Part shown: positions 1-64,000 of the stretch, piece after piece
Layout: the number at the start of each line of letters is the position of its first letter
Position numbering within the stretch: position 1 is the stretch's first letter
Source: Candidatus Amesbacteria bacterium
GTDB taxonomy: Bacteria > Patescibacteriota > Microgenomatia > CAZETR01 > Amesbacteraceae
NCBI GenBank assembly: GCA_963736875.1
Contig: CAVTQH010000002.1
Location: forward strand, 199,927-263,926
Length of the DNA stretch: 64,000 bases
Direction of reading: 5' to 3'
Made by a program: the position numbers and the translations under genes
Notes under the pieces: generated by a model
Databases searched by the model: none
Seen by the model: the letters and a program-made list of their open reading frames with translations, nothing else
Told to the model about the DNA's origin: nothing

Positions 1-586
1 CCTGGTATTTAATTTTATCGATACTTCGGCTCAGCTGTTTTTCCGTGAGGTTTACCGTTTCCGTCCGCTGGTTGTTTCCGGAAACCTCGATTTTATTCTT
101 CTCAAACCGATTAACCCCCTGGTCCGGGTTTTATTGGGCGGTGCGGATGTCATGGATCTGCTTATGCTGGGATTTATCGGTATCGCCACAGTTTGGTTTG
201 GAGCAAGTTTCATCTCGGGAAGCCTTTTACACTGGCTTCTCTTTGCTTTATTGGTATTAAACGGAATAATCTTATCCGCCGCGTTTCATATTACCGTTCT
301 GGGTATCGGAATTATTACCATTTCCATCGACCACCTGATCATGATTTTCAGAGACCTTACGGCTATGATGCGTATTCCGGTCGATTTATATATCGAACCC
401 CTCCGTTCTCTTTTAACCTTTGTTATTCCTCTTGGCATTATGTTCACCTTTCCGGCTAAAGCTTTGATGAATATCCTCTCGTGGCAAATGATACTGGTGT
501 CTTTTGTGATAGCAGTCAGTGCTTTATCGGTTGCTTTACTATTCTGGCGCTATTCCCTGCGTCATTACCAATCCGCCAGCGGCTGA
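1..586 (+). CDS. ABC-2 family (DUF990-like) transporter permease, C-terminal part; 5' end lies upstream of the window
   Basis: Frame 2 is open from nt 2 to the TGA at 584-586. The product is polytopic and hydrophobic and ends ...RYSLRHYQSASG, like ABC-2 permeases. Confidence 0.4.
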   Translation, partial: LVFNFIDTSAQLFFREVYRFRPLVVSGNLDFILLKPINPLVRVLLGGADVMDLLMLGFIGIATVWFGASFISGSLLHWLLFALLVLNGIILSAAFHITVLGIGIITISIDHLIMIFRDLTAMMRIPVDLYIEPLRSLLTFVIPLGIMFTFPAKALMNILSWQMILVSFVIAVSALSVALLFWRYSLRHYQSASG

Positions 587-588
587 CT

Positions 589-1557
589 ATGCATAAAATG
601 CTTATTATTTGCGGCCCGACTGCTACCGGCAAGACTGCTTTCGGAATAGAAGTCGCTAAAAAACTTAAAGGTGAAATAATTTCTGCCGATTCCCGCCAGG
701 TTTATACGGGAATGGATATTGTCACCGGTAAAGATTTACCTCCCGGTTCCCGGCCTTACACGTCAAACCTAAAATGGCGGGACCGGTCACTGAAGTACTA
801 TACCGTCGACGGGGTCAATATTTGGCTATATGACATCGTTTTTCCTCACGAGCCGTTCAATATCGCTTTCTGGAACGAGGCGGCGGCTTTGGTCATCTCT
901 GACCTTCAAAGCCGGGGGAGGATTCCGATAATAGTTGGCGGTACCGGACTTTTTCTCAAATCCGTATATCATCCATTATCTCTGATATCTGTTTCCCCAA
1001 ACCCGGTCTTACGGGAAAAACTAGCGGGAAAATCAGCCGGTTATTTGTTTAATTATTTAAACCGTATCAATTCAGTTAAAGCTGCATCTCTCAACTCGTC
1101 CGACAGGCAAAATCCCCGGCGTTTAATCCGGGCTATTGAAATCTCCCTCTCTTCGCAAAATATTCTTCCGGAATCCGGTCCCCCGGACCGTAAATTATTA
1201 TCAATCGGTCTGACCGCCCCCGCCGATTTTCTTAAAGACCGGATAGATAAAAGAATTACCAACAGGCTGAATCAGGGGGCAATGAATGAATTCAACACTC
1301 TGAAAAACCGGTACGGTCGCAATTTGCCTTCGATGTCTGCCTGCGGCTACCGGGCCTTGGATGCGCCGAATATATTACAGAAATGGAACACTCTGGAACA
1401 CCAGTATCTCCGCAGGCAACTGACCTGGTTTAAAAAACAGCCCGATATTCATTGGTTTGATGTTTCTTCCGGCAACTGGAAAATCCGGGCCGTGAACATG
1501 GTGACTACTTGGTATAATAAAAACAGTTATGGGAAAGATTGCGCCCCAAAAGATTGA
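589..1557 (+). CDS. miaA: tRNA dimethylallyltransferase (tRNA isopentenyltransferase)
   Basis: The P-loop CGPTATGKT is followed by SADSRQVYTGMDIVTGK, and the IPP-transferase architecture is conserved. The ATG at 589 is the probable start; the track ORF extends to 481. Confidence 0.8.
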   Translation: MHKMLIICGPTATGKTAFGIEVAKKLKGEIISADSRQVYTGMDIVTGKDLPPGSRPYTSNLKWRDRSLKYYTVDGVNIWLYDIVFPHEPFNIAFWNEAAALVISDLQSRGRIPIIVGGTGLFLKSVYHPLSLISVSPNPVLREKLAGKSAGYLFNYLNRINSVKAASLNSSDRQNPRRLIRAIEISLSSQNILPESGPPDRKLLSIGLTAPADFLKDRIDKRITNRLNQGAMNEFNTLKNRYGRNLPSMSACGYRALDAPNILQKWNTLEHQYLRRQLTWFKKQPDIHWFDVSSGNWKIRAVNMVTTWYNKNSYGKDCAPKD

Positions 1558-2542
1558 AATCTCTCATCGCACCATAGTCGTAGCTGCGGTTACGGTATTT
1601 CTCTTTTGGCTGGTATTTAAAATTTGGGATCTGCTTCTGCTTCTTTTTATTTCAGTCATCATCATGTCAGCCTTAAAACCCGCAGTGGATTACTTGGAAC
1701 GTGCCAAGCTCCCCCGGAGTGTGGCGATTATTCTTGTTTACGTTTTACTCTGGGTTTTTCTGGGTTTGGTATTTGCCGGCATTATCCCTCCCCTGGTGGA
1801 GCAAACCAGAAAATTGGTTAATCTTATCCCTTCAGCCTTAAACAATATCCGGTACTTGGATATTCATCAGCAGGAAATCACCGCCCAAATAATTTCCGGC
1901 ATCGGCAGCCTGCCCGAAAATGTTTTCCGTATCACTTCGGGGATATTCGGAAACGTGCTGAATGTTATCACTACAATAGTCATCTCCTTCTACCTGCTTC
2001 TGGAAAGAAAACATCTGGATCAGTATCTTGCTGATTTTTTAGGTACCAAAACCAGCCCCAGGATTTCCGGATTAATTACCGAAATAGAAAATAAATTAGG
2101 CAGCTGGGTTCGGGGTGAACTTATTCTGATGACCGCAATCGGGGTAACCACGTACATCGGTCTCAGGCTGCTGGGTCTGGAAACCGCTCTGCCTTTGGCC
2201 ATACTGGCCGGGATGCTGGAAGTAATTCCCAACGTCGGACCTACGGTCTCGGCCATTCCCGCCGTAATTATTGCCCTCCTTATTCATCCTCTGCTGGCTT
2301 TATCCACAGTGGCTTTATACATTCTTATTCAGGCTCTGGAAAATAATTTTTTAGTCCCCCAGGTGATGCGCAAAACCACCGGGGTCAATCCCCTGGTAAG
2401 TATTTTAGGCCTGATGATAGGGTTTCGTCTGGCAGGCATTGCCGGGGCAATTCTGGCTATCCCCACAATTTTGGTTATTCAGGCTATAGGACTCCACTTC
2501 TTTTCCCTGTCACACCTGGAAGAAATTTCCGATACCGACTGA
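1529..2542 (+). CDS. AI-2E family transporter (UPF0118/PerM-like permease)
   Basis: A 337-aa 8-TM protein with the typical AI-2E length and hydropathy layout. Its start overlaps the miaA stop. Confidence 0.55.
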   Translation: MGKIAPQKIEISHRTIVVAAVTVFLFWLVFKIWDLLLLLFISVIIMSALKPAVDYLERAKLPRSVAIILVYVLLWVFLGLVFAGIIPPLVEQTRKLVNLIPSALNNIRYLDIHQQEITAQIISGIGSLPENVFRITSGIFGNVLNVITTIVISFYLLLERKHLDQYLADFLGTKTSPRISGLITEIENKLGSWVRGELILMTAIGVTTYIGLRLLGLETALPLAILAGMLEVIPNVGPTVSAIPAVIIALLIHPLLALSTVALYILIQALENNFLVPQVMRKTTGVNPLVSILGLMIGFRLAGIAGAILAIPTILVIQAIGLHFFSLSHLEEISDTD

Positions 2543-2562
2543 AAAAGTGTAAAATACCCCTG

Positions 2563-2828
2563 CCTGGAGGTAGGCGGCTACTCCGACGTCACGTCGGAGA
2601 GGAAAGTCCAGACAACTGAAGGCAGGGTGCCCCGTGTAAGCGGGGACGCGCAAGCGCTAGTTTAGAGCAACAGTGACGAACCGAGGTCATGCTCGGGTGA
2701 AACGGGCAATCCTCCCCGTTGCAACCTCCGATTTGGCCGATAAAGACGGAAGCCTTCCCGAGGCCTAAAGCTTGAGGGCATCAGACAGATTGCCGCTAAA
2801 ACAGAATCTGGCTTACTCACCTCCAGGC
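2563..2828 (+). ncRNA. rnpB: RNase P RNA, bacterial type A, reduced size (~265 nt)
   Basis: Universal motifs are present: GGAAAGUCC (gagaggaaagtccagac), AAGGCAGGGUGCC, GCGCAAGCG and the 3' ACAGAAUCUGGCUUA. P1 is formed by cctggaggt (2563-2571) pairing with acctccagg (2819-2827). Confidence 0.7.
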
Positions 2829-2851
2829 AACTTTTAAGATATAATTGTTTC

Positions 2852-3013
2852 ATGATCAATCCCGAATTATTTACCAACAGGGCGGCATTTCAGGGTCTCG
2901 TCTCCCTGATTTTTGGTGTGCTCGTTCTGATGTTTCCCAAGCTCTTAAACTATCTGATCGCTTTCTATTTCATTTTCACCGGCCTGTCCGCGGTCTTACC
3001 CTATCTTCGCTGA
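2852..3013 (+). CDS. small hydrophobic membrane protein, 53 aa (MINPELFTNRAAFQGLVSLIFGVLVLMFPKLLNYLIAFYFIFTGLSAVLPYLR)
   Basis: An ATG-initiated ORF below the 60-aa track cutoff with two predicted TM helices. It overlaps a less plausible 80-aa track ORF read in another frame. Confidence 0.3.
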   Translation: MINPELFTNRAAFQGLVSLIFGVLVLMFPKLLNYLIAFYFIFTGLSAVLPYLR

Positions 3014-3014
3014 C

Positions 3015-3569
3015 ATGCCGTATCTGCTGGATTTACCGGAGACAGATTTCAAATCCCGGCCGATTCTGTTCATCGACCTGGAAATGACCGGATTGGATGT
3101 TGAAAAACACGAAATTGTGGAAATTGCCGCGCTCCTGGTTCATCAGCCGGACTTTCAGGTAGTCAATTCTTTTTATACCAAAGTTAAACCCGTCCATCTC
3201 CAAACCGGCGACCCCAGATCACTGAAAATAATAAACTTTTCCGAAAAAAGCTGGGCCGATGCAATACCGCTCCGCGAAGCCCTGCAGGAATTGGCGGACT
3301 TTGCTCCCAACTGCCTTCTGGCGGGTTGGTGTGTCCAGAATGAATGGGATTTTTTAAACTATAGCCTTCAGAAAGAGGGGATACCTTATTTTTATGACCA
3401 TCGTCTGATAGAAGTCTTCAGTCTGGCCTACACCCGTTTTTACCATGATCCGGACATGAAATTTATAAGTCTTTCCCGCGTTGCCCGTAAGTTGGGAATA
3501 TATATCGATCAGCACAAACCCGACTCAGATATCCGTGCGACCTACGAAATCTTCAGGAAATTAATTTAA
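3015..3569 (+). CDS. orn: DEDDh 3'-5' exonuclease, oligoribonuclease (Orn)-like
   Basis: ILFIDLEMTGLD (Exo I motif), a later W..QNEWDF motif and a C-terminal H...D...DI segment match Orn / the DnaQ-like fold. Confidence 0.55.
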   Translation: MPYLLDLPETDFKSRPILFIDLEMTGLDVEKHEIVEIAALLVHQPDFQVVNSFYTKVKPVHLQTGDPRSLKIINFSEKSWADAIPLREALQELADFAPNCLLAGWCVQNEWDFLNYSLQKEGIPYFYDHRLIEVFSLAYTRFYHDPDMKFISLSRVARKLGIYIDQHKPDSDIRATYEIFRKLI

Positions 3570-3587
3570 TTCGGATTTCTCCACCCA

Positions 3588-3640
3588 AAAACCCCGCCTC
3601 TTTTCAAAAAACAACTCTTGTGGCGGGGTCTTTTGGGAAA
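3588..3640. terminator. bidirectional rho-independent terminator
   Basis: aaaaaCCCCGCC...GGCGGGGtctttt: a 7-bp GC stem flanked by an A-run and a T-run. It lies between convergent genes (orn on +, zinc-ribbon gene on -). Confidence 0.45.
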
Positions 3641-3649
3641 ATGGAAAAT

Positions 3650-3793
3650 TTATTTGCCTCCGATTTTGTACATACCCGTTCCGCAGACCGGGCACTTCCC
3701 TTTTAAAGCCTTTTTTCCATTTTTCATTGTTACTGCCTGAGCATTGGGATCTTCTCTCTTGGATCGGCATTTTACGCAATACATTGATGCCAT
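3650..3793 (-). CDS. DUF5679-like zinc-ribbon protein, 47 aa (MASMYCVKCRSKREDPNAQAVTMKNGKKALKGKCPVCGTGMYKIGGK)
   Basis: CxxC...CPVCG zinc ribbon, 47 aa, ATG to TAA. It is missing from the ORF track (<60 aa); the track's 80-aa ORF 3561-3803 is a different frame. Confidence 0.6.
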   Translation of the reverse strand: MASMYCVKCRSKREDPNAQAVTMKNGKKALKGKCPVCGTGMYKIGGK

Positions 3794-3814
3794 TCTCACT
3801 CACCCCCTCTCATA

Positions 3815-4096
3815 TCAAAAATTTCCAGCTATTTTTTGTAACATGGAATTGACTTGCTGCCATCCGCCCCGGTTTAAATAGACGGCGAGGCTGAATTGTA
3901 AAAGCAAAGCCAGAATAGTCATGGCCAGGCTCTTTGTCAAGTCCGAAGTTAATAATTTAGTCGAAAGAGTAATTTCCGGTACATAATATTCTTCTTTAGG
4001 GGAAGCGGTTTCTTTAACTGCTGCAGGCTCAATTCTTTCAAGCCTTCTCCTCAATTTTGCCGCAATTTTTTCAGCTTTTGTCCTTCTTCCAGCCAT
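3815..4096 (-). CDS. hypothetical small protein, basic N-terminus with a C-terminal TM helix
   Basis: ORF only; no recognisable family. Confidence 0.25.
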   Translation of the reverse strand: MAGRRTKAEKIAAKLRRRLERIEPAAVKETASPKEEYYVPEITLSTKLLTSDLTKSLAMTILALLLQFSLAVYLNRGGWQQVNSMLQKIAGNF

Positions 4097-4488
4097 GCCG
4101 ATATGCTAACACACTTGGTCAAAACCGGCAATCAAGATATAATTTACCCCGATGACGGCAATTTGGGGATTGTTTTTAATTTTGCTTATTTGGTTACTGA
4201 TATTAAGTTATTTTGTCTTCCGTTGGCATCGTCATTCACGCCGTTCATCTTCACCGGTTTCTTCATCCGGATTCCGTTTCAGCCTTCTTCGCTTCAATCC
4301 TTTTTCCGATACCGGGGGAGAGCAGAGTTTTGTTCTCTCTTTACTTGATGGGGGGGGAAATGGCATACTACTTACCAGTTTGCATGGACGGGGGACCACC
4401 CGCTTTTATGCCAAGAGGGTAATTGCCGGTAAAACCGACCAGGAACTCTCAGCTGAAGAAAAGAAAGCTCTTTCGGAAGCACTCAATC

Positions 4489-5682
4489 ATGAATAAAAAA
4501 ATTTCCATCATTTTAACCGGCTTATTGCTGTTTGCCGTTTCCACAGGCACCTCTTACGCCTTTTTCCGGTTTATTCAAAAGCCCTCTTCTCCTCCCGTTT
4601 CCCCTGAATCTGTCATCCCCACGCCCTCTTCCCGGAAATCAAAAATTGATCCCTCACTTCCCAAAACCGAAGTTTGTCCGCTGAACGGCCAGTTGTTTAC
4701 CAAGCCTGAGAAAGACGTTTGGATTACCCGCAGGCCTTTGGGCATAATGGTTGAAAATTCAATTGATTCCCGTCCCCAATCCGGATTGGGGAGTGCCGAT
4801 ATTGTTTACGAAGCCGTGGCTGAGGGAGGAGTCACCAGATTCATGGGGATGTATTATTGCGACGCCGCTATGACGGACAAACTGATGGTTGCCCCGGTCA
4901 GATCAGCCCGGATATATTTTGTTAACCTCGTATCCGAGTATGACGCTCTCTACAACCATGTCGGCGGGGCGGGGAATTGTGACGATATAAATGTCGATCC
5001 CCGGGCCAAGGCGCTTTGCCTGATTAATACCGCGAAAATTAAAAATATGGATCAGATGGGTTATGCCGGTGATTTCAAAATTTGTCACCGCCTGACCAAT
5101 CGGTTGGACCATGACGTTGCTTATGAACACACCATGGCCTGCTTTGTTGACGAAATTTATAATAAAGCTGCCAAGCTCAATTGGACTAATGTTGATAGTA
5201 AGGGTGTTTCCTGGGACAAAAACTTTGTGTCATGGAAATTTAAGTCGGCCGATGAAAAAGCCGCCGGGTCGGAAGCCAAAACCATTTCCTATATTTTCTG
5301 GAGCGGGGACAGGCAATTTAATCAAAACTTTGATGTCAAATGGATGTACGATCCCGCGGCAAATACTTACAAAAGATACAATAACAACGAACTCACCATC
5401 GACCTCAATACCAATAGTCCTCTGAAATTTAACACTGTCATAGTTCAGTTTGCCAAAGAAACGTTGTTGGGGGATTTGGAAAAGCACCTTCTCTATGACG
5501 TAGTGGGCAAAGGCAAAGCCATTGTTTTTATGGACGGAGTGGCGGTCGATGCCGCCTGGACCAAGACCACCCGCACCAGCCGCACTCTGTTTTATGACGT
5601 CAAAGGCAAAGAGCTTAAACTAAATCCCGGTCCTGTCTGGATTTCCATCCTTCCGCTTGGAAATTCTGTAGAGTACAATTAG
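4489..5682 (+). CDS. DUF3048 (YerB-like) secreted/lipoprotein
   Basis: Signal peptide MNKKISIILTGLLLFAVSTG, then RRPLGIMVENSIDSRPQSGLGSADIVYEAVAEGGVTRFMGMYY, typical of DUF3048. The ATG at 4489 is preferred to the upstream alternative start at 4423. Confidence 0.55.
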   Translation: MNKKISIILTGLLLFAVSTGTSYAFFRFIQKPSSPPVSPESVIPTPSSRKSKIDPSLPKTEVCPLNGQLFTKPEKDVWITRRPLGIMVENSIDSRPQSGLGSADIVYEAVAEGGVTRFMGMYYCDAAMTDKLMVAPVRSARIYFVNLVSEYDALYNHVGGAGNCDDINVDPRAKALCLINTAKIKNMDQMGYAGDFKICHRLTNRLDHDVAYEHTMACFVDEIYNKAAKLNWTNVDSKGVSWDKNFVSWKFKSADEKAAGSEAKTISYIFWSGDRQFNQNFDVKWMYDPAANTYKRYNNNELTIDLNTNSPLKFNTVIVQFAKETLLGDLEKHLLYDVVGKGKAIVFMDGVAVDAAWTKTTRTSRTLFYDVKGKELKLNPGPVWISILPLGNSVEYN

Positions 5683-5757
5683 TCCTCGCGTACACTTCTT
5701 ACTCACTCCCTCTTGAATTTCTCCAAACACGTGATATCTTTGGGATTAGAAATATCC

Positions 5758-6336
5758 ATGCTTAAGGATTTGTTTATATCAAAGACCCGTGTCAAGATTC
5801 TGGAAAATTTTCTTTCAGACCCCACCCAAATGTATCACGTCCGCGACTTGGTCAGAAGAACCGGTGAGGAGATTAACGCCGTCCGCCGTGAATTGGCCCG
5901 GATGGAACAGTTGGGAATGGTTAAAAAAGAACCCCGGGGTAACCGCCTTTACTACTGGTTTCGTCAGGATTATGTTTTTTACTCCGATCTTTTAAGTTTG
6001 GTAGCCAAAACTACCGGTATCGGCGAAAACATTATTAAAAACCGCCATAAACTCGGGCGGGTAAATATCGCCATGCTCGGCAGCCGTTTTGTGCGTCATG
6101 AACCGAAAGATCAGCCGGACGAAGTTGATTTGCTGGTGGTAGGGGATATTGTTCTGCCGGAACTGGCGGCAATTGTCCGGGCGGAAGAAGTCAAACGCGG
6201 TCAGACCATAAACTACACCCCCATGACCGAGGAAGAACTGAAATTTCGCCGGACCCGGCGTGACCCCTTCCTGCTCGGGATTTTAACCAACGGCCGGGTG
6301 ATGATTATCGGCAGCGACCAAGACTTGGTTGGTTAA
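5758..6336 (+). CDS. winged-HTH regulator fused to a minimal nucleotidyltransferase (MNT-like) domain
   Basis: An N-terminal wHTH (KTRVKILENF...LARMEQLGMVKK) is followed by a GS-x(n)-DxD motif (GSRFVRHEPKDQPDEVDLLVVGD). The track ORF starts at 5713. Confidence 0.45.
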   Translation: MLKDLFISKTRVKILENFLSDPTQMYHVRDLVRRTGEEINAVRRELARMEQLGMVKKEPRGNRLYYWFRQDYVFYSDLLSLVAKTTGIGENIIKNRHKLGRVNIAMLGSRFVRHEPKDQPDEVDLLVVGDIVLPELAAIVRAEEVKRGQTINYTPMTEEELKFRRTRRDPFLLGILTNGRVMIIGSDQDLVG

Positions 6337-6346
6337 CATCTGTCAT

Positions 6347-6532
6347 ATGAAACAGAAAATTCTCAAGACCGGCAACAGTTTGGCAGTGACCATTCCCGCA
6401 AAATTTGTTAGAATTTTAGGGTTAAAACCCGGAGACACGGTGGAAGTGAAATCCAATATCGCCAAAGGTACTCTCCACAGTACCTTTACGGGTACGGGTC
6501 AATTAAACCTGTTAAGCTCCGGGAAAAAGTAA
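6347..6532 (+). CDS. AbrB/MazE/SpoVT-type swapped-hairpin DNA-binding small protein
   Basis: KTGNSLAVTIPAKFVRILGLKPGDTVEV is the SpoVT-AbrB domain signature. It overlaps the stop of the upstream HTH-MNT gene. Confidence 0.5.
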   Translation: MKQKILKTGNSLAVTIPAKFVRILGLKPGDTVEVKSNIAKGTLHSTFTGTGQLNLLSSGKK

Positions 6533-6547
6533 TTTACCTGTTTTTTT

Positions 6548-7840
6548 ATGCGCACCACATTAATCATTACCGGTTGCCTGCTTTTTGCGGTTCTGATCAA
6601 TATGCCTTCACAGGTCAAAATCGGCAATGCCAAATTTTACCGCCCCAGGATTAACCTCAATTTTCTGGGCAAACAATATTACCGGGATCTGGACTTTAAA
6701 CTCGGACTGGATTTGCGGGGAGGCACCCATCTGGTTTATGAAGCGGATGTTTCCAAAGTAGCCGAGACTGATAAACAGGGAGCATTACTGGCTACCAAGG
6801 AAAATATCGACCGCCGCATCAATCTTCTCGGAGTTTCGGAACCCCTGATTCAGACTTCCCGGGTGGGTGACCAGTTTCGTCTGATCATTGAACTTCCCGG
6901 AGTTTCGGATGTCAAACAGGCAATTGACATTATCGGCCAGACGGCCCAGCTGGAATTCCGTCTTCCTTTAACCGCCACCCCTTCAAGTGAAAAGGACTTT
7001 TCAACTACCGACCTGACCGGCAAAGATTTGCTCCTGGCCCAGGTTCAGTTCAACTCCGGCGGGGAAAAAATGAATGCCGGTCCCAGTGTGGGTCTGGAAT
7101 TTAACTCCGACGGTGCCAAAAAATTTGCCAAACTGACCAAAGAAAATCTTGGCCGGCCGATCGCCATTTTTCTTGATAACCGGGTGCTGACGGCACCGGT
7201 GGTTCAGACGGAAATCACCGACGGTAAAGCGGTGATCACCGGAAATTTTACTCTGGATGAGGCCAAACAATTAACTATCCAGCTGAATGCCGGGGCTTTA
7301 CCCATACCCATCAATATTATCGAGCAGAGAAATGTCGGGGCGACTTTGGGCAGTGAATCAGTAACCAAAAGTCTGGTGGCGGGTGTTATCGGTTTTATCA
7401 TTATTCTTCTTTTTATGTTTACCAACTACGGGGCCAAAGGTTTGCTGGCTGACCTGGCTCTGATAATTTACGTGCTTCTTTCCCTCGCTTTATTCAAGCT
7501 AATTCCGGTTACTCTCACTCTGGCCGGTATTGCCGGATTTATTTTATCCGTGGGAATGGCGGTGGACGCCAATATTCTGATTTTTGAGAGAATTAAAGAA
7601 GAGATCAGATGGGGCCGGCCGCCCAAAGCCGCCATCGAACTGGGCTTTGTCAGAGCCTGGACATCGGTCAGGGACAGCAATGCCAGTTCTTTGATTACGG
7701 CCTCCATTCTTTTCTGGTTCGGTACCGGATCGATCCGGGGTTTTGCTCTGACTTTGATTGTCGGTATTCTGGTTTCATTATTTACTTCAATTACGATCAG
7801 CCGCAGTCTGATCCGTGCATTCTATGTCAACCGCAGGTAA
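6548..7840 (+). CDS. secD: protein translocase subunit SecD
   Basis: LGLDLRGGTHLVYEA is present, with a periplasmic domain and a C-terminal 6-TM bundle. Confidence 0.85.
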   Translation: MRTTLIITGCLLFAVLINMPSQVKIGNAKFYRPRINLNFLGKQYYRDLDFKLGLDLRGGTHLVYEADVSKVAETDKQGALLATKENIDRRINLLGVSEPLIQTSRVGDQFRLIIELPGVSDVKQAIDIIGQTAQLEFRLPLTATPSSEKDFSTTDLTGKDLLLAQVQFNSGGEKMNAGPSVGLEFNSDGAKKFAKLTKENLGRPIAIFLDNRVLTAPVVQTEITDGKAVITGNFTLDEAKQLTIQLNAGALPIPINIIEQRNVGATLGSESVTKSLVAGVIGFIIILLFMFTNYGAKGLLADLALIIYVLLSLALFKLIPVTLTLAGIAGFILSVGMAVDANILIFERIKEEIRWGRPPKAAIELGFVRAWTSVRDSNASSLITASILFWFGTGSIRGFALTLIVGILVSLFTSITISRSLIRAFYVNRR

Positions 7841-8732
7841 TCCTCCATATTTCCGGTTTATGAAATACAAATGGCTGTATTTCGGACTTTCCTTGGCTAT
7901 TATGCTCCCGGGCATGTTTTTTCTGGCCAGATTTGGTCTTAAACCGTCCATAGATTTCACCGGCGGCACCCTTCTGGAAATTCAGGCCGCAAAAGCCATA
8001 GAGACCTCCCAATTTAACCAAGTCGCCAAAAATCTGAATTTGGAACTGGCTTCCGTTCAGGCCTCATCCGACAACACATATTTATTACGCTTAAAACCTC
8101 TGACTCAGGACCAAAATGAGAAATTTAAACAGGAATTAAAGGCTGTAGCGGGAGATGTTACGGAAAAAAGATTTGAGACCGTCGGCCCGGTGGTCGGGGC
8201 GGAACTTACCAGAAATGCGGTTTTAGCTGTAGCAGTCGCTTCGGTCTTCATAATTATTTATATTTCCTGGTCATTTCGAAAAATCCCCAAGCCTTTTACT
8301 TCCTGGAAATTCGGGGCTTCGGCTGTGATCGCTCTTTTCCACGACGTCATTGTCATAGTTGGTCTGTCTTCAATTTTCGGAAAAATCTGGGGGGTCGAAA
8401 TTGATTCCCTCTTTGTTACCGCTCTTTTAACCATCATCGGTTTTTCCGTTCATGACACCATCGTTGTTTTTGACCGGGTCAGGGAGAATTTACCCAAAAT
8501 GCCCAAAGCTTCTTTTGAACAAGTGGTGGATTTCTCCATTACCGAAACTTTGAACCGCTCTATAAATACCTCCATGACCGTTATTCTGACTCTGACGGCA
8601 TTGTTGCTGTTCGGCGGGGAAACCATCCGCTGGTTTGTGGCAACTCTGCTAATCGGTATCATTTCCGGTACTTACTCCAGCATCTTCAATGCCAGCCCCA
8701 TCCTGGTTCTCTGGGAAAACAAAAAGAAATAA
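7815..8732 (+). CDS. secF: protein translocase subunit SecF
   Basis: IDFTGGT... plus a 6-TM layout. The likely true start is the ATG near 7860 (MKYKWLYFGL). Confidence 0.8.
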   Translation: MHSMSTAGNPPYFRFMKYKWLYFGLSLAIMLPGMFFLARFGLKPSIDFTGGTLLEIQAAKAIETSQFNQVAKNLNLELASVQASSDNTYLLRLKPLTQDQNEKFKQELKAVAGDVTEKRFETVGPVVGAELTRNAVLAVAVASVFIIIYISWSFRKIPKPFTSWKFGASAVIALFHDVIVIVGLSSIFGKIWGVEIDSLFVTALLTIIGFSVHDTIVVFDRVRENLPKMPKASFEQVVDFSITETLNRSINTSMTVILTLTALLLFGGETIRWFVATLLIGIISGTYSSIFNASPILVLWENKKK

Positions 8733-8741
8733 GGAATACTG

Positions 8742-10100
8742 CTACAAATCAGTCTCCTGTAATTTCCCGATCAGTGCCTGTTTTTCGTTCGGTAATCCCT
8801 TTTCCACTACCTCGTTAAAAATATATTCCAGGTATTTTCCCACCAGCGGTCCGGGGGTGATATTTTTGATTTTCATCACATCCGCGCCGCCGATTTTCAG
8901 ATCAGTCACGGAAAACGGTTGTTTCTGGACCTGTACCAGGCGTTTTTTAAATTCTTCCAGCCGCCAGCTGGTTTCCCTGGCTCCGCCCCCCAGCCTGTCC
9001 CCGGTTCGGAGTGCAAGCATCTCCGGGATATTTTCCACCCCCGCATTTTTTATAAACCGTCTGATGGCGCTGTCCGTCTGATTTTCATCCACGGTAAATT
9101 GATGCCACCTGACCAGCCTGACAAACTTCTGCTTCTGCTCATTGGAAAATCTCAGTCTTTCGGCAATTTTAAAGGCGATTTTTTCCCCCTCCATTTCGTG
9201 GTTATAAAAAGTAATTCTTCCGTCTGCATATACTTTCTGGGTTTTAACTTTACCCACATCATGAATTAACGTAGCCAGCCGGGTAATCGGATCTTTGGAA
9301 GGACAAAGTCTTAAAGCCTCCACACTGTGGGTTCCGACATCGTAAATATGGTGTCTGCCGGGACTTTTTTGCTCCACTCCGAAAGTTGCTCCCATTTCGG
9401 CAAGTATAATTTCCCCCAGCCCGCAATTTCGCAGTAGGAGATATCCGTCAGCCGGGTAATCCGAAGCAAAAATTTTCAGAAGTTCATCCCTTACCCTTTC
9501 CCCCGATATTTGTCTGATTTTTTCGGCATTGTTTTTAATCGCTCCGAAAGTCTCCTCCTCTATGGCAAATCTCAGTTGAGTGGCAATTCTCACAGCCCGC
9601 ATCATCCGCAGGGCATCTTCACCAAACCGGGCATCAGGGCTTCCCACACATTTAACTACCTTCGCTCTGACATCCTCCGCCCCTCCGAAAAAATCCAGCA
9701 ATTCATATTTTCCGGTCCTGACTTGCTTTAAAGCCATGGCGTTGATCGTAAAATCCCGTCGCTCCAGATCCTGCCTTAAGGTTTCCCCCCATTCCACCGC
9801 GTCGGGGTGTCTGTGATCCGTATATTCCTTTTCAGTCCGGTAGGTGGTGATTTCATAAGGCCGTTTGCCGTCACCGGCGGAAATTCCTACGGTTCCGAAT
9901 TTATTGTCATAATAAGCTTCCGGATAAAGTGCTAATATTTGCTCAGGGTTGGCGTTTGTCGTAAAGTCCCAGTCATATTGCGGCCGGTCCAGCATGACAT
10001 CTCTTACCACTCCGCCCACGATATAAATTTCATATCCGTTTTTGGTAAATTTTCTGATTATTTCCTGCACCTGTCCGGGGGGCTTTAAGGCAATTTCCAT
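8742..10100 (-). CDS. cca: CCA-adding tRNA nucleotidyltransferase with C-terminal HD domain
   Basis: IVGGVVRD...DFT head domain of the poly(A) polymerase/CCA family, with an HD-domain tail. Confidence 0.75.
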   Translation of the reverse strand: MEIALKPPGQVQEIIRKFTKNGYEIYIVGGVVRDVMLDRPQYDWDFTTNANPEQILALYPEAYYDNKFGTVGISAGDGKRPYEITTYRTEKEYTDHRHPDAVEWGETLRQDLERRDFTINAMALKQVRTGKYELLDFFGGAEDVRAKVVKCVGSPDARFGEDALRMMRAVRIATQLRFAIEEETFGAIKNNAEKIRQISGERVRDELLKIFASDYPADGYLLLRNCGLGEIILAEMGATFGVEQKSPGRHHIYDVGTHSVEALRLCPSKDPITRLATLIHDVGKVKTQKVYADGRITFYNHEMEGEKIAFKIAERLRFSNEQKQKFVRLVRWHQFTVDENQTDSAIRRFIKNAGVENIPEMLALRTGDRLGGGARETSWRLEEFKKRLVQVQKQPFSVTDLKIGGADVMKIKNITPGPLVGKYLEYIFNEVVEKGLPNEKQALIGKLQETDL

Positions 10101-10127
10101 ACTGCTAAAATTGTAACATGCTCAAAG

Positions 10128-11696
10128 ATGAACTTATCTCCGCTCTGCTTGATCCAAAAGGGCCTGATCACCCCCGGTCAGGTAAACGATTTTCTTCACC
10201 CCCAGCATCCTCTGGAAATTACCCCTTCCCGGCTGGGTTTATCAAAACAGGCAATCACCCGGGCAAAAAAGCTCGTTGACCGGCACATTTCAGCCGGTCA
10301 CCCCATAGCTGTTTACGGAGATTATGATGTCGACGGAATTTGCGCCACCGCTATTGTTTGGGAAACCCTGTATCCGCTTTCCCGTCAGGTTTTTCCCTAT
10401 ATTCCTGATCGCCGTGCAGAAGGTTACGGTCTGACAAACGCCGGTATTGACCACTGTCTGGCCAAAGGTGCCAAACTCATAATTGTTCTGGACAGCGGTA
10501 TTGTTGCCGCAAAAGAGATTAAATACTGCCGGGATAAAGGTTGTGACATTTTAGTCATCGACCATCATCAGCCGGAAAGTACACCGCCCCGTCCCACGGC
10601 ACTTATCCATTCCACTGCCACATCTGCTGCCGGTCTGGCCTGGTTTTTTGTGAGGGAGTTTCAAAAAAATCCGGATTCGGAGTCGCTTTCACTGGTGGCA
10701 ATTTCCGTCATCTGTGACCTGGTGCCGCTTACCGGCGTCAACCGGAGTCTGGCAAAATTCGGATTGGAGCAGTTAAACATTACCACCCGCCCGGGGTTGT
10801 TGGCTCTTATTTCCCAATCGGGGATTACCCCGGGCCAAATCGGTCCTTATGAAGTCGGTTTTATCATCGGCCCGCGTTTAAATGCCATGGGGAGGTTAGA
10901 ACACGCCATAGACAGTTTAAGGCTTCTTTGCACCACCGACGCGGACAGGGCTCATAAGTTGGCCGCTACTTTGGGAGAAACCAATCGCCTGCGTCAGGAT
11001 ATGACTCAGAAATCATCCGACCACGCCATTTCGCTTTTTGTAAATCAAAACCTGCCCCGGCTTTTAATTGCCGCCGATCCTGATTATGACGAGGGGATTA
11101 TCGGTCTGGTTGCAGCCAGGCTGGTGGAAAAATATTTCCGTCCGGCGATTGCCGTCAGTGTCGGCCGGGAAAAAAGCAAAGCTTCGGCCAGATCCGTCCC
11201 CGGCTTCCACATCACCGGATTTTTACGGCAATTTACTTCTCTGTTTGAATCGGTCGGGGGTCACGAAATGGCTGCCGGTTTTACTTTTCCGACAGCCAAA
11301 TTGGATGAAGTTAAAACCCGTTTGCAAAAACAGGCCGGAAAAGCAATTACTCCTGAAATGCTTATTAAAAACCAGCGGATTGACGCCGTGGTGCCGGTGG
11401 ATGTTTTGGATTGGGATTTATGCACCGCCCTGGAACAATTTACCCCGTTTGGCATCGGCAATCCCAGGCCGGTTTTTAAATCCCATAAAATTCCCGTTGC
11501 AAATTTTAAAAGAGTCGGTCAGACGGCCAAACATCTCAAATTCAGTGCCGGGGGAATTGACGCAATTTTCTTTAACGCTCCGGACCGTGTAGAGCAAAAA
11601 TTATCCGCCGCCGACCTGGTTTATCATTTAAACCCCCATGTTTATCAGGGTATTGCCGGTATTCAATTGGTTATTAAAGATTTAAAATCTGCCTGA
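10128..11696 (+). CDS. recJ: single-stranded-DNA-specific exonuclease RecJ
   Basis: The DHH motif is IAVYGDYDVDGICATAIV...ILVIDHH, followed by DHHA1. Confidence 0.8.
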   Translation: MNLSPLCLIQKGLITPGQVNDFLHPQHPLEITPSRLGLSKQAITRAKKLVDRHISAGHPIAVYGDYDVDGICATAIVWETLYPLSRQVFPYIPDRRAEGYGLTNAGIDHCLAKGAKLIIVLDSGIVAAKEIKYCRDKGCDILVIDHHQPESTPPRPTALIHSTATSAAGLAWFFVREFQKNPDSESLSLVAISVICDLVPLTGVNRSLAKFGLEQLNITTRPGLLALISQSGITPGQIGPYEVGFIIGPRLNAMGRLEHAIDSLRLLCTTDADRAHKLAATLGETNRLRQDMTQKSSDHAISLFVNQNLPRLLIAADPDYDEGIIGLVAARLVEKYFRPAIAVSVGREKSKASARSVPGFHITGFLRQFTSLFESVGGHEMAAGFTFPTAKLDEVKTRLQKQAGKAITPEMLIKNQRIDAVVPVDVLDWDLCTALEQFTPFGIGNPRPVFKSHKIPVANFKRVGQTAKHLKFSAGGIDAIFFNAPDRVEQKLSAADLVYHLNPHVYQGIAGIQLVIKDLKSA

Positions 11697-11699
11697 ATT

Positions 11700-13178
11700 A
11701 TGGATCCGCACTTAACTGACCTTTTAGACAGCATCAAAAAAACTCCCCGGCCGGTGGATGCCGGGGTGGTTACGGCTGCCTGGCAATTTGCCAACGATGT
11801 TCACTTGGGCCAAAATCGGCTTACCGGGGAGCCTTATATTATCCATCCCACCCAAGTAGCCAAAACACTGGCGTTATGGAATCTTGACACCACCACCGTT
11901 GTGGCCGGTTTACTGCATGACACTATTGAGGATGCGCAAGTTACCAGAGACAGTCTGGCAGCAGGTTTTGGCGAAGAAGTGGCCTTAATCGTCGACGGGG
12001 TTTCCAAAATCACTTCGATTCGTTTAAAAGGCAGTTCCGAACAGGAATTTATCGAAAATTTCAGAAAAATGCTTTTGGTTATGGCCCGTGATCTCCGGGT
12101 AATTTTAGTCAAACTGGCTGACCGGTTGCACAATATGCAGACTCTGGGGGCCCTTCCCCCGGAAAAACAATTTGCCAATGCCCGGGAGACACTGGAAATT
12201 TATGCTCCCCTGGCCGAAAGGCTGGGTATGGGGGAAATCAAAGGCATTCTGGAAGACCTGTCATTCCCTTACGTTTATCCGCAGGAATTTATTGCTATGA
12301 AAAAACAACTCAAACCCTTGATTACCAAAGGGGAGGAGTATATTAAAAAAATCCAGCAGGAGCTTTTAACCCTGATTCTTCCGGCAATTCCCGGCGCGGT
12401 TATCAGTACCCGCCAGAAGCATCTCTACAGCCTTTTTCAAAAACTACAGCGTCCGGAAATTGCGGGTGATATCAGTCTGATTCACGACTTATTTGCAGCC
12501 AGGGTGATTTTAGAAACCCCTTCCGAGTGTTATGAAGCCCTGGGTTTGATTCACAGCCAATATCACCCGGTTCCGTACCTGGGTGTCTCCGATTTTATTG
12601 CCACCCCCAAACCCAACGGCTACCAGTCAATTCACACCAAAATTTTCGGTCCTGACGGTCACATCATAGAGCTGCAAATCAGGACCACCAGCATGCACGA
12701 ACAGGCGGAAATGGGTATCGCCGCCCACTGGTTTTACAACGAGACCAAAACTTCCGGGGTTTCGGATCAGAAGCTGGAAAAGGGGATTGCCGGACCTGCA
12801 TCCAAACTGGATTGGGTCAAACAACTGGCTTCGCTTCAGGAAGAGATCAAAGACAACAGTGAATACTTGAAAACCCTCAAATTTGACGCCTTAAAGCACC
12901 GCTTGCTGGTCTTTTCCCCCAAGGGGGATGTCTATGACCTGCCGGCAGGAGCCACCCCGGTGGATTTTGCCTACGCGGTTCATACCGGCATGGGTTCCCA
13001 GGCCAAAGGAGCCAAAGTTAACGACAAAATGGTCCAGTTGGATTACCGTCTGAACAACGGAGACGTGGTGGAGATTTTAATTGACCGCAAAAGGAAAACT
13101 CCCAGTCCCCGCTGGCTGGATTTTGCGGTCACCGCCGCCGCCCGCCGGGAAATAAGTAAAAGCATAATATCGCCTTAA
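11700..13178 (+). CDS. rel: short RelA/SpoT-family (p)ppGpp synthetase/hydrolase (HD + synthetase + TGS; no ACT)
   Basis: HD motif (IIHPTQVA...HDTIED), a synthetase domain and TGS (GDVYDLPAGATPVDFAYAVHTGMG). The 492 aa end just after TGS. Confidence 0.75.
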   Translation: MDPHLTDLLDSIKKTPRPVDAGVVTAAWQFANDVHLGQNRLTGEPYIIHPTQVAKTLALWNLDTTTVVAGLLHDTIEDAQVTRDSLAAGFGEEVALIVDGVSKITSIRLKGSSEQEFIENFRKMLLVMARDLRVILVKLADRLHNMQTLGALPPEKQFANARETLEIYAPLAERLGMGEIKGILEDLSFPYVYPQEFIAMKKQLKPLITKGEEYIKKIQQELLTLILPAIPGAVISTRQKHLYSLFQKLQRPEIAGDISLIHDLFAARVILETPSECYEALGLIHSQYHPVPYLGVSDFIATPKPNGYQSIHTKIFGPDGHIIELQIRTTSMHEQAEMGIAAHWFYNETKTSGVSDQKLEKGIAGPASKLDWVKQLASLQEEIKDNSEYLKTLKFDALKHRLLVFSPKGDVYDLPAGATPVDFAYAVHTGMGSQAKGAKVNDKMVQLDYRLNNGDVVEILIDRKRKTPSPRWLDFAVTAAARREISKSIISP

Positions 13179-13189
13179 AAAAAACAAAT

Positions 13190-13525
13190 TTATTCTAACT
13201 TTGCATCGATTCTTCTGTTCTTACCGCCGTCAGGATGATCACTGCAGTCACTCACCTCAATATTTTTAACCACTTTCCCCCCCAGATGCGAAGATGGAAA
13301 TAAATCCGGAAGTCTAGTACCCAGATTGTTTACCAGGTCAATTAACTTTTTCTCGTACTCTGGTTTTGAACTACACACTTTATCCATATGACCGTTTATT
13401 GCATTACCTGGACCAATTAGGATATTAGCTAGAAATATTCCTGCAGGAGAATAAATCCGTAAAGCGTACACATCCCGGCCCATCTGTTTTGGATGGATTT
13501 CAAGATTTTCTTTATCATCATTCAT
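13190..13525 (-). CDS. hypothetical protein, 111 aa
   Basis: ORF only. Confidence 0.25.
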   Translation of the reverse strand: MNDDKENLEIHPKQMGRDVYALRIYSPAGIFLANILIGPGNAINGHMDKVCSSKPEYEKKLIDLVNNLGTRLPDLFPSSHLGGKVVKNIEVSDCSDHPDGGKNRRIDAKLE

Positions 13526-13586
13526 AAATATAAATTCGACAGGTTAGCCTTATTTTATCAGCGTTTAGTGTTAAAATCACTTAAAC

Positions 13587-14939
13587 ATGTCGAGGACTTT
13601 GATCAGTGAGACAGTTGTAAAAACAGGAGAAACGGTTTTGCTTCAGGGTTGGGTAAACACCAGACGGGATCATGGGCAGATTGTTTTTATCGATCTTCGG
13701 GACCGCACCGGTGTGGTTCAGGTGGTGGCTACTTCGGACCAGGCTCAGAAACTCCGCAGTGAGGATGTAATTTACGTCACCGGTACGGTTAAAAACCGTC
13801 CGGAAAAACTGGTTAATCCCAAGCTTCCCACCGGTTCCCTGGAAATCGAAGCAAAAACTATTGAAGTGGTGTCCAAAGCCGCTGAATTGCCGTTTGACAT
13901 GGGACAGCCGGTTTTGGAACTGCAGCTGCCGACTTTACTGGATAACCGGACTTTGACCCTGCGCCACCCCCGTGTCCGGGAAATTTTTCAGGTTCAGGAG
14001 GCCGTCATGGAAGGTTTTAGGCAGGCATCTCAAAAACTTGATTGCACTGAAATTTTTGTCCCTACTATTTCAGCTTCCGCCACCGAAGGGGGAGCGGATG
14101 TTTTCAAAGTTGATTATTACAAACATCCGGCTTTTTTGATCCAGAGTCCCCAGTTATACAAGCAAATGCTGGTTCCCGCTTTCGAACGGGTCTTTGTCAT
14201 CTCTCATGCTTACAGGTCTGAACCTTCTATTACCACCCGCCATCTCTCCGAAGTGGTTCAGCTGGATTGTGAATTGGGTTTTATGGACTTCCCGGCTTTG
14301 CTGGATTCTTTGGAATTTGTCGGTATCGCTACTTTACAATACGTTGTTGAACACTGTTCCCAAATTCTATCCCGCTACGGCATACCCCAAATCCTGATAC
14401 CGGAAAAAACACCCCGGCTGACGATGCGGCAGGTCCAGCAGATTATCAAAGACCGGACCGGTGTTGACCATACCAAAGAGCCGGATCTTATGCCCGAAGA
14501 CGAAAGGGAGATCTGCCTCTGGGCTGCCGAAACTCATCATTCGGATCTGGTTACCGTTACTCATTACCCCACCGCCAAAAGGGCTTTTTATACCATGCCC
14601 GATCCTGCAGATCCAGAATATTCACTAAGTTATGACCTTCTCTTCAGGGGAATGGAAATATTAAGCGGCAGTCAGCGGATAAACGACCTGGATCAGCTTT
14701 TGGCGGCCATGAAAAACAGGGGACTCGATCCTGACAATTTTTCCATGTATTTACAGGCCTTCCGTTATGGCATGCCTCCCGAAGGCGGATTTTCCTTTGG
14801 CCTGGAGCGCCTGACCATGCAGATTTTACAATTGTCCAATATCCGCGAAGCTTCCCTTTTTCCCCGGGATATGGAACGGGTGGATGTCCGCCTCTCCACC
14901 CTGGCCAAAAATAAAAAAAGGCCTTCCAAAAAGGTATAA
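13587..14939 (+). CDS. aspS: aspartyl-tRNA synthetase, archaeal/non-discriminating type (class IIb)
   Basis: An OB anticodon-binding N-terminus; QSPQLYKQML...RSEPSITTRHLSE (motif 2) and GFSFGLERL (motif 3). The 450-aa length fits archaeal-type AspRS. AsnRS is not fully excluded. Confidence 0.7.
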   Translation: MSRTLISETVVKTGETVLLQGWVNTRRDHGQIVFIDLRDRTGVVQVVATSDQAQKLRSEDVIYVTGTVKNRPEKLVNPKLPTGSLEIEAKTIEVVSKAAELPFDMGQPVLELQLPTLLDNRTLTLRHPRVREIFQVQEAVMEGFRQASQKLDCTEIFVPTISASATEGGADVFKVDYYKHPAFLIQSPQLYKQMLVPAFERVFVISHAYRSEPSITTRHLSEVVQLDCELGFMDFPALLDSLEFVGIATLQYVVEHCSQILSRYGIPQILIPEKTPRLTMRQVQQIIKDRTGVDHTKEPDLMPEDEREICLWAAETHHSDLVTVTHYPTAKRAFYTMPDPADPEYSLSYDLLFRGMEILSGSQRINDLDQLLAAMKNRGLDPDNFSMYLQAFRYGMPPEGGFSFGLERLTMQILQLSNIREASLFPRDMERVDVRLSTLAKNKKRPSKKV

Positions 14940-14954
14940 TCAGCCCCGATAACT

Positions 14955-15194
14955 ATGGGAATATTTAATTTGCTGGGTTTAATCCGCCGGATACTGTTTT
15001 TTTCCATTCTTTTATCTCTGGCCTGGAAATTGTCTTCAATGATAGTTCTTCCCGCTTCTTCCCCGGCACCTTTACCCGTAAATCTTGCCCCGGTGGCTTT
15101 ACCGGATCATCCGGTACCGGAAATTAACCGCCAAAAATGTTTTTATTATCGACCGGGCCTCCCGGACGGTGCTGATGGCCAAAAATGCCGATGA
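14955..15194 (+). other. orphan signal-peptide ORF, probable displaced N-terminus of the downstream carboxypeptidase (needs a +1 shift near 15120-15135)
   Basis: MGIFNLLGLIRRILFFSILLSLAWKLSS...PVPEI is read in frame 0. The carboxypeptidase homology (TAKNVFIIDRAS...) continues in frame 1. The junction lies in ccaaaaatgttttta. Confidence 0.35.
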
Positions 15195-15855
15195 CCGGAT
15201 TTATCCTGCTTCCACCACCAAGATGATGACTGCCATCGTCTCTTACGAAAAATATTCTCTTCACGAGCCTCTGGAAGTCAGCCGCTCCTACCCCGAAGGG
15301 ACAACTATCCATCTCCAGCCGGGAGAACAGGTAACAGTGGAAAATCTGCTTTACGCCATGCTTGTCCAATCAGCAAACGATGCTGCCGAAGTTCTGGCGG
15401 CAGCCTACCCGTCAGGCAGGGAAGTTTTTATAAATGAGATGAATGCTAAAGCCGATGCCATGCATTTATTTAATACCCGTTTTCAAAATCCCACCGGCCT
15501 TGACCAGGAAGGCCATTTCTCCTCGGCAGCCGATCTGGCCCGCCTGGCTGATTATCTGCTTCAGTCTCCGTATTTAGCCAAAATTGTAGCTACCCAGAAC
15601 GCAGTCATTGCCTCGGCCGATTATTCCTCTTTTCATCCGTTATCAAATATCAATAGTCTGTTGGGAAATATTACCGGGGTATTGGGTGTAAAAACCGGAT
15701 TTACCGACAAGGCAGGGGAATCCCTGGTTACCTTAGTCAGCCGGGACGGTCACGAAGTGATAATTTCCCTTTTGGGCAGCACCGACCGTTTTACCGACAC
15801 CACCAACCTGATTGAATGGATCTATTCGGCTTTTACCTGGCCTCGTCAGAAGTAA
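15085..15855 (+). CDS. D-alanyl-D-alanine carboxypeptidase (peptidase S11, PBP5/6-like)
   Basis: SxxK (ASTTKMMT), SxN (SANDAA) and KTG (KTGFT) are present. The TTG start at 15085 leaves no signal peptide, see the previous feature. Confidence 0.7.
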   Translation: MPRWLYRIIRYRKLTAKNVFIIDRASRTVLMAKNADDRIYPASTTKMMTAIVSYEKYSLHEPLEVSRSYPEGTTIHLQPGEQVTVENLLYAMLVQSANDAAEVLAAAYPSGREVFINEMNAKADAMHLFNTRFQNPTGLDQEGHFSSAADLARLADYLLQSPYLAKIVATQNAVIASADYSSFHPLSNINSLLGNITGVLGVKTGFTDKAGESLVTLVSRDGHEVIISLLGSTDRFTDTTNLIEWIYSAFTWPRQK

Positions 15856-16912
15856 ACTGCGTACCAACAGCCTGAACGTAAGCTGTAAATCCGGCATCAC
15901 CCTCAAATACGTAAACCGGCTGTAAAAACGCCTGTTGTTCATTTGACTCAAAATAAGCCAGGCTCACTCTTCTTACCGTCACCTGATTTTCGGTCGTTCT
16001 CTTGGCAATAAATCCTCCCCCGTCCACCAATTCTTTCCACGCTTCGCTCACCGGTCTTAAGGGGTAGGTGGCAAAATCGTCACCCAAAGTCTGAGAATAA
16101 TAATAATTGGCCTGGACTATTTGTTTATCCCCGGATAATCCGGAAACAATCACATTAACAGGCGACGTTTCCCCTCCCACAGTAACTATTTTCATTGTCA
16201 ATTTTTCCCCGGTCGGTAATTCCTCATTCTTTTCCGCCCGGTATAAATCTACCCTGGTGAAATTAGCTTCATAAGGAGAAATCTCCGGCAGCATTGCCGA
16301 AGACGTTGCCGATAGGTAAATAATCCGGCTGGTGCCGTTGGCAATGTCTTCAGGCAGTACCCCGAGCCTTTCCAGAAATCTCTTGGCATTAGAAACAGCT
16401 TCATTTCCTATCGGTACGTCCTGGACAAAATAGTTGCTCCGGTCTGTCGTCCAATCGTATTTGTATGATAATCCGCCGGTAATTACGTCAAATATCATAT
16501 CAATCGGTAATTTCGGACTGGAAAATCTGTACGTTCTCTCATCCAGTTGAATCGGTTCGTTTGAAAGCCCCACCGATCTGGCTTTCTCCGTCATCCTCTC
16601 CAGTATTAAAAGCCGTGATTTGTTTATTCCCACGGGGTATACCTTACTGACATTCGGCATGGCAGGCAAAGCCCCGGTAATTGTTTCCAGCTTGTATTCC
16701 GGAGTGGCAAAATTAGGCGCTTCCGGAAAAATAAGTTTCGGCAGTTTGCCGTATTTGACCGTGGGCGGAGGGGGAGGAGGCGGATTTAAAGTCAGATACA
16801 CTCTTCTCATTAAAGCCATTATTCCGGGTATCAACGCCATAATCACCAGTGCCACCAGTCCCCACTTGATTATTTTCCTGGCTAATACGCTTACTTCCGT
16901 CAGGGTTGCCAT
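15833..16912 (-). CDS. membrane-anchored hypothetical protein with poly-Pro linker
   Basis: An N-terminal TM (LVALVIMALIPGIMAL) is followed by PPPPPPPP and a ~300-aa extracytoplasmic domain. No family recognised. Confidence 0.35.
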   Translation of the reverse strand: MATLTEVSVLARKIIKWGLVALVIMALIPGIMALMRRVYLTLNPPPPPPPTVKYGKLPKLIFPEAPNFATPEYKLETITGALPAMPNVSKVYPVGINKSRLLILERMTEKARSVGLSNEPIQLDERTYRFSSPKLPIDMIFDVITGGLSYKYDWTTDRSNYFVQDVPIGNEAVSNAKRFLERLGVLPEDIANGTSRIIYLSATSSAMLPEISPYEANFTRVDLYRAEKNEELPTGEKLTMKIVTVGGETSPVNVIVSGLSGDKQIVQANYYYSQTLGDDFATYPLRPVSEAWKELVDGGGFIAKRTTENQVTVRRVSLAYFESNEQQAFLQPVYVFEGDAGFTAYVQAVGTQFTSDEAR

Positions 16913-16930
16913 GTTAAAATTTATTTTATC

Positions 16931-17977
16931 ATGGTTCGCACGCGTTTTGCCCCTTCTCCCACGGGTTTTTTACATATCGGCAGTTTGCGGACTGCTCTTT
17001 ACTCTTTCACACTGGCTAAAAGCTCCCAAGGTCAGTTTTTATTAAGGATAGAAGACACGGACCAAAAAAGGGAGGTCAAAGGAGCGGTTGAAAGTATTTA
17101 TAATAGTCTCAATAAATTCGGAATTTCCTGGGACGAACCGCCGGTTATCCAAAGCCAAAGAGCCCGGGAGGGGGTTTATATCGGGGCGGCGGAAAAACTG
17201 GTACAGCAGGGTCAGGCCTTTTATTGTCAATGCGAAGCCAGAAATGCCAAAATCCAGGGATTCAGCGGGATTCTTCGCGACCCCTGCCGGGACAAAAATT
17301 TGTCGCACGGCGCAATTAAACTCCGGGTTCCGGACGATCAGAAAGTCTCTTATCATGATTTTGTTTTGGACAGGGAAATTATCTGGGACACCAATACGGT
17401 TGCCGATGCCACCCTGCTTAAATCCGAATCCATGGGGCGGTTACCCACGTATCATCTGGCGGTGGTGGTGGATGACGTATTCATGCGCATATCCCATGCT
17501 CTCCGCGGCCACGACTGGCTTCCCAGCACCCCGATACATCTTTTAGTTTATAAATTTCTGGGATTTGAGTGTCCGGAAATCGGACATCTGACTGATATCC
17601 AATCATCCAAAGGAGGAAAACTATCCAAAAGAAAAGATTCCGTATTCTGTGAGAAGTTTTTGGATGACGGATATCTGCCTGAAGCCCTCTTAAATTTTGT
17701 CATGCTTTTAGGCTGGGCACCAAAGGATAACCGGGAAATGTATACTCTGTCGGAATTTGTCCAGTTTTTTGATCCTAAAGGATTTCAAAAATCAAATCCG
17801 TTATTTCTTCCGGCCAAACTTGACTGGTTTAACGGTCAGTATATCAGACAGAAATCGGATACAGAACTTATTCAGCTCGTGAAACCATACATGAAAAGTC
17901 AAATAACGGACATAATACTTACCCGAATAATGCCTTTAATCAAGGACAGAATAGTAAAACTTAACGGACATAAATAA
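16931..17977 (+). CDS. gltX: glutamyl-tRNA synthetase, catalytic core (348 aa; C-terminal domain disrupted, see next feature)
   Basis: RFAPSPTGFLHIGSLRTALYSF (HIGH), KLSKR (KMSKS) and a Cys cluster CQC...C. It stops at the TAA at 17975 inside the region homologous to GluRS 'LLWLNHHYI...'. Confidence 0.7.
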   Translation: MVRTRFAPSPTGFLHIGSLRTALYSFTLAKSSQGQFLLRIEDTDQKREVKGAVESIYNSLNKFGISWDEPPVIQSQRAREGVYIGAAEKLVQQGQAFYCQCEARNAKIQGFSGILRDPCRDKNLSHGAIKLRVPDDQKVSYHDFVLDREIIWDTNTVADATLLKSESMGRLPTYHLAVVVDDVFMRISHALRGHDWLPSTPIHLLVYKFLGFECPEIGHLTDIQSSKGGKLSKRKDSVFCEKFLDDGYLPEALLNFVMLLGWAPKDNREMYTLSEFVQFFDPKGFQKSNPLFLPAKLDWFNGQYIRQKSDTELIQLVKPYMKSQITDIILTRIMPLIKDRIVKLNGHK

Positions 17978-18298
17978 TTTACTGTCGCCTTTTATATCAG
18001 CTACCGGAAGATATCCGGCCGGAATTATATGCTTCAAACCCGGAAGTCATTTAGTCTCGGTATTTGAAACTATTAAAGCACAGTGATTTTACCAATTCGG
18101 AATCTTTAAATTCGGAATTCAAAAAGGAAATTGACAGGCTGAATATTAAAACCGGAGACTACTTTATGAACATGCGGGTAGCTTTAATGGGTTCCCGTTC
18201 CACCCCTCCCGATTACCGAATCGGCGGTAATTTTGGGTAAAGAGGAGTCACTGCGAAGAATTAATAACGCTCTTGAAATGCTAAGCATTAAACAATGA
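17974..18298 (+). pseudogene. gltX: disrupted 3' part of gltX encoding the anticodon-binding domain
   Basis: GluRS C-terminal homology (LPEDIRPELY..., IKTGDYFMNMRVALMGSRSTPP, ITESAVILGKEESLRRINNALEML) is readable only across frames: frame 2 to 1 near 17975, an in-frame TAG at 18052-18054, then frame 1 to 2 near 18210. Confidence 0.5.
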
Positions 18299-19224
18299 AT
18301 CGTAAATCTGCCCTCAACACATCCCTTTTTCGGGCTCGGCTCAAGCTTAAACACATCCAGTCGGAAAATCTGCTTACCGGCCATCATCCCCGGGCAGTTG
18401 CTCTGCTGGAAGCGGCAGGTGTCCGTCCCGGCGGCCTCCGTGCACATGCCGCAAAACTTCTGGCAGCGGGGGCTACGGCCACCACCATGGCCCTGTCACC
18501 GTTTCCCTTATTCCCGGCAGCGGCTCTTCCTGAATCTGCCCGCCATGTTTCAGCCTTTCCCCTGCACCAGCGTTCCCAGCTGGTATCACTTTTCCAGGGA
18601 ATATTACCTCCCGCCCCCAGACCGCTTTTTGAAGCTGAAGAAACCCAAATCAGCCAAATCCTGCATGATCTGTACGGTATCCATGCCACAGCGGAACTCG
18701 AAGGCAACCGGCTTAACACCGACTACGGCTATATCGGGGCGGAGCAGCATCTTCCCCGCTATCCGGGAGATTCAGCGGCCAACCACGGTACGCTGGTCGA
18801 AAAGGGGATTACCCCCGGCCGGGGAGCCTGGGGGTACTTTGCCTATTCCAAAGAACAGCTCACTCCGGATTTGATCGCCAAAGAAAAATATTACGTGGCG
18901 GTTCAGACTCTTTATCTTCCCGATTGGGAAACCCGCTTAAGTTATCTGCGTGACTGGTACAAATACCGCAAAGTAGTGGTAGCCAATCCCAGAACCGGCC
19001 GGGCAATTGTTGCGGTGGTTGCCGACTCCGGACCGGCTTACTGGACCGGAAAACATTTCGGCGGGTCTCCGGAAGTAATGAATTATCTGGAGTCCAAAGA
19101 TGGCCGGCAAAAAGGTCCGGTAATTCTGTTTTTTGTCGATGATCCCGAAGACAAGGTACCCCTCGGACCTTTGGAGTACAATTTAGAGCAGAACCCATTA
19201 TTATTAGCCACTCGGGAAGTATGA
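18295..19224 (+). CDS. hypothetical protein with C-terminal RlpA-like double-psi beta-barrel (DPBB)-like segment
   Basis: KVVVANPRTGRAIVAVVADSGPAYWTGKHFGGSPEVMNYL resembles the DPBB core of RlpA/expansin-like proteins. The N-terminal 130 codons are GC-rich and may not be coding. Confidence 0.3.
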   Translation: MNRKSALNTSLFRARLKLKHIQSENLLTGHHPRAVALLEAAGVRPGGLRAHAAKLLAAGATATTMALSPFPLFPAAALPESARHVSAFPLHQRSQLVSLFQGILPPAPRPLFEAEETQISQILHDLYGIHATAELEGNRLNTDYGYIGAEQHLPRYPGDSAANHGTLVEKGITPGRGAWGYFAYSKEQLTPDLIAKEKYYVAVQTLYLPDWETRLSYLRDWYKYRKVVVANPRTGRAIVAVVADSGPAYWTGKHFGGSPEVMNYLESKDGRQKGPVILFFVDDPEDKVPLGPLEYNLEQNPLLLATREV

Positions 19225-19562
19225 GTAAAATATTTTACGATCATTTGGTTATCAGAGAGGAAATTGATTTCGAGCTTAACCGCTTTCAAATCGATCCCGA
19301 GGAGCAGGAAGAATTAATAAGTCTGATCGATCAGACTCTCCATCACCATATTTTAAACGTCATCTTAAATCACTTGCCCAAAGAAAAGCATACAGAGTTT
19401 ATTTCCCGGCTTCATGCCAAGCCGGATGATGATACCCTGATTGATTATTTAAAAACTCATGCCCACCCTGAAATTGAAGCCGAAATCAAAAAACAAGCCG
19501 CCAAGATCAAAAAAGAAATCCTGGCTGATCTCAAAAAATCCTCCCGCCGTACTAAATCTTAG
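19221..19562 (+). CDS. hypothetical protein, 113 aa, acidic/helical
   Basis: ORF only. Confidence 0.25.
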   Translation: MSKIFYDHLVIREEIDFELNRFQIDPEEQEELISLIDQTLHHHILNVILNHLPKEKHTEFISRLHAKPDDDTLIDYLKTHAHPEIEAEIKKQAAKIKKEILADLKKSSRRTKS

Positions 19563-21684
19563 CTTTTTTCAAAAGCAGGGAATTGGTAATCACCGAGACT
19601 GAAGATAATGCCATAATAAGTCCCGCCAGCTCCGGTTTGAGTATCAGTCCCCAAGGAGCCAACACTCCGGCGGCAATCGGAATTCCCAAAACGTTATAAA
19701 TCAGGGCAAAAAACAAATTTTCCCTGATTTTATTCATGGTTTTTCTGGACAAATTAATAGCCGCCGTGACATCACCGGGATCATTTTTAACCAATACCAC
19801 TTCCCCGCTTTCGATTGCCACATCGGTTCCCGATCCCATGGTAATTCCCAGATCGGCAGCAGCCAGTGCCGGCGCATCATTTATCCCGTCACCTACCATG
19901 GCCACGGTTTTGCCGGCTGCCTGAAGCTTCCTGATTTCCCCGGTTTTGTTTTCCGGTAATACTTCAGCTAACACGTTTTCTATTCCCAGCCCGGAAGCTA
20001 CTGCTCTGACCGTTTTCTCGTTGTCGCCGCTTAAAAGCCACACGTCCATACCCAGGCGTTTCAGCCTTTTAATCGCATTATTGCTTTCCGCTCTCACTTT
20101 ATCCGCAACTGCGATAAGTCCCAGCATCTTTTTATCTTTGGCCAGAATAACAGCGGTCTTGCCTTCATTTTCCCATTTTCCCGTCTCTTTCCCGGTGAAT
20201 TTAATATGATTTTCCGCCATCATTTTTTTGTTTCCCAGAAAATACTTTACCCCCCTGATCCTCCCCGTCACTCCCTGCCCGGGTATGGCTGTAAAATCGT
20301 CAACATCTTCAATTTTCAATCCGCCTGATTTGGCCTTTTCGTAAATACATTTAGCCACGGGATGTTCAGAATTTCGTTCCAGACTTCCCGCCAGCTCGTA
20401 ACACCTCCGGAGAGGAAATATCGGTTACTTCCAGTTTTCCCTCGGTTAAGGTTCCGGTTTTATCAAAAACCACGGTATCGATTTTTCCCGCTTTTTCCAA
20501 AGCTTCCCCGCCTTTAATTAAAATGCCGTGAGTAGCTCCCAATCCCGTCCCTACCATAATGGCCGTGGGGGTGGCCAGCCCCAAAGCACACGGGCAGGCG
20601 ATTACTATCACCGAAACCATTGCCAGGACGGCATATGTCAATGATGCCTGCAAAACCACATACCACACTCCGAATGTAACTAAGGCAACAATTAACACCG
20701 CCGGTACAAACCAGCCCGATACCCGGTCCGCCAGATTCTGGATCGGGGCTTTTGTCTCCTGGGCTTCTTCAATTAATTTGCTGATTCGCGCTATTGTCGT
20801 TTGTTCTCCCACTCTGGTCACTCTGATTTCAATTACCCCCATCTGATTTATCGTTCCTCCGGACAACTTTGTCTCCCTCTTTTTTATCAACAGGCAGGCT
20901 TTCACCTGAAAGCATCGACTCGTTTACCGCCGTCTGTCCCCGGATTATTTCCCCGTCAATGGGGATTGTTTGCCCGGGCCTGACCAAAACCATATCCCCG
21001 ATTTTTAATTTTTCCGTTTCCGTCTCGGTTTCCTGACCGTTTCTGATCACAGTGGCGGTTTTAGGCTGAAGCTGCCCCAATTTCCTGATTGCCTCCGAGG
21101 TTTTTCCTTTGGCCCTGGCTTCCAGCCATTTGCCCAAAAGCACAAAAGTGATTAATAAAGCCGAAGTTTCAAAATAGGTAGCCTCTTTCCCCCAAATTAA
21201 ATTTATGACGCTGAATCCGTAGGCTACCGACGTGCCGATGGCGATTAGTGAATCCATATTAAAAGACTTTGACCGCAAGTGCCGACCATGCCCCCCGGTA
21301 AAATCTTCTGCCCAAAATAAACTGTACGGGAGTGGCCAGGATCCACCCCAAAAAAGGCGGAAGCATCATAATCGGTGCGGACAATATTCCCGCCCAAATA
21401 AATCTTTTTTTATACTCCCGTATTTCCGTTTCCTTCCCTATTTCTCTTTCAGCGCCGCTCCCCGCGATTTCAATTTTTGCCCCGTATCCCGCTTTTTCCA
21501 CCGCTTCCACCAGCTGTCCGGCCAAAACTTGGTTTTCGGCAATCACTCTGGCCTTTTCCGTCGCATAATTTACGTTTGCTTCCGTCACTCCGGGGATTTT
21601 TCTCAGACTTCTTTGAATCAAAAGTGCACATGATGTGCAGTCCATGCCCGTGATTTCCAGATTTACCTGCTTTTTCCCAGTCAT
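19552..21684 (-). pseudogene. copA: copper-translocating P1B-type ATPase CopA, split into four ORFs by three frameshifts
   Basis: The pieces are 21259-21684 (HMA GMDCTSCA plus TM1-2), 20829-21278 (A domain), 20366-20905 (CPC, DKTGTLT) and 19552-20358 (GDGINDAP, C-terminal TMs). Each junction needs a 1-nt shift: ...ALAVK|SFNMD, ...DKV|SGGTINQ and ...EVTD...|ELAGSLERNSEHP. Confidence 0.7.
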
Positions 21685-21950
21685 TTTTCTTCAAACACCT
21701 TCATTACTTCGGCAATCGCCCTGTCGCGCTCTTCGGGCGTTCCCTTGACGGAGTCGGCGACACAGGTCTTGAGGTGGTTTTCCAAAATCAAGGCATCCAC
21801 TTTTTTCAAAGCCGCCTGTACGGCCTGGGACTGAGTGAGAATATCGATGCAGTAATCACCTTTTTCCACCATCTCAATCACTCTCTCCAAATGTCCTCTT
21901 ACAATTTTTAACCGGTGTTCCACACCTCCTCTGCTATCCGTGGTCCTCAT
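21681..21950 (-). CDS. csoR: CsoR/RcnR-family metal-sensing repressor (copper-sensitive operon repressor)
   Basis: An 89-aa DUF156 fold carrying the C-H-C ligand set (YCIDIL..., HLKTC). It sits immediately upstream of the copA remnant with a 4-nt overlap. Confidence 0.7.
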   Translation of the reverse strand: MRTTDSRGGVEHRLKIVRGHLERVIEMVEKGDYCIDILTQSQAVQAALKKVDALILENHLKTCVADSVKGTPEERDRAIAEVMKVFEEK

Positions 21951-21982
21951 AACTTATATTGTAATCCCCCCAGGGGGGATTG

Positions 21983-23839
21983 TCAACCTGCTCCTCCGCC
22001 CCCGCCCCCGCCCCCGCCCCCGCCTCCCCCGGAAAAACCTCCGCCTCCGCCTACTCCGGAAGCTCCGAAGTTGGAAAAACCCGAAGATATTGCCGAAAAT
22101 CCGTTAAACATCGAAGAAAATGAGCCGGAGAAATCCCCTGAACCGCCGCCGCTGCCGTAAAATCCCGTATATAGTCCGGAGCCGGCGAAAGCCGCTGAAA
22201 AGTTAACCGGTAATTGTGCCAGAGCCTTCAGAGACAGTCCCAAAGCCGCTCCGTAAACCAGGTACCTCTCCCACAAAATTACGGAATCAATAGGGTTATT
22301 TTTAGTCACACTGTAATCCTTCAGGTATTTTTTAAAAGCTCTCCACGAAGCCAGCTCCTGATTCCCCGTGTCGGTTCTTTTATTGATAGCTACTCTGAGA
22401 ATTTTCATCACAATACCTGCAATTCCGCTCATAACTACCAGGCCAAAGAGCAACCAGCCAAAACCGCTTATTCTGTCTGCCACCTGGATCAAAAACCACC
22501 CGACGATTATCGCAGCGAAAATATAAATATCATCTTCCTTATCGATTTTTAATGAAGCTTCATAACTTTTCGGCTCCAGTAAGCCAGAGTCTACCAGATG
22601 TTTGGCACAATCCTTTTGCCAGGTTTTCCAAAATGCCTTGGCCTCTTTCGGTTTAGTTCTTCCGATATTTTTTACGCTGTCCAGGGATAATATATTGCTT
22701 TCGGAAAACAGGAAATCAATCAGTTCGGTTTCCAAAACAGACAATCCTGTCCGGCTTGTTTTGGTATCCAAAATCAGCAGAAATCTGTCTTTTTGGGGGA
22801 ATATCCCCAGGATCGGCTCCTGTTTCTCTTTTGAAATAGTTATCACCTTCTTACGTATCAGATCAATGATTGTCGCGGTAATCGCCTTACCGGTCGGTTT
22901 CAGATTCCAGGAAAGCAGGGTTTCCACCGAGCCCGGATCCAGGTCTGAAGGCGGTTCGTGCAGTGTTCCGGCCAGATTAACTGAAGGAATTGGTTTATCC
23001 CGGCCGATTCTCCACCACCGGATAATCCAGTAACACACCCGGGATATCATCAGTAAACTTATTCCCGCTGCCGCAGCCAGTAAAAGCATATCCCCCAGGC
23101 CCTGAATAATTCCCTGCTGCCGGGTTTCGTCGCCGAACTTTGTCTCTTCATTCAGTATTTCCTGCAGGGTTTGACTGCTTGTTCTGGGCATCCGCTCATC
23201 TGATTTGGGATACAACACTCTGACTTCAAACATTTTCTTTGGCGGCAGAGCCGAAGCGGAAAATTCTGCCTCCTGATTGGTCGATATGGTTACTTTTCCG
23301 TTTAATGGTCCGTGTCCGAAAGCCCATATTTTATCTTCCGGAGCCGGATAGGGGAGCAATACTTTAGCCGTGACCTCCCCGCTGCCTTTCTCCCATTTAT
23401 TGCCGATCAGCTGCCAGTAAAATTCCCGGATATCGGGGTGATCGGCAACCGCATTTTCCAGAGTGTACCTGATGGTAAATATCTTGGTGGTATTTACGGC
23501 CGAGTAAAACCATTTAAGATACAAACGGTCTGTCTCATTAGTTTTCTCAAACCGGAGCGGCCCCTTTTCATCAGTGATTTGGATATTATCAATGACGTAA
23601 TTGGAGCAAGTTGTGGCTTTGACGCATTTTCCCGTCAGATTTATCCACATATCCGCCCAGGAAAACGACCCGTCAAATTTATATGTTCTTTCCTCGGTTA
23701 TCAGTGCTTCCCCGCTTTTCTCCAGATTAACTGTAAAATCCGCCCGGGTAATCGTATAATCCTTGGCTTGAGCCCTGACAGGCTGCCAAATCGCTGCCAA
23801 AAAAAGTATCAGTATGATTGCTTTCAGCTTCATACACAA
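21983..23839 (-). CDS. DUF2207-family membrane protein with C-terminal poly-glycine tail
   Basis: A signal peptide, a ~190-aa extracytoplasmic domain, TM helices and a Gly-rich tail (GGGGGFSGGGGGGGGGGGGGAG) characteristic of DUF2207. Confidence 0.5.
   Translation of the reverse strand: MCMKLKAIILILFLAAIWQPVRAQAKDYTITRADFTVNLEKSGEALITEERTYKFDGSFSWADMWINLTGKCVKATTCSNYVIDNIQITDEKGPLRFEKTNETDRLYLKWFYSAVNTTKIFTIRYTLENAVADHPDIREFYWQLIGNKWEKGSGEVTAKVLLPYPAPEDKIWAFGHGPLNGKVTISTNQEAEFSASALPPKKMFEVRVLYPKSDERMPRTSSQTLQEILNEETKFGDETRQQGIIQGLGDMLLLAAAAGISLLMISRVCYWIIRWWRIGRDKPIPSVNLAGTLHEPPSDLDPGSVETLLSWNLKPTGKAITATIIDLIRKKVITISKEKQEPILGIFPQKDRFLLILDTKTSRTGLSVLETELIDFLFSESNILSLDSVKNIGRTKPKEAKAFWKTWQKDCAKHLVDSGLLEPKSYEASLKIDKEDDIYIFAAIIVGWFLIQVADRISGFGWLLFGLVVMSGIAGIVMKILRVAINKRTDTGNQELASWRAFKKYLKDYSVTKNNPIDSVILWERYLVYGAALGLSLKALAQLPVNFSAAFAGSGLYTGFYGSGGGSGDFSGSFSSMFNGFSAISSGFSNFGASGVGGGGGFSGGGGGGGGGGGGGAG
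21985..22030. repeat. (GGGGGC)n hexanucleotide repeat (~5 units) encoding the poly-Gly tail
   Basis: The + strand reads ccgcccccgcccccgcccccgcccccgcc. Confidence 0.6.
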
Positions 23840-23870
23840 TTTATTATAATCTGGTTTAAGCCCGAAGTTT

Positions 23871-24476
23871 ATGTACGAAGTTATTTTCGATCTGGAAACA
23901 CAGAATTGGTTTGACGAAACCGGTACAACTAATCCGGGAGATCTGAAAGTGTCCGTTGTTTCTCTCTACACCCGGGTGCTTGACGCGGATCTCAAAGAAA
24001 CAAAAGGGGAAATGTTAAGTTTTTGGGAACATGAGCTGGAGAAAATGTGGAAATATTTCCGGCAGGCAAACCGGATTATCGGCTTTAATTCAATTAATTT
24101 TGATGTACCGGTTCTTAAGTCCTATGCCCCGGCCGATTTTTCCGGGCTTCCCCACTTTGATATATTAAATCACGTCAAAGAAGCTTTTGGTCGCCGAATT
24201 TCTTTAAACCGGATTGCCAAAGATACTTTGGGTCAAACAAAAATCGATTCCGGGGCCAATGCCGTCAAATACTGGCGGAAAGGTGATCGGGAAAGCCTGG
24301 CCAAGCTCAAAAAATACTGCGAAGCGGATGTCACTATCACCCGGGACATTTATGATCATGGTTTGCACCACCGGCACCTGCGTTTTACCGATCACTGGAA
24401 TAATCCCCGTCTAATTGCCGTTGATTTTTCCTACCCCGAAAAAGACTCTTCTTCCGCCCAGCCCAGTTTGTTTTGA
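23871..24476 (+). CDS. RNase H-like fold 3'-5' exonuclease (YprB/PolB-exo-like, DEDD)
   Basis: VIFDLETQNWFD, IIGFNSINFDVPVL and YCEADVTITRDIY mark a DEDDy-type exonuclease. Confidence 0.5.
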   Translation: MYEVIFDLETQNWFDETGTTNPGDLKVSVVSLYTRVLDADLKETKGEMLSFWEHELEKMWKYFRQANRIIGFNSINFDVPVLKSYAPADFSGLPHFDILNHVKEAFGRRISLNRIAKDTLGQTKIDSGANAVKYWRKGDRESLAKLKKYCEADVTITRDIYDHGLHHRHLRFTDHWNNPRLIAVDFSYPEKDSSSAQPSLF

Positions 24477-25054
24477 TCTTTGATTATTACTGGTTTTTGA
24501 AGCAGAGTTTATAATCACAAACAATGGTGGACAAGCACCCCAGGGTGTATCGAGGCAGCGAGCGGCATATTTAGACGATCTTTATAAAAAGGCGATAAAT
24601 GGAGATTTTGAGCGGGAGGAGAGTTATCCAAAATTGCCGGGTGGATTTCCCTGGCCAGGGAGTTGGTCATAAAAATGGATAAGTGCTACCGGATCTGTCA
24701 GCGTAAAACCGGTCACCGATTTAAGGCAACAGGTTGAATTTAAAAGAGACAATATTTTACATTATGCATCCGCTGCCGCTGTCGGGCTAGATTACGGCAA
24801 ATCGGAGTAGCTGCTGAATGGGAAATGCCGCCTGCCGGTTCTACAATCGAGGAATTTCCCGTAATGCCTGTTTCCGAAGCAGCCGCGTTAATACACACTG
24901 CCCGGCAATTAAATAAAAGAGGCGGCGGAGTTCGGTTGGAAGATTGGTCGCACGCCGATCAGGAAAGGTTGTTAAGGGGAGAGAAACCCAAAGGAGTTCC
25001 GACACATAGAATTTATAGCGAGGCGGTCGGAAATGCTAGTATTTATATTGTCGC

Positions 25055-27475
25055 ATGGTTAAAAAAACACCCGCCCGGACCAACGAACTGAAGCTTTCCC
25101 GTGTATCTGCCTGGGCAGTGTTACTGCGCCAGCTGAAAAATCCGCTTTTATACATTCTTCTGGTTACCACCACTGTCGCTTTTCTTTTCGGTTCGCGTTT
25201 TTCTGCCCTGGTGGTTACCTGGATGATGTTTTTATCCGTTTTCCTGGGATTTTGGAACGAATTCCGGGCGGAGAAAACCATGGAGGATCTGTTAAAAAGG
25301 ATTTCCTTTACGGCTACGGTAATCAGAAACGGGACCAAACTAAGTCTTCCGGTTAAAGATATCCGGGTGGGGGATCATGTTCTGCTGTACCAGGGGGCGG
25401 TTGTTCCCGCGGACTTAAAGCTTCAAGAGGAGAAAGGATTGGAAGTCGATGAAGCGGTGATTACCGGTGAATCGGCTCCGGTTCATAAAAGCCGCGAAGA
25501 CGGACAGGTGTATATGGGAACAACTGTAGTTTCCGGAGAAGGCAGGGGGATTGTCACGGCCATCGGCACCGATACCAGATTCGGGGAAATCAGTGCCAGT
25601 GTGGCTTCAGTCCGGCCGGAAACTGAATTTCAGAAAGGTCTTAAATCCTTTGGTGTCCTGTTGGTTTGGGTTATCTCAACCATGGCTCTGGTGATTTTTG
25701 TTGTCAACTGGCTGTTGGGCAGATCCTGGATAGACTCCGCCCTTTTTGCTTTAGCGGTGGCTATCGGATTGACTCCGGAACTATTGCCTGTGGTGGTCAC
25801 CGTCAGTTTGTCCCATGGCGCCCGGCGTCTGGCCAAAAAAGACATTATTGTCAAGCAGCTGGTAGCCATTGAGGACCTGGGAAATATGGAGGTCCTCTGC
25901 TGTGACAAAACCGGCACTCTGACCGAGGGTAAACTGCAGTTGGTTTCCCACCAGAATCCCGAAGGGAAGGATAATCTGCGTGTTTTAGAGCTGGCTCTTA
26001 TCTGTAACTCCGCCGTTGTCCATCATAAAATTTTCGGTGATGCCATCGATTCAGCCATCTGGCAGCATGCCCAAAATCAGCGGATCAGACTTCCGGGAAA
26101 AATTACCAAAGTTCTGGAAATGCCCTTTGACTACGAACACCGGGCAATGTTTACTGTTGTCGAAGAAAATCACGACCGTACCTACATTTATAAAGGGGCT
26201 CCGGACGCGGTGATCGAAGCCAGCGCCGGTGACAAAAAAACCATTGCCGCACTTCATGCCAAAGTGGACAATTGGTATTCGTCAGGTTACAGGGTAATAG
26301 GAATTGCCACCAAACATGTTACCGCCTCCGAGCGTTACACTTTCTCCGACGCCCATCATTTGAAACTGGAAGGTTTTATTCTCTTTTCCGATCCGCCCAA
26401 ACCCGGGGTCAGAGCCGCCCTGGACCATTTTGAAAATTTAGGGGTGAAGCTGAAAGTGGTTACCGGTGACAATGAATTTGTCACCCGTAAAATCTGTCAG
26501 GAAATCGATTTAAAATGCGACAAAATTCTTACCGGACCGGAAGTGTCCCAAATGACCGAATCCGAATTAATCGATGTGGTCTGGCAGACGGACGTTTTTG
26601 CCCGTATGACGCCGGACAAAAAACTCCGGGTGATCAGGGCCTTGAAGCACGGTAACCATACGGTTGCTTACATCGGTGACGGTATTAATGACGCTCCGGC
26701 GCTTCACGAAGCCGATGCCGGCATATCGGTCGAAACCGCTGTTGATGTGGCCAAAGATACGGCCTCCATCGTTCTGATGCGCAAAAGTCTGAATGTGATT
26801 GTTGAAGGTGTGGCTGAAGGCCGCCGCACTTTTGTCAATACCCTCAAATATATTTTGATGGGTACCAGCAGCAATTTCGGGAATATGTTTTCCATGGCCG
26901 GGGCTTCCTTTATACTGCCGTTTCTTCCCATGACACCATCCCAGATTCTTCTGACCAATGCCATGTACGATGTTTCCCAGTTAAGCATCCCGACCGACAA
27001 TGTTGACCCGGAAGAACTTCATCAGCCCAAAAAATGGGATATCGGCATTATCCGCCGTTATATGGTCTTTTTCGGTCCGATCAGTTCCCTGTATGATTTT
27101 ATGACCTTCGGGGTAATGTATTTTCTGTTCCATGCCCGAGGCAGCCTCTTTCAGACCGGCTGGTTTATAGAATCACTGGCCACACAAATCATGGTGATTT
27201 TTATTATCCGTACCAACCGTATACCCTTTTATAAAAGCCGTCCCGGGTTAATTCTGACAGTTGCCAGTCTGGGAGCGGTTTTTGTTGCCATGTGTCTGCC
27301 GTTTTCCCCTCTTTCCCGTTTTTTTGAATTTTCACCTCTGCCCCCGCTTTACTTCCTGATCCTGGTTCTCATGGTTCTTACGTATCTCGTATTGGTTGAA
27401 GTGGGTAAAAAATTTCTTCTCCGCCGGGCTCTTACCCCTGCTGCCCCGGCTAAACTATTAAAGCCGCAGACTTAA
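25055..27475 (+). CDS. mgtA: Mg2+-importing P-type ATPase (MgtA/MgtB type)
   Basis: LLRQLKNPLLYILL, CCDKTGTLTEG, VTGDNEFV, GDGINDAPALHEADAGISV and a 10-TM layout. It is preceded by a ~580-bp non-coding leader. Confidence 0.7.
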   Translation: MVKKTPARTNELKLSRVSAWAVLLRQLKNPLLYILLVTTTVAFLFGSRFSALVVTWMMFLSVFLGFWNEFRAEKTMEDLLKRISFTATVIRNGTKLSLPVKDIRVGDHVLLYQGAVVPADLKLQEEKGLEVDEAVITGESAPVHKSREDGQVYMGTTVVSGEGRGIVTAIGTDTRFGEISASVASVRPETEFQKGLKSFGVLLVWVISTMALVIFVVNWLLGRSWIDSALFALAVAIGLTPELLPVVVTVSLSHGARRLAKKDIIVKQLVAIEDLGNMEVLCCDKTGTLTEGKLQLVSHQNPEGKDNLRVLELALICNSAVVHHKIFGDAIDSAIWQHAQNQRIRLPGKITKVLEMPFDYEHRAMFTVVEENHDRTYIYKGAPDAVIEASAGDKKTIAALHAKVDNWYSSGYRVIGIATKHVTASERYTFSDAHHLKLEGFILFSDPPKPGVRAALDHFENLGVKLKVVTGDNEFVTRKICQEIDLKCDKILTGPEVSQMTESELIDVVWQTDVFARMTPDKKLRVIRALKHGNHTVAYIGDGINDAPALHEADAGISVETAVDVAKDTASIVLMRKSLNVIVEGVAEGRRTFVNTLKYILMGTSSNFGNMFSMAGASFILPFLPMTPSQILLTNAMYDVSQLSIPTDNVDPEELHQPKKWDIGIIRRYMVFFGPISSLYDFMTFGVMYFLFHARGSLFQTGWFIESLATQIMVIFIIRTNRIPFYKSRPGLILTVASLGAVFVAMCLPFSPLSRFFEFSPLPPLYFLILVLMVLTYLVLVEVGKKFLLRRALTPAAPAKLLKPQT

Positions 27476-27627
27476 ATACTAATACAAATTTCCCGACAGC
27501 AGTTTTTTCAAGGAAAAAACTGTAAAACCTGGTAAATAATTTCATATGTCCCAATACTAGATCCGTTCCCCGAAATAATCCGTATCTTTTCTCACCGACA
27601 ATTCGTAATGCTTTTCACAAAAGAAGT

Positions 27628-29997
27628 TCAGCGCCTGGGTTTTCGCCACACCAAAGCGGCAAAGGCAACCGCATAACTGATGATTCCTATGGCTAAGGTG
27701 GTGTGTATGCCCCGGGAAATGGCCACAATTACCGCCAGCACTGAAGCCAAAACCGAGACAGCTCCGTTTATCGCCCAGAACCAGGGAGTCAGATGTTTAT
27801 GCTCCCGGTTTGCCAGCTTCAGTCCGATTCCAAACGGCATACCCATCAAAAAACTCAAAGGTACCAGAATCATAACCGTCAGCCCGATTCTCACCGGGGT
27901 GGTTTGACTTTGAAAGCCGGATACCAATCCGGAAGTTACCGCTCCCGCCAGCACCAGTACTCCTAAAAGTGTCCCCAAAAACCACCGGTAATGTTTAAAG
28001 TATTTCCCGGCCACAAAACTTCCCGCCCCGCCGCAGACCAAAAGTAAAAACAGCACCACCATTACGCTGTAGATTGGGTGCCCCAAAAAAATCATCAGTC
28101 TCTGCATCAGACCGATTTCCGTCATCATAAATCCCATGCCGATTCCTGCAAAAAAGATCAAAAACGGAACCGATCTGAAAAAATTCACATTTTGGCTTTT
28201 CTGCATCATGGGAAAAATCACCAGCACCAGCGTTAAGACGGTTACCATCAGAAGGAGATTGCCCAAAACTCTCGAAGAGTCATCCAAAGGCATCATTCCG
28301 CTGGACAGGCGTTTTTCACTGCCCCGTCCCCACATCAGCCTGCTCATTTGGAAAAAATAAGGACTGTCATCGACGGGAGCGGCAATATTTGCCGGGAAAT
28401 TGGCTATCACCGCCCGGTCTCCCTGTCCGGACAGAAGTTTAGGCAGGTCGGGGTCTGCCGACCGTCCGGGGATGTACAACAATTCAAATCCCAGATCATC
28501 CGCAACTTTTTTTATCGCCGCCAGTTGTGCAGGTTTAAAAGGTTTCTTACCGGCAATAACCGTCGCTACCCCTTCCGCTGAATTTTTATCACCTGCCGTC
28601 GGCAGTTTTTGCACTGCAATAATCACGTGCCCCGTGGCATCGGTTACTCCCAGGCGTTGTAAACCCGCACGGGCCAGGGTCACCAGGCGGTATACTTCCG
28701 CCGGTAATTTGGAGTTATACCACCGGGACACGGTTAATATTCCCCGGTCGCTCAGGTGATCAAAAAACAACTGCCAGGCTTCGGCGGTATACAGGGAATT
28801 TTCCGTCAGCGCATATGCTCCGGTAGACACGGACGCCCAGGTATCGATCAGTGAAATTTGTATCGCATCGTATTTTTCTTCTGCCCTGGCGATATAACTT
28901 CTCGCTTCATCCGTCACAATTTTTACTCTGGGGTCCTGGTTTAAATACCCCGTGTAATCTCCGAGTCTGCGGTGGACAATGTCGTTAATATCCTGGTTTA
29001 TCTCCACTCCTGTAACCGATTTTTGGCCCGTTACCAGAGCCGAAAGCACGTCTCTCCCTCCGCCCGATCCGATAACCAGCACTTTTCCGCCCGAAACCAG
29101 GTAATATCCGAAATTGGTTACGTCATATTTTAAAAAATTCAGTTTTGTCAGATCCCCGTCAAACCTGGTAATTACGGTAAAAGCGCTGGAATCAATATTC
29201 ATCCCCAGCTGGGGTATCTTTACCGCCGGCGTTTTTACCGACAATCCATATCCTTCCGGTAAATATGTCTGATTGGGATCTCCGAACACCATTACCCGGG
29301 AATAGGAATTCCATCTTTCGACGAGGGGTACCGGCTGAATCCGGTTTTTGGCCTGCCTGATCAGGATCGCCGATCGGCCGGTGAAGTTATAATACCCGGC
29401 ACCCATCAGGACCAGAATTCCCAGTCCCGCCCCTGTTTTCACCACCGTTTCTTTCAATTTATCCAGCCGGTAATATGTCGCCAGGTTGTAAGCCCCGAGA
29501 ATTGCCAGAAGAGCCACCCCTCCGCCCGCCGTCACTCCGTCCAGTATCTGCATCGCTCCGATGTATACCAGGCACCCTACTCCGGATCCGGCCAGATCCG
29601 CCGCATACATTTTCCCCGGTTCCGCCCCTGATCGCGTCAGGGCGGCACAAATGACAACTCCGCTGAAAAAAAACGGCACCGCCGCGATCAAAAATATCAC
29701 TGCCATCGGCAGGGGTATTAAAGCAAAAAGTACCAGTCCCGCCAGAGCCGTAAATGCCATCATGAGGGAACTCGTGCTCATTGTCCGGCCCAAAAGCTTA
29801 CTCCCGAAAATTGCCGGTTTCGTATATACAAATACCGCTCCGGCTGTCATCCCGAGCATCGCCAGAGATACTGCCATAAACGCAAAGTGGTACCACATCA
29901 GCACACTGAAAAACCGGGTCAGAAGCAGTTCGTACATCAGAGTCGCGGCCGATATCCAAAACAAACCTGAATAGTTAGACGATTTTTTCCCTGGCAT
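27628..29997 (-). CDS. polytopic membrane protein fused to a spermidine-synthase-like (SpeE fold) domain
   Basis: About 7 N-terminal TMs, then a central VLVIGSGGGRDVLSAL...VEINQDIND...DPRVKIVTDEARSYI...YDAIQISLID segment (SpeE-like), then C-terminal TMs. Confidence 0.55.
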   Translation of the reverse strand: MPGKKSSNYSGLFWISAATLMYELLLTRFFSVLMWYHFAFMAVSLAMLGMTAGAVFVYTKPAIFGSKLLGRTMSTSSLMMAFTALAGLVLFALIPLPMAVIFLIAAVPFFFSGVVICAALTRSGAEPGKMYAADLAGSGVGCLVYIGAMQILDGVTAGGGVALLAILGAYNLATYYRLDKLKETVVKTGAGLGILVLMGAGYYNFTGRSAILIRQAKNRIQPVPLVERWNSYSRVMVFGDPNQTYLPEGYGLSVKTPAVKIPQLGMNIDSSAFTVITRFDGDLTKLNFLKYDVTNFGYYLVSGGKVLVIGSGGGRDVLSALVTGQKSVTGVEINQDINDIVHRRLGDYTGYLNQDPRVKIVTDEARSYIARAEEKYDAIQISLIDTWASVSTGAYALTENSLYTAEAWQLFFDHLSDRGILTVSRWYNSKLPAEVYRLVTLARAGLQRLGVTDATGHVIIAVQKLPTAGDKNSAEGVATVIAGKKPFKPAQLAAIKKVADDLGFELLYIPGRSADPDLPKLLSGQGDRAVIANFPANIAAPVDDSPYFFQMSRLMWGRGSEKRLSSGMMPLDDSSRVLGNLLLMVTVLTLVLVIFPMMQKSQNVNFFRSVPFLIFFAGIGMGFMMTEIGLMQRLMIFLGHPIYSVMVVLFLLLVCGGAGSFVAGKYFKHYRWFLGTLLGVLVLAGAVTSGLVSGFQSQTTPVRIGLTVMILVPLSFLMGMPFGIGLKLANREHKHLTPWFWAINGAVSVLASVLAVIVAISRGIHTTLAIGIISYAVAFAALVWRKPRR

Positions 29998-30062
29998 GAT
30001 ATTTTTGTGATTATATCTTATCCGATAACCGTCAGAATTCTAACTTACGGTCTCTGTTCGGA

Positions 30063-30533
30063 TTATCTTCTTCCTCGTCGTATAGGTCCCACCAGCTTAT
30101 TTTTCAATTCTGCCGCCGGGCTTTTAATTATAAATCCGGTATTTTCGGGTAACCTGAACAGGTTATACCAGGCAACACCGGTAAATCTATCCGGATCAAC
30201 GGATATTGGACCGAGCATTTCCTTGTTTATCAGTGATATGGCAATATTTTGGACCAGATAATAACCCGTATCACTGGTAAATCCTTTGTCATCTTTTAGA
30301 TCTGTTCTTGGTCGCGGGTACAGTAATTTAATATTTTCGTCTGTAAGGCCTAACTGTTCCTGCAGAATTTGCCATGCACTCAGAAGCAGTGTGCGATAGT
30401 CGTGCAACACCTTCGGTCTGTGCATTTCTCCGGGAACCGTTAATGTACCGTCAACTTGACTCAAAAACAGCAGATCCGCCCCGGATGTATGCAGGTATAT
30501 CTGCAAACCCCTGTTTAATTCGCTGGAATTCAT
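30063..30533 (-). CDS. hypothetical protein, 156 aa
   Basis: ORF only. Confidence 0.25.
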   Translation of the reverse strand: MNSSELNRGLQIYLHTSGADLLFLSQVDGTLTVPGEMHRPKVLHDYRTLLLSAWQILQEQLGLTDENIKLLYPRPRTDLKDDKGFTSDTGYYLVQNIAISLINKEMLGPISVDPDRFTGVAWYNLFRLPENTGFIIKSPAAELKNKLVGPIRRGRR

Positions 30534-30637
30534 CGTGTGGCCATTGTATCAAGTTCAGTCAAGAGCTTTGGTGTTGAAGCTGCTCCCTTTTAAAAATGCC
30601 CGGCTTCATCCGGAAAAAATTTTAGTATACTGAAAGT

Positions 30638-33154
30638 ATGTCTCTGACTGCCACCATCGCATCTCTTTCCGGTTTATCGGGTACCGAAGCCCAAAATCGT
30701 CTGAAAAAGGAAGGTTACAACGAACTCCCTTCCCAAAAAAGCCACTCCTGGCTGGATATTTTGTTAAGCGTTTTCAAAGAACCCATGATTTTTCTTTTGG
30801 TGTTTACGGGTCTGATATATCTGTTTTTGGGTGAAGTCCCGGATGCATTAATGCTTCTGGGCGGGATTTTTATCGTCATCGGCATCACTTTTTTTCAGGA
30901 GCGCAAAACCGAGCGGGCTCTGGACGCTTTAAAAAATTTAAGCAGTCCCCGGGCTTTGGTTTTAAGAGACGGTCAGGAAATGCGGATTCCCGGCCGGGAA
31001 GTGGTGCGCGAAGATCTGATAGCCCTTCAGGAAGGGGACCGCATTCCCGCCGACGGTACCGTTCTTTCCTCCACCAACTTAAGCATTGATGAATCTCTTC
31101 TGACCGGTGAATCCCTGCCGGTTCGAAAAATAGACTGGAATAATCAGGCGGATTCAGTCCGGCCCGGAGGGGAAAACCTCCCCTATGTTTTTTCCGGGAC
31201 TTTGGTTACTCAGGGAAGGGCAATAGTCCGGGTTACCGCCACCGGTATCAAAACTGAAATGGGAAAAATCGGCAAATCACTGGAAACAATTCATGAAGAA
31301 GACACCCTGATTAAAAAAGAAACAGGCCAAATTATTAAAAAGTTTGCTTTAGCCGGACTGATTTTATGTCTGACGGTAGTAATTCTTTTCGGTTTAATCC
31401 GGGGTGACTGGATTCAGGGCTTGTTATCAGGTCTGACTTTATCCATCTCCATGCTGCCGGAAGAATTCGCGGTTATTCTGGTGGTATTTCTTACTCTCGG
31501 AGCCTGGCGTATGTCCAAATACCAGGTGCTTACCCGAAACACTGCTACCATCGAGACTTTAGGGGCAGCCACGGCTCTTTGTGTGGACAAAACCGGCACC
31601 ATCACCTTAAATCAGATTACTCTCGACGGATTATTAACCGACGGTGACTATTTTCCCTTTCCGCAATCCGACGGTCATATCCCCGACAAATTTCACTCTT
31701 TGCTTGATTATGCCATCCTTGCCAGCCAGCAGGATCCTTTCGATCCCCTGGAAAAAGCCATCAGAAAGGCCGGAAAGCAAATTCTTACTGAGTCGGAGCA
31801 CGACCATCACAATTGGAGACTGGTCCAGGAATATCCCCTGTCCCAAAAATTAATGTCTTTGTCCCACGTCTGGCAATCACCGGACTCAAAGCACTTTGTC
31901 GTTGCCGCCAAAGGGGCTCCGGAAGCAATTGCCGGGCTTTGCCGCCTGACCGGGGACGAGAAAGCCCGTCTGGAATCGCAAATTGACCGGCTGGCAAACA
32001 GGGGTTTGCGTTTAATCGGGGTTGCCAAAGCCTCCTTTCCCGGGGAAAAACTGCCGTCAAAACAGCAGGACTTTAACTTTGAATTTTTAGGCCTGATGGC
32101 CTTTACCGATCCTGTCAGGCCGGGAGTGGCGGCAGCTGTCCGGGAATGTTATACGGCAGGCCTTAGGGTGATTATGATCACCGGGGATTATCCGGGAACG
32201 GCTCAATACGTGGCCGGTCAGATCGGACTTAAAAATCCCGACCAGGTGATTACCGGCGGTGAGTTATCCGAATTATCACAGGAGGCAATCAGGGAGAAAA
32301 TAAAGACAACCAATATTTTCGCCCGGGTGGTCCCCGAACAAAAGCTGATTATTATTGATGCCCTCAAAGCAAATGGTGAAATTGTGGCCATGACCGGGGA
32401 CGGGGTTAATGATGCTCCGGCTCTCAAGGCAGCTCATATCGGCATTGCCATGGGTAAAAGGGGTACGGATGTAGCCCGGGAATCCTCGGATCTGGTTTTA
32501 TTGGATGACGATTTTTCCTCCATTGTGACGGCCGTCCGTACAGGCCGCCGGATTTTCGATAATCTCAAAAAGGCTGTTGTTTATATTTTTGCAGTCCATG
32601 CTCCCATCGCCGGAATTTCTTTACTGCCGATAATTTTTAACTGGCCGATGGTCCTTTTACCTGCCCATATCGCCTTTCTGGAACTGATCATCGATCCGGC
32701 CTGCTCCCTGGTTTTTGAATCGGAAGTGCCGGAATCTGACATTATGAGCCGTCCCCCGCGTCCTTTAAATTCCTCACTGTTTACCAAAAAAAGCATTATC
32801 ACCGGCTTGGTTCAGGGATTGAGTATTTTGATTTTTGTTTCTGCTGTTTATATTTATGCCATCACAAGCGGCCGCGGAGATACTTTCTCCAGGACCATCA
32901 CCTTTGCCACTTTGGTTTTTTCCAACCTGCTTTTGATTCTTACCAATCTCTCCTGGTCCCGGAATATTTTTAAGACTCTCATCGGCCGTAACCGGGCATT
33001 GTACTGGGTTCTGGGAATGGCCGCCTCGGGCTTGCTGATTATTCTCCGTTCCCCGGCTGTCAGCTCTCTCTTTCACTTTTCTCCCCTGACTGGAGTGACT
33101 TACTTCTGGCATTTGCCGCCGGACTTATCGGCGTCATTTGGTTCGAAGTTCTGA
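30638..33154 (+). CDS. cation-transporting P-type ATPase, P2 (Ca2+-ATPase-like)
   Basis: CVDKTGTITLNQ, MITGDYPGTA, MTGDGVNDAPALKAAHIGIAMG and a 10-TM topology. Confidence 0.75.
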   Translation: MSLTATIASLSGLSGTEAQNRLKKEGYNELPSQKSHSWLDILLSVFKEPMIFLLVFTGLIYLFLGEVPDALMLLGGIFIVIGITFFQERKTERALDALKNLSSPRALVLRDGQEMRIPGREVVREDLIALQEGDRIPADGTVLSSTNLSIDESLLTGESLPVRKIDWNNQADSVRPGGENLPYVFSGTLVTQGRAIVRVTATGIKTEMGKIGKSLETIHEEDTLIKKETGQIIKKFALAGLILCLTVVILFGLIRGDWIQGLLSGLTLSISMLPEEFAVILVVFLTLGAWRMSKYQVLTRNTATIETLGAATALCVDKTGTITLNQITLDGLLTDGDYFPFPQSDGHIPDKFHSLLDYAILASQQDPFDPLEKAIRKAGKQILTESEHDHHNWRLVQEYPLSQKLMSLSHVWQSPDSKHFVVAAKGAPEAIAGLCRLTGDEKARLESQIDRLANRGLRLIGVAKASFPGEKLPSKQQDFNFEFLGLMAFTDPVRPGVAAAVRECYTAGLRVIMITGDYPGTAQYVAGQIGLKNPDQVITGGELSELSQEAIREKIKTTNIFARVVPEQKLIIIDALKANGEIVAMTGDGVNDAPALKAAHIGIAMGKRGTDVARESSDLVLLDDDFSSIVTAVRTGRRIFDNLKKAVVYIFAVHAPIAGISLLPIIFNWPMVLLPAHIAFLELIIDPACSLVFESEVPESDIMSRPPRPLNSSLFTKKSIITGLVQGLSILIFVSAVYIYAITSGRGDTFSRTITFATLVFSNLLLILTNLSWSRNIFKTLIGRNRALYWVLGMAASGLLIILRSPAVSSLFHFSPLTGVTYFWHLPPDLSASFGSKF

Positions 33155-33181
33155 AAATGCTTCATTTGAAAATTGCCTAGT

Positions 33182-33721
33182 CTATTTCTTATACTTCAAA
33201 AGATTTTCCGTAATATCCACAAATTCAATCCCCTTGGGTACTTCAAATACGGTTTCATCCAATTGCCAGTGGGCACAATTTACTTCATTCTCACCGCTAA
33301 GTTTTGCATACGATCCAAGAATTGATTCGGCTGAAGTTGCAGATCCGGTTGCGGTCAGCTGATTCAATTCTATTTTCAGACCCCGGCCGAGTGACGTCCA
33401 GATATACGCCTGCTTACCGTCTGAAATTATATGGCTGACGGATGTATTTCCGTTGCTTCTTGTTTGAATATCCATCCTGAACCGGTTTTTGGAAATTAAT
33501 ATGTTTCCAAAACTGCCTTCATTTTGGGTCTCTTTAATGGTAGAGGTGCAGGTGACATCATCTCCGGATTTTAAAGCTTCTGACAATACCCCGCCCTTAA
33601 TTATCTCGTCCGGGGGTAACGTGTTTATTTTTGGCGGACTTGGTTTGGGCCAGGTGAGTATCAGAGCCAAAATTCCCGACAATATCACCCCGCCCACAAT
33701 TGACAATTTCTTTTTTTTCAT
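33182..33721 (-). CDS. secreted hypothetical protein (signal peptide, 179 aa)
   Basis: MKKKKLSIVGGVILSGILALILT signal anchor. No family recognised. Confidence 0.3.
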   Translation of the reverse strand: MKKKKLSIVGGVILSGILALILTWPKPSPPKINTLPPDEIIKGGVLSEALKSGDDVTCTSTIKETQNEGSFGNILISKNRFRMDIQTRSNGNTSVSHIISDGKQAYIWTSLGRGLKIELNQLTATGSATSAESILGSYAKLSGENEVNCAHWQLDETVFEVPKGIEFVDITENLLKYKK

Positions 33722-33749
33722 TCCGCCTTTACTTTATCAGAAAATACCG

Positions 33750-34589
33750 TCAAAGGCTGAATCCTTTTTTGGCAGTCATTACTAATACATGTCCCCATCG
33801 GGATTTGCGCCGGTGGTATTTAACGCTGTTTAATCCTAAAAAACCGGTTATTTCCCGGCCGTACGGAAAAAACCACCAGCCCGCTACCGGATTGTGGCAA
33901 TAAGTCACAATCCGTGTCACACCGGCTCGTTTGGCCAGATCCGCGAGTCTTCCGGCTGACAGGTCATCCTCAAAACCGAATGCCCATTTGTTCCGCCGGA
34001 TAAGTATCTGTTTGGCCACCATAAACGGAATATCCCCGGAGTTGGGAGCCGCGATTACCAATATTCCTCCCGGCTTGACCAGCCGCCACATGATTTTGAT
34101 CATCTCAATTTTCCTGTCATCGGAAAAATGTTCAATCACCCCGCCGTTCCAGACCACGTCAAAAAATTTCCCGGGAAATTTCATGGAAAATGCATCCCGG
34201 CAATAAAATTTCGCTTTCAGTTTTTTTAATTTGAAGTATTTTTTTTGGAAAGCCAATGCTTTCTTCGAGATATCTACCAGATACAACTCCGCTCCCAAGC
34301 CGGCCAGATATGCCGAGGCCATTCCTGTACCGCTTCCCACTTCCAGAATTTTCTTTCCCTTTAAATTTTTTCCCATCACCTCTTCCAATTCTTCAAAATG
34401 GGCAATATAGTCAGGATTTGCATCAGCCTCGGAAGAATAACTTTCAGCAACTTTATCCCATAATTTTTCGGATTGCATACACCGATTGTACCAGTAACCT
34501 AAAGTTTGATAAAAAATATCCCGGTAATATAACTGGTCCCTTTCAGTAATCGGTTTCCGGTCAATATCCCTCCGTGGCTGTTTTCCCAA
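33750..34589 (-). CDS. class I SAM-dependent methyltransferase
   Basis: Motif I ILEVGSGTGMASAYL and post-I LYLVDIS. The true start is probably the internal M at ~34481 (MQSEKLW...), because the track ORF overlaps the Memo fragment. Confidence 0.6.
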   Translation of the reverse strand: MGKQPRRDIDRKPITERDQLYYRDIFYQTLGYWYNRCMQSEKLWDKVAESYSSEADANPDYIAHFEELEEVMGKNLKGKKILEVGSGTGMASAYLAGLGAELYLVDISKKALAFQKKYFKLKKLKAKFYCRDAFSMKFPGKFFDVVWNGGVIEHFSDDRKIEMIKIMWRLVKPGGILVIAAPNSGDIPFMVAKQILIRRNKWAFGFEDDLSAGRLADLAKRAGVTRIVTYCHNPVAGWWFFPYGREITGFLGLNSVKYHRRKSRWGHVLVMTAKKGFSL

Positions 34590-34990
34590 AGTTCCCAGTC
34601 AGTAGTTCCCAGTTTCTCCATGATCATCATTACCGTGGCCATCGCCGCCGGCGAATCCAGGTGGTTATCGTCGAACTTATACAAATTCAGGTAATCAAAA
34701 TTCCTGATGGTATTTATGGTCTGACTGTCATACTTTTCAGCCGGTTCAGGCAAATTATTATGGGAAAAATCCACACTCGCCACATATAAAGTGTTCTCCG
34801 GCATGATCTTGATGATAGCTTCAGCCATCCGCTTCAGAGTCTCCGGGGTATAACCGGGAGCGGTTAATATCGGCACAAATTCAGACCCGGTAAAAGCCTG
34901 TTTTAAATATTTTATGGGAACATTCACTCCGTGTTCATCACCAACCAGTTTGTCATCAATTACCAGTTGGCGGGAACTGCTGATTTAAGC
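34499..34990 (-). pseudogene. MEMO1-family (AmmeMemoRadiSam protein B-like) C-terminal two-thirds; N-terminal part missing or decayed
   Basis: ...LVIDDKLVGDEHGVNVPIKYL..., YVASVDFSHNN (DxSH) and NSHGGIL align with the C-terminal half of the intact Memo domain encoded at 35294-36904. The reading frame closes with a TAA at ~34990 and no Memo N-terminal motifs lie upstream in frame. Confidence 0.4.
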
Positions 34991-35293
34991 TGCAATACCG
35001 ATTTCCGGGCGATCGGGTAGTCGGGACTGCTTTCGGCCGTGGTGAACGTCCCGCCCCGCATCCGGAAATGGTTAGGGGAAAAAACTACAATAAACCGGGG
35101 ATTCTGGTTAATTTTATTTTATTGACGGCTCTGATGATTAAATCTTTTGCCAATTCGTGATGGGGAAGCACCACACCGCTGATACTCTGCCGGTTGCCCG
35201 GGATAACTTTATCAACCCTCAGCTCCCTGATTCCCAGGAAAACTGTCACTATAACTAAAATTAAAATCTTTTTCCGCATGGATAATACCGGGT

Positions 35294-36904
35294 TTAAAAA
35301 ACCTGGGCTTGATAAATATAAATTTCGGTTTCGGGATCCTGATAGCAATTTTTGGAAAGCCCCGCTTTCTGACTGCAAAGCTCCCCTAAAAATTCTTCCA
35401 AGCTCCATCCGGTGTCGGTAGCGACCTGCGGCAGAAATGTTCCCGAGCGGTTTCCCGAAACGATTACCACCCCGTCTGTTCCTAACCTGATCTGCTTCCA
35501 GTCACCGATTTTTTGTCTGGGGGTCATCACGGAAATTTCCAAAGTAATTTGAGAAAGTTCGGAAGCCGTAACCGGAGTAAACCGGGGGTCATTAGAAGCC
35601 GCATCCGCGGTTTTTTGCTGAATTACTTTATAAAGGGGTTCGTTGGGTTCAAACTCGCCGATGCACCCCCTCAGATCCCCGTTTTTTCTCAAAGTCACAA
35701 AAGCTCCCAGGGGATCATTCAATTCCGGATTTCTGACCGTGATTTCCCCGGGTAATTTTTTATCAGTGACAAAATCAGAAAGCGTCAGACGGGCAATTTC
35801 CAGCGCTTCTTTTTTGGCTTCCGGGGAAATTTCAGAAACAGCAAACTTCACCGTTGCGCCGGTAAAACCTATGGCCGCGTATCCCACCACCCGGTTTTTA
35901 TCGGATGTTACATCCCCGCTGTTTTGGTATTTCAGAAGTTTCGGAGGATCAAGTTTTAAAAGCTGCGAAACTTCCAAGGCCACTCTCAAAGCCTGAAAAC
36001 CGCAGGCCGGCGTTTCCACCCCGGGTTGTCTGACTGCGGTATTTTCTGCCATTTTTTTTTCAAACTCCGCTCTGCCGGCGGTTAATATTGCCTCTATCGT
36101 TTTTCCGTCAACAAGTTTGGCGGTATTGTAATCCGGGTAGTGGGACAAATCCGTGCTCACAACCAGAAGCGTTTTCTCATCCGTGTTTTGGGCGATTCGA
36201 AAAGCCAGAGCCGAAATTAATTGATCCGACGGCGTGCTCACCAAAATCGGAACAATTTTAAAATTATTAAGCACTTTTTGCAGCCATATAATTTCAGTTT
36301 CCAGCGAATGTTCTTTTTCATGTACTGTGGTATCGGCAATAATTTTCTGATCAGGGCTGATTATTTTTTGGGCCAGGTCGGTATCAATTTCTGCATTACC
36401 CAAAGGGGTTTCCCACACGCCTCCGGCAAACACCGCTGCGTGGTCGAAGCGGTGTTGATGGCTGGATCCCAGAATAATCACCCTGCCGAAATCGCTTCCT
36501 GCAATTTGTGCATAAGCCTCTGCTGCCGCTCTCCCGGAATAATCCAGTCCGGCATGGGGGACAATCAGTATCCGGAAAGCGCTGTCAGCGGAAATCTTTC
36601 GGGCTTGGGCAAGAAGGTTTTCGAGTTTGTTATCCAGCTCTTTAGTGTCTTTCGGGTAAAAAGTTCCTGCTGCTGCCGGTTTCCGGACGGAATCGGCTCC
36701 GGAAGTGCCGGCACTTGCCTGATTGCCTCCCGGCGGATTCGGACTGCGCCAGGCCAAAATCCCGATTATCAAAACCATGCCCAGCGTTATCCCCAATGCG
36801 GTCAGGACGGGATTTCTGAAATTTATTTTCATTCTGACTGTATTATAATCATAGCCGGTGAAGAAAATTTTAATGGTATTTTTGATACTGATTCTTCTGG
36901 GCAT
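35294..36904 (-). CDS. membrane-anchored MEMO1-like + AMMECR1 fusion protein (AmmeMemoRadiSam proteins B+A fused)
   Basis: N-terminal TM; Memo motifs AGTFYP, VPHAGLDYSG, LGSSH and VSTDLSHY; C-terminal AMMECR1 (LRGCIGEFEP...). Confidence 0.65.
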   Translation of the reverse strand: MPRRISIKNTIKIFFTGYDYNTVRMKINFRNPVLTALGITLGMVLIIGILAWRSPNPPGGNQASAGTSGADSVRKPAAAGTFYPKDTKELDNKLENLLAQARKISADSAFRILIVPHAGLDYSGRAAAEAYAQIAGSDFGRVIILGSSHQHRFDHAAVFAGGVWETPLGNAEIDTDLAQKIISPDQKIIADTTVHEKEHSLETEIIWLQKVLNNFKIVPILVSTPSDQLISALAFRIAQNTDEKTLLVVSTDLSHYPDYNTAKLVDGKTIEAILTAGRAEFEKKMAENTAVRQPGVETPACGFQALRVALEVSQLLKLDPPKLLKYQNSGDVTSDKNRVVGYAAIGFTGATVKFAVSEISPEAKKEALEIARLTLSDFVTDKKLPGEITVRNPELNDPLGAFVTLRKNGDLRGCIGEFEPNEPLYKVIQQKTADAASNDPRFTPVTASELSQITLEISVMTPRQKIGDWKQIRLGTDGVVIVSGNRSGTFLPQVATDTGWSLEEFLGELCSQKAGLSKNCYQDPETEIYIYQAQVF

Positions 36905-37595
36905 TTTGGCTATAGTTCTGGTTCTGGGCTACTTTGGTTTTTTCCCGGGAGTTTCAGCTCTTTTCGGGTCGAACCGGCCGCGTGATTTAGGTGTGAAGTA
37001 TTCTCAGGCAGACTACGTGTCTTATCAGCAAAAATCCGGTTCGGAAACTATTCCCCTGACCGCAGTAGCTGAGGCTGGTAAATCCCTGAATTTTTCAGGC
37101 CAAAAAGATCTTACTGCCTCATTCAGCGAAACCGAAGTCAGCGCCCGGATCAGTCATTCTCTCTGGCGGTATATGCCCTTTACCGATTTTCAGATCCGGT
37201 TCCCCGGGCAGAATTTAATTGAGTTTTCAGGCATATTGGCGACTGACCGCTTATCAGGTTTTATCTCCGAAGTCGGGGGAGTGGAAATTTCCCAGGCGGA
37301 TATCGATAAGGGTTTGAACTATTTAAAAATATTTTCTAAAAATACTCCGGTGTATGCCAAAGCCGAAGTCCGGGTTCAGGATAATAAAGTGGATATTCAA
37401 ATGCAGAAGCTGGAAATCGGCCGCATCCCGGTACCCTTGGAAAGTTGGAACGCCAGCTCATCATTTACCGATGCCGCTCAGGAAATAATTGACAAAGTTC
37501 CGGGCTTGGACGCCAAGTCGGTCACATTCGGGGACGGTAAAATGTCCTTTACCGGTACTGTACCGACACAGATTTCCGCCCTGATGGCTAACTGA
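36858..37595 (+). CDS. membrane-anchored hypothetical protein
   Basis: An N-terminal TM (MKKILMVFLILILLGILAIVLVLGYF) with a ~200-aa extracytoplasmic domain. Confidence 0.3.
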   Translation: MKKILMVFLILILLGILAIVLVLGYFGFFPGVSALFGSNRPRDLGVKYSQADYVSYQQKSGSETIPLTAVAEAGKSLNFSGQKDLTASFSETEVSARISHSLWRYMPFTDFQIRFPGQNLIEFSGILATDRLSGFISEVGGVEISQADIDKGLNYLKIFSKNTPVYAKAEVRVQDNKVDIQMQKLEIGRIPVPLESWNASSSFTDAAQEIIDKVPGLDAKSVTFGDGKMSFTGTVPTQISALMAN

Positions 37596-37635
37596 TTTTT
37601 AGAGTAAAATTCAATCTCCGAAGTAATAGTAATTT

Positions 37636-38611
37636 ATGAAAAAATTTCTCATTTTTATCGGTTTGATTTTTATTTCGGTTATAACCCTGTTAATCTTGGG
37701 TCGACATTATTTTGGCCCGCCGGGTAAATCCGTGGAACAGCAGATTTTTACCGTTCCCGAAAAACAGCCGGATTTTAACCCGGTGCAAAGTCTTTCGGAT
37801 CAGGGTTTTATCAAAAATAAATCCGCTTTTTCATTTTTAAAAGAAAAGTTCACCCCGGGAAAAGAGGTTAAACCCGGCGGCTACTATCTTAAGTCAGAAT
37901 ATGTTTGCCTGGCAGGTTCTGGAAAAAATTACCGGCAAACCGGATTTGTTATGGCTTACCGTCTCCGGTTGCCCCCGGAAAGAACAGATCGGGGAAAAGC
38001 TGGCGGATCTTCTGGGATGGACTTCAAAGGAAGTAAAAGACTGGAATTCGCTTTATTCTGATTTTAAATCCGAGTATTTTGAAGGAGTTTATTACCCCGA
38101 CACATATTTGATTCCGGTTACGGAGTCAGCGGGTCAGATTGCCCGGCGTTTTATCGACCGTTTCAACACAAAATTTGCTCCCCTGGCTGACAAGTTTGTA
38201 GAGGCCAATATCAAATGGACGACCGGAGTAAAAATTGCCTCTCTGATCGCCCGCGAAGCCGCGGGAGACAGCGACATGCGCCTTATAGCCGGCATTATCT
38301 GGAACCGGCTGGACCAGGGGATGCGCCTGCAGATTGACGCCACCATGCAGTACACTCTGGGAAAACGCTCCGACGGCAGCTGGTGGGGACCCGTTGATTT
38401 GAGCCAAAAACAAAGCGATTCTCCCTACAATACCTATTTATATGAGGGTCTTCCCCCGACCCCCATCTGCAGCCCGGATATCAGGTATCTGGAAGCGGTC
38501 ATAAATCCCGAAAGTACCGATTGCCTCTACTATCTGCACGATTCCGGGGGTCAGATCCATTGTGCCAAAACTTATGCCGGCCACAAATCCAATATCAGTA
38601 AATACTTATAG
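37636..38611 (+). pseudogene. mltG: endolytic murein transglycosylase MltG (YceG-like), interrupted by an apparent 1-nt frameshift near 37895-37905
   Basis: The N-terminal TM plus FTVPEKQ...KPGGYYLKSEY runs in frame 1 (ORF 37636-38061). It continues as MFAWQVLEKITGKPDLLWL...EGVYYPDTYLI...IASLIAREA...SPYNTYLYEGLPPTPICSP in frame 2 (ORF 37901-38611). The junction is gaatatgtttgcc. Confidence 0.6.
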
Positions 38612-40069
38612 ATAAACCAGTCTGCCTTCAGTCTCCCGGCCGATATTCTGGTTGTTTTTCAGATATTCTTCCAGTACTTCCCGGGCGGAAGTGGTTACCA
38701 CTTTTACCTCCCCGGATTCCAGAAGTTTTTCATTGGAAATTCCCAGGTAGGCTTTTGATTGATTAAAGTGGTATCCCTGCAATGCAATCGTATAAAATTG
38801 TTCATCCTCAACCTCCCGGTTTTTTACTGTCAAAGATGTCAGTTCTTTTTTTGCATCACTGTAGACGGCTTTGACACCGTCATTTACCTGGTAGCATTCT
38901 CCCTCTCCGTCCCGGTTTTCCGCTCTCATAATGTGGGCGAAAATTTGTTTTAGCCGGGTACCGCTGACTTTATATCTCGTAATACTGTCGTCATAGGGAA
39001 AACACGCCAGGAAATCTTTCAGAGTTACCATCGGTCCCATTTCCTTGACCCTCACCGAGCCGCTGCCCAAAAACATCACATCACACTGGGCGTTTTCAGC
39101 CAGGGCATCGGCCAGAAGATTTCCCAGTGAAGTTTCTTCCTCCCGTTTCGGGTGGGTTAATTTCCTGGCAAATTTACAGATAATCATCGAATATTTCCTG
39201 TCCACCTCGGCTTTGAAAGATTTGATATATTTCTCCAATTCCCTATCCGGCTTAGCCAGTTTTTCGTTTATTGGGATAAGTCTCCATTTATAATTCACTA
39301 TCGAATTTGTCTCATCATCGACGGTGATATCAAATCTGCCGATCTGGTCAGACCCGACTCCGGCCTGGGCGATCAGTACCCCGTTTACTTTTTCGGGTTT
39401 ATCAAGCACCGTATGTGAATGCCCGCCGATAATCATGTCCACTCCCCAGGCGGGGTTGAGCATTTTGGCCAGGGCGATATCCGATTCAAATCCGATGTGG
39501 GTCAGAAGGATAGTCAGATCAATATCGTCGTTTTTGTAAGCGTTGCAGATTTTACCCACTTCCTGGCCGGCTTCCTCTAAAGTCACAAAACTCCCTACCA
39601 GTTTGTCCATGTTAATCGAATCCATAACTTTTTCGGTGATAATCCCGGTGAACAATATTTCAAACCCGGCTTTATTGATAATCTTATAAGGGCTCATCAA
39701 CCGCCGGTCGTATTTTTTGATATACAAATTGGCGTTGACGATGGGGAAATTAGCCATTTTTTCCAGAAAAAGCAGATGGGGGAGTCCGTAATCAAATTCG
39801 TGATTGCCGAGTGCCACCACATCCGGAGCCAGATAATTCATTATTTCCATGGTGGATATTCCTTTGTATTCCGCGTCGATTAAAGATCCCTGCACCATGT
39901 CCCCGGAAATCACATACAGTACATTTTCCTCTTCACTGCGGACTTTATTGATATAGCCGGAAAGAAGTGCCAACCCTCCGATAAGTTTTCCCTTTTTCCC
40001 GGACACTTCAGCCAGGAAATCCCCGTGCATGTCGTTGGAATGTAAAATCGTGAATTTCTTCGTTTTCAT
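38606..40069 (-). CDS. bifunctional metallophosphoesterase/5'-nucleotidase family protein
   Basis: An N-terminal calcineurin-like phosphoesterase (ILHSNDMHG, GNHEFD, GGHSH) plus a C-terminal 5'-nucleotidase substrate-binding domain. No signal peptide. Confidence 0.65.
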   Translation of the reverse strand: MKTKKFTILHSNDMHGDFLAEVSGKKGKLIGGLALLSGYINKVRSEEENVLYVISGDMVQGSLIDAEYKGISTMEIMNYLAPDVVALGNHEFDYGLPHLLFLEKMANFPIVNANLYIKKYDRRLMSPYKIINKAGFEILFTGIITEKVMDSINMDKLVGSFVTLEEAGQEVGKICNAYKNDDIDLTILLTHIGFESDIALAKMLNPAWGVDMIIGGHSHTVLDKPEKVNGVLIAQAGVGSDQIGRFDITVDDETNSIVNYKWRLIPINEKLAKPDRELEKYIKSFKAEVDRKYSMIICKFARKLTHPKREEETSLGNLLADALAENAQCDVMFLGSGSVRVKEMGPMVTLKDFLACFPYDDSITRYKVSGTRLKQIFAHIMRAENRDGEGECYQVNDGVKAVYSDAKKELTSLTVKNREVEDEQFYTIALQGYHFNQSKAYLGISNEKLLESGEVKVVTTSAREVLEEYLKNNQNIGRETEGRLVYL

Positions 40070-40521
40070 TGGCCGGTCTCTTTTTTCAGATCTTTGATTA
40101 TTTCTCCGGCGTGAGAAAGGGGATTGACTTTGGCATATACTTTTTTGATTTCCCCTTCGGGATCGATCAGATATGAAGTGCGCAGTGTACCTTCAAATTC
40201 TTTTCCCAGGAATTTTTTCTTTCCCCAGGCTTTATATTTCTTAATCACCTCTTTCTCCGGGTCGGAAAGTATCGGAAAATTCAAACCGTATTTTTTTACG
40301 AATTTTAGGTGAGATTCAACCGAATCCTTGGACACTCCTAATATGACTGCACCCATTTTTTCCAGCACCCGGAAACTGTCACGGAAATTACATGCCTCTT
40401 TGGTACATCCCGGGGTATTATCTTTTGGATAAAAGTACAGCACCACCCATTTGCCCCGGTATTGGGATAACGTATGGATTTTTCCGTTTTGATCGGGGAG
40501 TGAGAAATCAGTAGCTTTCAT
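40066..40521 (-). CDS. bcp: thiol peroxidase Bcp (peroxiredoxin, AhpC/TSA family)
   Basis: YFYPKDNTPGCTKEAC. Confidence 0.75.
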   Translation of the reverse strand: MKATDFSLPDQNGKIHTLSQYRGKWVVLYFYPKDNTPGCTKEACNFRDSFRVLEKMGAVILGVSKDSVESHLKFVKKYGLNFPILSDPEKEVIKKYKAWGKKKFLGKEFEGTLRTSYLIDPEGEIKKVYAKVNPLSHAGEIIKDLKKETGQ

Positions 40522-40549
40522 AGTATTATTTTACCCCAATCAAAGTAGT

Positions 40550-42169
40550 TTAAATGTCACCGTTGGTGGGATCTTCTATATCCAAATCAAAGAAATACCT
40601 TAGTACAGGGCTTAACCCTAAACTATTATAATGTCTGGTACGATCTTCACAATGTTCCACGAAACCCGGATACCATTTTACTATCTGCCTGGATACCTCC
40701 GAATCAGGGATAAATCCTTCCAGACTGATTATCCGGGAGAGGGTGTCATTTGGCCTTCTGGTAAAAATGAAGTTCGAAGGTACTCCTGTCGCCCAGCTAT
40801 ACTCCCTGTCTGCCTGCTTCATGATTCTTTTTCCTTTCCACCTTACTTCATCAATGATATTTTTCATTTCCTTGTTTATATCAAAGTAGGGATAATTCTG
40901 GTGCACCTGTTCCAGGTATTCCATCACATTACCGACTCCTTCGGGGATATGACCCATCCGGCCGGCCAGTATATACATGTTCTGCAGCAAATCCCCGAAT
41001 TTTTCAGTAGGTAAATCCGGCTTTTCAAGATATTTTACCCATCTCTTAGCCAACCACAGGGCGTATATTTCCAATGGGGTATTAGCATTTAAGTCCTTAT
41101 ACCAGTAACCGACGATTTTCCCCTCGGCTACACCTTTTACCTCCCGGCTGATACCGCGCTGTTTAGCCACAATCTCCCGCATATCGGAATCCGGATCTTT
41201 CCAGCTGAACCTGTCGGTATTGTAAATGGCTTTATCTGACCGGTAATTTCCGGATATCTCTGCAATCCCGGTACGTGCAGCCTCCATGGCTTGTGTACAG
41301 GTATATAACCCGTCATAACCAATAGCGGCCATGTTAATCGTCATATCCCGGCTGTTGGCATAGTCAATATAATCCAGCTCTCCCCCTCTTTTCATTTCCA
41401 CCCCTGCCGGATCGACACCCAGAAGCGTCGCCTTCGCTCTGGCCGTAACCTGGTCACCGCAGGCCACAACATCCATATCATTAAAAGGCAATTCTGCAGC
41501 TCTCATGGATAAGGGAGCTCCGGACCAGATATCATTCAACAATCTGGCATCACCACCCTTCCCCATGATCGTTCTGTCAAACGGTGCTCTCCGTTCATAC
41601 CAAATATTCGTATAAGGATGCTTATATCTGAGGATATTTAATCTGATACCGTTGACTGTTTCTTTCTTTGTGGCAAACCATTCCGGGTATTTATCTTCAA
41701 TTTCCTCAAATGGAACCACAATCTTGTTGACTGGTATCAGCTCCTGGGCAAAAGGTTCTGCCATAAACCGTGAAACCTCCATTATTCGCTCATCAGCCCG
41801 GATTCCGAGCATTTCATGATATCTTTCTTTCCATTTATTTCTTGTTTCTTCTTCCCATTCCGGTTTGGGTTTATTTCTCAAAGGATCAAATAGCGGGTCG
41901 TCGATATGTTCTCGAGTATATGTTTTCTCTGCCCTGAGAACTTCCATAGCCTTATCCAAAATTGGTTTTAAGTAATCCTGCGTTTCTTTGGGAAAGGCTT
42001 CCAGGTTTCTTCTCACCCGGTTTATGTTTAAGGCAAATGAAAAAACCCAATCCTCGGGCGGTCTCTCCAGTAATTCGGGTATTTCTGATAATACTTCCCG
42101 TAGTTCTATCCGCCTCATTATGGCCCTATTCCCGTCTTCCGGATTATTGTTTATTTGCTCTGAACTCAT
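40550..42169 (-). CDS. hypothetical protein, 539 aa, soluble
   Basis: A long intact ORF with no family recognised. Confidence 0.3.
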   Translation of the reverse strand: MSSEQINNNPEDGNRAIMRRIELREVLSEIPELLERPPEDWVFSFALNINRVRRNLEAFPKETQDYLKPILDKAMEVLRAEKTYTREHIDDPLFDPLRNKPKPEWEEETRNKWKERYHEMLGIRADERIMEVSRFMAEPFAQELIPVNKIVVPFEEIEDKYPEWFATKKETVNGIRLNILRYKHPYTNIWYERRAPFDRTIMGKGGDARLLNDIWSGAPLSMRAAELPFNDMDVVACGDQVTARAKATLLGVDPAGVEMKRGGELDYIDYANSRDMTINMAAIGYDGLYTCTQAMEAARTGIAEISGNYRSDKAIYNTDRFSWKDPDSDMREIVAKQRGISREVKGVAEGKIVGYWYKDLNANTPLEIYALWLAKRWVKYLEKPDLPTEKFGDLLQNMYILAGRMGHIPEGVGNVMEYLEQVHQNYPYFDINKEMKNIIDEVRWKGKRIMKQADREYSWATGVPSNFIFTRRPNDTLSRIISLEGFIPDSEVSRQIVKWYPGFVEHCEDRTRHYNSLGLSPVLRYFFDLDIEDPTNGDI

Positions 42170-42342
42170 AGCGTCCGATTATACAAGTTATAGGTTATTT
42201 ATCAAATTATCATGGTAAGATACTCAGATGGGCAAAGAAAATCCGATACCCTCAACCGACTCAAAATCTTGGAATCGAGGGGAATCAAAGAGGTGTCGAT
42301 ATCGAGCATAAGGTAGCCGGATTAATCCGGGGTTTACCTCAT

Positions 42343-42744
42343 GTGATCTCCGTCAAGGAGACCGAGAAACTTAGCAGAGAAGATATAAACATGATCGACC
42401 TGATAGTTACAGTCGACGGCAATAATGACATGTTGGTACATAAAGTCTTCGTTCAGATCAAAGCCAGCACCAGAGGAGTGGAACACTTCGAGGAACAAGT
42501 ATCAGCCCGGATAAAACGTAAAAAGAGGGCTAATGGGCAGGTTGACAGAAAGACCTGGATGCTGCAAAATCACAGGATTTTACTCAACGGGGATATTAAA
42601 ATGACTAAAAGCCATAAACACAGCCGGCAGCTGACCGATGAGGAAATAGTGGCTGACTTCGAAAAACAACTTCAGGAAATTGAAAACTACGAAAGATCCA
42701 GTCAGACAGCAAACAGCCCCGTGACCGGCACGGAGGCTGTTTGA
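42343..42744 (+). CDS. hypothetical protein, 133 aa
   Basis: ORF only. Confidence 0.25.
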   Translation: MISVKETEKLSREDINMIDLIVTVDGNNDMLVHKVFVQIKASTRGVEHFEEQVSARIKRKKRANGQVDRKTWMLQNHRILLNGDIKMTKSHKHSRQLTDEEIVADFEKQLQEIENYERSSQTANSPVTGTEAV

Positions 42745-42752
42745 TTTTTTTG
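42712..42752 (+). terminator. rho-independent terminator
   Basis: The hairpin acagcc-ccgtg-accgg-cacgg-a-ggctgt is followed by ttgattttttt, right at the stop of the 42343-42744 gene. Confidence 0.45.
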
Positions 42753-42762
42753 GGACCGGCTC

Positions 42763-43200
42763 TTACCAGCCGTGCATTCCCCCGCCCATTCCGCCCCGCA
42801 TTCCCATACCTTTTCCGCCAAAACCAAAACCCAGATCGGTATTTTCCAGATTATTGGCTTTCAGCCAGGATTGCCAGTCGGTTCTTTCTTTTTCGCGCTC
42901 CTGCTGCATTTCTTGATGTTTAGCCAAAACTGCATTCTTCTGCGCTTCCGTAATCTTGCCGTCTTTGACAGCCTGGGTCAGATTAGCTTCAAAACGCTTT
43001 TGCATTTCGGCTTGTCTTTCGTCTCTTTGGACATCAAAAACCGATTGCACATCAGCCTGTTTCAGCCCGAACTTGGCAGCAATCCTTTCAATGATTGTCT
43101 GGGCCGGAGAAGTCTGAGCGGAAACCCGGGACATGCCTGCCCAGGTCAAACCGCCGGCAAGAAGTACCCCCGTCAATATAAAGATCAGTGAATATTTCAT
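42763..43200 (-). CDS. secreted small protein with Gly/Met-rich C-terminal tail
   Basis: Signal peptide; helical Q/E-rich middle; GFGFGGKGMGMRGGMGGGMHGW tail. Confidence 0.3.
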   Translation of the reverse strand: MKYSLIFILTGVLLAGGLTWAGMSRVSAQTSPAQTIIERIAAKFGLKQADVQSVFDVQRDERQAEMQKRFEANLTQAVKDGKITEAQKNAVLAKHQEMQQEREKERTDWQSWLKANNLENTDLGFGFGGKGMGMRGGMGGGMHGW

Positions 43201-43316
43201 TTGTTGGTATCACCCCCTTTCATATGACGTTGAAGATATCAGCCAAAACTGAAATAAAGCTTAAAGCTTTTTAGTGGAATCTGGGCGCAATTCTTGTTAC
43301 AATATCCTATAACATC

Positions 43317-43568
43317 ATGTGTCCTGAAGAGAAAAAGGATATATTGGTCATTGATTTACCCGGGAAACCAAGTATTGATTTCGCCATGCGCGTCCATGCA
43401 GTCAGAATAGACGCTTTTCGTGTGTGTTTCGGATGTATCGGGGCACGTGGTTGCGATCTCCAAAAAATTATTGAGGTTGAAAAGAAGTTTTGGAGCAGAG
43501 AAAACGACCCTGACCTGAAAGCTGTCGAAGCTTGCCCGGATTTTGTACCTGACCCGGGGAAAGATTAA
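43317..43568 (+). CDS. small protein with a TGS-like N-terminal segment and Cys cluster
   Basis: DILVIDLPGKPSIDFAMRVHAVRIDA resembles TGS (compare the Rel TGS at 12900-13050). It is followed by CFGCIGARGC...ACP. Confidence 0.25.
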   Translation: MCPEEKKDILVIDLPGKPSIDFAMRVHAVRIDAFRVCFGCIGARGCDLQKIIEVEKKFWSRENDPDLKAVEACPDFVPDPGKD

Positions 43569-44855
43569 TCAGAAACCGAAAGGAAACTTCGCGTATACCG
43601 CCCTGTCACCCAGTTCGTGTTCAATCCGCATCAGCCGGTTGTACTTGGCTACCCGTTCGGACCTGGCCGGCGCTCCGGCTTTGATTTGCCCGGAGCCCAA
43701 GGCGACAACCAGGTCGGCGATAAAAGTGTCCTCGGTTTCACCGCTTCTGTGCGATACAATACTGGCCATTCCGTTTTCCCGGGCCAGGATTATGGCGTTA
43801 ATCGTTTCCGTCAGGGTGCCAATCTGGTTAAGTTTGATCAGAATCGCATTGGTTGATTTATTCTCTATCCCTTTTTGCAGTCTTTTGACGTTGGTAACGT
43901 ACAGATCATCACCCACGATTTGGATTTTTTGCCCGGCTGAAGCGGTAAAACCGGCAAACGCTTCCCAGTCGTCTTCGGCAAAAGCGTCCTCAATCGAGAC
44001 GATGGGGTATTTTTTCAAAAGTTCTTTATAAAATTCCCCCAACTCATCACTCCCGACCGTTTTCCCTTCTTTATTCAGTTTGTATTTCCCGTCCTCAAAA
44101 AATTCCGACGCGGCCGGGTCAATTCCCAGGCAGATTTCTTTCCCCGGAGTGTAACCCGCTTTCTCGATGGCCTCGCAAATAAGCTGGAAAGGTTCTTCGT
44201 TTGTCGCCACACCGGGGGCAAATCCGCCCTCGTCGCCGACTGACGTGGCATACCCTTTGGCTTTAATAACACCCTTGAGTGTTTGGTACACCTCCGTATT
44301 CATCCGGACTGCCCCGGCAATTGAACCGGCGCCCACGGGAAACAGCATGTACTCCTGGATATCCGTAGCCCAATTGGCATGTTTGCCGCCGTTTTCCACA
44401 TTCATTTCCGGAATCGGCATGGTGTATGTCCCGGAAAAACCGGGATTGAAGCGGGTCAGATATTCATAAAGTTCTTTTTTCTCACAAACCGCCTGCGCCC
44501 GGGCGGTGCTTAAAGATACCGAAAGAATGGCGTTTGCCCCCAGATTGGCTTTATTTTCGGTGCCGTCCAGAGAAATCATAGTCTGGTCAAGTTTTTCCTG
44601 GTCCTGTGCTTCCAGTCCCGTAATCACGGGCCCGATGGTCGTATTGACGTTTCCGACGGCTTTGAAAACTCCCAATCCCTGATACCGGCTCTGATCGCCG
44701 TCTCTCAGTTCCACCGCCTCGTATTTGCCGGTTGAGGCGCCGGAAGGGACCGCCGCCCGGCCTTGCGACCCGTCTTCCAGGGTAATCACGGTTTCTACGG
44801 TGGGATTACCCCGGCTGTCCAGAATTTCCTGTGCCCAAACGGATTTTATTTTCAT
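43569..44855 (-). CDS. eno: enolase (phosphopyruvate hydratase)
   Basis: QEILDSRGNPTVE, SGASTGKYEA and the full-length TIM barrel. Confidence 0.9.
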   Translation of the reverse strand: MKIKSVWAQEILDSRGNPTVETVITLEDGSQGRAAVPSGASTGKYEAVELRDGDQSRYQGLGVFKAVGNVNTTIGPVITGLEAQDQEKLDQTMISLDGTENKANLGANAILSVSLSTARAQAVCEKKELYEYLTRFNPGFSGTYTMPIPEMNVENGGKHANWATDIQEYMLFPVGAGSIAGAVRMNTEVYQTLKGVIKAKGYATSVGDEGGFAPGVATNEEPFQLICEAIEKAGYTPGKEICLGIDPAASEFFEDGKYKLNKEGKTVGSDELGEFYKELLKKYPIVSIEDAFAEDDWEAFAGFTASAGQKIQIVGDDLYVTNVKRLQKGIENKSTNAILIKLNQIGTLTETINAIILARENGMASIVSHRSGETEDTFIADLVVALGSGQIKAGAPARSERVAKYNRLMRIEHELGDRAVYAKFPFGF

Positions 44856-44887
44856 AAATCTATAATAATTCTAGTATACTTTATCCG

Positions 44888-45907
44888 ATGGAAGATCAGG
44901 GACAGAAAGATTTGCCGGTAAAAGCTCCGGAATATTCCTCGCTTCGTGATCAGGAGCGGGCAGCCGCTTTCCAAAGACATATCTACCAGGGGGGAAAATT
45001 AATCTCCGGCGGAAAATATTCGGAGGCCATTAAATATTTCAGGAATAAAGAAGAGGCAGGTAAAGCCGGATTAATACTTGATATTCGGGCACACAGACTT
45101 GGAGGTTCCATCCTTTCGGAAAATGTGGAAAGTGATGCTAATTGGATAGCCGATAAATGTTGGTTTATTGACAGTGAAAGAAAAATCCAGGTTTCCGGGG
45201 CCTATAGCGGAGACAAAAATATAATGGACATTCCCACGGGACAAATGAATCAGGCTGAAAAGGCTATGGCGCATGAAGTTGCCCTTTTACATATGGAAGA
45301 GTATCTCCACGCATTACAATTTTTAAGAGGTTCTCCGGTAGCCGGATTTGAAAATAGTGAAGTTGATGTTGCCGCCTATATGCAGAAAAACGGCATACCC
45401 ATGACCCCTGTTTTTTTAAGGCGTTACGACAGGGGTTTTTACCTGTCGGGGGATGAGGGCATTGATGATTCACTATCCAAAGTACCTGCAATCAGAAGAG
45501 GTGTTTTTGTCAACGTCCGACGGTCGGACGGTAAAATTGAATCTGACTGGCAGATTTCCGGATTCAATGATCAGACCGGAGACGCAATTGTCAGAAATTA
45601 TGCCGGTGATCTCAAAAAACAAATCCCCAAACCCGAGCTGTCGGATCTGAATTCCGAAGGGGTCTACCCTTTCGTGGCCGGTAAAGACTTTCAGGAAATC
45701 TTCTCGGTAATTGACCGGTTAAAAAAAATTCAGGGGACAAACGAGGTGTACAATGCGGTAGAGCTGAAACAACTTATTAACCGGGTAAGAAGCGGCAACG
45801 AAGATTTAAATAAAATTCCCAGATCCGGCGGATTAAGGTTAAAAGTGGCGGAACTGCTGAATATTCAGGCGGTAAATGTCTCAGAGCCGACAGCCCGCTT
45901 ATCCTAG
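44888..45907 (+). CDS. hypothetical protein, 339 aa
   Basis: ORF only. Confidence 0.3.
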   Translation: MEDQGQKDLPVKAPEYSSLRDQERAAAFQRHIYQGGKLISGGKYSEAIKYFRNKEEAGKAGLILDIRAHRLGGSILSENVESDANWIADKCWFIDSERKIQVSGAYSGDKNIMDIPTGQMNQAEKAMAHEVALLHMEEYLHALQFLRGSPVAGFENSEVDVAAYMQKNGIPMTPVFLRRYDRGFYLSGDEGIDDSLSKVPAIRRGVFVNVRRSDGKIESDWQISGFNDQTGDAIVRNYAGDLKKQIPKPELSDLNSEGVYPFVAGKDFQEIFSVIDRLKKIQGTNEVYNAVELKQLINRVRSGNEDLNKIPRSGGLRLKVAELLNIQAVNVSEPTARLS

Positions 45908-45930
45908 CATGCAATCGGGGTTGAAAATTC

Positions 45931-46623
45931 CTATTTCGCGGTCCTTTTTAAAAGCTCCTCAAAACCATTATGGATATGCCGGCGGATATTTTCCTCGGGG
46001 ATATTTCCCATCGGGTCAAACACTGGGGAGAGATATACATGGAAGCCCGACGGAAAGACAGGTTTGGCCAGCGAGTAGACGGACGGGAATTCCCGTACCA
46101 TATCGATCACGGTATTTCTGATTCGTTCCTCCTGTCGGAATGTTTTCCGGCTGCCGTACGGCGCGACGTTGCCGATTGCATGAGGCCGGTCAATCAGGTT
46201 CAAATAGTCATTCATAACTTCCAGGTTTGTGCCCTTACGCTGTCCGTATTCCTCTTCGGAAGCATGCTTTGCATCCTCAAATCTCACCACTTTCTGAATC
46301 GATAAATGCTCCTTTTTTATTAATTGCTTTAAAAATCTCACCTCCAAAGAATGAATTGACCCATTTGATTGTCATCAATCCGGCGGCAAACTGCAGATCC
46401 GGTATCTCTTTAGCCAGGGCAATGATCGAAGCAAATATATCCAGTTCTTTCCGGTGTGCATCCAGATCCAATGCCCCTTTTTCTTACTAACATCCTGCAG
46501 CTGGTAAATAGCTTTTCTGGTAATCGGATCATGGGAAATATGGCTGAGGGCTATAGCAAAATGGCCGAAAGGAAAAAACCCGTACATTCGGATTTTGGAT
46601 ATATCTTCGGATACTGCGCTCAT
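45931..46623 (-). other. overlapping ORFs in three frames (45931-46347, 46277-46471, 46375-46623), possibly a degraded gene
   Basis: Two same-frame ORFs are separated by TGATGA. A third frame carries ...LDLDAHRKELDIFASIIALAKEIP.... Confidence 0.2.
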
Positions 46624-46750
46624 ATAAAAGGGGATTATATACCTATGGGGCCAGCTGCAGGATATGATTAAAACCCTCGGTCCTGACGCTAAAATTGCCG
46701 ATATTCAGAATGCCGTTCGGGAACAAAGTAAAACAAGGCGCAGGAGATAA

Positions 46751-47341
46751 TTAACGGTTTGCCAGCCACAGGGCTAACTGCCGGTAATGAATGCTGTCTT
46801 TATTTTGTCTTGCGTCCCTCTCAGCCCGCCAGGTTCGGGAAAACACGCACAGGGGTTTGTTTTCACCCGGAGGAATCAGTATCCGGTCAAATTCGCCGGC
46901 AACTTCATCCATCGGATCCCAGATTTTATCAGCCAGGGTAAATCCGCTGTCAACATAGTTAAATATTTTCGGCTCCTTCATTCCCGGCTCGAGATAAGCC
47001 AGGGACTGACGGAATTCTGCGTTTCTGTTAGTTTCTCCTGTCATCAATTTCAATATTCCGGCTATACCGATGGTATCCGTTACAAAATGAATAAAAGTTT
47101 TGGGAAATCCACCCAAAGCCTCAATAAATATTCCGGAGTCTTCCACCATCAGAGGGGCATTTACCATTTTTATCGCCTGGAGGGCTTTTTCCGCAACGAT
47201 TTTTTCCGGATCTTCCTCCCTTGGCTCAATTATCTCCGCTTCTTTTTGGATAACCTTAATCCCGGATCCGGCAAGGGCTGTCTGCGCATGCAAAATCTTG
47301 GTCTGGTTACCGGTTATAAAATATATGACTTTCTCCATCAC
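46751..47341 (-). CDS. rdgB: non-canonical purine NTP pyrophosphatase (Ham1/RdgB/ITPase family)
   Basis: An FITGNQTK N-terminus and the Ham1 fold length. Confidence 0.6.
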   Translation of the reverse strand: MMEKVIYFITGNQTKILHAQTALAGSGIKVIQKEAEIIEPREEDPEKIVAEKALQAIKMVNAPLMVEDSGIFIEALGGFPKTFIHFVTDTIGIAGILKLMTGETNRNAEFRQSLAYLEPGMKEPKIFNYVDSGFTLADKIWDPMDEVAGEFDRILIPPGENKPLCVFSRTWRAERDARQNKDSIHYRQLALWLANR

Positions 47342-47438
47342 CTGATTTTAACCCAAATTTCCAAACTGTAGTTTCTCAACACCGGGTCATGGCGCGCTCA
47401 TGTCACCGGGCTGATAAACACCTTCCGGCACCCGAAGG

Positions 47439-47948
47439 TCAAGACCTGTTTCCCTTTTGAATTTTTAATTCTATTGCTCTTTGGATTATTCTTTCTCCGA
47501 TTTCTCCCCAATCAAAATATTCCCGGTAATCTTTTGGATTGATAAGTTTAATCTCCGTAATACTTCCGTCTGGATCTTTTTCGAACTTTCCCAGAGGTTC
47601 GACAATAGCGCAAAACCGAAGTTGATAAACAGTATTATCATCGGGAGTTGTAACTTCTTGTACTCCTACAGGAAAGGCTTTTAAAACTTTCATATTAGTT
47701 TCTTCCTGAACTTCTCTGATTAAGGTTTGCTCAAAGGTTTCCCCTTTTTCTATGTGTCCTCCGACCAGACCCCAACCTTTGCCGTCTTCCCCGCTTTCCC
47801 CCCTTACTATTACCAGGTTGTCATCACAGAAACAAACTCCGTAAACCTGCTGGCATTTATCGTGGGGTAGAGAAGAAAAAGAATCCAAATCATAGTATTT
47901 CACTTTTACAACATACCCTTTCCAAATAAATGACGAATTTATTGTCAT
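47439..47948 (-). CDS. NUDIX hydrolase
   Basis: Nudix box GGHIEKGETFEQTLIREVQEETNM. Confidence 0.7.
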   Translation of the reverse strand: MTINSSFIWKGYVVKVKYYDLDSFSSLPHDKCQQVYGVCFCDDNLVIVRGESGEDGKGWGLVGGHIEKGETFEQTLIREVQEETNMKVLKAFPVGVQEVTTPDDNTVYQLRFCAIVEPLGKFEKDPDGSITEIKLINPKDYREYFDWGEIGERIIQRAIELKIQKGNRS

Positions 47949-47989
47949 TTTATATATTATATGCGTTTTTGTATTTCCTTCCCTCTGCT

Positions 47990-48040
47990 CATGCAGGCAT
48001 GCCCGCCGAATTACAGTACCCCATCACCCCGGATCTTCAC
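47990..48040. repeat. copy 1 of a ~50-bp intergenic repeat (core aTGCCyGCCGAATTrCAGTAyCyyrTCAyCCCGrAT)
   Basis: atgcccgccgaattacagtaccccatcaccccggat: about 40/50 identity to copies at 55445-55496 and 63087-63138. Confidence 0.55.
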
Positions 48041-48105
48041 AGCCCGGAGTTAAGGAAAACGCATTTGAAAATACAGGGTTGAAAATCCCTTATTAGAGAC
48101 CTATA

Positions 48106-48774
48106 ATGCCACCCATGCGGACAGAGCAGGAGCGGGGACAGATCATCATCCGCCAGCGTGAGGGCAAGCCACATTTACAGGCATACGGATTTGTGGATTT
48201 CGGCAGTTTAATTGAAACCGTTTCCGAAATGGGCTTGAGTGAAAAAAGAGCCTCAAGAATAAAAAAAATAATCACTGCCGGAAGTGATCAGGTCCAGAAT
48301 TTACTGGCAACCGGAGGCGCCATCACTACGGGTGGCCGGATTGTTGCCATGGGTGAGGAAGACAGCCATTTCATTGAGACTTTCTTTATATCCAAACCGG
48401 AAAAAGTGATTACTCATGCCTCGGGGGCTGAAGTGGAAGGAATCGCCCGTTTCAGAGACAAATACGAACTCTATTTAAGACCCAGGGGAAAAGTAATGAT
48501 TTTCAGGGAAAATGCCGGTAGCCAACTCGGATATGATGTTTATAGATTGGGCAGTTGCAGTTTACGGTTTGCGGACACGGCTGATGATAAAGTGGGGTAT
48601 GAAGGCGTAAGGGATGCTGATTCCCTGTTCAGGGCTGTTGCCAACCGTTTCACCCGGATGTATCTGCAAACCGGAATTCCTTTAAAAGGCGTGGTTGGTC
48701 CGGAGACATTATCCAAGCAGCTTCTATTAAACATTGCCGAAAAATCCGGGCGGTCGGTTCTGAATCGGTATTGA
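48106..48774 (+). CDS. hypothetical protein, 222 aa
   Basis: ORF only. Confidence 0.3.
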   Translation: MPPMRTEQERGQIIIRQREGKPHLQAYGFVDFGSLIETVSEMGLSEKRASRIKKIITAGSDQVQNLLATGGAITTGGRIVAMGEEDSHFIETFFISKPEKVITHASGAEVEGIARFRDKYELYLRPRGKVMIFRENAGSQLGYDVYRLGSCSLRFADTADDKVGYEGVRDADSLFRAVANRFTRMYLQTGIPLKGVVGPETLSKQLLLNIAEKSGRSVLNRY

Positions 48775-48780
48775 TCTTCT

Positions 48781-49488
48781 TTAATAATTTAATACGGCAA
48801 AATCCCCAGCCCTTAAAATTTCCATGAAGACGCTCATTGCCTCGTATTTACCGTTATCAAAGACAGGCCGTTTGACTCTCCATTCAAAGGTATCCGCCGC
48901 CCGATTTTTCCTGCCTTCAACAACCAATAGTTTATCCCTTTCCATAATCAGGCCGTTTTGCACACCTATGACAATGGGGGCAACCCAGCCGCTTCTTCCG
49001 TCGCGAACCCACTGAAAAGTCTCTCCCCTGATTCTTTGGAAAGGATTTTTTTCCAGAACGGTGGTTTCAAGCCGGTGTCCTGTTAAGTCAATTACCGGTT
49101 CTTTATCCGCCAGACGCAGAACCGGCAGGGCAATTATCCTGCCGGTTTTCCGCCAGGATATGGTGGCCCTGTCCAGCTCCTCGTCGGTCAGGTCGGGTAT
49201 ATTTATTCCGGCCGTCCCCACAACCAGGATTTCCCGTTTATGAATGATGGATTTTTTTAAAACCCCTTGCGCGTATTTAGGGATGATACCCCGGGTGTAA
49301 TCCAGCAGGTTCAGATATCTGACTTCGGTCTCCGGACAAGTCGCACCCGCAAATGCTTCCGGCAAACCGGCCAGGAGTTCCAAATCCGCAGGATCCTTAA
49401 ACCTGGGGGCATACGTTTCCATTACAATCCGTCGTGCCCAATCGGCATATTCATCTGTATCTTGGGGAGATTGTTCCGATGCAGCCAT
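48781..49488 (-). CDS. hypothetical protein, 235 aa
   Basis: ORF only. It is convergent with the previous gene. Confidence 0.3.
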   Translation of the reverse strand: MAASEQSPQDTDEYADWARRIVMETYAPRFKDPADLELLAGLPEAFAGATCPETEVRYLNLLDYTRGIIPKYAQGVLKKSIIHKREILVVGTAGINIPDLTDEELDRATISWRKTGRIIALPVLRLADKEPVIDLTGHRLETTVLEKNPFQRIRGETFQWVRDGRSGWVAPIVIGVQNGLIMERDKLLVVEGRKNRAADTFEWRVKRPVFDNGKYEAMSVFMEILRAGDFAVLNY

Positions 49489-49629
49489 GGGTCAAGTTTA
49501 TCACCGCCCATCTCCCCTTCCTGCAGCAGATAGAAAAATCTCAGGAAGTCAATCTCAAGATCAATAATCTAATCTAAAACTTTCTATATGGTTTATATAC
49601 TCGGAAGGAAACTTAAATTTATTAGCAGC

Positions 49630-50009
49630 TTATATTATTCTTTCCAAATAGTCTGACTGATCAAACTTACCTGCGGTTAGATTGTCATTATCGATATAAA
49701 CCCATGATTTAATATAAATACCTTCAAACCTTACATTTTCTTCTACTCTATTGTAAGTCTTTGGGATTTTATTATAACCTTCACTCTTATCTAATGCGTT
49801 CAAAGCAACATCATTAATATCAAATAATAGTCCATATACCTTTGGAACACGAATTTGTAGTATCAATAGCTATATTAGCCTTACAGCGGTTATTTTAAAA
49901 AAAATTCCCAACCTTCTAGTATAGCTACTCCTAATAACCCGAAGTTATCTACACATCTAACCTTCATTTGATTTAAATCCATGTTTGAACCATAAGCAAA
50001 GTATTTCAT
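49630..50009 (-). pseudogene. AIG2/GGACT (gamma-glutamyl cyclotransferase-like) family gene, frameshifted at an A8/T8 homopolymer (~49888-49895)
   Basis: An N-terminal piece MKYFAYGSNMDLNQMKVRC... (start ~50009) and a C-terminal piece ...VYGLLFDINDVALNALDKSEGYNKIPKTYNRVEEN... (49630-49866) lie in different frames. Confidence 0.45.
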
Positions 50010-50096
50010 TTTCTGCCTACAAAATAACCCAGACGAAGTAGGAGGTAAAGGTATTTGTAGCTTTCATACTTGCTGGGCGTGAAACAATTGAAGAAG

Positions 50097-51818
50097 TTAT
50101 GTTAGTAGATTTTTTAGATTCATAACATACTGATCTTCAAATGAATAACTATACTTTTTAGCCAAACTCCAGAATGAATCTTTAATATCTTGCTCATTGC
50201 GAATCAATTTTCTAGCTTCTGATAAGGAGGTAATAATATTACCCCTTGCCCTTGATGCCACCCTACTCAAATTAGTTGGTATCGTTGTTCTTAGTTTCCA
50301 GCTTTTAACGTCCCATATTAAATTAATACATGAATCAAGGTGGGTTTCATATTCACCAAACAGATCCTCGACCGCAAATCCATCAGGTAGAGTAATTATA
50401 TAAAGGTTACTTTTGGAATTAGGTATTAAATATTTTTTAAATCCATTGCTTAATTGAGGATCACCAACGATATATTTACTATACACATCTTTTCCTTTAT
50501 CGCTATCAACAATAAAGTATGCCTTCTTTTGTACAAGATCGGGTATATTTAATAAAACATCTATTGTTCTAGTTATTTGAGCTACACCTTCAAAACAGTT
50601 GGTAATTTTAATACCAACCTGTTCGTAAACATCCTTTGTTTCAGCTCTTTTATCTTCAATAAATGTTAGTAATTTGTCCTGAGAGGTATAGAAATATACA
50701 TAAAAGTTAGAATCTCCCATTAATTTCCCAATTTCAACTACTTCCTCCTTTGTCCATAATTTCATCTTTTTGTTTTTAACAACCACATGCTCTTTTAATA
50801 GACACCACTCTATGTTATCACCCCCTAAATTACTTGAGGCTAATATTATTGGGGAGTGTGTAGAAACGACCATTTGGATGTTCTTCAGCCAAGCTTGTGA
50901 ATTAAGTTCTTGAGAGAACTTGACCATTAAATCACCATGGAGAAAGGATTCTGGTTCTTCCAACAACCATATTGGGTGATATTCTCCTCTGTGAAGTGAC
51001 CTATCACTATCAAGTAAATAATGTGTTTGATATAAGATGGTTGATTGAGCTCCCGTTCCATGTGAGGTAAGCTCAATTTCTGGAAGTGTTTGTTGCCCTT
51101 TAAAACTTATATCAGAGATTTCAACAATTTCTTTAATATTTTTAGGAAGGTCAAGAGCTGCTTCACTTCCAGGCCACATAGTTTGCAGGCTTTTAGTTAA
51201 TGAGGATGAAAGGTACGATCTGGCTTGTCTACGAAATTCCTCCCACTTTTTTTGTAACTCATTAATACCTATAGATAAATTTGGGTTTCTACCCCAATTC
51301 GCTAATAACCTTTGTCTTAATTTTTCTTGCGCATTCTTAAGTAGATCTCTACCTTCTTGGGGGTGAATGTATGTCACCCTTACGCTCATTAACAACTTTT
51401 TAACATCTGGGTCAATATCGTCGAATGAATCATAAACATAACCTAAAAAGGTATATGAAAACGAAACTTTCCTTGATGATGGTAAAAATGTGATTATTTT
51501 CTTAATATCCGCCTTCTTATTCTTGAACAACCTTATCAGGCGATTTCTTAAAACATTACTAGTTAATTCTTCTAAATTAAATGTTATTGAGATCTCAGCA
51601 TGGTTATACCCTGCCTTTTTTGCTAGGTAGGTGGTTCTGTTTAGAAAAGTTTCATCTTGATATAACGAATCGTTAAAAAAGAAGTTTAAAGCATTTAAAA
51701 TCGCCGTTTTCCCTGCATTATTTATCCCTATTAAATAAGTTCCTTGGGATAAATTTATTTGAGTCTTTGACCGAAAGCACTTAAAGTTTTCTATTTCAAG
51801 CGAATTAATTAAACTCAT
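50097..51818 (-). CDS. OLD-family-like ABC-type ATPase with C-terminal TOPRIM/DUF4435-like domain
   Basis: Walker A GINNAGKTAILNAL, signature-like SHGTGAQS, Walker B IWLLEEPESFLH, H-loop VVSTHSP. The C-terminus has FEG...(Glu) and FIVDSDKGKD (DxD) as in TOPRIM. Confidence 0.55.
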   Translation of the reverse strand: MSLINSLEIENFKCFRSKTQINLSQGTYLIGINNAGKTAILNALNFFFNDSLYQDETFLNRTTYLAKKAGYNHAEISITFNLEELTSNVLRNRLIRLFKNKKADIKKIITFLPSSRKVSFSYTFLGYVYDSFDDIDPDVKKLLMSVRVTYIHPQEGRDLLKNAQEKLRQRLLANWGRNPNLSIGINELQKKWEEFRRQARSYLSSSLTKSLQTMWPGSEAALDLPKNIKEIVEISDISFKGQQTLPEIELTSHGTGAQSTILYQTHYLLDSDRSLHRGEYHPIWLLEEPESFLHGDLMVKFSQELNSQAWLKNIQMVVSTHSPIILASSNLGGDNIEWCLLKEHVVVKNKKMKLWTKEEVVEIGKLMGDSNFYVYFYTSQDKLLTFIEDKRAETKDVYEQVGIKITNCFEGVAQITRTIDVLLNIPDLVQKKAYFIVDSDKGKDVYSKYIVGDPQLSNGFKKYLIPNSKSNLYIITLPDGFAVEDLFGEYETHLDSCINLIWDVKSWKLRTTIPTNLSRVASRARGNIITSLSEARKLIRNEQDIKDSFWSLAKKYSYSFEDQYVMNLKNLLT

Positions 51819-51870
51819 ATGTTTTTTAAATAGCGGTTATGGCCTTAAAATAGCCTTAAATTTCTTAATG

Positions 51871-52500
51871 TCAAGCTATTCTAGTACCAGTATTTACTCC
51901 GCCGTGGTGGGAGCAGGTACCAGAGCGATGTTGACTAAAACTATACGTACCATCACCACACTTTGCAGTTGCCCCCACCGGAGGAGAATTGTAATAAGTA
52001 GGTGACTGTACTTTGTTTCCGTCTACATTTATATAGTAATCTGGGCTAGATTGAGTTTGGGGAGCTATTGTTGGAACTGGTTTAAATGTTGGTCTTGGAG
52101 TCGGCTTAAGAGTGGGGGTCAATGTTGGTGTTGGAGTTGGAGCTACAGTTAGGACCGGGGAAATAATTTCACTGGCTGGACTCAAGATTTCTACTCCCCC
52201 AATTTGTCCCTCAACTTTCGGCGACTCTGTTTTTATTTGGATGTTTGATCGTGGAACAGTGGAAACGTCTACTGGGATTTTTGGACTTGACCAAAACGAT
52301 GTTGAAATCAACGCCAATAAACACAAAGCCGCGATCGACCCAATTTTTACTTTATGCTTCCAGTTATTTCTGAAAATGACATAAGCAAAGAAAAAAGGCC
52401 AGAAAATGATTGCCAAAAGTAGTTTCCACCAAGTTTTATACCAGGGTCGTGGGGCAGACACGTCCGATTGGACGGTCATTAGCCTGGATGTTAGTTCCAA
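51871..52500 (-). CDS. membrane protein with PT-rich linker and C-terminal DUF3761-like Cys domain
   Basis: TM; (PT)n linker; YINVDGNKV...ATAKCGDGTYSFSQHRSGTCSHHGGV. Confidence 0.4.
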   Translation of the reverse strand: MELTSRLMTVQSDVSAPRPWYKTWWKLLLAIIFWPFFFAYVIFRNNWKHKVKIGSIAALCLLALISTSFWSSPKIPVDVSTVPRSNIQIKTESPKVEGQIGGVEILSPASEIISPVLTVAPTPTPTLTPTLKPTPRPTFKPVPTIAPQTQSSPDYYINVDGNKVQSPTYYNSPPVGATAKCGDGTYSFSQHRSGTCSHHGGVNTGTRIA

Positions 52501-52554
52501 GATGACCTATAGTCAAGTTTTACCGGGCGTGATCACATTATTTTAGACGACTTT

Positions 52555-53010
52555 TCAAGGTTGTGTTTCATACATAGCAACCTCACATTTTTTAGCAGTA
52601 AGACTTGTGCCACCTCTTGAATATGGTAAATCATGATCGAAATGTAGGTTCTGATTTGACTTACATATTACACATTTTCCTTGATCTCTTTTCCAAACCT
52701 CCTTTTTTACTTCCGATGGGATTAGTCTAGTATGAGAAAGTTGTACTTTCTGAATATCTCCCGAGATAGATTGGTTACCTGATAGTTTTAAAATAAAACG
52801 GAATACATTTCTATTACTATTGTTTTTCACTGTGTAATCAATAAGTTCGAAGTATCCCTTTGATGACCAAACTCCATTCATTATTTTTTCATAAACTTTC
52901 ACAATCTCAGGGTTGGCATCTTTTTCCTTGTATCCTTTTACTGCACGAATAAATAATCCATTCTGTGTTAATTTCCCTGAAGGTAATATTTCTGGCTGAT
53001 CGTCTAATTT
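52555..53010 (-). CDS. HNH endonuclease (start codon uncertain)
   Basis: CVICKSNQNLHFDHDLPYSRGG is an HNH motif. The frame is open back to ~53010 with no ATG. The upstream 64-aa ORF 53032-53226 is in the same frame, separated by TAA and TGA. Confidence 0.55.
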   Translation of the reverse strand, partial: KLDDQPEILPSGKLTQNGLFIRAVKGYKEKDANPEIVKVYEKIMNGVWSSKGYFELIDYTVKNNSNRNVFRFILKLSGNQSISGDIQKVQLSHTRLIPSEVKKEVWKRDQGKCVICKSNQNLHFDHDLPYSRGGTSLTAKKCEVAMYETQP

Positions 53011-53428
53011 TGGATTATGTCATATGCTTTTTTAGATATATCGTGTCCTTCGTATTCTATCGGTAATTCCATCGGAATATATTTTATCTTTATATGGGGC
53101 ATTTGATCTTTGGGACATCAAAATTAAAGAGTAACGAGGATTTAGTCGGTAATTCATTCCTCGTTGAAGAGTTTGAACATTTTCTAAATCACACATTTCC
53201 CTGTAAGAAAATATTTGATCAAGCACAGGTCAATTCCTTTTTAAACATAATTTGTATTTATTGGCTATTTAATTTACACTCTCCCCAAAAGAAAGCAATT
53301 GATTTGGGTCGAAAATATTATTTCCTCTTATTGATTCGTCTATTTCTCTTATTTTTTTATAACCTAAGAATTTAATAGCCTCGTTTAATTTTAAACACGG
53401 ATTGGAAAACGTTGGCCTTTTTAGCTCA

Positions 53429-54382
53429 TCAAACACTTTCCTTTTTCTTTCTTCGGAAGAGACAATAAAAAGTGGGTAACTTGAATTTGGGTTTCCTGAC
53501 TCTTAAATCTGATAACCTCAATATTCCTGAGTAAATCGAAGTCGTATGTTCAATTTCGAAGGCTGATTTAATTGAATATGGTCCATATTTCCATACAACA
53601 TCAATATTTTTAATTGTCGGAGGTACATCAAGTGATTCATGAAATTCTGATAATACGTGTTCTTTAAATCTATTACCTTGAAAGGACTTTCCTTGGTCGT
53701 TAGAGGGAACCCATATGTCAAATTTTGCCAATTCACCTAGCCTTATTAACCTCCATTGTATCTCAACATGTTCAGTAGTCGATTGTTCAATGTGTTCGTC
53801 AAGTTCTGTTATTGCCTTTGTTTGTTGTGGTATTTCTCTGATTTTTTCTCCCTTTTCTATTGTCTTTAGTGTACCTAATAAATCCCCATATCTGCTTAAG
53901 AAATATTTAGTTGCATCTTCATTTATCATTGTTAATCCTTGTGGAGAATAATTCTCCTTATATCCAAATAGTGGATTAATTTTTGATAGCGGTACCGAGA
54001 CTCTCTCTTCGTTAAGAATAAAATATATTAATTCCCAAGTTTCGCCCTCTGGAGTTTCATGCCAAAAATACTTAGCTAATTCTTTGCTTCTGACTTTAGC
54101 CGCTATCTCGCCAACAAATCTTATGTAACCATTATTATAAATAAGTACTACGTCTCCAGACTCCATTTTTTCCCATCGAGTTTCATTTAAAGGTCCTGGA
54201 ACAGCTCCCCAGACAATAAAGGGTAAGTTATGGTAGATATTTTCTAGATTACTGATCTCTTTTTGTGGAAGATAATTTCTTATTTCGTTAAGATTTCTTT
54301 TGTTTTGAATTGTATCCTCAAAATGACGTTGAGCCTCGTAGTTACCACCAGCAACTACAATAAATACTTTTCTAATCTTCAT
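53429..54382 (-). CDS. EVE/PUA-like domain fused to a restriction-endonuclease-like (PD-(D/E)XK-like) C-terminal domain
   Basis: The N-terminus reads PFIVWGAVPG...MESGDVVLIYNNGYIRFVGEIAAKV, EVE-like. The C-terminus reads ...IDVVWKYGP...FEIEHTTS.... A 2-nt gap separates it from the MazG-like gene. Confidence 0.35.
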   Translation of the reverse strand: MKIRKVFIVVAGGNYEAQRHFEDTIQNKRNLNEIRNYLPQKEISNLENIYHNLPFIVWGAVPGPLNETRWEKMESGDVVLIYNNGYIRFVGEIAAKVRSKELAKYFWHETPEGETWELIYFILNEERVSVPLSKINPLFGYKENYSPQGLTMINEDATKYFLSRYGDLLGTLKTIEKGEKIREIPQQTKAITELDEHIEQSTTEHVEIQWRLIRLGELAKFDIWVPSNDQGKSFQGNRFKEHVLSEFHESLDVPPTIKNIDVVWKYGPYSIKSAFEIEHTTSIYSGILRLSDLRVRKPKFKLPTFYCLFRRKKKESV

Positions 54383-54384
54383 AT

Positions 54385-54855
54385 TTAAAGCTGATTATAC
54401 TTTGTGTGTTTACCCTTTGTCTTTTCAATAGGGTACCTTAGATTGTTCTTTGCTATTTTCTTATCAAGAGCTGCCAATATATCAATATTTAAATCATTAC
54501 TCATAAGTAATACCCAATACAACACGTCAGCTAATTCTTCGCCTATTTCATTTTTATGATTCTTAACATGTTCTTCGATCTCTTCTTTGTTCTTCCATTG
54601 GAAGTGTTCCATTACTTCTGCTGCTTCTAGAATCAGAGATAGAGATGCATCTTTAGGATTATGAAACTGCTTCCAATCCCTAGCATTCCGGAAATTGATA
54701 ATTCTCTGAGTTAAACTTTTTATTGTTTTCACTTTTAGCCTGATTTTACTCCTTTTTTCCCTTTTTTCGCGGATTTGATAGGATATAGATAGTGAAATTA
54801 ATAAGCGTACGGAAATTGGGATTTTATAAAAGCAAGTTCTTTGTCTTTTTCGCAT
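54385..54855 (-). CDS. MazG-like nucleotide pyrophosphohydrolase (all-alpha NTP-PPase, YpjD-like)
   Basis: RDWKQFHNPKDASLSLILEAAEVMEHFQWK...IGEELADVLYWVLLMSNDLNIDILAAL. The real start is probably ~54760. Confidence 0.55.
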   Translation of the reverse strand: MRKRQRTCFYKIPISVRLLISLSISYQIREKREKRSKIRLKVKTIKSLTQRIINFRNARDWKQFHNPKDASLSLILEAAEVMEHFQWKNKEEIEEHVKNHKNEIGEELADVLYWVLLMSNDLNIDILAALDKKIAKNNLRYPIEKTKGKHTKYNQL

Positions 54856-55436
54856 CTGCTTCTATTTTGGTAGTGCTGTTGTTTGTATTAAATAATTTAT
54901 TTATTTCCCTGGCTGGAACCTTACTTTTCATAGTACTTTTTAAAAAATACAAACCCTATGAAAAAGGTTTGTTGGGTGAAACGGACATCAGCGATGAATT
55001 GAGGAAACTTCCACCTGAATACCATTTCTTTTCCGATATAGAAACTGACCGGAGTAAGGCCAATATTGATAAAGTGCTTATCGGACCAACCGGGGTATGG
55101 GTAATAGAAGTTAAAAATATGCAGGGTAAGTTTACTTTTGATGGCCAGAAACTGTTAAAAAATGGTTATCCGATGCCAAAAGATATCCTTAGCCAAACCT
55201 GGAAGGAATCCTATACCATCCGCGATTTAATCAAAGAAAGATTAAATTTTGGTGTTACTGTCCAGCCAGTACTGGTTTTTTCCAGTTCCAAGGCATACTT
55301 TAAGTTTGGAATGAATAAGGTGAAGGGGATTTATATTATCGGGAAGAAATGGTTGAACCAGTTAGTGAATGAAAAAACAACCCAACCTCTAGACCCCCAA
55401 ACCATCGATAAGATTTCAGCTATCTTCAAATTTTAA
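54792..55436 (+). CDS. NERD-domain (nuclease-related domain) membrane protein
   Basis: Two N-terminal TMs, then GLLGETDISDELRKLPPEYHFFSDIE...IDKVLIGPTGVWVIEVKN. Confidence 0.55.
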   Translation: MKLISVRKLGFYKSKFFVFFASASILVVLLFVLNNLFISLAGTLLFIVLFKKYKPYEKGLLGETDISDELRKLPPEYHFFSDIETDRSKANIDKVLIGPTGVWVIEVKNMQGKFTFDGQKLLKNGYPMPKDILSQTWKESYTIRDLIKERLNFGVTVQPVLVFSSSKAYFKFGMNKVKGIYIIGKKWLNQLVNEKTTQPLDPQTIDKISAIFKF

Positions 55437-55444
55437 ACCTCAAA

Positions 55445-55496
55445 GCGTGAGCACGGATTTATGCCTGCCGAATTACAGTACTCTGTCATCCCGAAT
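55445..55496. repeat. copy 2 of the ~52-bp intergenic repeat
   Basis: gcgtgagcacggatttatgcctgccgaattacagtactctgtcatcccgaat: 30/30 then 18/22 identity with copy 3. It is followed by a CCGG-rich hairpin and a T-run. Confidence 0.6.
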
Positions 55497-55535
55497 CTGC
55501 GCGGTCCGGGCCGGTCCGGTGCCGGGAGTACTGAT

Positions 55536-55886
55536 TTATTTTTTGTCCAAAAAAGCAGCCATTGCGGAAACCACCCGCGCTTGCCAATCCAGAATATGGG
55601 CTTCCTGTATCTGCTCCCCTTCGGTGGTAATTGAAGTAACTGATTTTTTAACTACTTCCGCTTCCCAGTCCACCTCCCGCAAATCGTCCATTGGTCCTCT
55701 TGACGGGGGCATTTCCGTATTGCGCTTCTGGAACATGTACAGATTCGGGCATTCAACTTCATAAGTCTTGGCTGTTTTACCGTCGTCCGCAAATTGTTCC
55801 CTGGCCATTTCCGCCAATTTTCCCAAGGCAAAGCATTTACGCTCTATTCCTACCACCGGGCACCCTTCACATCTTACTACCGGCAT
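55536..55886 (-). CDS. small Cys-containing protein, 116 aa (CEGCP...C...C)
   Basis: ATG preceded by GAGGAG. It lies 9 nt downstream of the 58-aa gene. Confidence 0.35.
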   Translation of the reverse strand: MPVVRCEGCPVVGIERKCFALGKLAEMAREQFADDGKTAKTYEVECPNLYMFQKRNTEMPPSRGPMDDLREVDWEAEVVKKSVTSITTEGEQIQEAHILDWQARVVSAMAAFLDKK

Positions 55887-55895
55887 ATCCGCATT

Positions 55896-56072
55896 TTACT
55901 CCTCGTTAAATCTTGGTGTGGAAGGGCACCGGCCGGCGGATCCGCAGGTACCGTCATTTTTTACCAAAGTGCAGGCGGGATCAACCGGGCACTTCGGCTT
56001 TAACTCTTTAACTTTATCTGCATCTTTTCCGCTTGGTTGGATTTGTGGCTTGGTTTCGGTCTTTACTGCCAT
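55896..56072 (-). CDS. Cys-rich small protein, 58 aa (MAVKTETKPQIQPSGKDADKVKELKPKCPVDPACTLVKNDGTCGSAGRCPSTPRFNEE)
   Basis: ATG to TAA, six Cys in the C-terminal 30 aa. Not in the ORF track. Confidence 0.3.
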   Translation of the reverse strand: MAVKTETKPQIQPSGKDADKVKELKPKCPVDPACTLVKNDGTCGSAGRCPSTPRFNEE

Positions 56073-56135
56073 TTGCGGATTATAGGATAAGTTGTTCGTG
56101 ATGTAAACAGTTTTGCGTCTCCGGGGGTGCGGGGT

Positions 56136-57476
56136 TTAATTTACGGGGATGGTGGAAGGAATGTAATAGACATTGCCCGTCAGCTGTCCGTTTAAGACGT
56201 TGGCCGATGAATCGGTGGTGTCGGAATCAAAATGATAAAGCATCATGGTATCGGCATCGGGGGTAAACGGCAGTTTGGAAGGAGTGAAATTTCCGGTGTA
56301 TCTGGCGGTATCGGAAACCCTCACTTCATCGATGACTCCCTGGAAGAAATCATAAAACGGCAGGTTTTTATCAAACAACCCGGCTCCGATGTGCAGACTC
56401 CGGCCGTTATTGCAGACAATCATGCCTACGTTGTAGGAATTTAATTTGACTCCGTTTTCGTAAATATGCAGGTTGCCGTTTTGTAAAACCCCGGCGACAT
56501 GTTTCCAGGAATTAAACTCTCCCGGGGTAACTGTGATGTAATTGCAGATGTTCCAGGGGTTCCAGTTACAGTTACCGGAATAAACCACCGTTTGGTTGCA
56601 GCCGTTGTTCGAACTTTGGACATCAAAGTAATAAATATACGAAACATTTGCTCCGTTGGGTATGGCATCCATTGATAGCCGGTAAGTATTATCGACAATG
56701 CGGTATCCGTAGCCGGCTTTTGCCGGGGCAATCGGCTTTATCCAGGCCTCAACCGTAACATTATCAGTCGGCAGATTCATCTTGGAAGAATACGGCACTT
56801 CCATATACTGCAGCACCGGGGTGTAAGACGGCGGGTTAAGGCCGGCAACTTTGCCTCCGAAAACCGCGGCTTCGCCCCAGGGGTAAGCCGGGGTGGGAGT
56901 GGGTGCCGGAGTGGAAGTGGGTGCCGGAGTCGGGGTGGGAACAATTAAACAGTCTTCTGATTTCATTAAAGGCCGGCACCAATAGCAGTCAGGGGAAATA
57001 ATATGGGTACCGGGACAGCCGGGATCATTGACTCCGAATTTATTGTATCTGGTTTCGGCATCAAGATTTTCGGTCTTGGATTTGGGGTTATAGCACAGAA
57101 CCGCCGAATTACCGCACCTGGTAATATGGATTTCTTTAAGTTCCGGCGTGGAAAGATATATTTCTTCAAATTTCGGGTCCTTGATCAGTTCGTGGATGCA
57201 GTCGGGAATATCCGTCAGAGGAACACCTGCGTTTAATTCATTCCGGCAGTCGGGATTCACATCCCAGGGGAGTTTTTTATGACTGCTGTAATACCCGATA
57301 GCGGAATTAATCACATCCTTGATTACGACTTTGGAACTGGCATCCGCGGCCTTGGAAATCTGTTCGGCGGGATTAACGGCAAAAAGAACCGTGGACAAAA
57401 TGACTGTCAGAATACCCATGACCATTAAAAGCTCAATCAGGGTAAAACCGGTGGCAATTTTATACCTCGTAACCAC
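56136..57476 (-). CDS. type IV pilin/pseudopilin-like protein with large lectin/LamG-like C-terminal domain
   Basis: A class III signal with prepilin cleavage/methylation motif G|FTLIELLMV, a (TP)n linker, and a Cys-rich jelly-roll-like C-terminus. Confidence 0.6.
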   Translation of the reverse strand: MVTRYKIATGFTLIELLMVMGILTVILSTVLFAVNPAEQISKAADASSKVVIKDVINSAIGYYSSHKKLPWDVNPDCRNELNAGVPLTDIPDCIHELIKDPKFEEIYLSTPELKEIHITRCGNSAVLCYNPKSKTENLDAETRYNKFGVNDPGCPGTHIISPDCYWCRPLMKSEDCLIVPTPTPAPTSTPAPTPTPAYPWGEAAVFGGKVAGLNPPSYTPVLQYMEVPYSSKMNLPTDNVTVEAWIKPIAPAKAGYGYRIVDNTYRLSMDAIPNGANVSYIYYFDVQSSNNGCNQTVVYSGNCNWNPWNICNYITVTPGEFNSWKHVAGVLQNGNLHIYENGVKLNSYNVGMIVCNNGRSLHIGAGLFDKNLPFYDFFQGVIDEVRVSDTARYTGNFTPSKLPFTPDADTMMLYHFDSDTTDSSANVLNGQLTGNVYYIPSTIPVN

Positions 57477-57508
57477 TTTGATTAATTATAGATGAAGGAA
57501 GTACTTAT

Positions 57509-60500
57509 TTGCTTCCTGGCAACCAAATCCGGATAGTGATACTATTAATAGTAGGATTTATGAAAAGTGAATATTCTGCTTTGGCAGAGCTTCTGATAGC
57601 AAAAGGAGTATCCGATACGGAAACTGTGTCCCGGATAAAAGATGCGGTTCTGGAAAAATTCCGCGACGAATATCCCAAAAGCCCCGCGGACGCTGCGGTC
57701 CTGGTCAATGAAAAGTCCGGTGATGTGATGATTTTTTCGGGTAACGAAAACATCACCCCGCCGAAATTCGGGGAAAAAGCCGCAGCCGTTGCCCGGCAGG
57801 TAATGATCGAAATACTGGCCCAGGCGGAAGGAAGCGGGAAGGGAAAAGCCAAACCTGTAACGGGGAGTCAGGTTCCGGGCCCCTGGACTTCAATCTTGGC
57901 CAACCTTTTTTTCTGGGGATACAACATCTATTTTGCCTTATTTAACCTGGGGCTGGTGTTTTCATTTTTCACCCCCGGATCCCTGACCGCCTTTATAGAT
58001 AACCTGAAAAATCTGGGAATTTTTAAACTGTTTTTTGCCCTGATCCTTATAGCTACCCCTTTGGCTTCCATGTACCTTACTCTCAGAAGAAAACTTTATA
58101 CCGCCCCCGGACGGCTTTTAAGGCTGTTTTTCCTGTTTGAACTGCCGGTGGTATTTGCGTGCCTTCTGCCCCTTGCTATGCTGGGGCAGACCACGCCGTT
58201 TTCAATTCTGTTTTCCCTGGCGGTTCTGGCCCTGCCGGGAATAATTTACCTGTACACCGCGGATATCAAATTTTCCGGCATTTGGCTGAAGGCCGTCTTC
58301 TTTATCCAGGAATTTGTGTTTATTATTGCGGCTTATTTGGGCCTGTTGCTGGCTTTTGTCGTCCCGGTAATTCTGGGAGGAGCCGCCAAATCGCTTTTTG
58401 ATTTCGGTCACTATTCATACGGTTACGGTTATTCCGTGTTTCAGCCTGAAATGGTAATCGGATTTTTCCTTAGTATGGGTTTAAACACCATCATCATGCT
58501 TCTGATTACGGGAGTGCTTTCCCTCCCATATCTGATACTGATGTTTTTAGGCAGAGCGGTTAATAAAACCCGCGCCGTTTTAACAGAGGTTTTGGGTAAA
58601 GAGCAGCTCTTTACCCTGGAAGCTGTTTTTGCAGTAATTATTCTCACTCTGGGAGCAATTTCAGCCTACCAACCGACAGGAAGTAAACTTCTGGATCCTT
58701 TAAGAAATATTTCCACGAGCACCACTTTTGAAGCCAAAGAGCAGATTGCCAAAGACCTGACACCGCAGGAGAAAAAACTAAAAACCCTGGTCGCTAACAT
58801 CAGCCGGGCCAGGAGCCGCTACCTGACGACCAAGGATGACAAAACAATACAACGTGCATATGAAGATGTTTTTGATATGAATGATACTTTAGCCGGAGCG
58901 GTGAACAGCATGTTCCTGACAGCAGCCTACCCGCTGGTTTACCAGGGAGAAAGCCGGGACAGTTATCAGCTCGGGCAGAATTTCTATTACATTTTCGGGT
59001 ATTCTCCTTTCGAAAGCACTGCCAAAACCAAAACTTCCATTGCCCCCGTCCCGGCATCTGCCAATAATGTGCTTTTAAACTACCGCAAAGTTACGGTCAC
59101 CCCGGACAGCGGCGGACTGACGGCCAAAATTGCCATTGAGGAGGAATACACCAATTCAACGAGCCAGCAGCAGGAAGTGCTATACGAATTTACTCTGCCC
59201 CGGGGAGCGGTCATGACCGGCCTGAAACTGGGACCGGATCTGGAATTTGAGGGCATCATTGCCCCCAAAGGCGCCGCCCAGAAAACTTACGAACAGCAGC
59301 TGCAGGTTCGAAGGGACCCGGCTTTATTGGAAGAAACCGGACCGCGGCAATACCGCCTGAGAGTATTTCCTGTCCCGGCCAAAAATGATTACGCCACTCT
59401 CAAAGGCCGGCGGCAAAAAGTCAGATTTGAATATGCCGCAGCGGCCACCCCGGAGGGCTTCCCTCTTCCGGAAATCACCCGCAAAACCAATGTCTATACC
59501 ACGGGAGCCAGCCAGATAATGCTTGTCACCGATCAGGGCAATAAACCGCTCTCGGAAAAAGATACTTATATCCCCCTGACCACTCTGGCCAAAGCGGATT
59601 TTTGTCAGGGCACGGGTGCTGCAGCCGGGACAATGACGGATCTTCTGGCCAACCAGCAGGATTTTAAATCCGTGGTCTGTGCCGACCCGGGAGGATTGCT
59701 GGGGAGTATTTCCGGATTAAAAATTGCCGTATTTTACGACGTCTCGGCGGAAAACAGAACCAAAAACCAGGAAGCGCAATTAAAGATTCTCGGTGAAAGC
59801 AAAAAATTCCTGACCAACAATAAAGTTGACCTTTACAAGTACAGCGATTTGCCGGGACAGGCGGTCGGCCTGACGGCTGATAATTTTGCCGAAGAGTCCA
59901 AGGTTACGTACTTCGGGAAAAGCAATGCTCTGGCGGCTTTGAACACTTTCAGCCAAAAATATGACCTGGTGCTGATCCTTACAGGCAATGCCGCATTTGC
60001 CCAGACGGAAATCCTGCCGTTTGCGTATCCGACGCAGGTATATCTTGTGCATCCGCAATTGCCGCCCGCCTACACCATGAAACTGGCATCCAAACTGCTG
60101 CAAACCGGCGGTGACGCCACCGGTTCTCTATCGGAAGCTCTGAAACTGTATGTGCTGAACCGGGCTATGGAAAGCAAATACGCAAAAGGCGGATACCTGG
60201 TCAACGATTATGTCGGGGCGACTTTCCCCGTTCAGGGAACGGACTCGCTTTTGGGAGTGGATAAAAACGGGGGAGCCGCGGCCGCTCTGGTAAACAAGGG
60301 TATCTACAGGACATCCCTGACCGGAAAACTGGGCGACATTTCGGGAGACGTCAGTATTCTGGATAAACTGCATGCATTTGCCCGGGAAGCCCAAATAGTT
60401 ACCGTCTATTCTTCACTCATTTCCCTCGTGAACGCCCAGCAGCTGCAGACACTGGAACAACTGCAGCAGCAGTACAACCGGTACGAAGACCGGACTTTGA

Positions 60501-60829
60501 TAGAAAACAGAACGATTACAACACCTCCCATGGAATTGAACCAGATGGAGTTGCCAACTACCAGATTCGGCTCCATCGGCAGTTCCCTGTTTAACGTGGA
60601 TATGATACAAACCGATTTGAAAAGTGTCAGCGGCGGCGGAGGTAATTTCGGGGGAATCAGCGGAGCCGGGGTACTTTCTAACCCGAGTGCAAGTTTTGGC
60701 GTCAGTGGCGGCGGTATGGGACTGGGAAGTTTGGTGTCAGGCCTGCCCCTGTTTCTGATAGCTAATGCCCTGCTTCTCGCATTTGGTCTGGGATTCTATA
60801 TTGTCAGGCTGCTGCGCCACAGGAAGTAA
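57509..60829 (+). CDS. giant polytopic membrane protein (1106 aa) with Gly-rich C-terminal anchor
   Basis: A ~110-aa soluble N-terminus, ~10 TMs, a ~650-aa extracytoplasmic domain, and a GGGGNFGGISG...GGGMGLGSLVSGLPLFLIANALLLAFGLGFYIVRLLRHRK tail. Confidence 0.4.
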   Translation: MLPGNQIRIVILLIVGFMKSEYSALAELLIAKGVSDTETVSRIKDAVLEKFRDEYPKSPADAAVLVNEKSGDVMIFSGNENITPPKFGEKAAAVARQVMIEILAQAEGSGKGKAKPVTGSQVPGPWTSILANLFFWGYNIYFALFNLGLVFSFFTPGSLTAFIDNLKNLGIFKLFFALILIATPLASMYLTLRRKLYTAPGRLLRLFFLFELPVVFACLLPLAMLGQTTPFSILFSLAVLALPGIIYLYTADIKFSGIWLKAVFFIQEFVFIIAAYLGLLLAFVVPVILGGAAKSLFDFGHYSYGYGYSVFQPEMVIGFFLSMGLNTIIMLLITGVLSLPYLILMFLGRAVNKTRAVLTEVLGKEQLFTLEAVFAVIILTLGAISAYQPTGSKLLDPLRNISTSTTFEAKEQIAKDLTPQEKKLKTLVANISRARSRYLTTKDDKTIQRAYEDVFDMNDTLAGAVNSMFLTAAYPLVYQGESRDSYQLGQNFYYIFGYSPFESTAKTKTSIAPVPASANNVLLNYRKVTVTPDSGGLTAKIAIEEEYTNSTSQQQEVLYEFTLPRGAVMTGLKLGPDLEFEGIIAPKGAAQKTYEQQLQVRRDPALLEETGPRQYRLRVFPVPAKNDYATLKGRRQKVRFEYAAAATPEGFPLPEITRKTNVYTTGASQIMLVTDQGNKPLSEKDTYIPLTTLAKADFCQGTGAAAGTMTDLLANQQDFKSVVCADPGGLLGSISGLKIAVFYDVSAENRTKNQEAQLKILGESKKFLTNNKVDLYKYSDLPGQAVGLTADNFAEESKVTYFGKSNALAALNTFSQKYDLVLILTGNAAFAQTEILPFAYPTQVYLVHPQLPPAYTMKLASKLLQTGGDATGSLSEALKLYVLNRAMESKYAKGGYLVNDYVGATFPVQGTDSLLGVDKNGGAAAALVNKGIYRTSLTGKLGDISGDVSILDKLHAFAREAQIVTVYSSLISLVNAQQLQTLEQLQQQYNRYEDRTLIENRTITTPPMELNQMELPTTRFGSIGSSLFNVDMIQTDLKSVSGGGGNFGGISGAGVLSNPSASFGVSGGGMGLGSLVSGLPLFLIANALLLAFGLGFYIVRLLRHRK

Positions 60830-60837
60830 ACTATTAA

Positions 60838-61271
60838 TGGAAAAAAGGGGAGTACTCACCAAAATATTGACGGTTACCGGAGCTTTTCTGGTATGGTTTC
60901 CGGTTCTGGCACCGTTTATTTTCTCTGCCGGCTCGCTTATGGGAGACGGCATATTTAGGTTTGACTTCCTTATGCCCGCCGAACTTTTTCCTCTGATACT
61001 TATCGGCGGCGGATTACTTTTCTGGGCATCCCGGCGGGCAGGTTCACAGCAGAAGTTCATCGGTTGGAGTCTGGTTCTGACCGTGGTTTTTCTGGTCAGT
61101 TGCCAGGGGTTAGCTATGATAACGGGGTTAGCGTCAGGTGAAACCGAACCCGTGGGACTTCCCTTAATAGCCGTTACTTATTTGCTGGCTGGTTATATTC
61201 TGGGGGCGGTGGCAGTGGGGGTGGGGGGATTACTTCTGCTTCGTGATCTGTTTATATTCTCACGAAGATAG
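60838..61271 (+). CDS. small polytopic membrane protein (~144 aa)
   Basis: Four TMs. It starts right after the stop of the giant gene (track ORF 60765-61271). Confidence 0.3.
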
Positions 61272-61367
61272 AATAACTGACCATACAGGCATTCCAGTAA
61301 ATAGTATCGCAGCTGGATCCAGGCAACGACCAGGTAGTCGAGAAACGCATTTGCGAATGCCGAATGG

Positions 61368-62549
61368 TCACTTCTTTAATACGGATTTATAGTGCAAGGC
61401 CAAAGCTCCCAGGCCTGTCCACAAAACTACCAGTGAGATGAAAAATCCCAAGAACGGAATCATTTTAAGTAAATAAATCGCTGTCATTCCCGCGGCGAAA
61501 ACTGCATAAACCGAAGGTTTTTTCCATCCGGATTTTTCTGACAGCCAGATACCCAAAGATAAACCCGCCACAATTTTAGCCAGATACATATTTATCAGAA
61601 ATACCAGAATTACCAAACCGGCCAGAGGTATTCCTACTATGGTAAGCGCCAGAATTATCAGTGCCGGAATAATAGCTATGCAAATCAAAAATCCTGTTCC
61701 CAGACTGGTCCAAAATGAATTGGTTACCCGTTTTGCCGACTCGGAAAATGTTTTATTAAACAGTTTAAGGCAAATAAGTCCGACAATCAGCACCCCGATC
61801 AGGGAGAAAATATTTGCCGCCAGTCTGAACGTCGCAAAAGCTTTCGGCAAATCTTTCCTGGCAAGTTCCAAATTATTCTTACCGGTGAACTTATTCTCAG
61901 TCTTATTAATCGTTCCTCCGATAGTTGCCGAATCCGAGATATTGATTTCTGTTGTCCTGTCCCCCAAAGCGTAGTATAAATCTTTGGCGATTTTTGCATT
62001 CGGACCGATCGAAATGTTTCCGGCTCCGATGCGGACTTCACCGCCCACTGCCGAGTTGACGTCCGCGTTTCCCGCGCCCGCAAAAATATTCCTTTTGACC
62101 GGGGAATTAATCGTGATGCTTCCGGTTCCCGCCAGTATCGAACCGCTGATTGATGAATCCGCGTCAATACTGACATTTCCCGCTCCCACCAGAAGCGAGT
62201 CGCCGATTATTGCATTACTTACAATCACATTCCCGGCTCCGACATAAGCATTCTGGCTTACCCGCCCGCTCAAATACACAATTCCGCCGCCCGCGTGCAG
62301 GGACCCGTTGATGATGCCGTTGATGCGGATGGTTTCTGCCCCCGCGTACACATCACCATTTACCGTTCCGAATATTTCCACCGTTTGCGCGGCAACCAAC
62401 AGATCATCATTGATTATTTCACCCTTGGCAATTGTTACCACTCCCTTTTCCACGGAAATTACTTTAGCCGCGGCTTCGGTCACGGGAAACGTTAGCAATG
62501 CCAAACCAAAAACCAGTAAAGCCGGTAAGAACTTACTGATAAATTTCAC
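61368..62549 (-). CDS. bactofilin-like (DUF583 beta-helical repeat) protein with signal peptide and C-terminal TM domain
   Basis: Repeats GTVNGDVYAGAETIRINGIINGSLHAGGGIVYLSGRV...GAGNVIV..., then 4-5 TMs. Confidence 0.5.
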   Translation of the reverse strand: MKFISKFLPALLVFGLALLTFPVTEAAAKVISVEKGVVTIAKGEIINDDLLVAAQTVEIFGTVNGDVYAGAETIRINGIINGSLHAGGGIVYLSGRVSQNAYVGAGNVIVSNAIIGDSLLVGAGNVSIDADSSISGSILAGTGSITINSPVKRNIFAGAGNADVNSAVGGEVRIGAGNISIGPNAKIAKDLYYALGDRTTEINISDSATIGGTINKTENKFTGKNNLELARKDLPKAFATFRLAANIFSLIGVLIVGLICLKLFNKTFSESAKRVTNSFWTSLGTGFLICIAIIPALIILALTIVGIPLAGLVILVFLINMYLAKIVAGLSLGIWLSEKSGWKKPSVYAVFAAGMTAIYLLKMIPFLGFFISLVVLWTGLGALALHYKSVLKK

Positions 62550-62708
62550 AGTATCATTATATATCCCAATTCAATTAATTAATATAAAAGTCTTGAAGTA
62601 GCAGTACTCTATCTATTGCCCAGTGCTTAGTCCCTTGTGCCTTTCCCTATTTCCCTCCCAAACTCATGCCCGTATTTTACTCCCTTTTGTCATGAAGAAC
62701 GATACCGG

Positions 62709-62993
62709 CTATACAGCAGGACTGATCCGGAGCTTGTGCTCGATTTTTACTGTTCTCTCTGCCAAATCATTTACTTTGCTATTAACACCCGAAAGAATAG
62801 TCTGTTCCTCCCTGATGACTTTCAACTCTCCCATGACTTCATCCATTTTCCCGTAAAATTCCTCTTTGTTCGGGAGATGTTTGATATCATCTTTGGTAAC
62901 AAATTTCCGGTTTTCGTCGAGGGTGGTTTCTACCAGACTTTTGATATTAGTTAAATCCTTTTTGGTTAACGGCATGAAGTTATTAAACGTCAC
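62709..62993 (-). CDS. hypothetical protein, 94 aa
   Basis: ORF only. Confidence 0.25.
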   Translation of the reverse strand: MTFNNFMPLTKKDLTNIKSLVETTLDENRKFVTKDDIKHLPNKEEFYGKMDEVMGELKVIREEQTILSGVNSKVNDLAERTVKIEHKLRISPAV

Positions 62994-63086
62994 AAAACAT
63001 GGGGTGTCAATAAGACAGACGGATAATTATGCAATGCAGGCAGGATAATAAATCCGCGCGCAATCAGGCACATGCCCCGACAGTTG

Positions 63087-63138
63087 CGCGTGAGCACGGA
63101 TTTATGCCTGCCGAATTGCAGTATCCTGCCATCCCGAA
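63087..63138. repeat. copy 3 of the ~52-bp intergenic repeat
   Basis: gcgtgagcacggatttatgcctgccgaattgcagtatcctgccatcccgaat. It is preceded by an inverted repeat aaatccgcgcgca...tgcgcgtgagcacggattt. Confidence 0.6.
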
Positions 63139-63165
63139 TGCACTACCAGTGTATAATTTCAGCAA

Positions 63166-63927
63166 ATGAGCAGCTACTACAATCCCCAAAGGACCAAAAA
63201 TTTGTACGATCCCGAAACCAAAGAAAGGTTTCGTTTAAGCCGGTCAAAAATTGATCTTTATATCAATTGTCCCCGCTGTTTTTATCTGGACCGGAAACTC
63301 GGGGTGGCCCAGCCGCCGGGTTATCCGTTTTCTTTAAACTCCGCGGTGGACAAGCTTCTCAAAAAAGAATTTGATATCCACCGGGCTCACGGCACTACCC
63401 ACCCCCTGATGAAAACTTATGGCATAGACGCGATCCCCCTGGCCCACGAAAAAATCAACGAGTGGCGGGATTCATTAAGAGGGGGAATTACCGTAAATAT
63501 CAAAGGAACAAATGTGGTGGTGACCGGGGGAGTGGATGATGTCTGGGTTACTCCGTCCGGGGAATATCTGATAGTGGACTACAAAGCCACTTCCAAAGAG
63601 GAGGAAGTTACTCTGGATGCCGACTGGCAGATAGGATACAAGCGCCAGATGGAAATATACCAGTGGCTTTTCCGGCAAAATGGTTTCCGGGTGTCAACGA
63701 CCGGAATATTTGTCTACTGCAACGGCAACACCGATAAGGAAGCCTTTGACGGCAGGCTGGAGTTTGATATCAAGATTATTCCGTACGAAGGTGACGATTC
63801 CTGGGTGGAAAACACCATTAAAGATGCCATTACCTGTTTAAAGCAGGACAAACTGCCCGATCCGGGTCCCGATTGCGACTTCTGCAAATACCGGGAAGCA
63901 GCCTCAAAAGTCGAGGGTAATACCTGA
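63166..63927 (+). CDS. Cas4/RecB-like PD-(D/E)XK nuclease family protein (DUF83-like) with 4-Cys cluster
   Basis: N-terminal CPRC, GGVDDVWV, IVDYKAT (D-x-K) and C-terminal CDFC. No CRISPR array nearby. Confidence 0.55.
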   Translation: MSSYYNPQRTKNLYDPETKERFRLSRSKIDLYINCPRCFYLDRKLGVAQPPGYPFSLNSAVDKLLKKEFDIHRAHGTTHPLMKTYGIDAIPLAHEKINEWRDSLRGGITVNIKGTNVVVTGGVDDVWVTPSGEYLIVDYKATSKEEEVTLDADWQIGYKRQMEIYQWLFRQNGFRVSTTGIFVYCNGNTDKEAFDGRLEFDIKIIPYEGDDSWVENTIKDAITCLKQDKLPDPGPDCDFCKYREAASKVEGNT

Positions 63928-64000
63928 TATTCTGGTAAAAAACAGTATTTAATGGTAAAATGAGACAGGTACTGCTTGATATCGAGTTTGATACTTTGAT

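Follow-up and report, generated by a model that had tools for sequence, protein, structure and literature searches.

Introduction

Modular type IV pilins are reported to be widespread, CPR phyla included, and to number more than 1,200 (PMC8179133). Among the minor pilins of this class is PilC of Streptococcus sanguinis, which carries a lectin module of the concanavalin A-like kind (PMC9934059). The 446-aa product of a gene in the 64,000-nucleotide stretch of DNA analysed here (the window) resembles PilC in its class III signal, pilin module and grafted jelly roll of the ConA-like/LamG superfamily, and by analogy may act as an adhesin on pili. It differs from PilC and other modular pilins in that detectable homology to pilins of solved structure is confined to the N-terminal helix (best match Geopilin domain 1, E 0.012), in its large pilin module (~170 aa) with eight invariant Cys, in a TP-rich linker that takes the place of an Ig-like module and in a gene that stands alone with no pil locus nearby; glycan binding in this case is a prediction. 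More closely related are P0020 (HVZ11703.1, a prepilin-type N-terminal cleavage/methylation domain-containing protein) and P0066 (an NHL/6-bladed beta-propeller protein), which are 47-57% identical to the 446-aa pilin over the first ~178 residues, including all Cys, but differ from it in the C-terminal module, which is of unknown fold or an NHL propeller as opposed to LamG.

Two further likenesses concern genes next to the pilin gene. Small Cys4 metal-binding proteins (zinc-ribbon-like, Fe-S) share with the family of a 116-aa protein an invariant CxxC and two other invariant Cys within the first 46 residues, but classical zinc ribbons have a Cys spacing other than the 2, 8, 27 of this family. 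In leaderless genes of the 'group C' bacteria defined with GeneMarkS-2 (PMC6028130), the start codon is preceded at 6-8 nt by a Pribnow box, and TATAAT-like boxes 6-8 nt before the pilin gene, a 58-aa ORF, the 116-aa gene and many other genes of the window resemble that pattern, although group C consists mostly of Actinobacteria and Deinococcus-Thermus and leaderless starts are here deduced from sequence alone.

Results

Organization of the locus

The pilin gene and the two small ORFs downstream of it were found at the positions given in an initial annotation and, as described there, are co-directional, all lying on the minus strand (Table 1). The spacers, which had been put at 9-60 nt, are 9 nt between the 58-aa and 116-aa ORFs, within that range, and 63 nt between the pilin gene and the 58-aa ORF, outside it. 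The divergent neighbour of the pilin gene encodes a VIT-domain membrane protein and belongs to the inserted block described below. No gene for type IV pilus machinery was detected among 27 window ORFs scanned with Pfam. The names of homologous proteins assign the DNA to Patescibacteria.

Table 1. Features of the pilin locus, with positions numbered from the first nucleotide of the window
Feature	Position	Strand	Remarks
Modular type IV pilin gene	56136..57476	minus	446 aa, GTG start; pilin module, TP linker and LamG-like module
Class III (prepilin) signal	57375..57476	minus	Leader MVTRYKIATG, predicted cleavage after Gly10, F+1, E+5, hydrophobic helix FTLIELLMVMGILTVILSTVLFAV
Pilin module, aa 1-178	56943..57476	minus	8 invariant Cys in orthologue alignment
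(T/S/A-P)n linker PTPTPAPTSTPAPTPTPA, aa 180-197	56886..56939	minus	Length differs among orthologues
LamG/concanavalin A-like jelly-roll module, aa 198-446	56139..56885	minus	PF13385 and fold matches
58-aa orphan ORF, candidate coding status	55896..56072	minus	4 Cys; in non-conserved spacer
116-aa conserved 4-Cys protein gene	55536..55886	minus	Predicted cytoplasmic; unnamed family
VIT-domain membrane protein gene	57509..60829	plus	1106 aa, TIGR02921 family; Pfam and NCBIfam
TATAAT box	57485..57490	minus	8 nt before pilin GTG; leaderless-type start signal
Sigma-70-like near-consensus promoter TTTACA-17-TATAAT (11/12)	56079..56107	minus	Ends 6 nt before 58-aa ATG
Promoter-like TCCACA-18-TAAAAT	55893..55922	minus	Ends 6 nt before 116-aa ATG
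~4.9-kb block (58-aa spacer, pilin and VIT genes)	55904..60836		Missing between 116-aa and 145-aa membrane-protein genes in relatives

The modular pilin

The N-terminus of the 446-aa protein, MVTRYKIATG/FTLIE, consists of a short charged leader ending in Gly, with Phe at +1 and Glu at +5, and leads into a helix with a hydropathy peak of 2.67 at residues 13-27 (Kyte-Doolittle 15-residue mean). The prepilin N-terminal domain model TIGR02532 matched residues 9-30 with a score of 18.5 (cutoff 16.3), while Pfam N_methyl, at 18.9, fell just under its cutoff of 21.2. The prepilin N-terminus and the (TP)n linker of the initial annotation were thus both evident in the sequence, and its proposal of a lectin-type C-terminal domain was borne out by a match of Laminin_G_3 (PF13385) to residues 233-392 (56301-56780; E 4.8e-15; score 56.4 bits, cutoff 27.6), which places this domain among LamG/ConA-like modules. 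Foldseek searches with a low-confidence AF2 model of the module (pLDDT 52.7) returned LamG, pentraxin and BoNT-HCN folds with E values from 1e-7 to 1e-4. The protein contains 12 Cys in all and the codon score of its gene (0.151) is gene-like.

Eight full-length orthologues, 53-73% identical to the pilin, were identified and PF13385 was present in 8/8. In other relatives only the N-terminal part was retained. Thus, P0020 is 53% identical to the pilin over residues 1-178 and unrelated to it at the C-terminus, and in P0066, from Levybacteria, an NHL beta-propeller replaces LamG behind the common pilin module. A search of GTDB genomes with a pilin profile recovered no orthologue, all matches being remote LamG domains of unrelated phyla. 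These sequence features identify the 446-aa protein as a genuine modular type IV pilin, predicted to be incorporated into pili, and the alignments indicate that head domains are swapped on one pilin module within a family of Patescibacteria. Ligand binding by the LamG module is likewise a prediction from its fold class, as is lectin activity.

The 116-aa protein

The CxxC reported for the 116-aa protein is present at positions 6-9 and forms part of a cluster, C6-x2-C9, C18 and C46, encoded in 55734-55886. All four Cys are invariant in 6/6 family members, down to 40% identity, the other members being P0002, P0003, P0004, P0075 and P0076; these six were the only ones found among about 15 billion proteins. 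With dN/dS values of 0.19-0.34, a gene-like codon score (0.173) and four Cys invariant across six members, the ORF is taken to be a real gene under purifying selection. The invariance of the four Cys also makes metal binding plausible, and they most likely coordinate a metal, either Zn or an Fe-S cluster, as predicted from the alignment.

No family match was obtained for this protein in Pfam (E up to 10), NCBIfam, PHROG or PADLOC, and a PDB profile search with the family gave a single chance match (E 0.43). Searches of GTDB genomes with the family profile and exact-sequence look-ups of the ORF, P0001 and P0004 returned nothing, metagenomes yielded only the L005 contig, already known, and viral contigs contained no member. 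A 426-aa repeat protein (P0077, E 1e-4) was rejected as a relative, being a translated tandem repeat. An AF2 model of the 116-aa protein (pLDDT 46.5) was judged unusable.

The 58-aa ORF

Four Cys, not the six clustered Cys initially reported, were counted in the 58-aa ORF, at positions 28, 34, 43 and 49 and so within 22 residues (CPxxPAC-x8-C-x5-C). Its omission from the ORF track, pointed out in the initial annotation, agrees with its absence, exact sequence included, from protein collections. Searches of about 15 billion proteins, of metagenome contigs and of viral contigs found no homologue, and there was no match in Pfam (E up to 10), NCBIfam, PHROG or PADLOC. The codon score of the ORF (-0.048) is that of a spurious ORF, below 98.8% of true-gene segments, and is the lowest among small ORFs with a leaderless signal. 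Of shuffled versions of the 249-nt spacer, 11.7% contained a sense ORF of 58 codons or more, and the length of the ORF by itself therefore carries no significance. At least four Cys were present in 6% of spurious 45-90-aa ORFs of the window, and the rate seen in spurious ORFs makes the Cys richness of the 58-aa ORF about 50 times likelier than does the rate seen in real genes. Conservation, on which the proposal for the small ORFs had been made to depend, was lacking for the 58-aa ORF and present for the 116-aa family.

Maximum hydropathy values (Kyte-Doolittle 15-residue mean) of 0.17 for the 58-aa and 1.03 for the 116-aa protein revealed no signal peptide or hydrophobic segment in either; thus, export of the Sec or pilin type is not indicated. 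Together with the lack of recurrent synteny with the pilin gene, this result speaks against the suggestion that the small proteins are secreted or are pilus accessory factors.

Several other assignments of the region were rejected. A SCIFF/RiPP precursor would be expected to have six Cys in ~45 residues as opposed to the four seen in the 58-aa ORF, no TIGR or NCBIfam match was obtained and no radical-SAM or other maturase was noted, the neighbours being the pilin, the VIT protein, NERD and MazG-like genes. Read-through extension of the pilin into the 58-aa frame, which is the same frame with the pilin TAA between, was discounted because pilin orthologues share the C-terminus IPSTIPVN. Antisense ORFs across the region of the two small ORFs differ in length from one relative to another, and their scores are non-coding.

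Promoter-like boxes

The -10 box before the 116-aa gene is kept in relatives, where it reads TAAAAT-N6-ATG (L005), TATAAT-N6-ATG (L001) and TAGAAT-N8-ATG (L032). Within the window, all four promoter sites that match the consensus at 11/12 positions precede an ORF-opening ATG at N6-8, as do 5 of the 14 sites that match at 10/12 or better, compared with about 0.24 expected per shuffled window. Similarly, 12 ORFs of at least 50 codons begin 5-9 nt after a TATAAT (0.7 expected), and 10 of these 12 are clear genes. From this pattern, leaderless starts with TATAAT 6-8 nt before the start codon seem widespread in the genome. The 58-aa ORF, by virtue of its promoter-like signal, is probably transcribed. 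From the pilin stop to the 116-aa gene no minus-strand terminator was predicted, and read-through co-transcription of the two genes may occur.

Comparison with related loci

In four independent loci that carry pilin orthologues of 51-73% identity (L006, L008, L010 and L031), a convergent gene begins 30-40 nt after the pilin stop, and neither Cys-rich small ORFs nor tblastn matches to the 58-aa or 116-aa proteins were found there. Conversely, no pilin gene was found beside members of the 116-aa family in L001-L004, L005 or L032. Thus, the synteny check called for by the initial annotation, of pilin with small Cys proteins in other Patescibacteria, gave no instance in four pilin-orthologue and four 116-aa-family contexts.

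Homology to relatives (tblastx and blastn against L001-L005) ends at about 55903 and restarts at about 60834, the 58-aa stop codon lying within the conserved stretch that precedes the 116-aa gene. In L001, the 116-aa-family gene and the 145-aa membrane-protein gene are divergent and only 42 nt apart. The comparison suggests that a ~4.9-kb block interrupts an otherwise 42-nt divergent intergenic region; the related contigs were few and mostly short, and the choice between insertion here and deletion there rests on two relatives.

Discussion

The three ORFs are probably independent units juxtaposed by lineage-specific rearrangement and not a dedicated pilus operon. Their independence is indicated by the absence of shared synteny on either side, by the break in homology and by the presence before each of its own -10 box at N6-8. 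The functional pilus operon of the initial annotation is hard to reconcile with these same results. In a true operon, the three genes would be co-transcribed and the small proteins would act as accessory factors, chaperones or redox helpers of the 12-Cys pilin. Such an arrangement would be in keeping with co-directional genes separated by short spacers, with no predicted terminator between them, and with the oxidative folding that a 12-Cys pilin would require. We nevertheless give it almost no credence because the synteny was seen in no comparable locus, on the pilin side or the 116-aa side, because adjacency appears to have arisen by local rearrangement, because each gene is preceded by a promoter-like box of its own, and because small proteins that lack a signal peptide or membrane segment would be cytoplasmic whereas the Cys of the pilin would be extracytoplasmic.

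Opinion on the 58-aa ORF turns on how its start signal is weighed against its sequence. The ORF could be a genuine lineage-specific leaderless micro-protein, young or horizontally acquired and perhaps metal-binding, driven by TTTACA-17-TATAAT and possibly sharing a transcript with the 116-aa gene. Exactly 6 nt separate the 11/12 promoter from the ATG, an arrangement like that of bona fide genes of the window. Sites of this quality open ORFs far more often than expected, most ORFs with a TATAAT so placed are clear genes, and four Cys are gathered in 22 residues. Set against these points are the lack of any homologue, the spurious-like codon score, the ease with which its length and Cys content arise by chance and the absence of the region from the closest relatives, and this reading is in our view doubtful. 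Translation as a young orphan micro-protein, taken by itself, is a reasonable though less favoured outcome, and on balance the ORF appears rather to be fortuitous, inside a transcript that reads into the 116-aa gene. It is unlikely that the 249-nt spacer instead regulates the 116-aa gene as a non-coding RNA (5' leader or small RNA), the 58-aa frame being incidental. The strong promoter, which precedes the 116-aa ATG by 186 nt without an intervening terminator, and the non-coding-like codon usage of the frame would fit such an element, but Rfam gave no match at E values up to 1, the stability of the fold does not exceed that of shuffled sequences (z = -0.77), the spacer is not conserved, the -10 box of the 116-aa gene in relatives lies at N6 and leaves hardly any leader, and the gene retains that box here as well. 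Highly unlikely, finally, is a reading in which the 58-aa ORF encodes a newborn leaderless micro-protein, specific to the lineage and created or captured at the rearrangement junction, that is co-transcribed with the 116-aa gene and forms a Cys-rich module with it. If true, the pair would constitute a small metal- or redox-active module recently wired beside a 12-Cys adhesive pilin, and the promoter of the newborn micro-protein would rank among the strongest of the window.

With the three ORFs regarded as juxtaposed independent units, the main practical value of the analysis is negative, namely a caution against carrying the 'pilin plus Cys-peptide operon' forward as a system. The apparently wide use of leaderless starts affects the calling of small ORFs, a point of use to annotators. 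The 116-aa 4-Cys protein, which defines a very rare family, would be a small cytoplasmic protein expressed from its own leaderless-type promoter, with a function unrelated to the pilin.

The LamG-headed pilin of Patescibacteria is real and of an already described architecture. In the mechanism proposed for it, prepilin peptidase would cut the protein after Gly10, the hydrophobic N-terminal helix would hold the subunit in the type IV filament, and the disulfide-rich pilin module and flexible TP linker would present the LamG/ConA-like module outward, where it would bind a surface ligand, glycan or protein, most likely on a host cell or substrate in the case of an episymbiotic Patescibacterium. 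This pilin is one more modular type IV pilin, from a family in which interchangeable heads (LamG, NHL propeller and unknown folds) are carried on a conserved disulfide-rich module. Such swapping of heads is not a new principle, but it bears on host recognition by Patescibacteria episymbionts.

The pilin

The prepilin N-terminus reported for the 446-aa protein in the initial annotation was borne out by a class III signal (MVTRYKIATG/FTLIELLMVMGILTVILSTVLFAV), whose charged leader ends in Gly (-1) and precedes a hydrophobic helix, with Phe at +1 and Glu at +5; it scored above the cutoff of TIGR02532 and narrowly under that of Pfam N_methyl. Residues 180-197 read PTPTPAPTSTPAPTPTPA. The AF2 model (nine orthologues), which was of only moderate confidence (pLDDT 52.7), had a beta sandwich behind a long N-terminal helix, and Foldseek matched it to jelly rolls of the LamG type, i.e., the LG domain of PAPP-A, pentraxins, the HCN domain of BoNT and laminin LG. 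PF13385 (Laminin_G_3) was found in 8/8 full-length orthologues, which align at 53-73% identity and share ten conserved Cys, eight of them within the pilin module.

Only the first 178 or so residues were common to further proteins of Patescibacteria/Levybacteria (53% identity to pilin P0020), and the C-terminal modules of proteins with this same module differed, that of P0066 being an NHL beta-propeller. Given one pilin module with varied C-terminal modules, the protein belongs, as judged from its sequence, to a family of modular pilins whose heads are interchangeable. Such an architecture is already known: a published catalogue lists over 1,200 modular pilins, CPR proteins included, under 264 architectures (PMC8179133), and PilC of S. 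sanguinis is a modular pilin with a ConA-like module that is a demonstrated lectin (PMC9934059). The window pilin resembles PilC in being modular and in its ConA-like/LamG-type module, whereas lectin activity is demonstrated for PilC and predicted here; "lectin-tipped" is a reasonable analogy for a putative binding module. Solved pilins were without detectable homology to the window pilin beyond the N-terminal helix.

The 116-aa protein family

The exact sequence of the 116-aa protein was present in NCBI and ENA (P0001, on a 441-kb contig), and close homologues were 72-79% identical. A full HMMER scan, run over 1.84 billion representatives, added two distant homologues, P0075 and P0076, at 40% identity to the window protein. 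Residues C6, C9, C18 and C46 were invariant in all six family sequences, as were Y42, V44, E45 and a DD-x-R motif. Pairwise dN/dS values were 0.19-0.34, and the codon-usage score (0.173) was typical for genes of the window. No relative was found in Pfam, NCBIfam, PHROG, PADLOC or PDB, the protein contained no hydrophobic segment and its AF2 model was unusable. The protein is a member of a rare uncharacterised family, for which we infer a putative cytoplasmic Cys4 metal site. One homologue from outside the window (P0004, NCBI/ENA) diverged abruptly after residues 52 and 83 in a frameshift-like manner, reflecting either pseudogenization or an error in assembly.

Features of the window
Feature	Position	Strand	Remarks
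RNase P RNA	2563-2827	+	
53-aa ORF	2852-3013	+	leaderless-type promoter signal; codon score 0.172 (gene-like)
89-aa ORF	21681-21950	-	leaderless-type promoter signal; codon score 0.254 (gene-like)
Low-GC island	50000-55436		GC about 30-35%
OLD/GajA-family ATPase	50097-51818		in low-GC island
DUF3761 protein			in low-GC island
317-aa protein	53429-54382		weak type II restriction-enzyme match; phrog_14240 match
MazG-like protein	54385-54855		in low-GC island
NERD-domain protein	54792-55436		in low-GC island
116-aa ORF	55886..55536	-	
58-aa ORF	56072..55896	-	
Pilin ORF, 446 aa	57476..56136	-	GTG start
VIT-domain multi-pass membrane protein, 1106 aa	57509-60829	+	TIGR02921, 233.9 bits (cutoff 200)
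145-aa membrane-protein gene	60837-61271	+	
Long hairpin, 96 nt	61272-61367		imperfect
393-aa gene	61368-62549	-	
PD-(D/E)XK gene	63166-63927		

Status of the 58-aa ORF

Four Cys were counted in the 58-aa ORF rather than the six initially reported. No homologue was found in a protein search of 5.8 billion clusters or in back-translated scans of metagenome and viral contigs, and no family match in Pfam, NCBIfam, PHROG or PADLOC. The codon score (-0.048) was in the range of spurious ORFs (mean -0.029) and lower than that of 98.8% of true 58-codon segments; among small ORFs with the same start signal it was the lowest. An ORF as long was obtained from 11.7% of shuffled spacers, and the Cys frequency of spurious ORFs in the window is three times that of its real genes (2.2% vs 0.7%). 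These results, like the Cys count, argue against a gene. For a gene speaks the promoter TTTACA-17-TATAAT (11/12 matches), which ends 6 nt before the ATG; leaderless genes are recognised by a Pribnow box at a distance of 6-8 nt from their start codon (PMC6028130). All four 11/12 sites in the window precede an ORF-opening ATG at this spacing, as do five of the 14 sites with at least 10/12 matches (0.24 expected), and ORFs of 50 codons or more follow 12 of the 37 exact TATAAT boxes (0.7 expected), 10 of these 12 ORFs being obvious genes. The spacer holding the ORF had no match in Rfam and its fold stability was not unusual. On balance, we lean slightly against translation of this ORF.

Synteny and promoters

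The three ORFs are co-directional, with gaps of 63 nt (pilin/58-aa) and 9 nt (58-aa/116-aa), and had been taken as a pilin operon that also encodes Cys-rich peptides. The test for conserved synteny of pilin and small Cys proteins, suggested in the initial annotation, failed from both sides. In the loci of pilin orthologues (L006, 73% identity; L008/L009, 54%; L010 and L031, 51% each), a convergent gene for a DEAD helicase, PNPase or Peptidase_S51 lies 30-40 nt past the pilin stop, and neither small protein was found in any pilin locus when both were run by tblastn against the full set of 32 loci. Conversely, the pilin was absent from all contexts of the 116-aa family (L001-L005 and L032). The divergent neighbour of this family is a 145-aa membrane protein in L001-L004, where a GrpB gene lies convergently, and an unrelated gene in L005, while the most distant member (P0076; L032, 225-3260) lies in a tight co-directional run of HicB-like antitoxin, PD-(D/E)XK nuclease, 116-aa homologue, Trypsin_2 and NUDIX genes. 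The PD-(D/E)XK gene of the window, approximately 7 kb away, is barely similar to the L032 nuclease.

A -10 box stands before each start: TATAAT at N8 for the pilin, and for the 116-aa gene TAAAAT at N6 in the window and L005, TATAAT at N6 in L001 and TAGAAT at N8 in L032. With synteny failing and -10 boxes of their own, the operon found no support, and the units look, from these start signals, independently promoted. Some read-through may occur, since terminator prediction gave none on the minus strand between the ORFs.

Other features of the window

Shine-Dalgarno motifs were rare in the window and a TATAAT-like box lay 5-9 nt before the start codon of approximately 20 of 58 long ORFs (e.g., 48102+, 42183-, 36844+, 62561-, 63152+ and 47961-); thus, leaderless expression appears common in this Patescibacteria genome. 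By sequence reading, the 89-aa ORF resembles a metal-sensing repressor of the CsoR/RcnR type. The 53-aa ORF, by its look a small membrane peptide, directly follows an RNase P RNA for which the archaeal Rfam model RF00373 was best in clan (88.8 bits; gathering score 84) in a genome otherwise bacterial-looking. The hairpin (TGACCATACAGGCATTCC...GGAATGCCGAATGGTCA) separates the convergent 145-aa and 393-aa genes and may act as a terminator in both directions or represent a small mobile element of palindromic sequence. It had no further copy in the window; a copy in L005/L011 (645-756), 79% identical with an extra GC-rich tip, lies approximately 75 nt downstream of the L005 116-aa homologue. Fold z-scores of the two copies were -2.6 and -4.3.

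A probable rearrangement

Homology with L001 and L005 covered the 116-aa gene and approximately 17 nt ahead of its ATG, broke at about window position 55903 and resumed at about 60834, taking in the 145-aa gene and then the 393-aa gene. The 145-aa and 116-aa genes of L001 point away from each other with 42 nt between them, which indicates that a block of approximately 4.9 kb sits inside this intergenic region in the window genome. The block comprises the 58-aa spacer, the pilin and, diverging from the pilin across only 32 nt, the VIT-domain gene, the product of which belongs to a PEP-CTERM-associated integral membrane family (TIGR02921). The 145-aa gene, solitary in relatives, lies 7 nt past the end of the latter gene. 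Of the 58-aa ORF, the conserved part holds just the stop codon and the novel part everything else.

GC of the three-ORF region is approximately 48%, and roughly 33% over 50000-55400 in the bordering low-GC island, which adjoins the 116-aa gene and looks like a defence or mobile island. Proteins encoded in this adjoining region are OLD/GajA-like, restriction-enzyme-like, MazG-like and NERD-domain proteins. The most likely reading, which we hold with fair confidence, is that a modular adhesive pilin that stands alone, a conserved cytoplasmic Cys4 protein unrelated to it and a junction ORF whose status is uncertain would have been put side by side by a rearrangement at the border of a variable region rich in defence genes.
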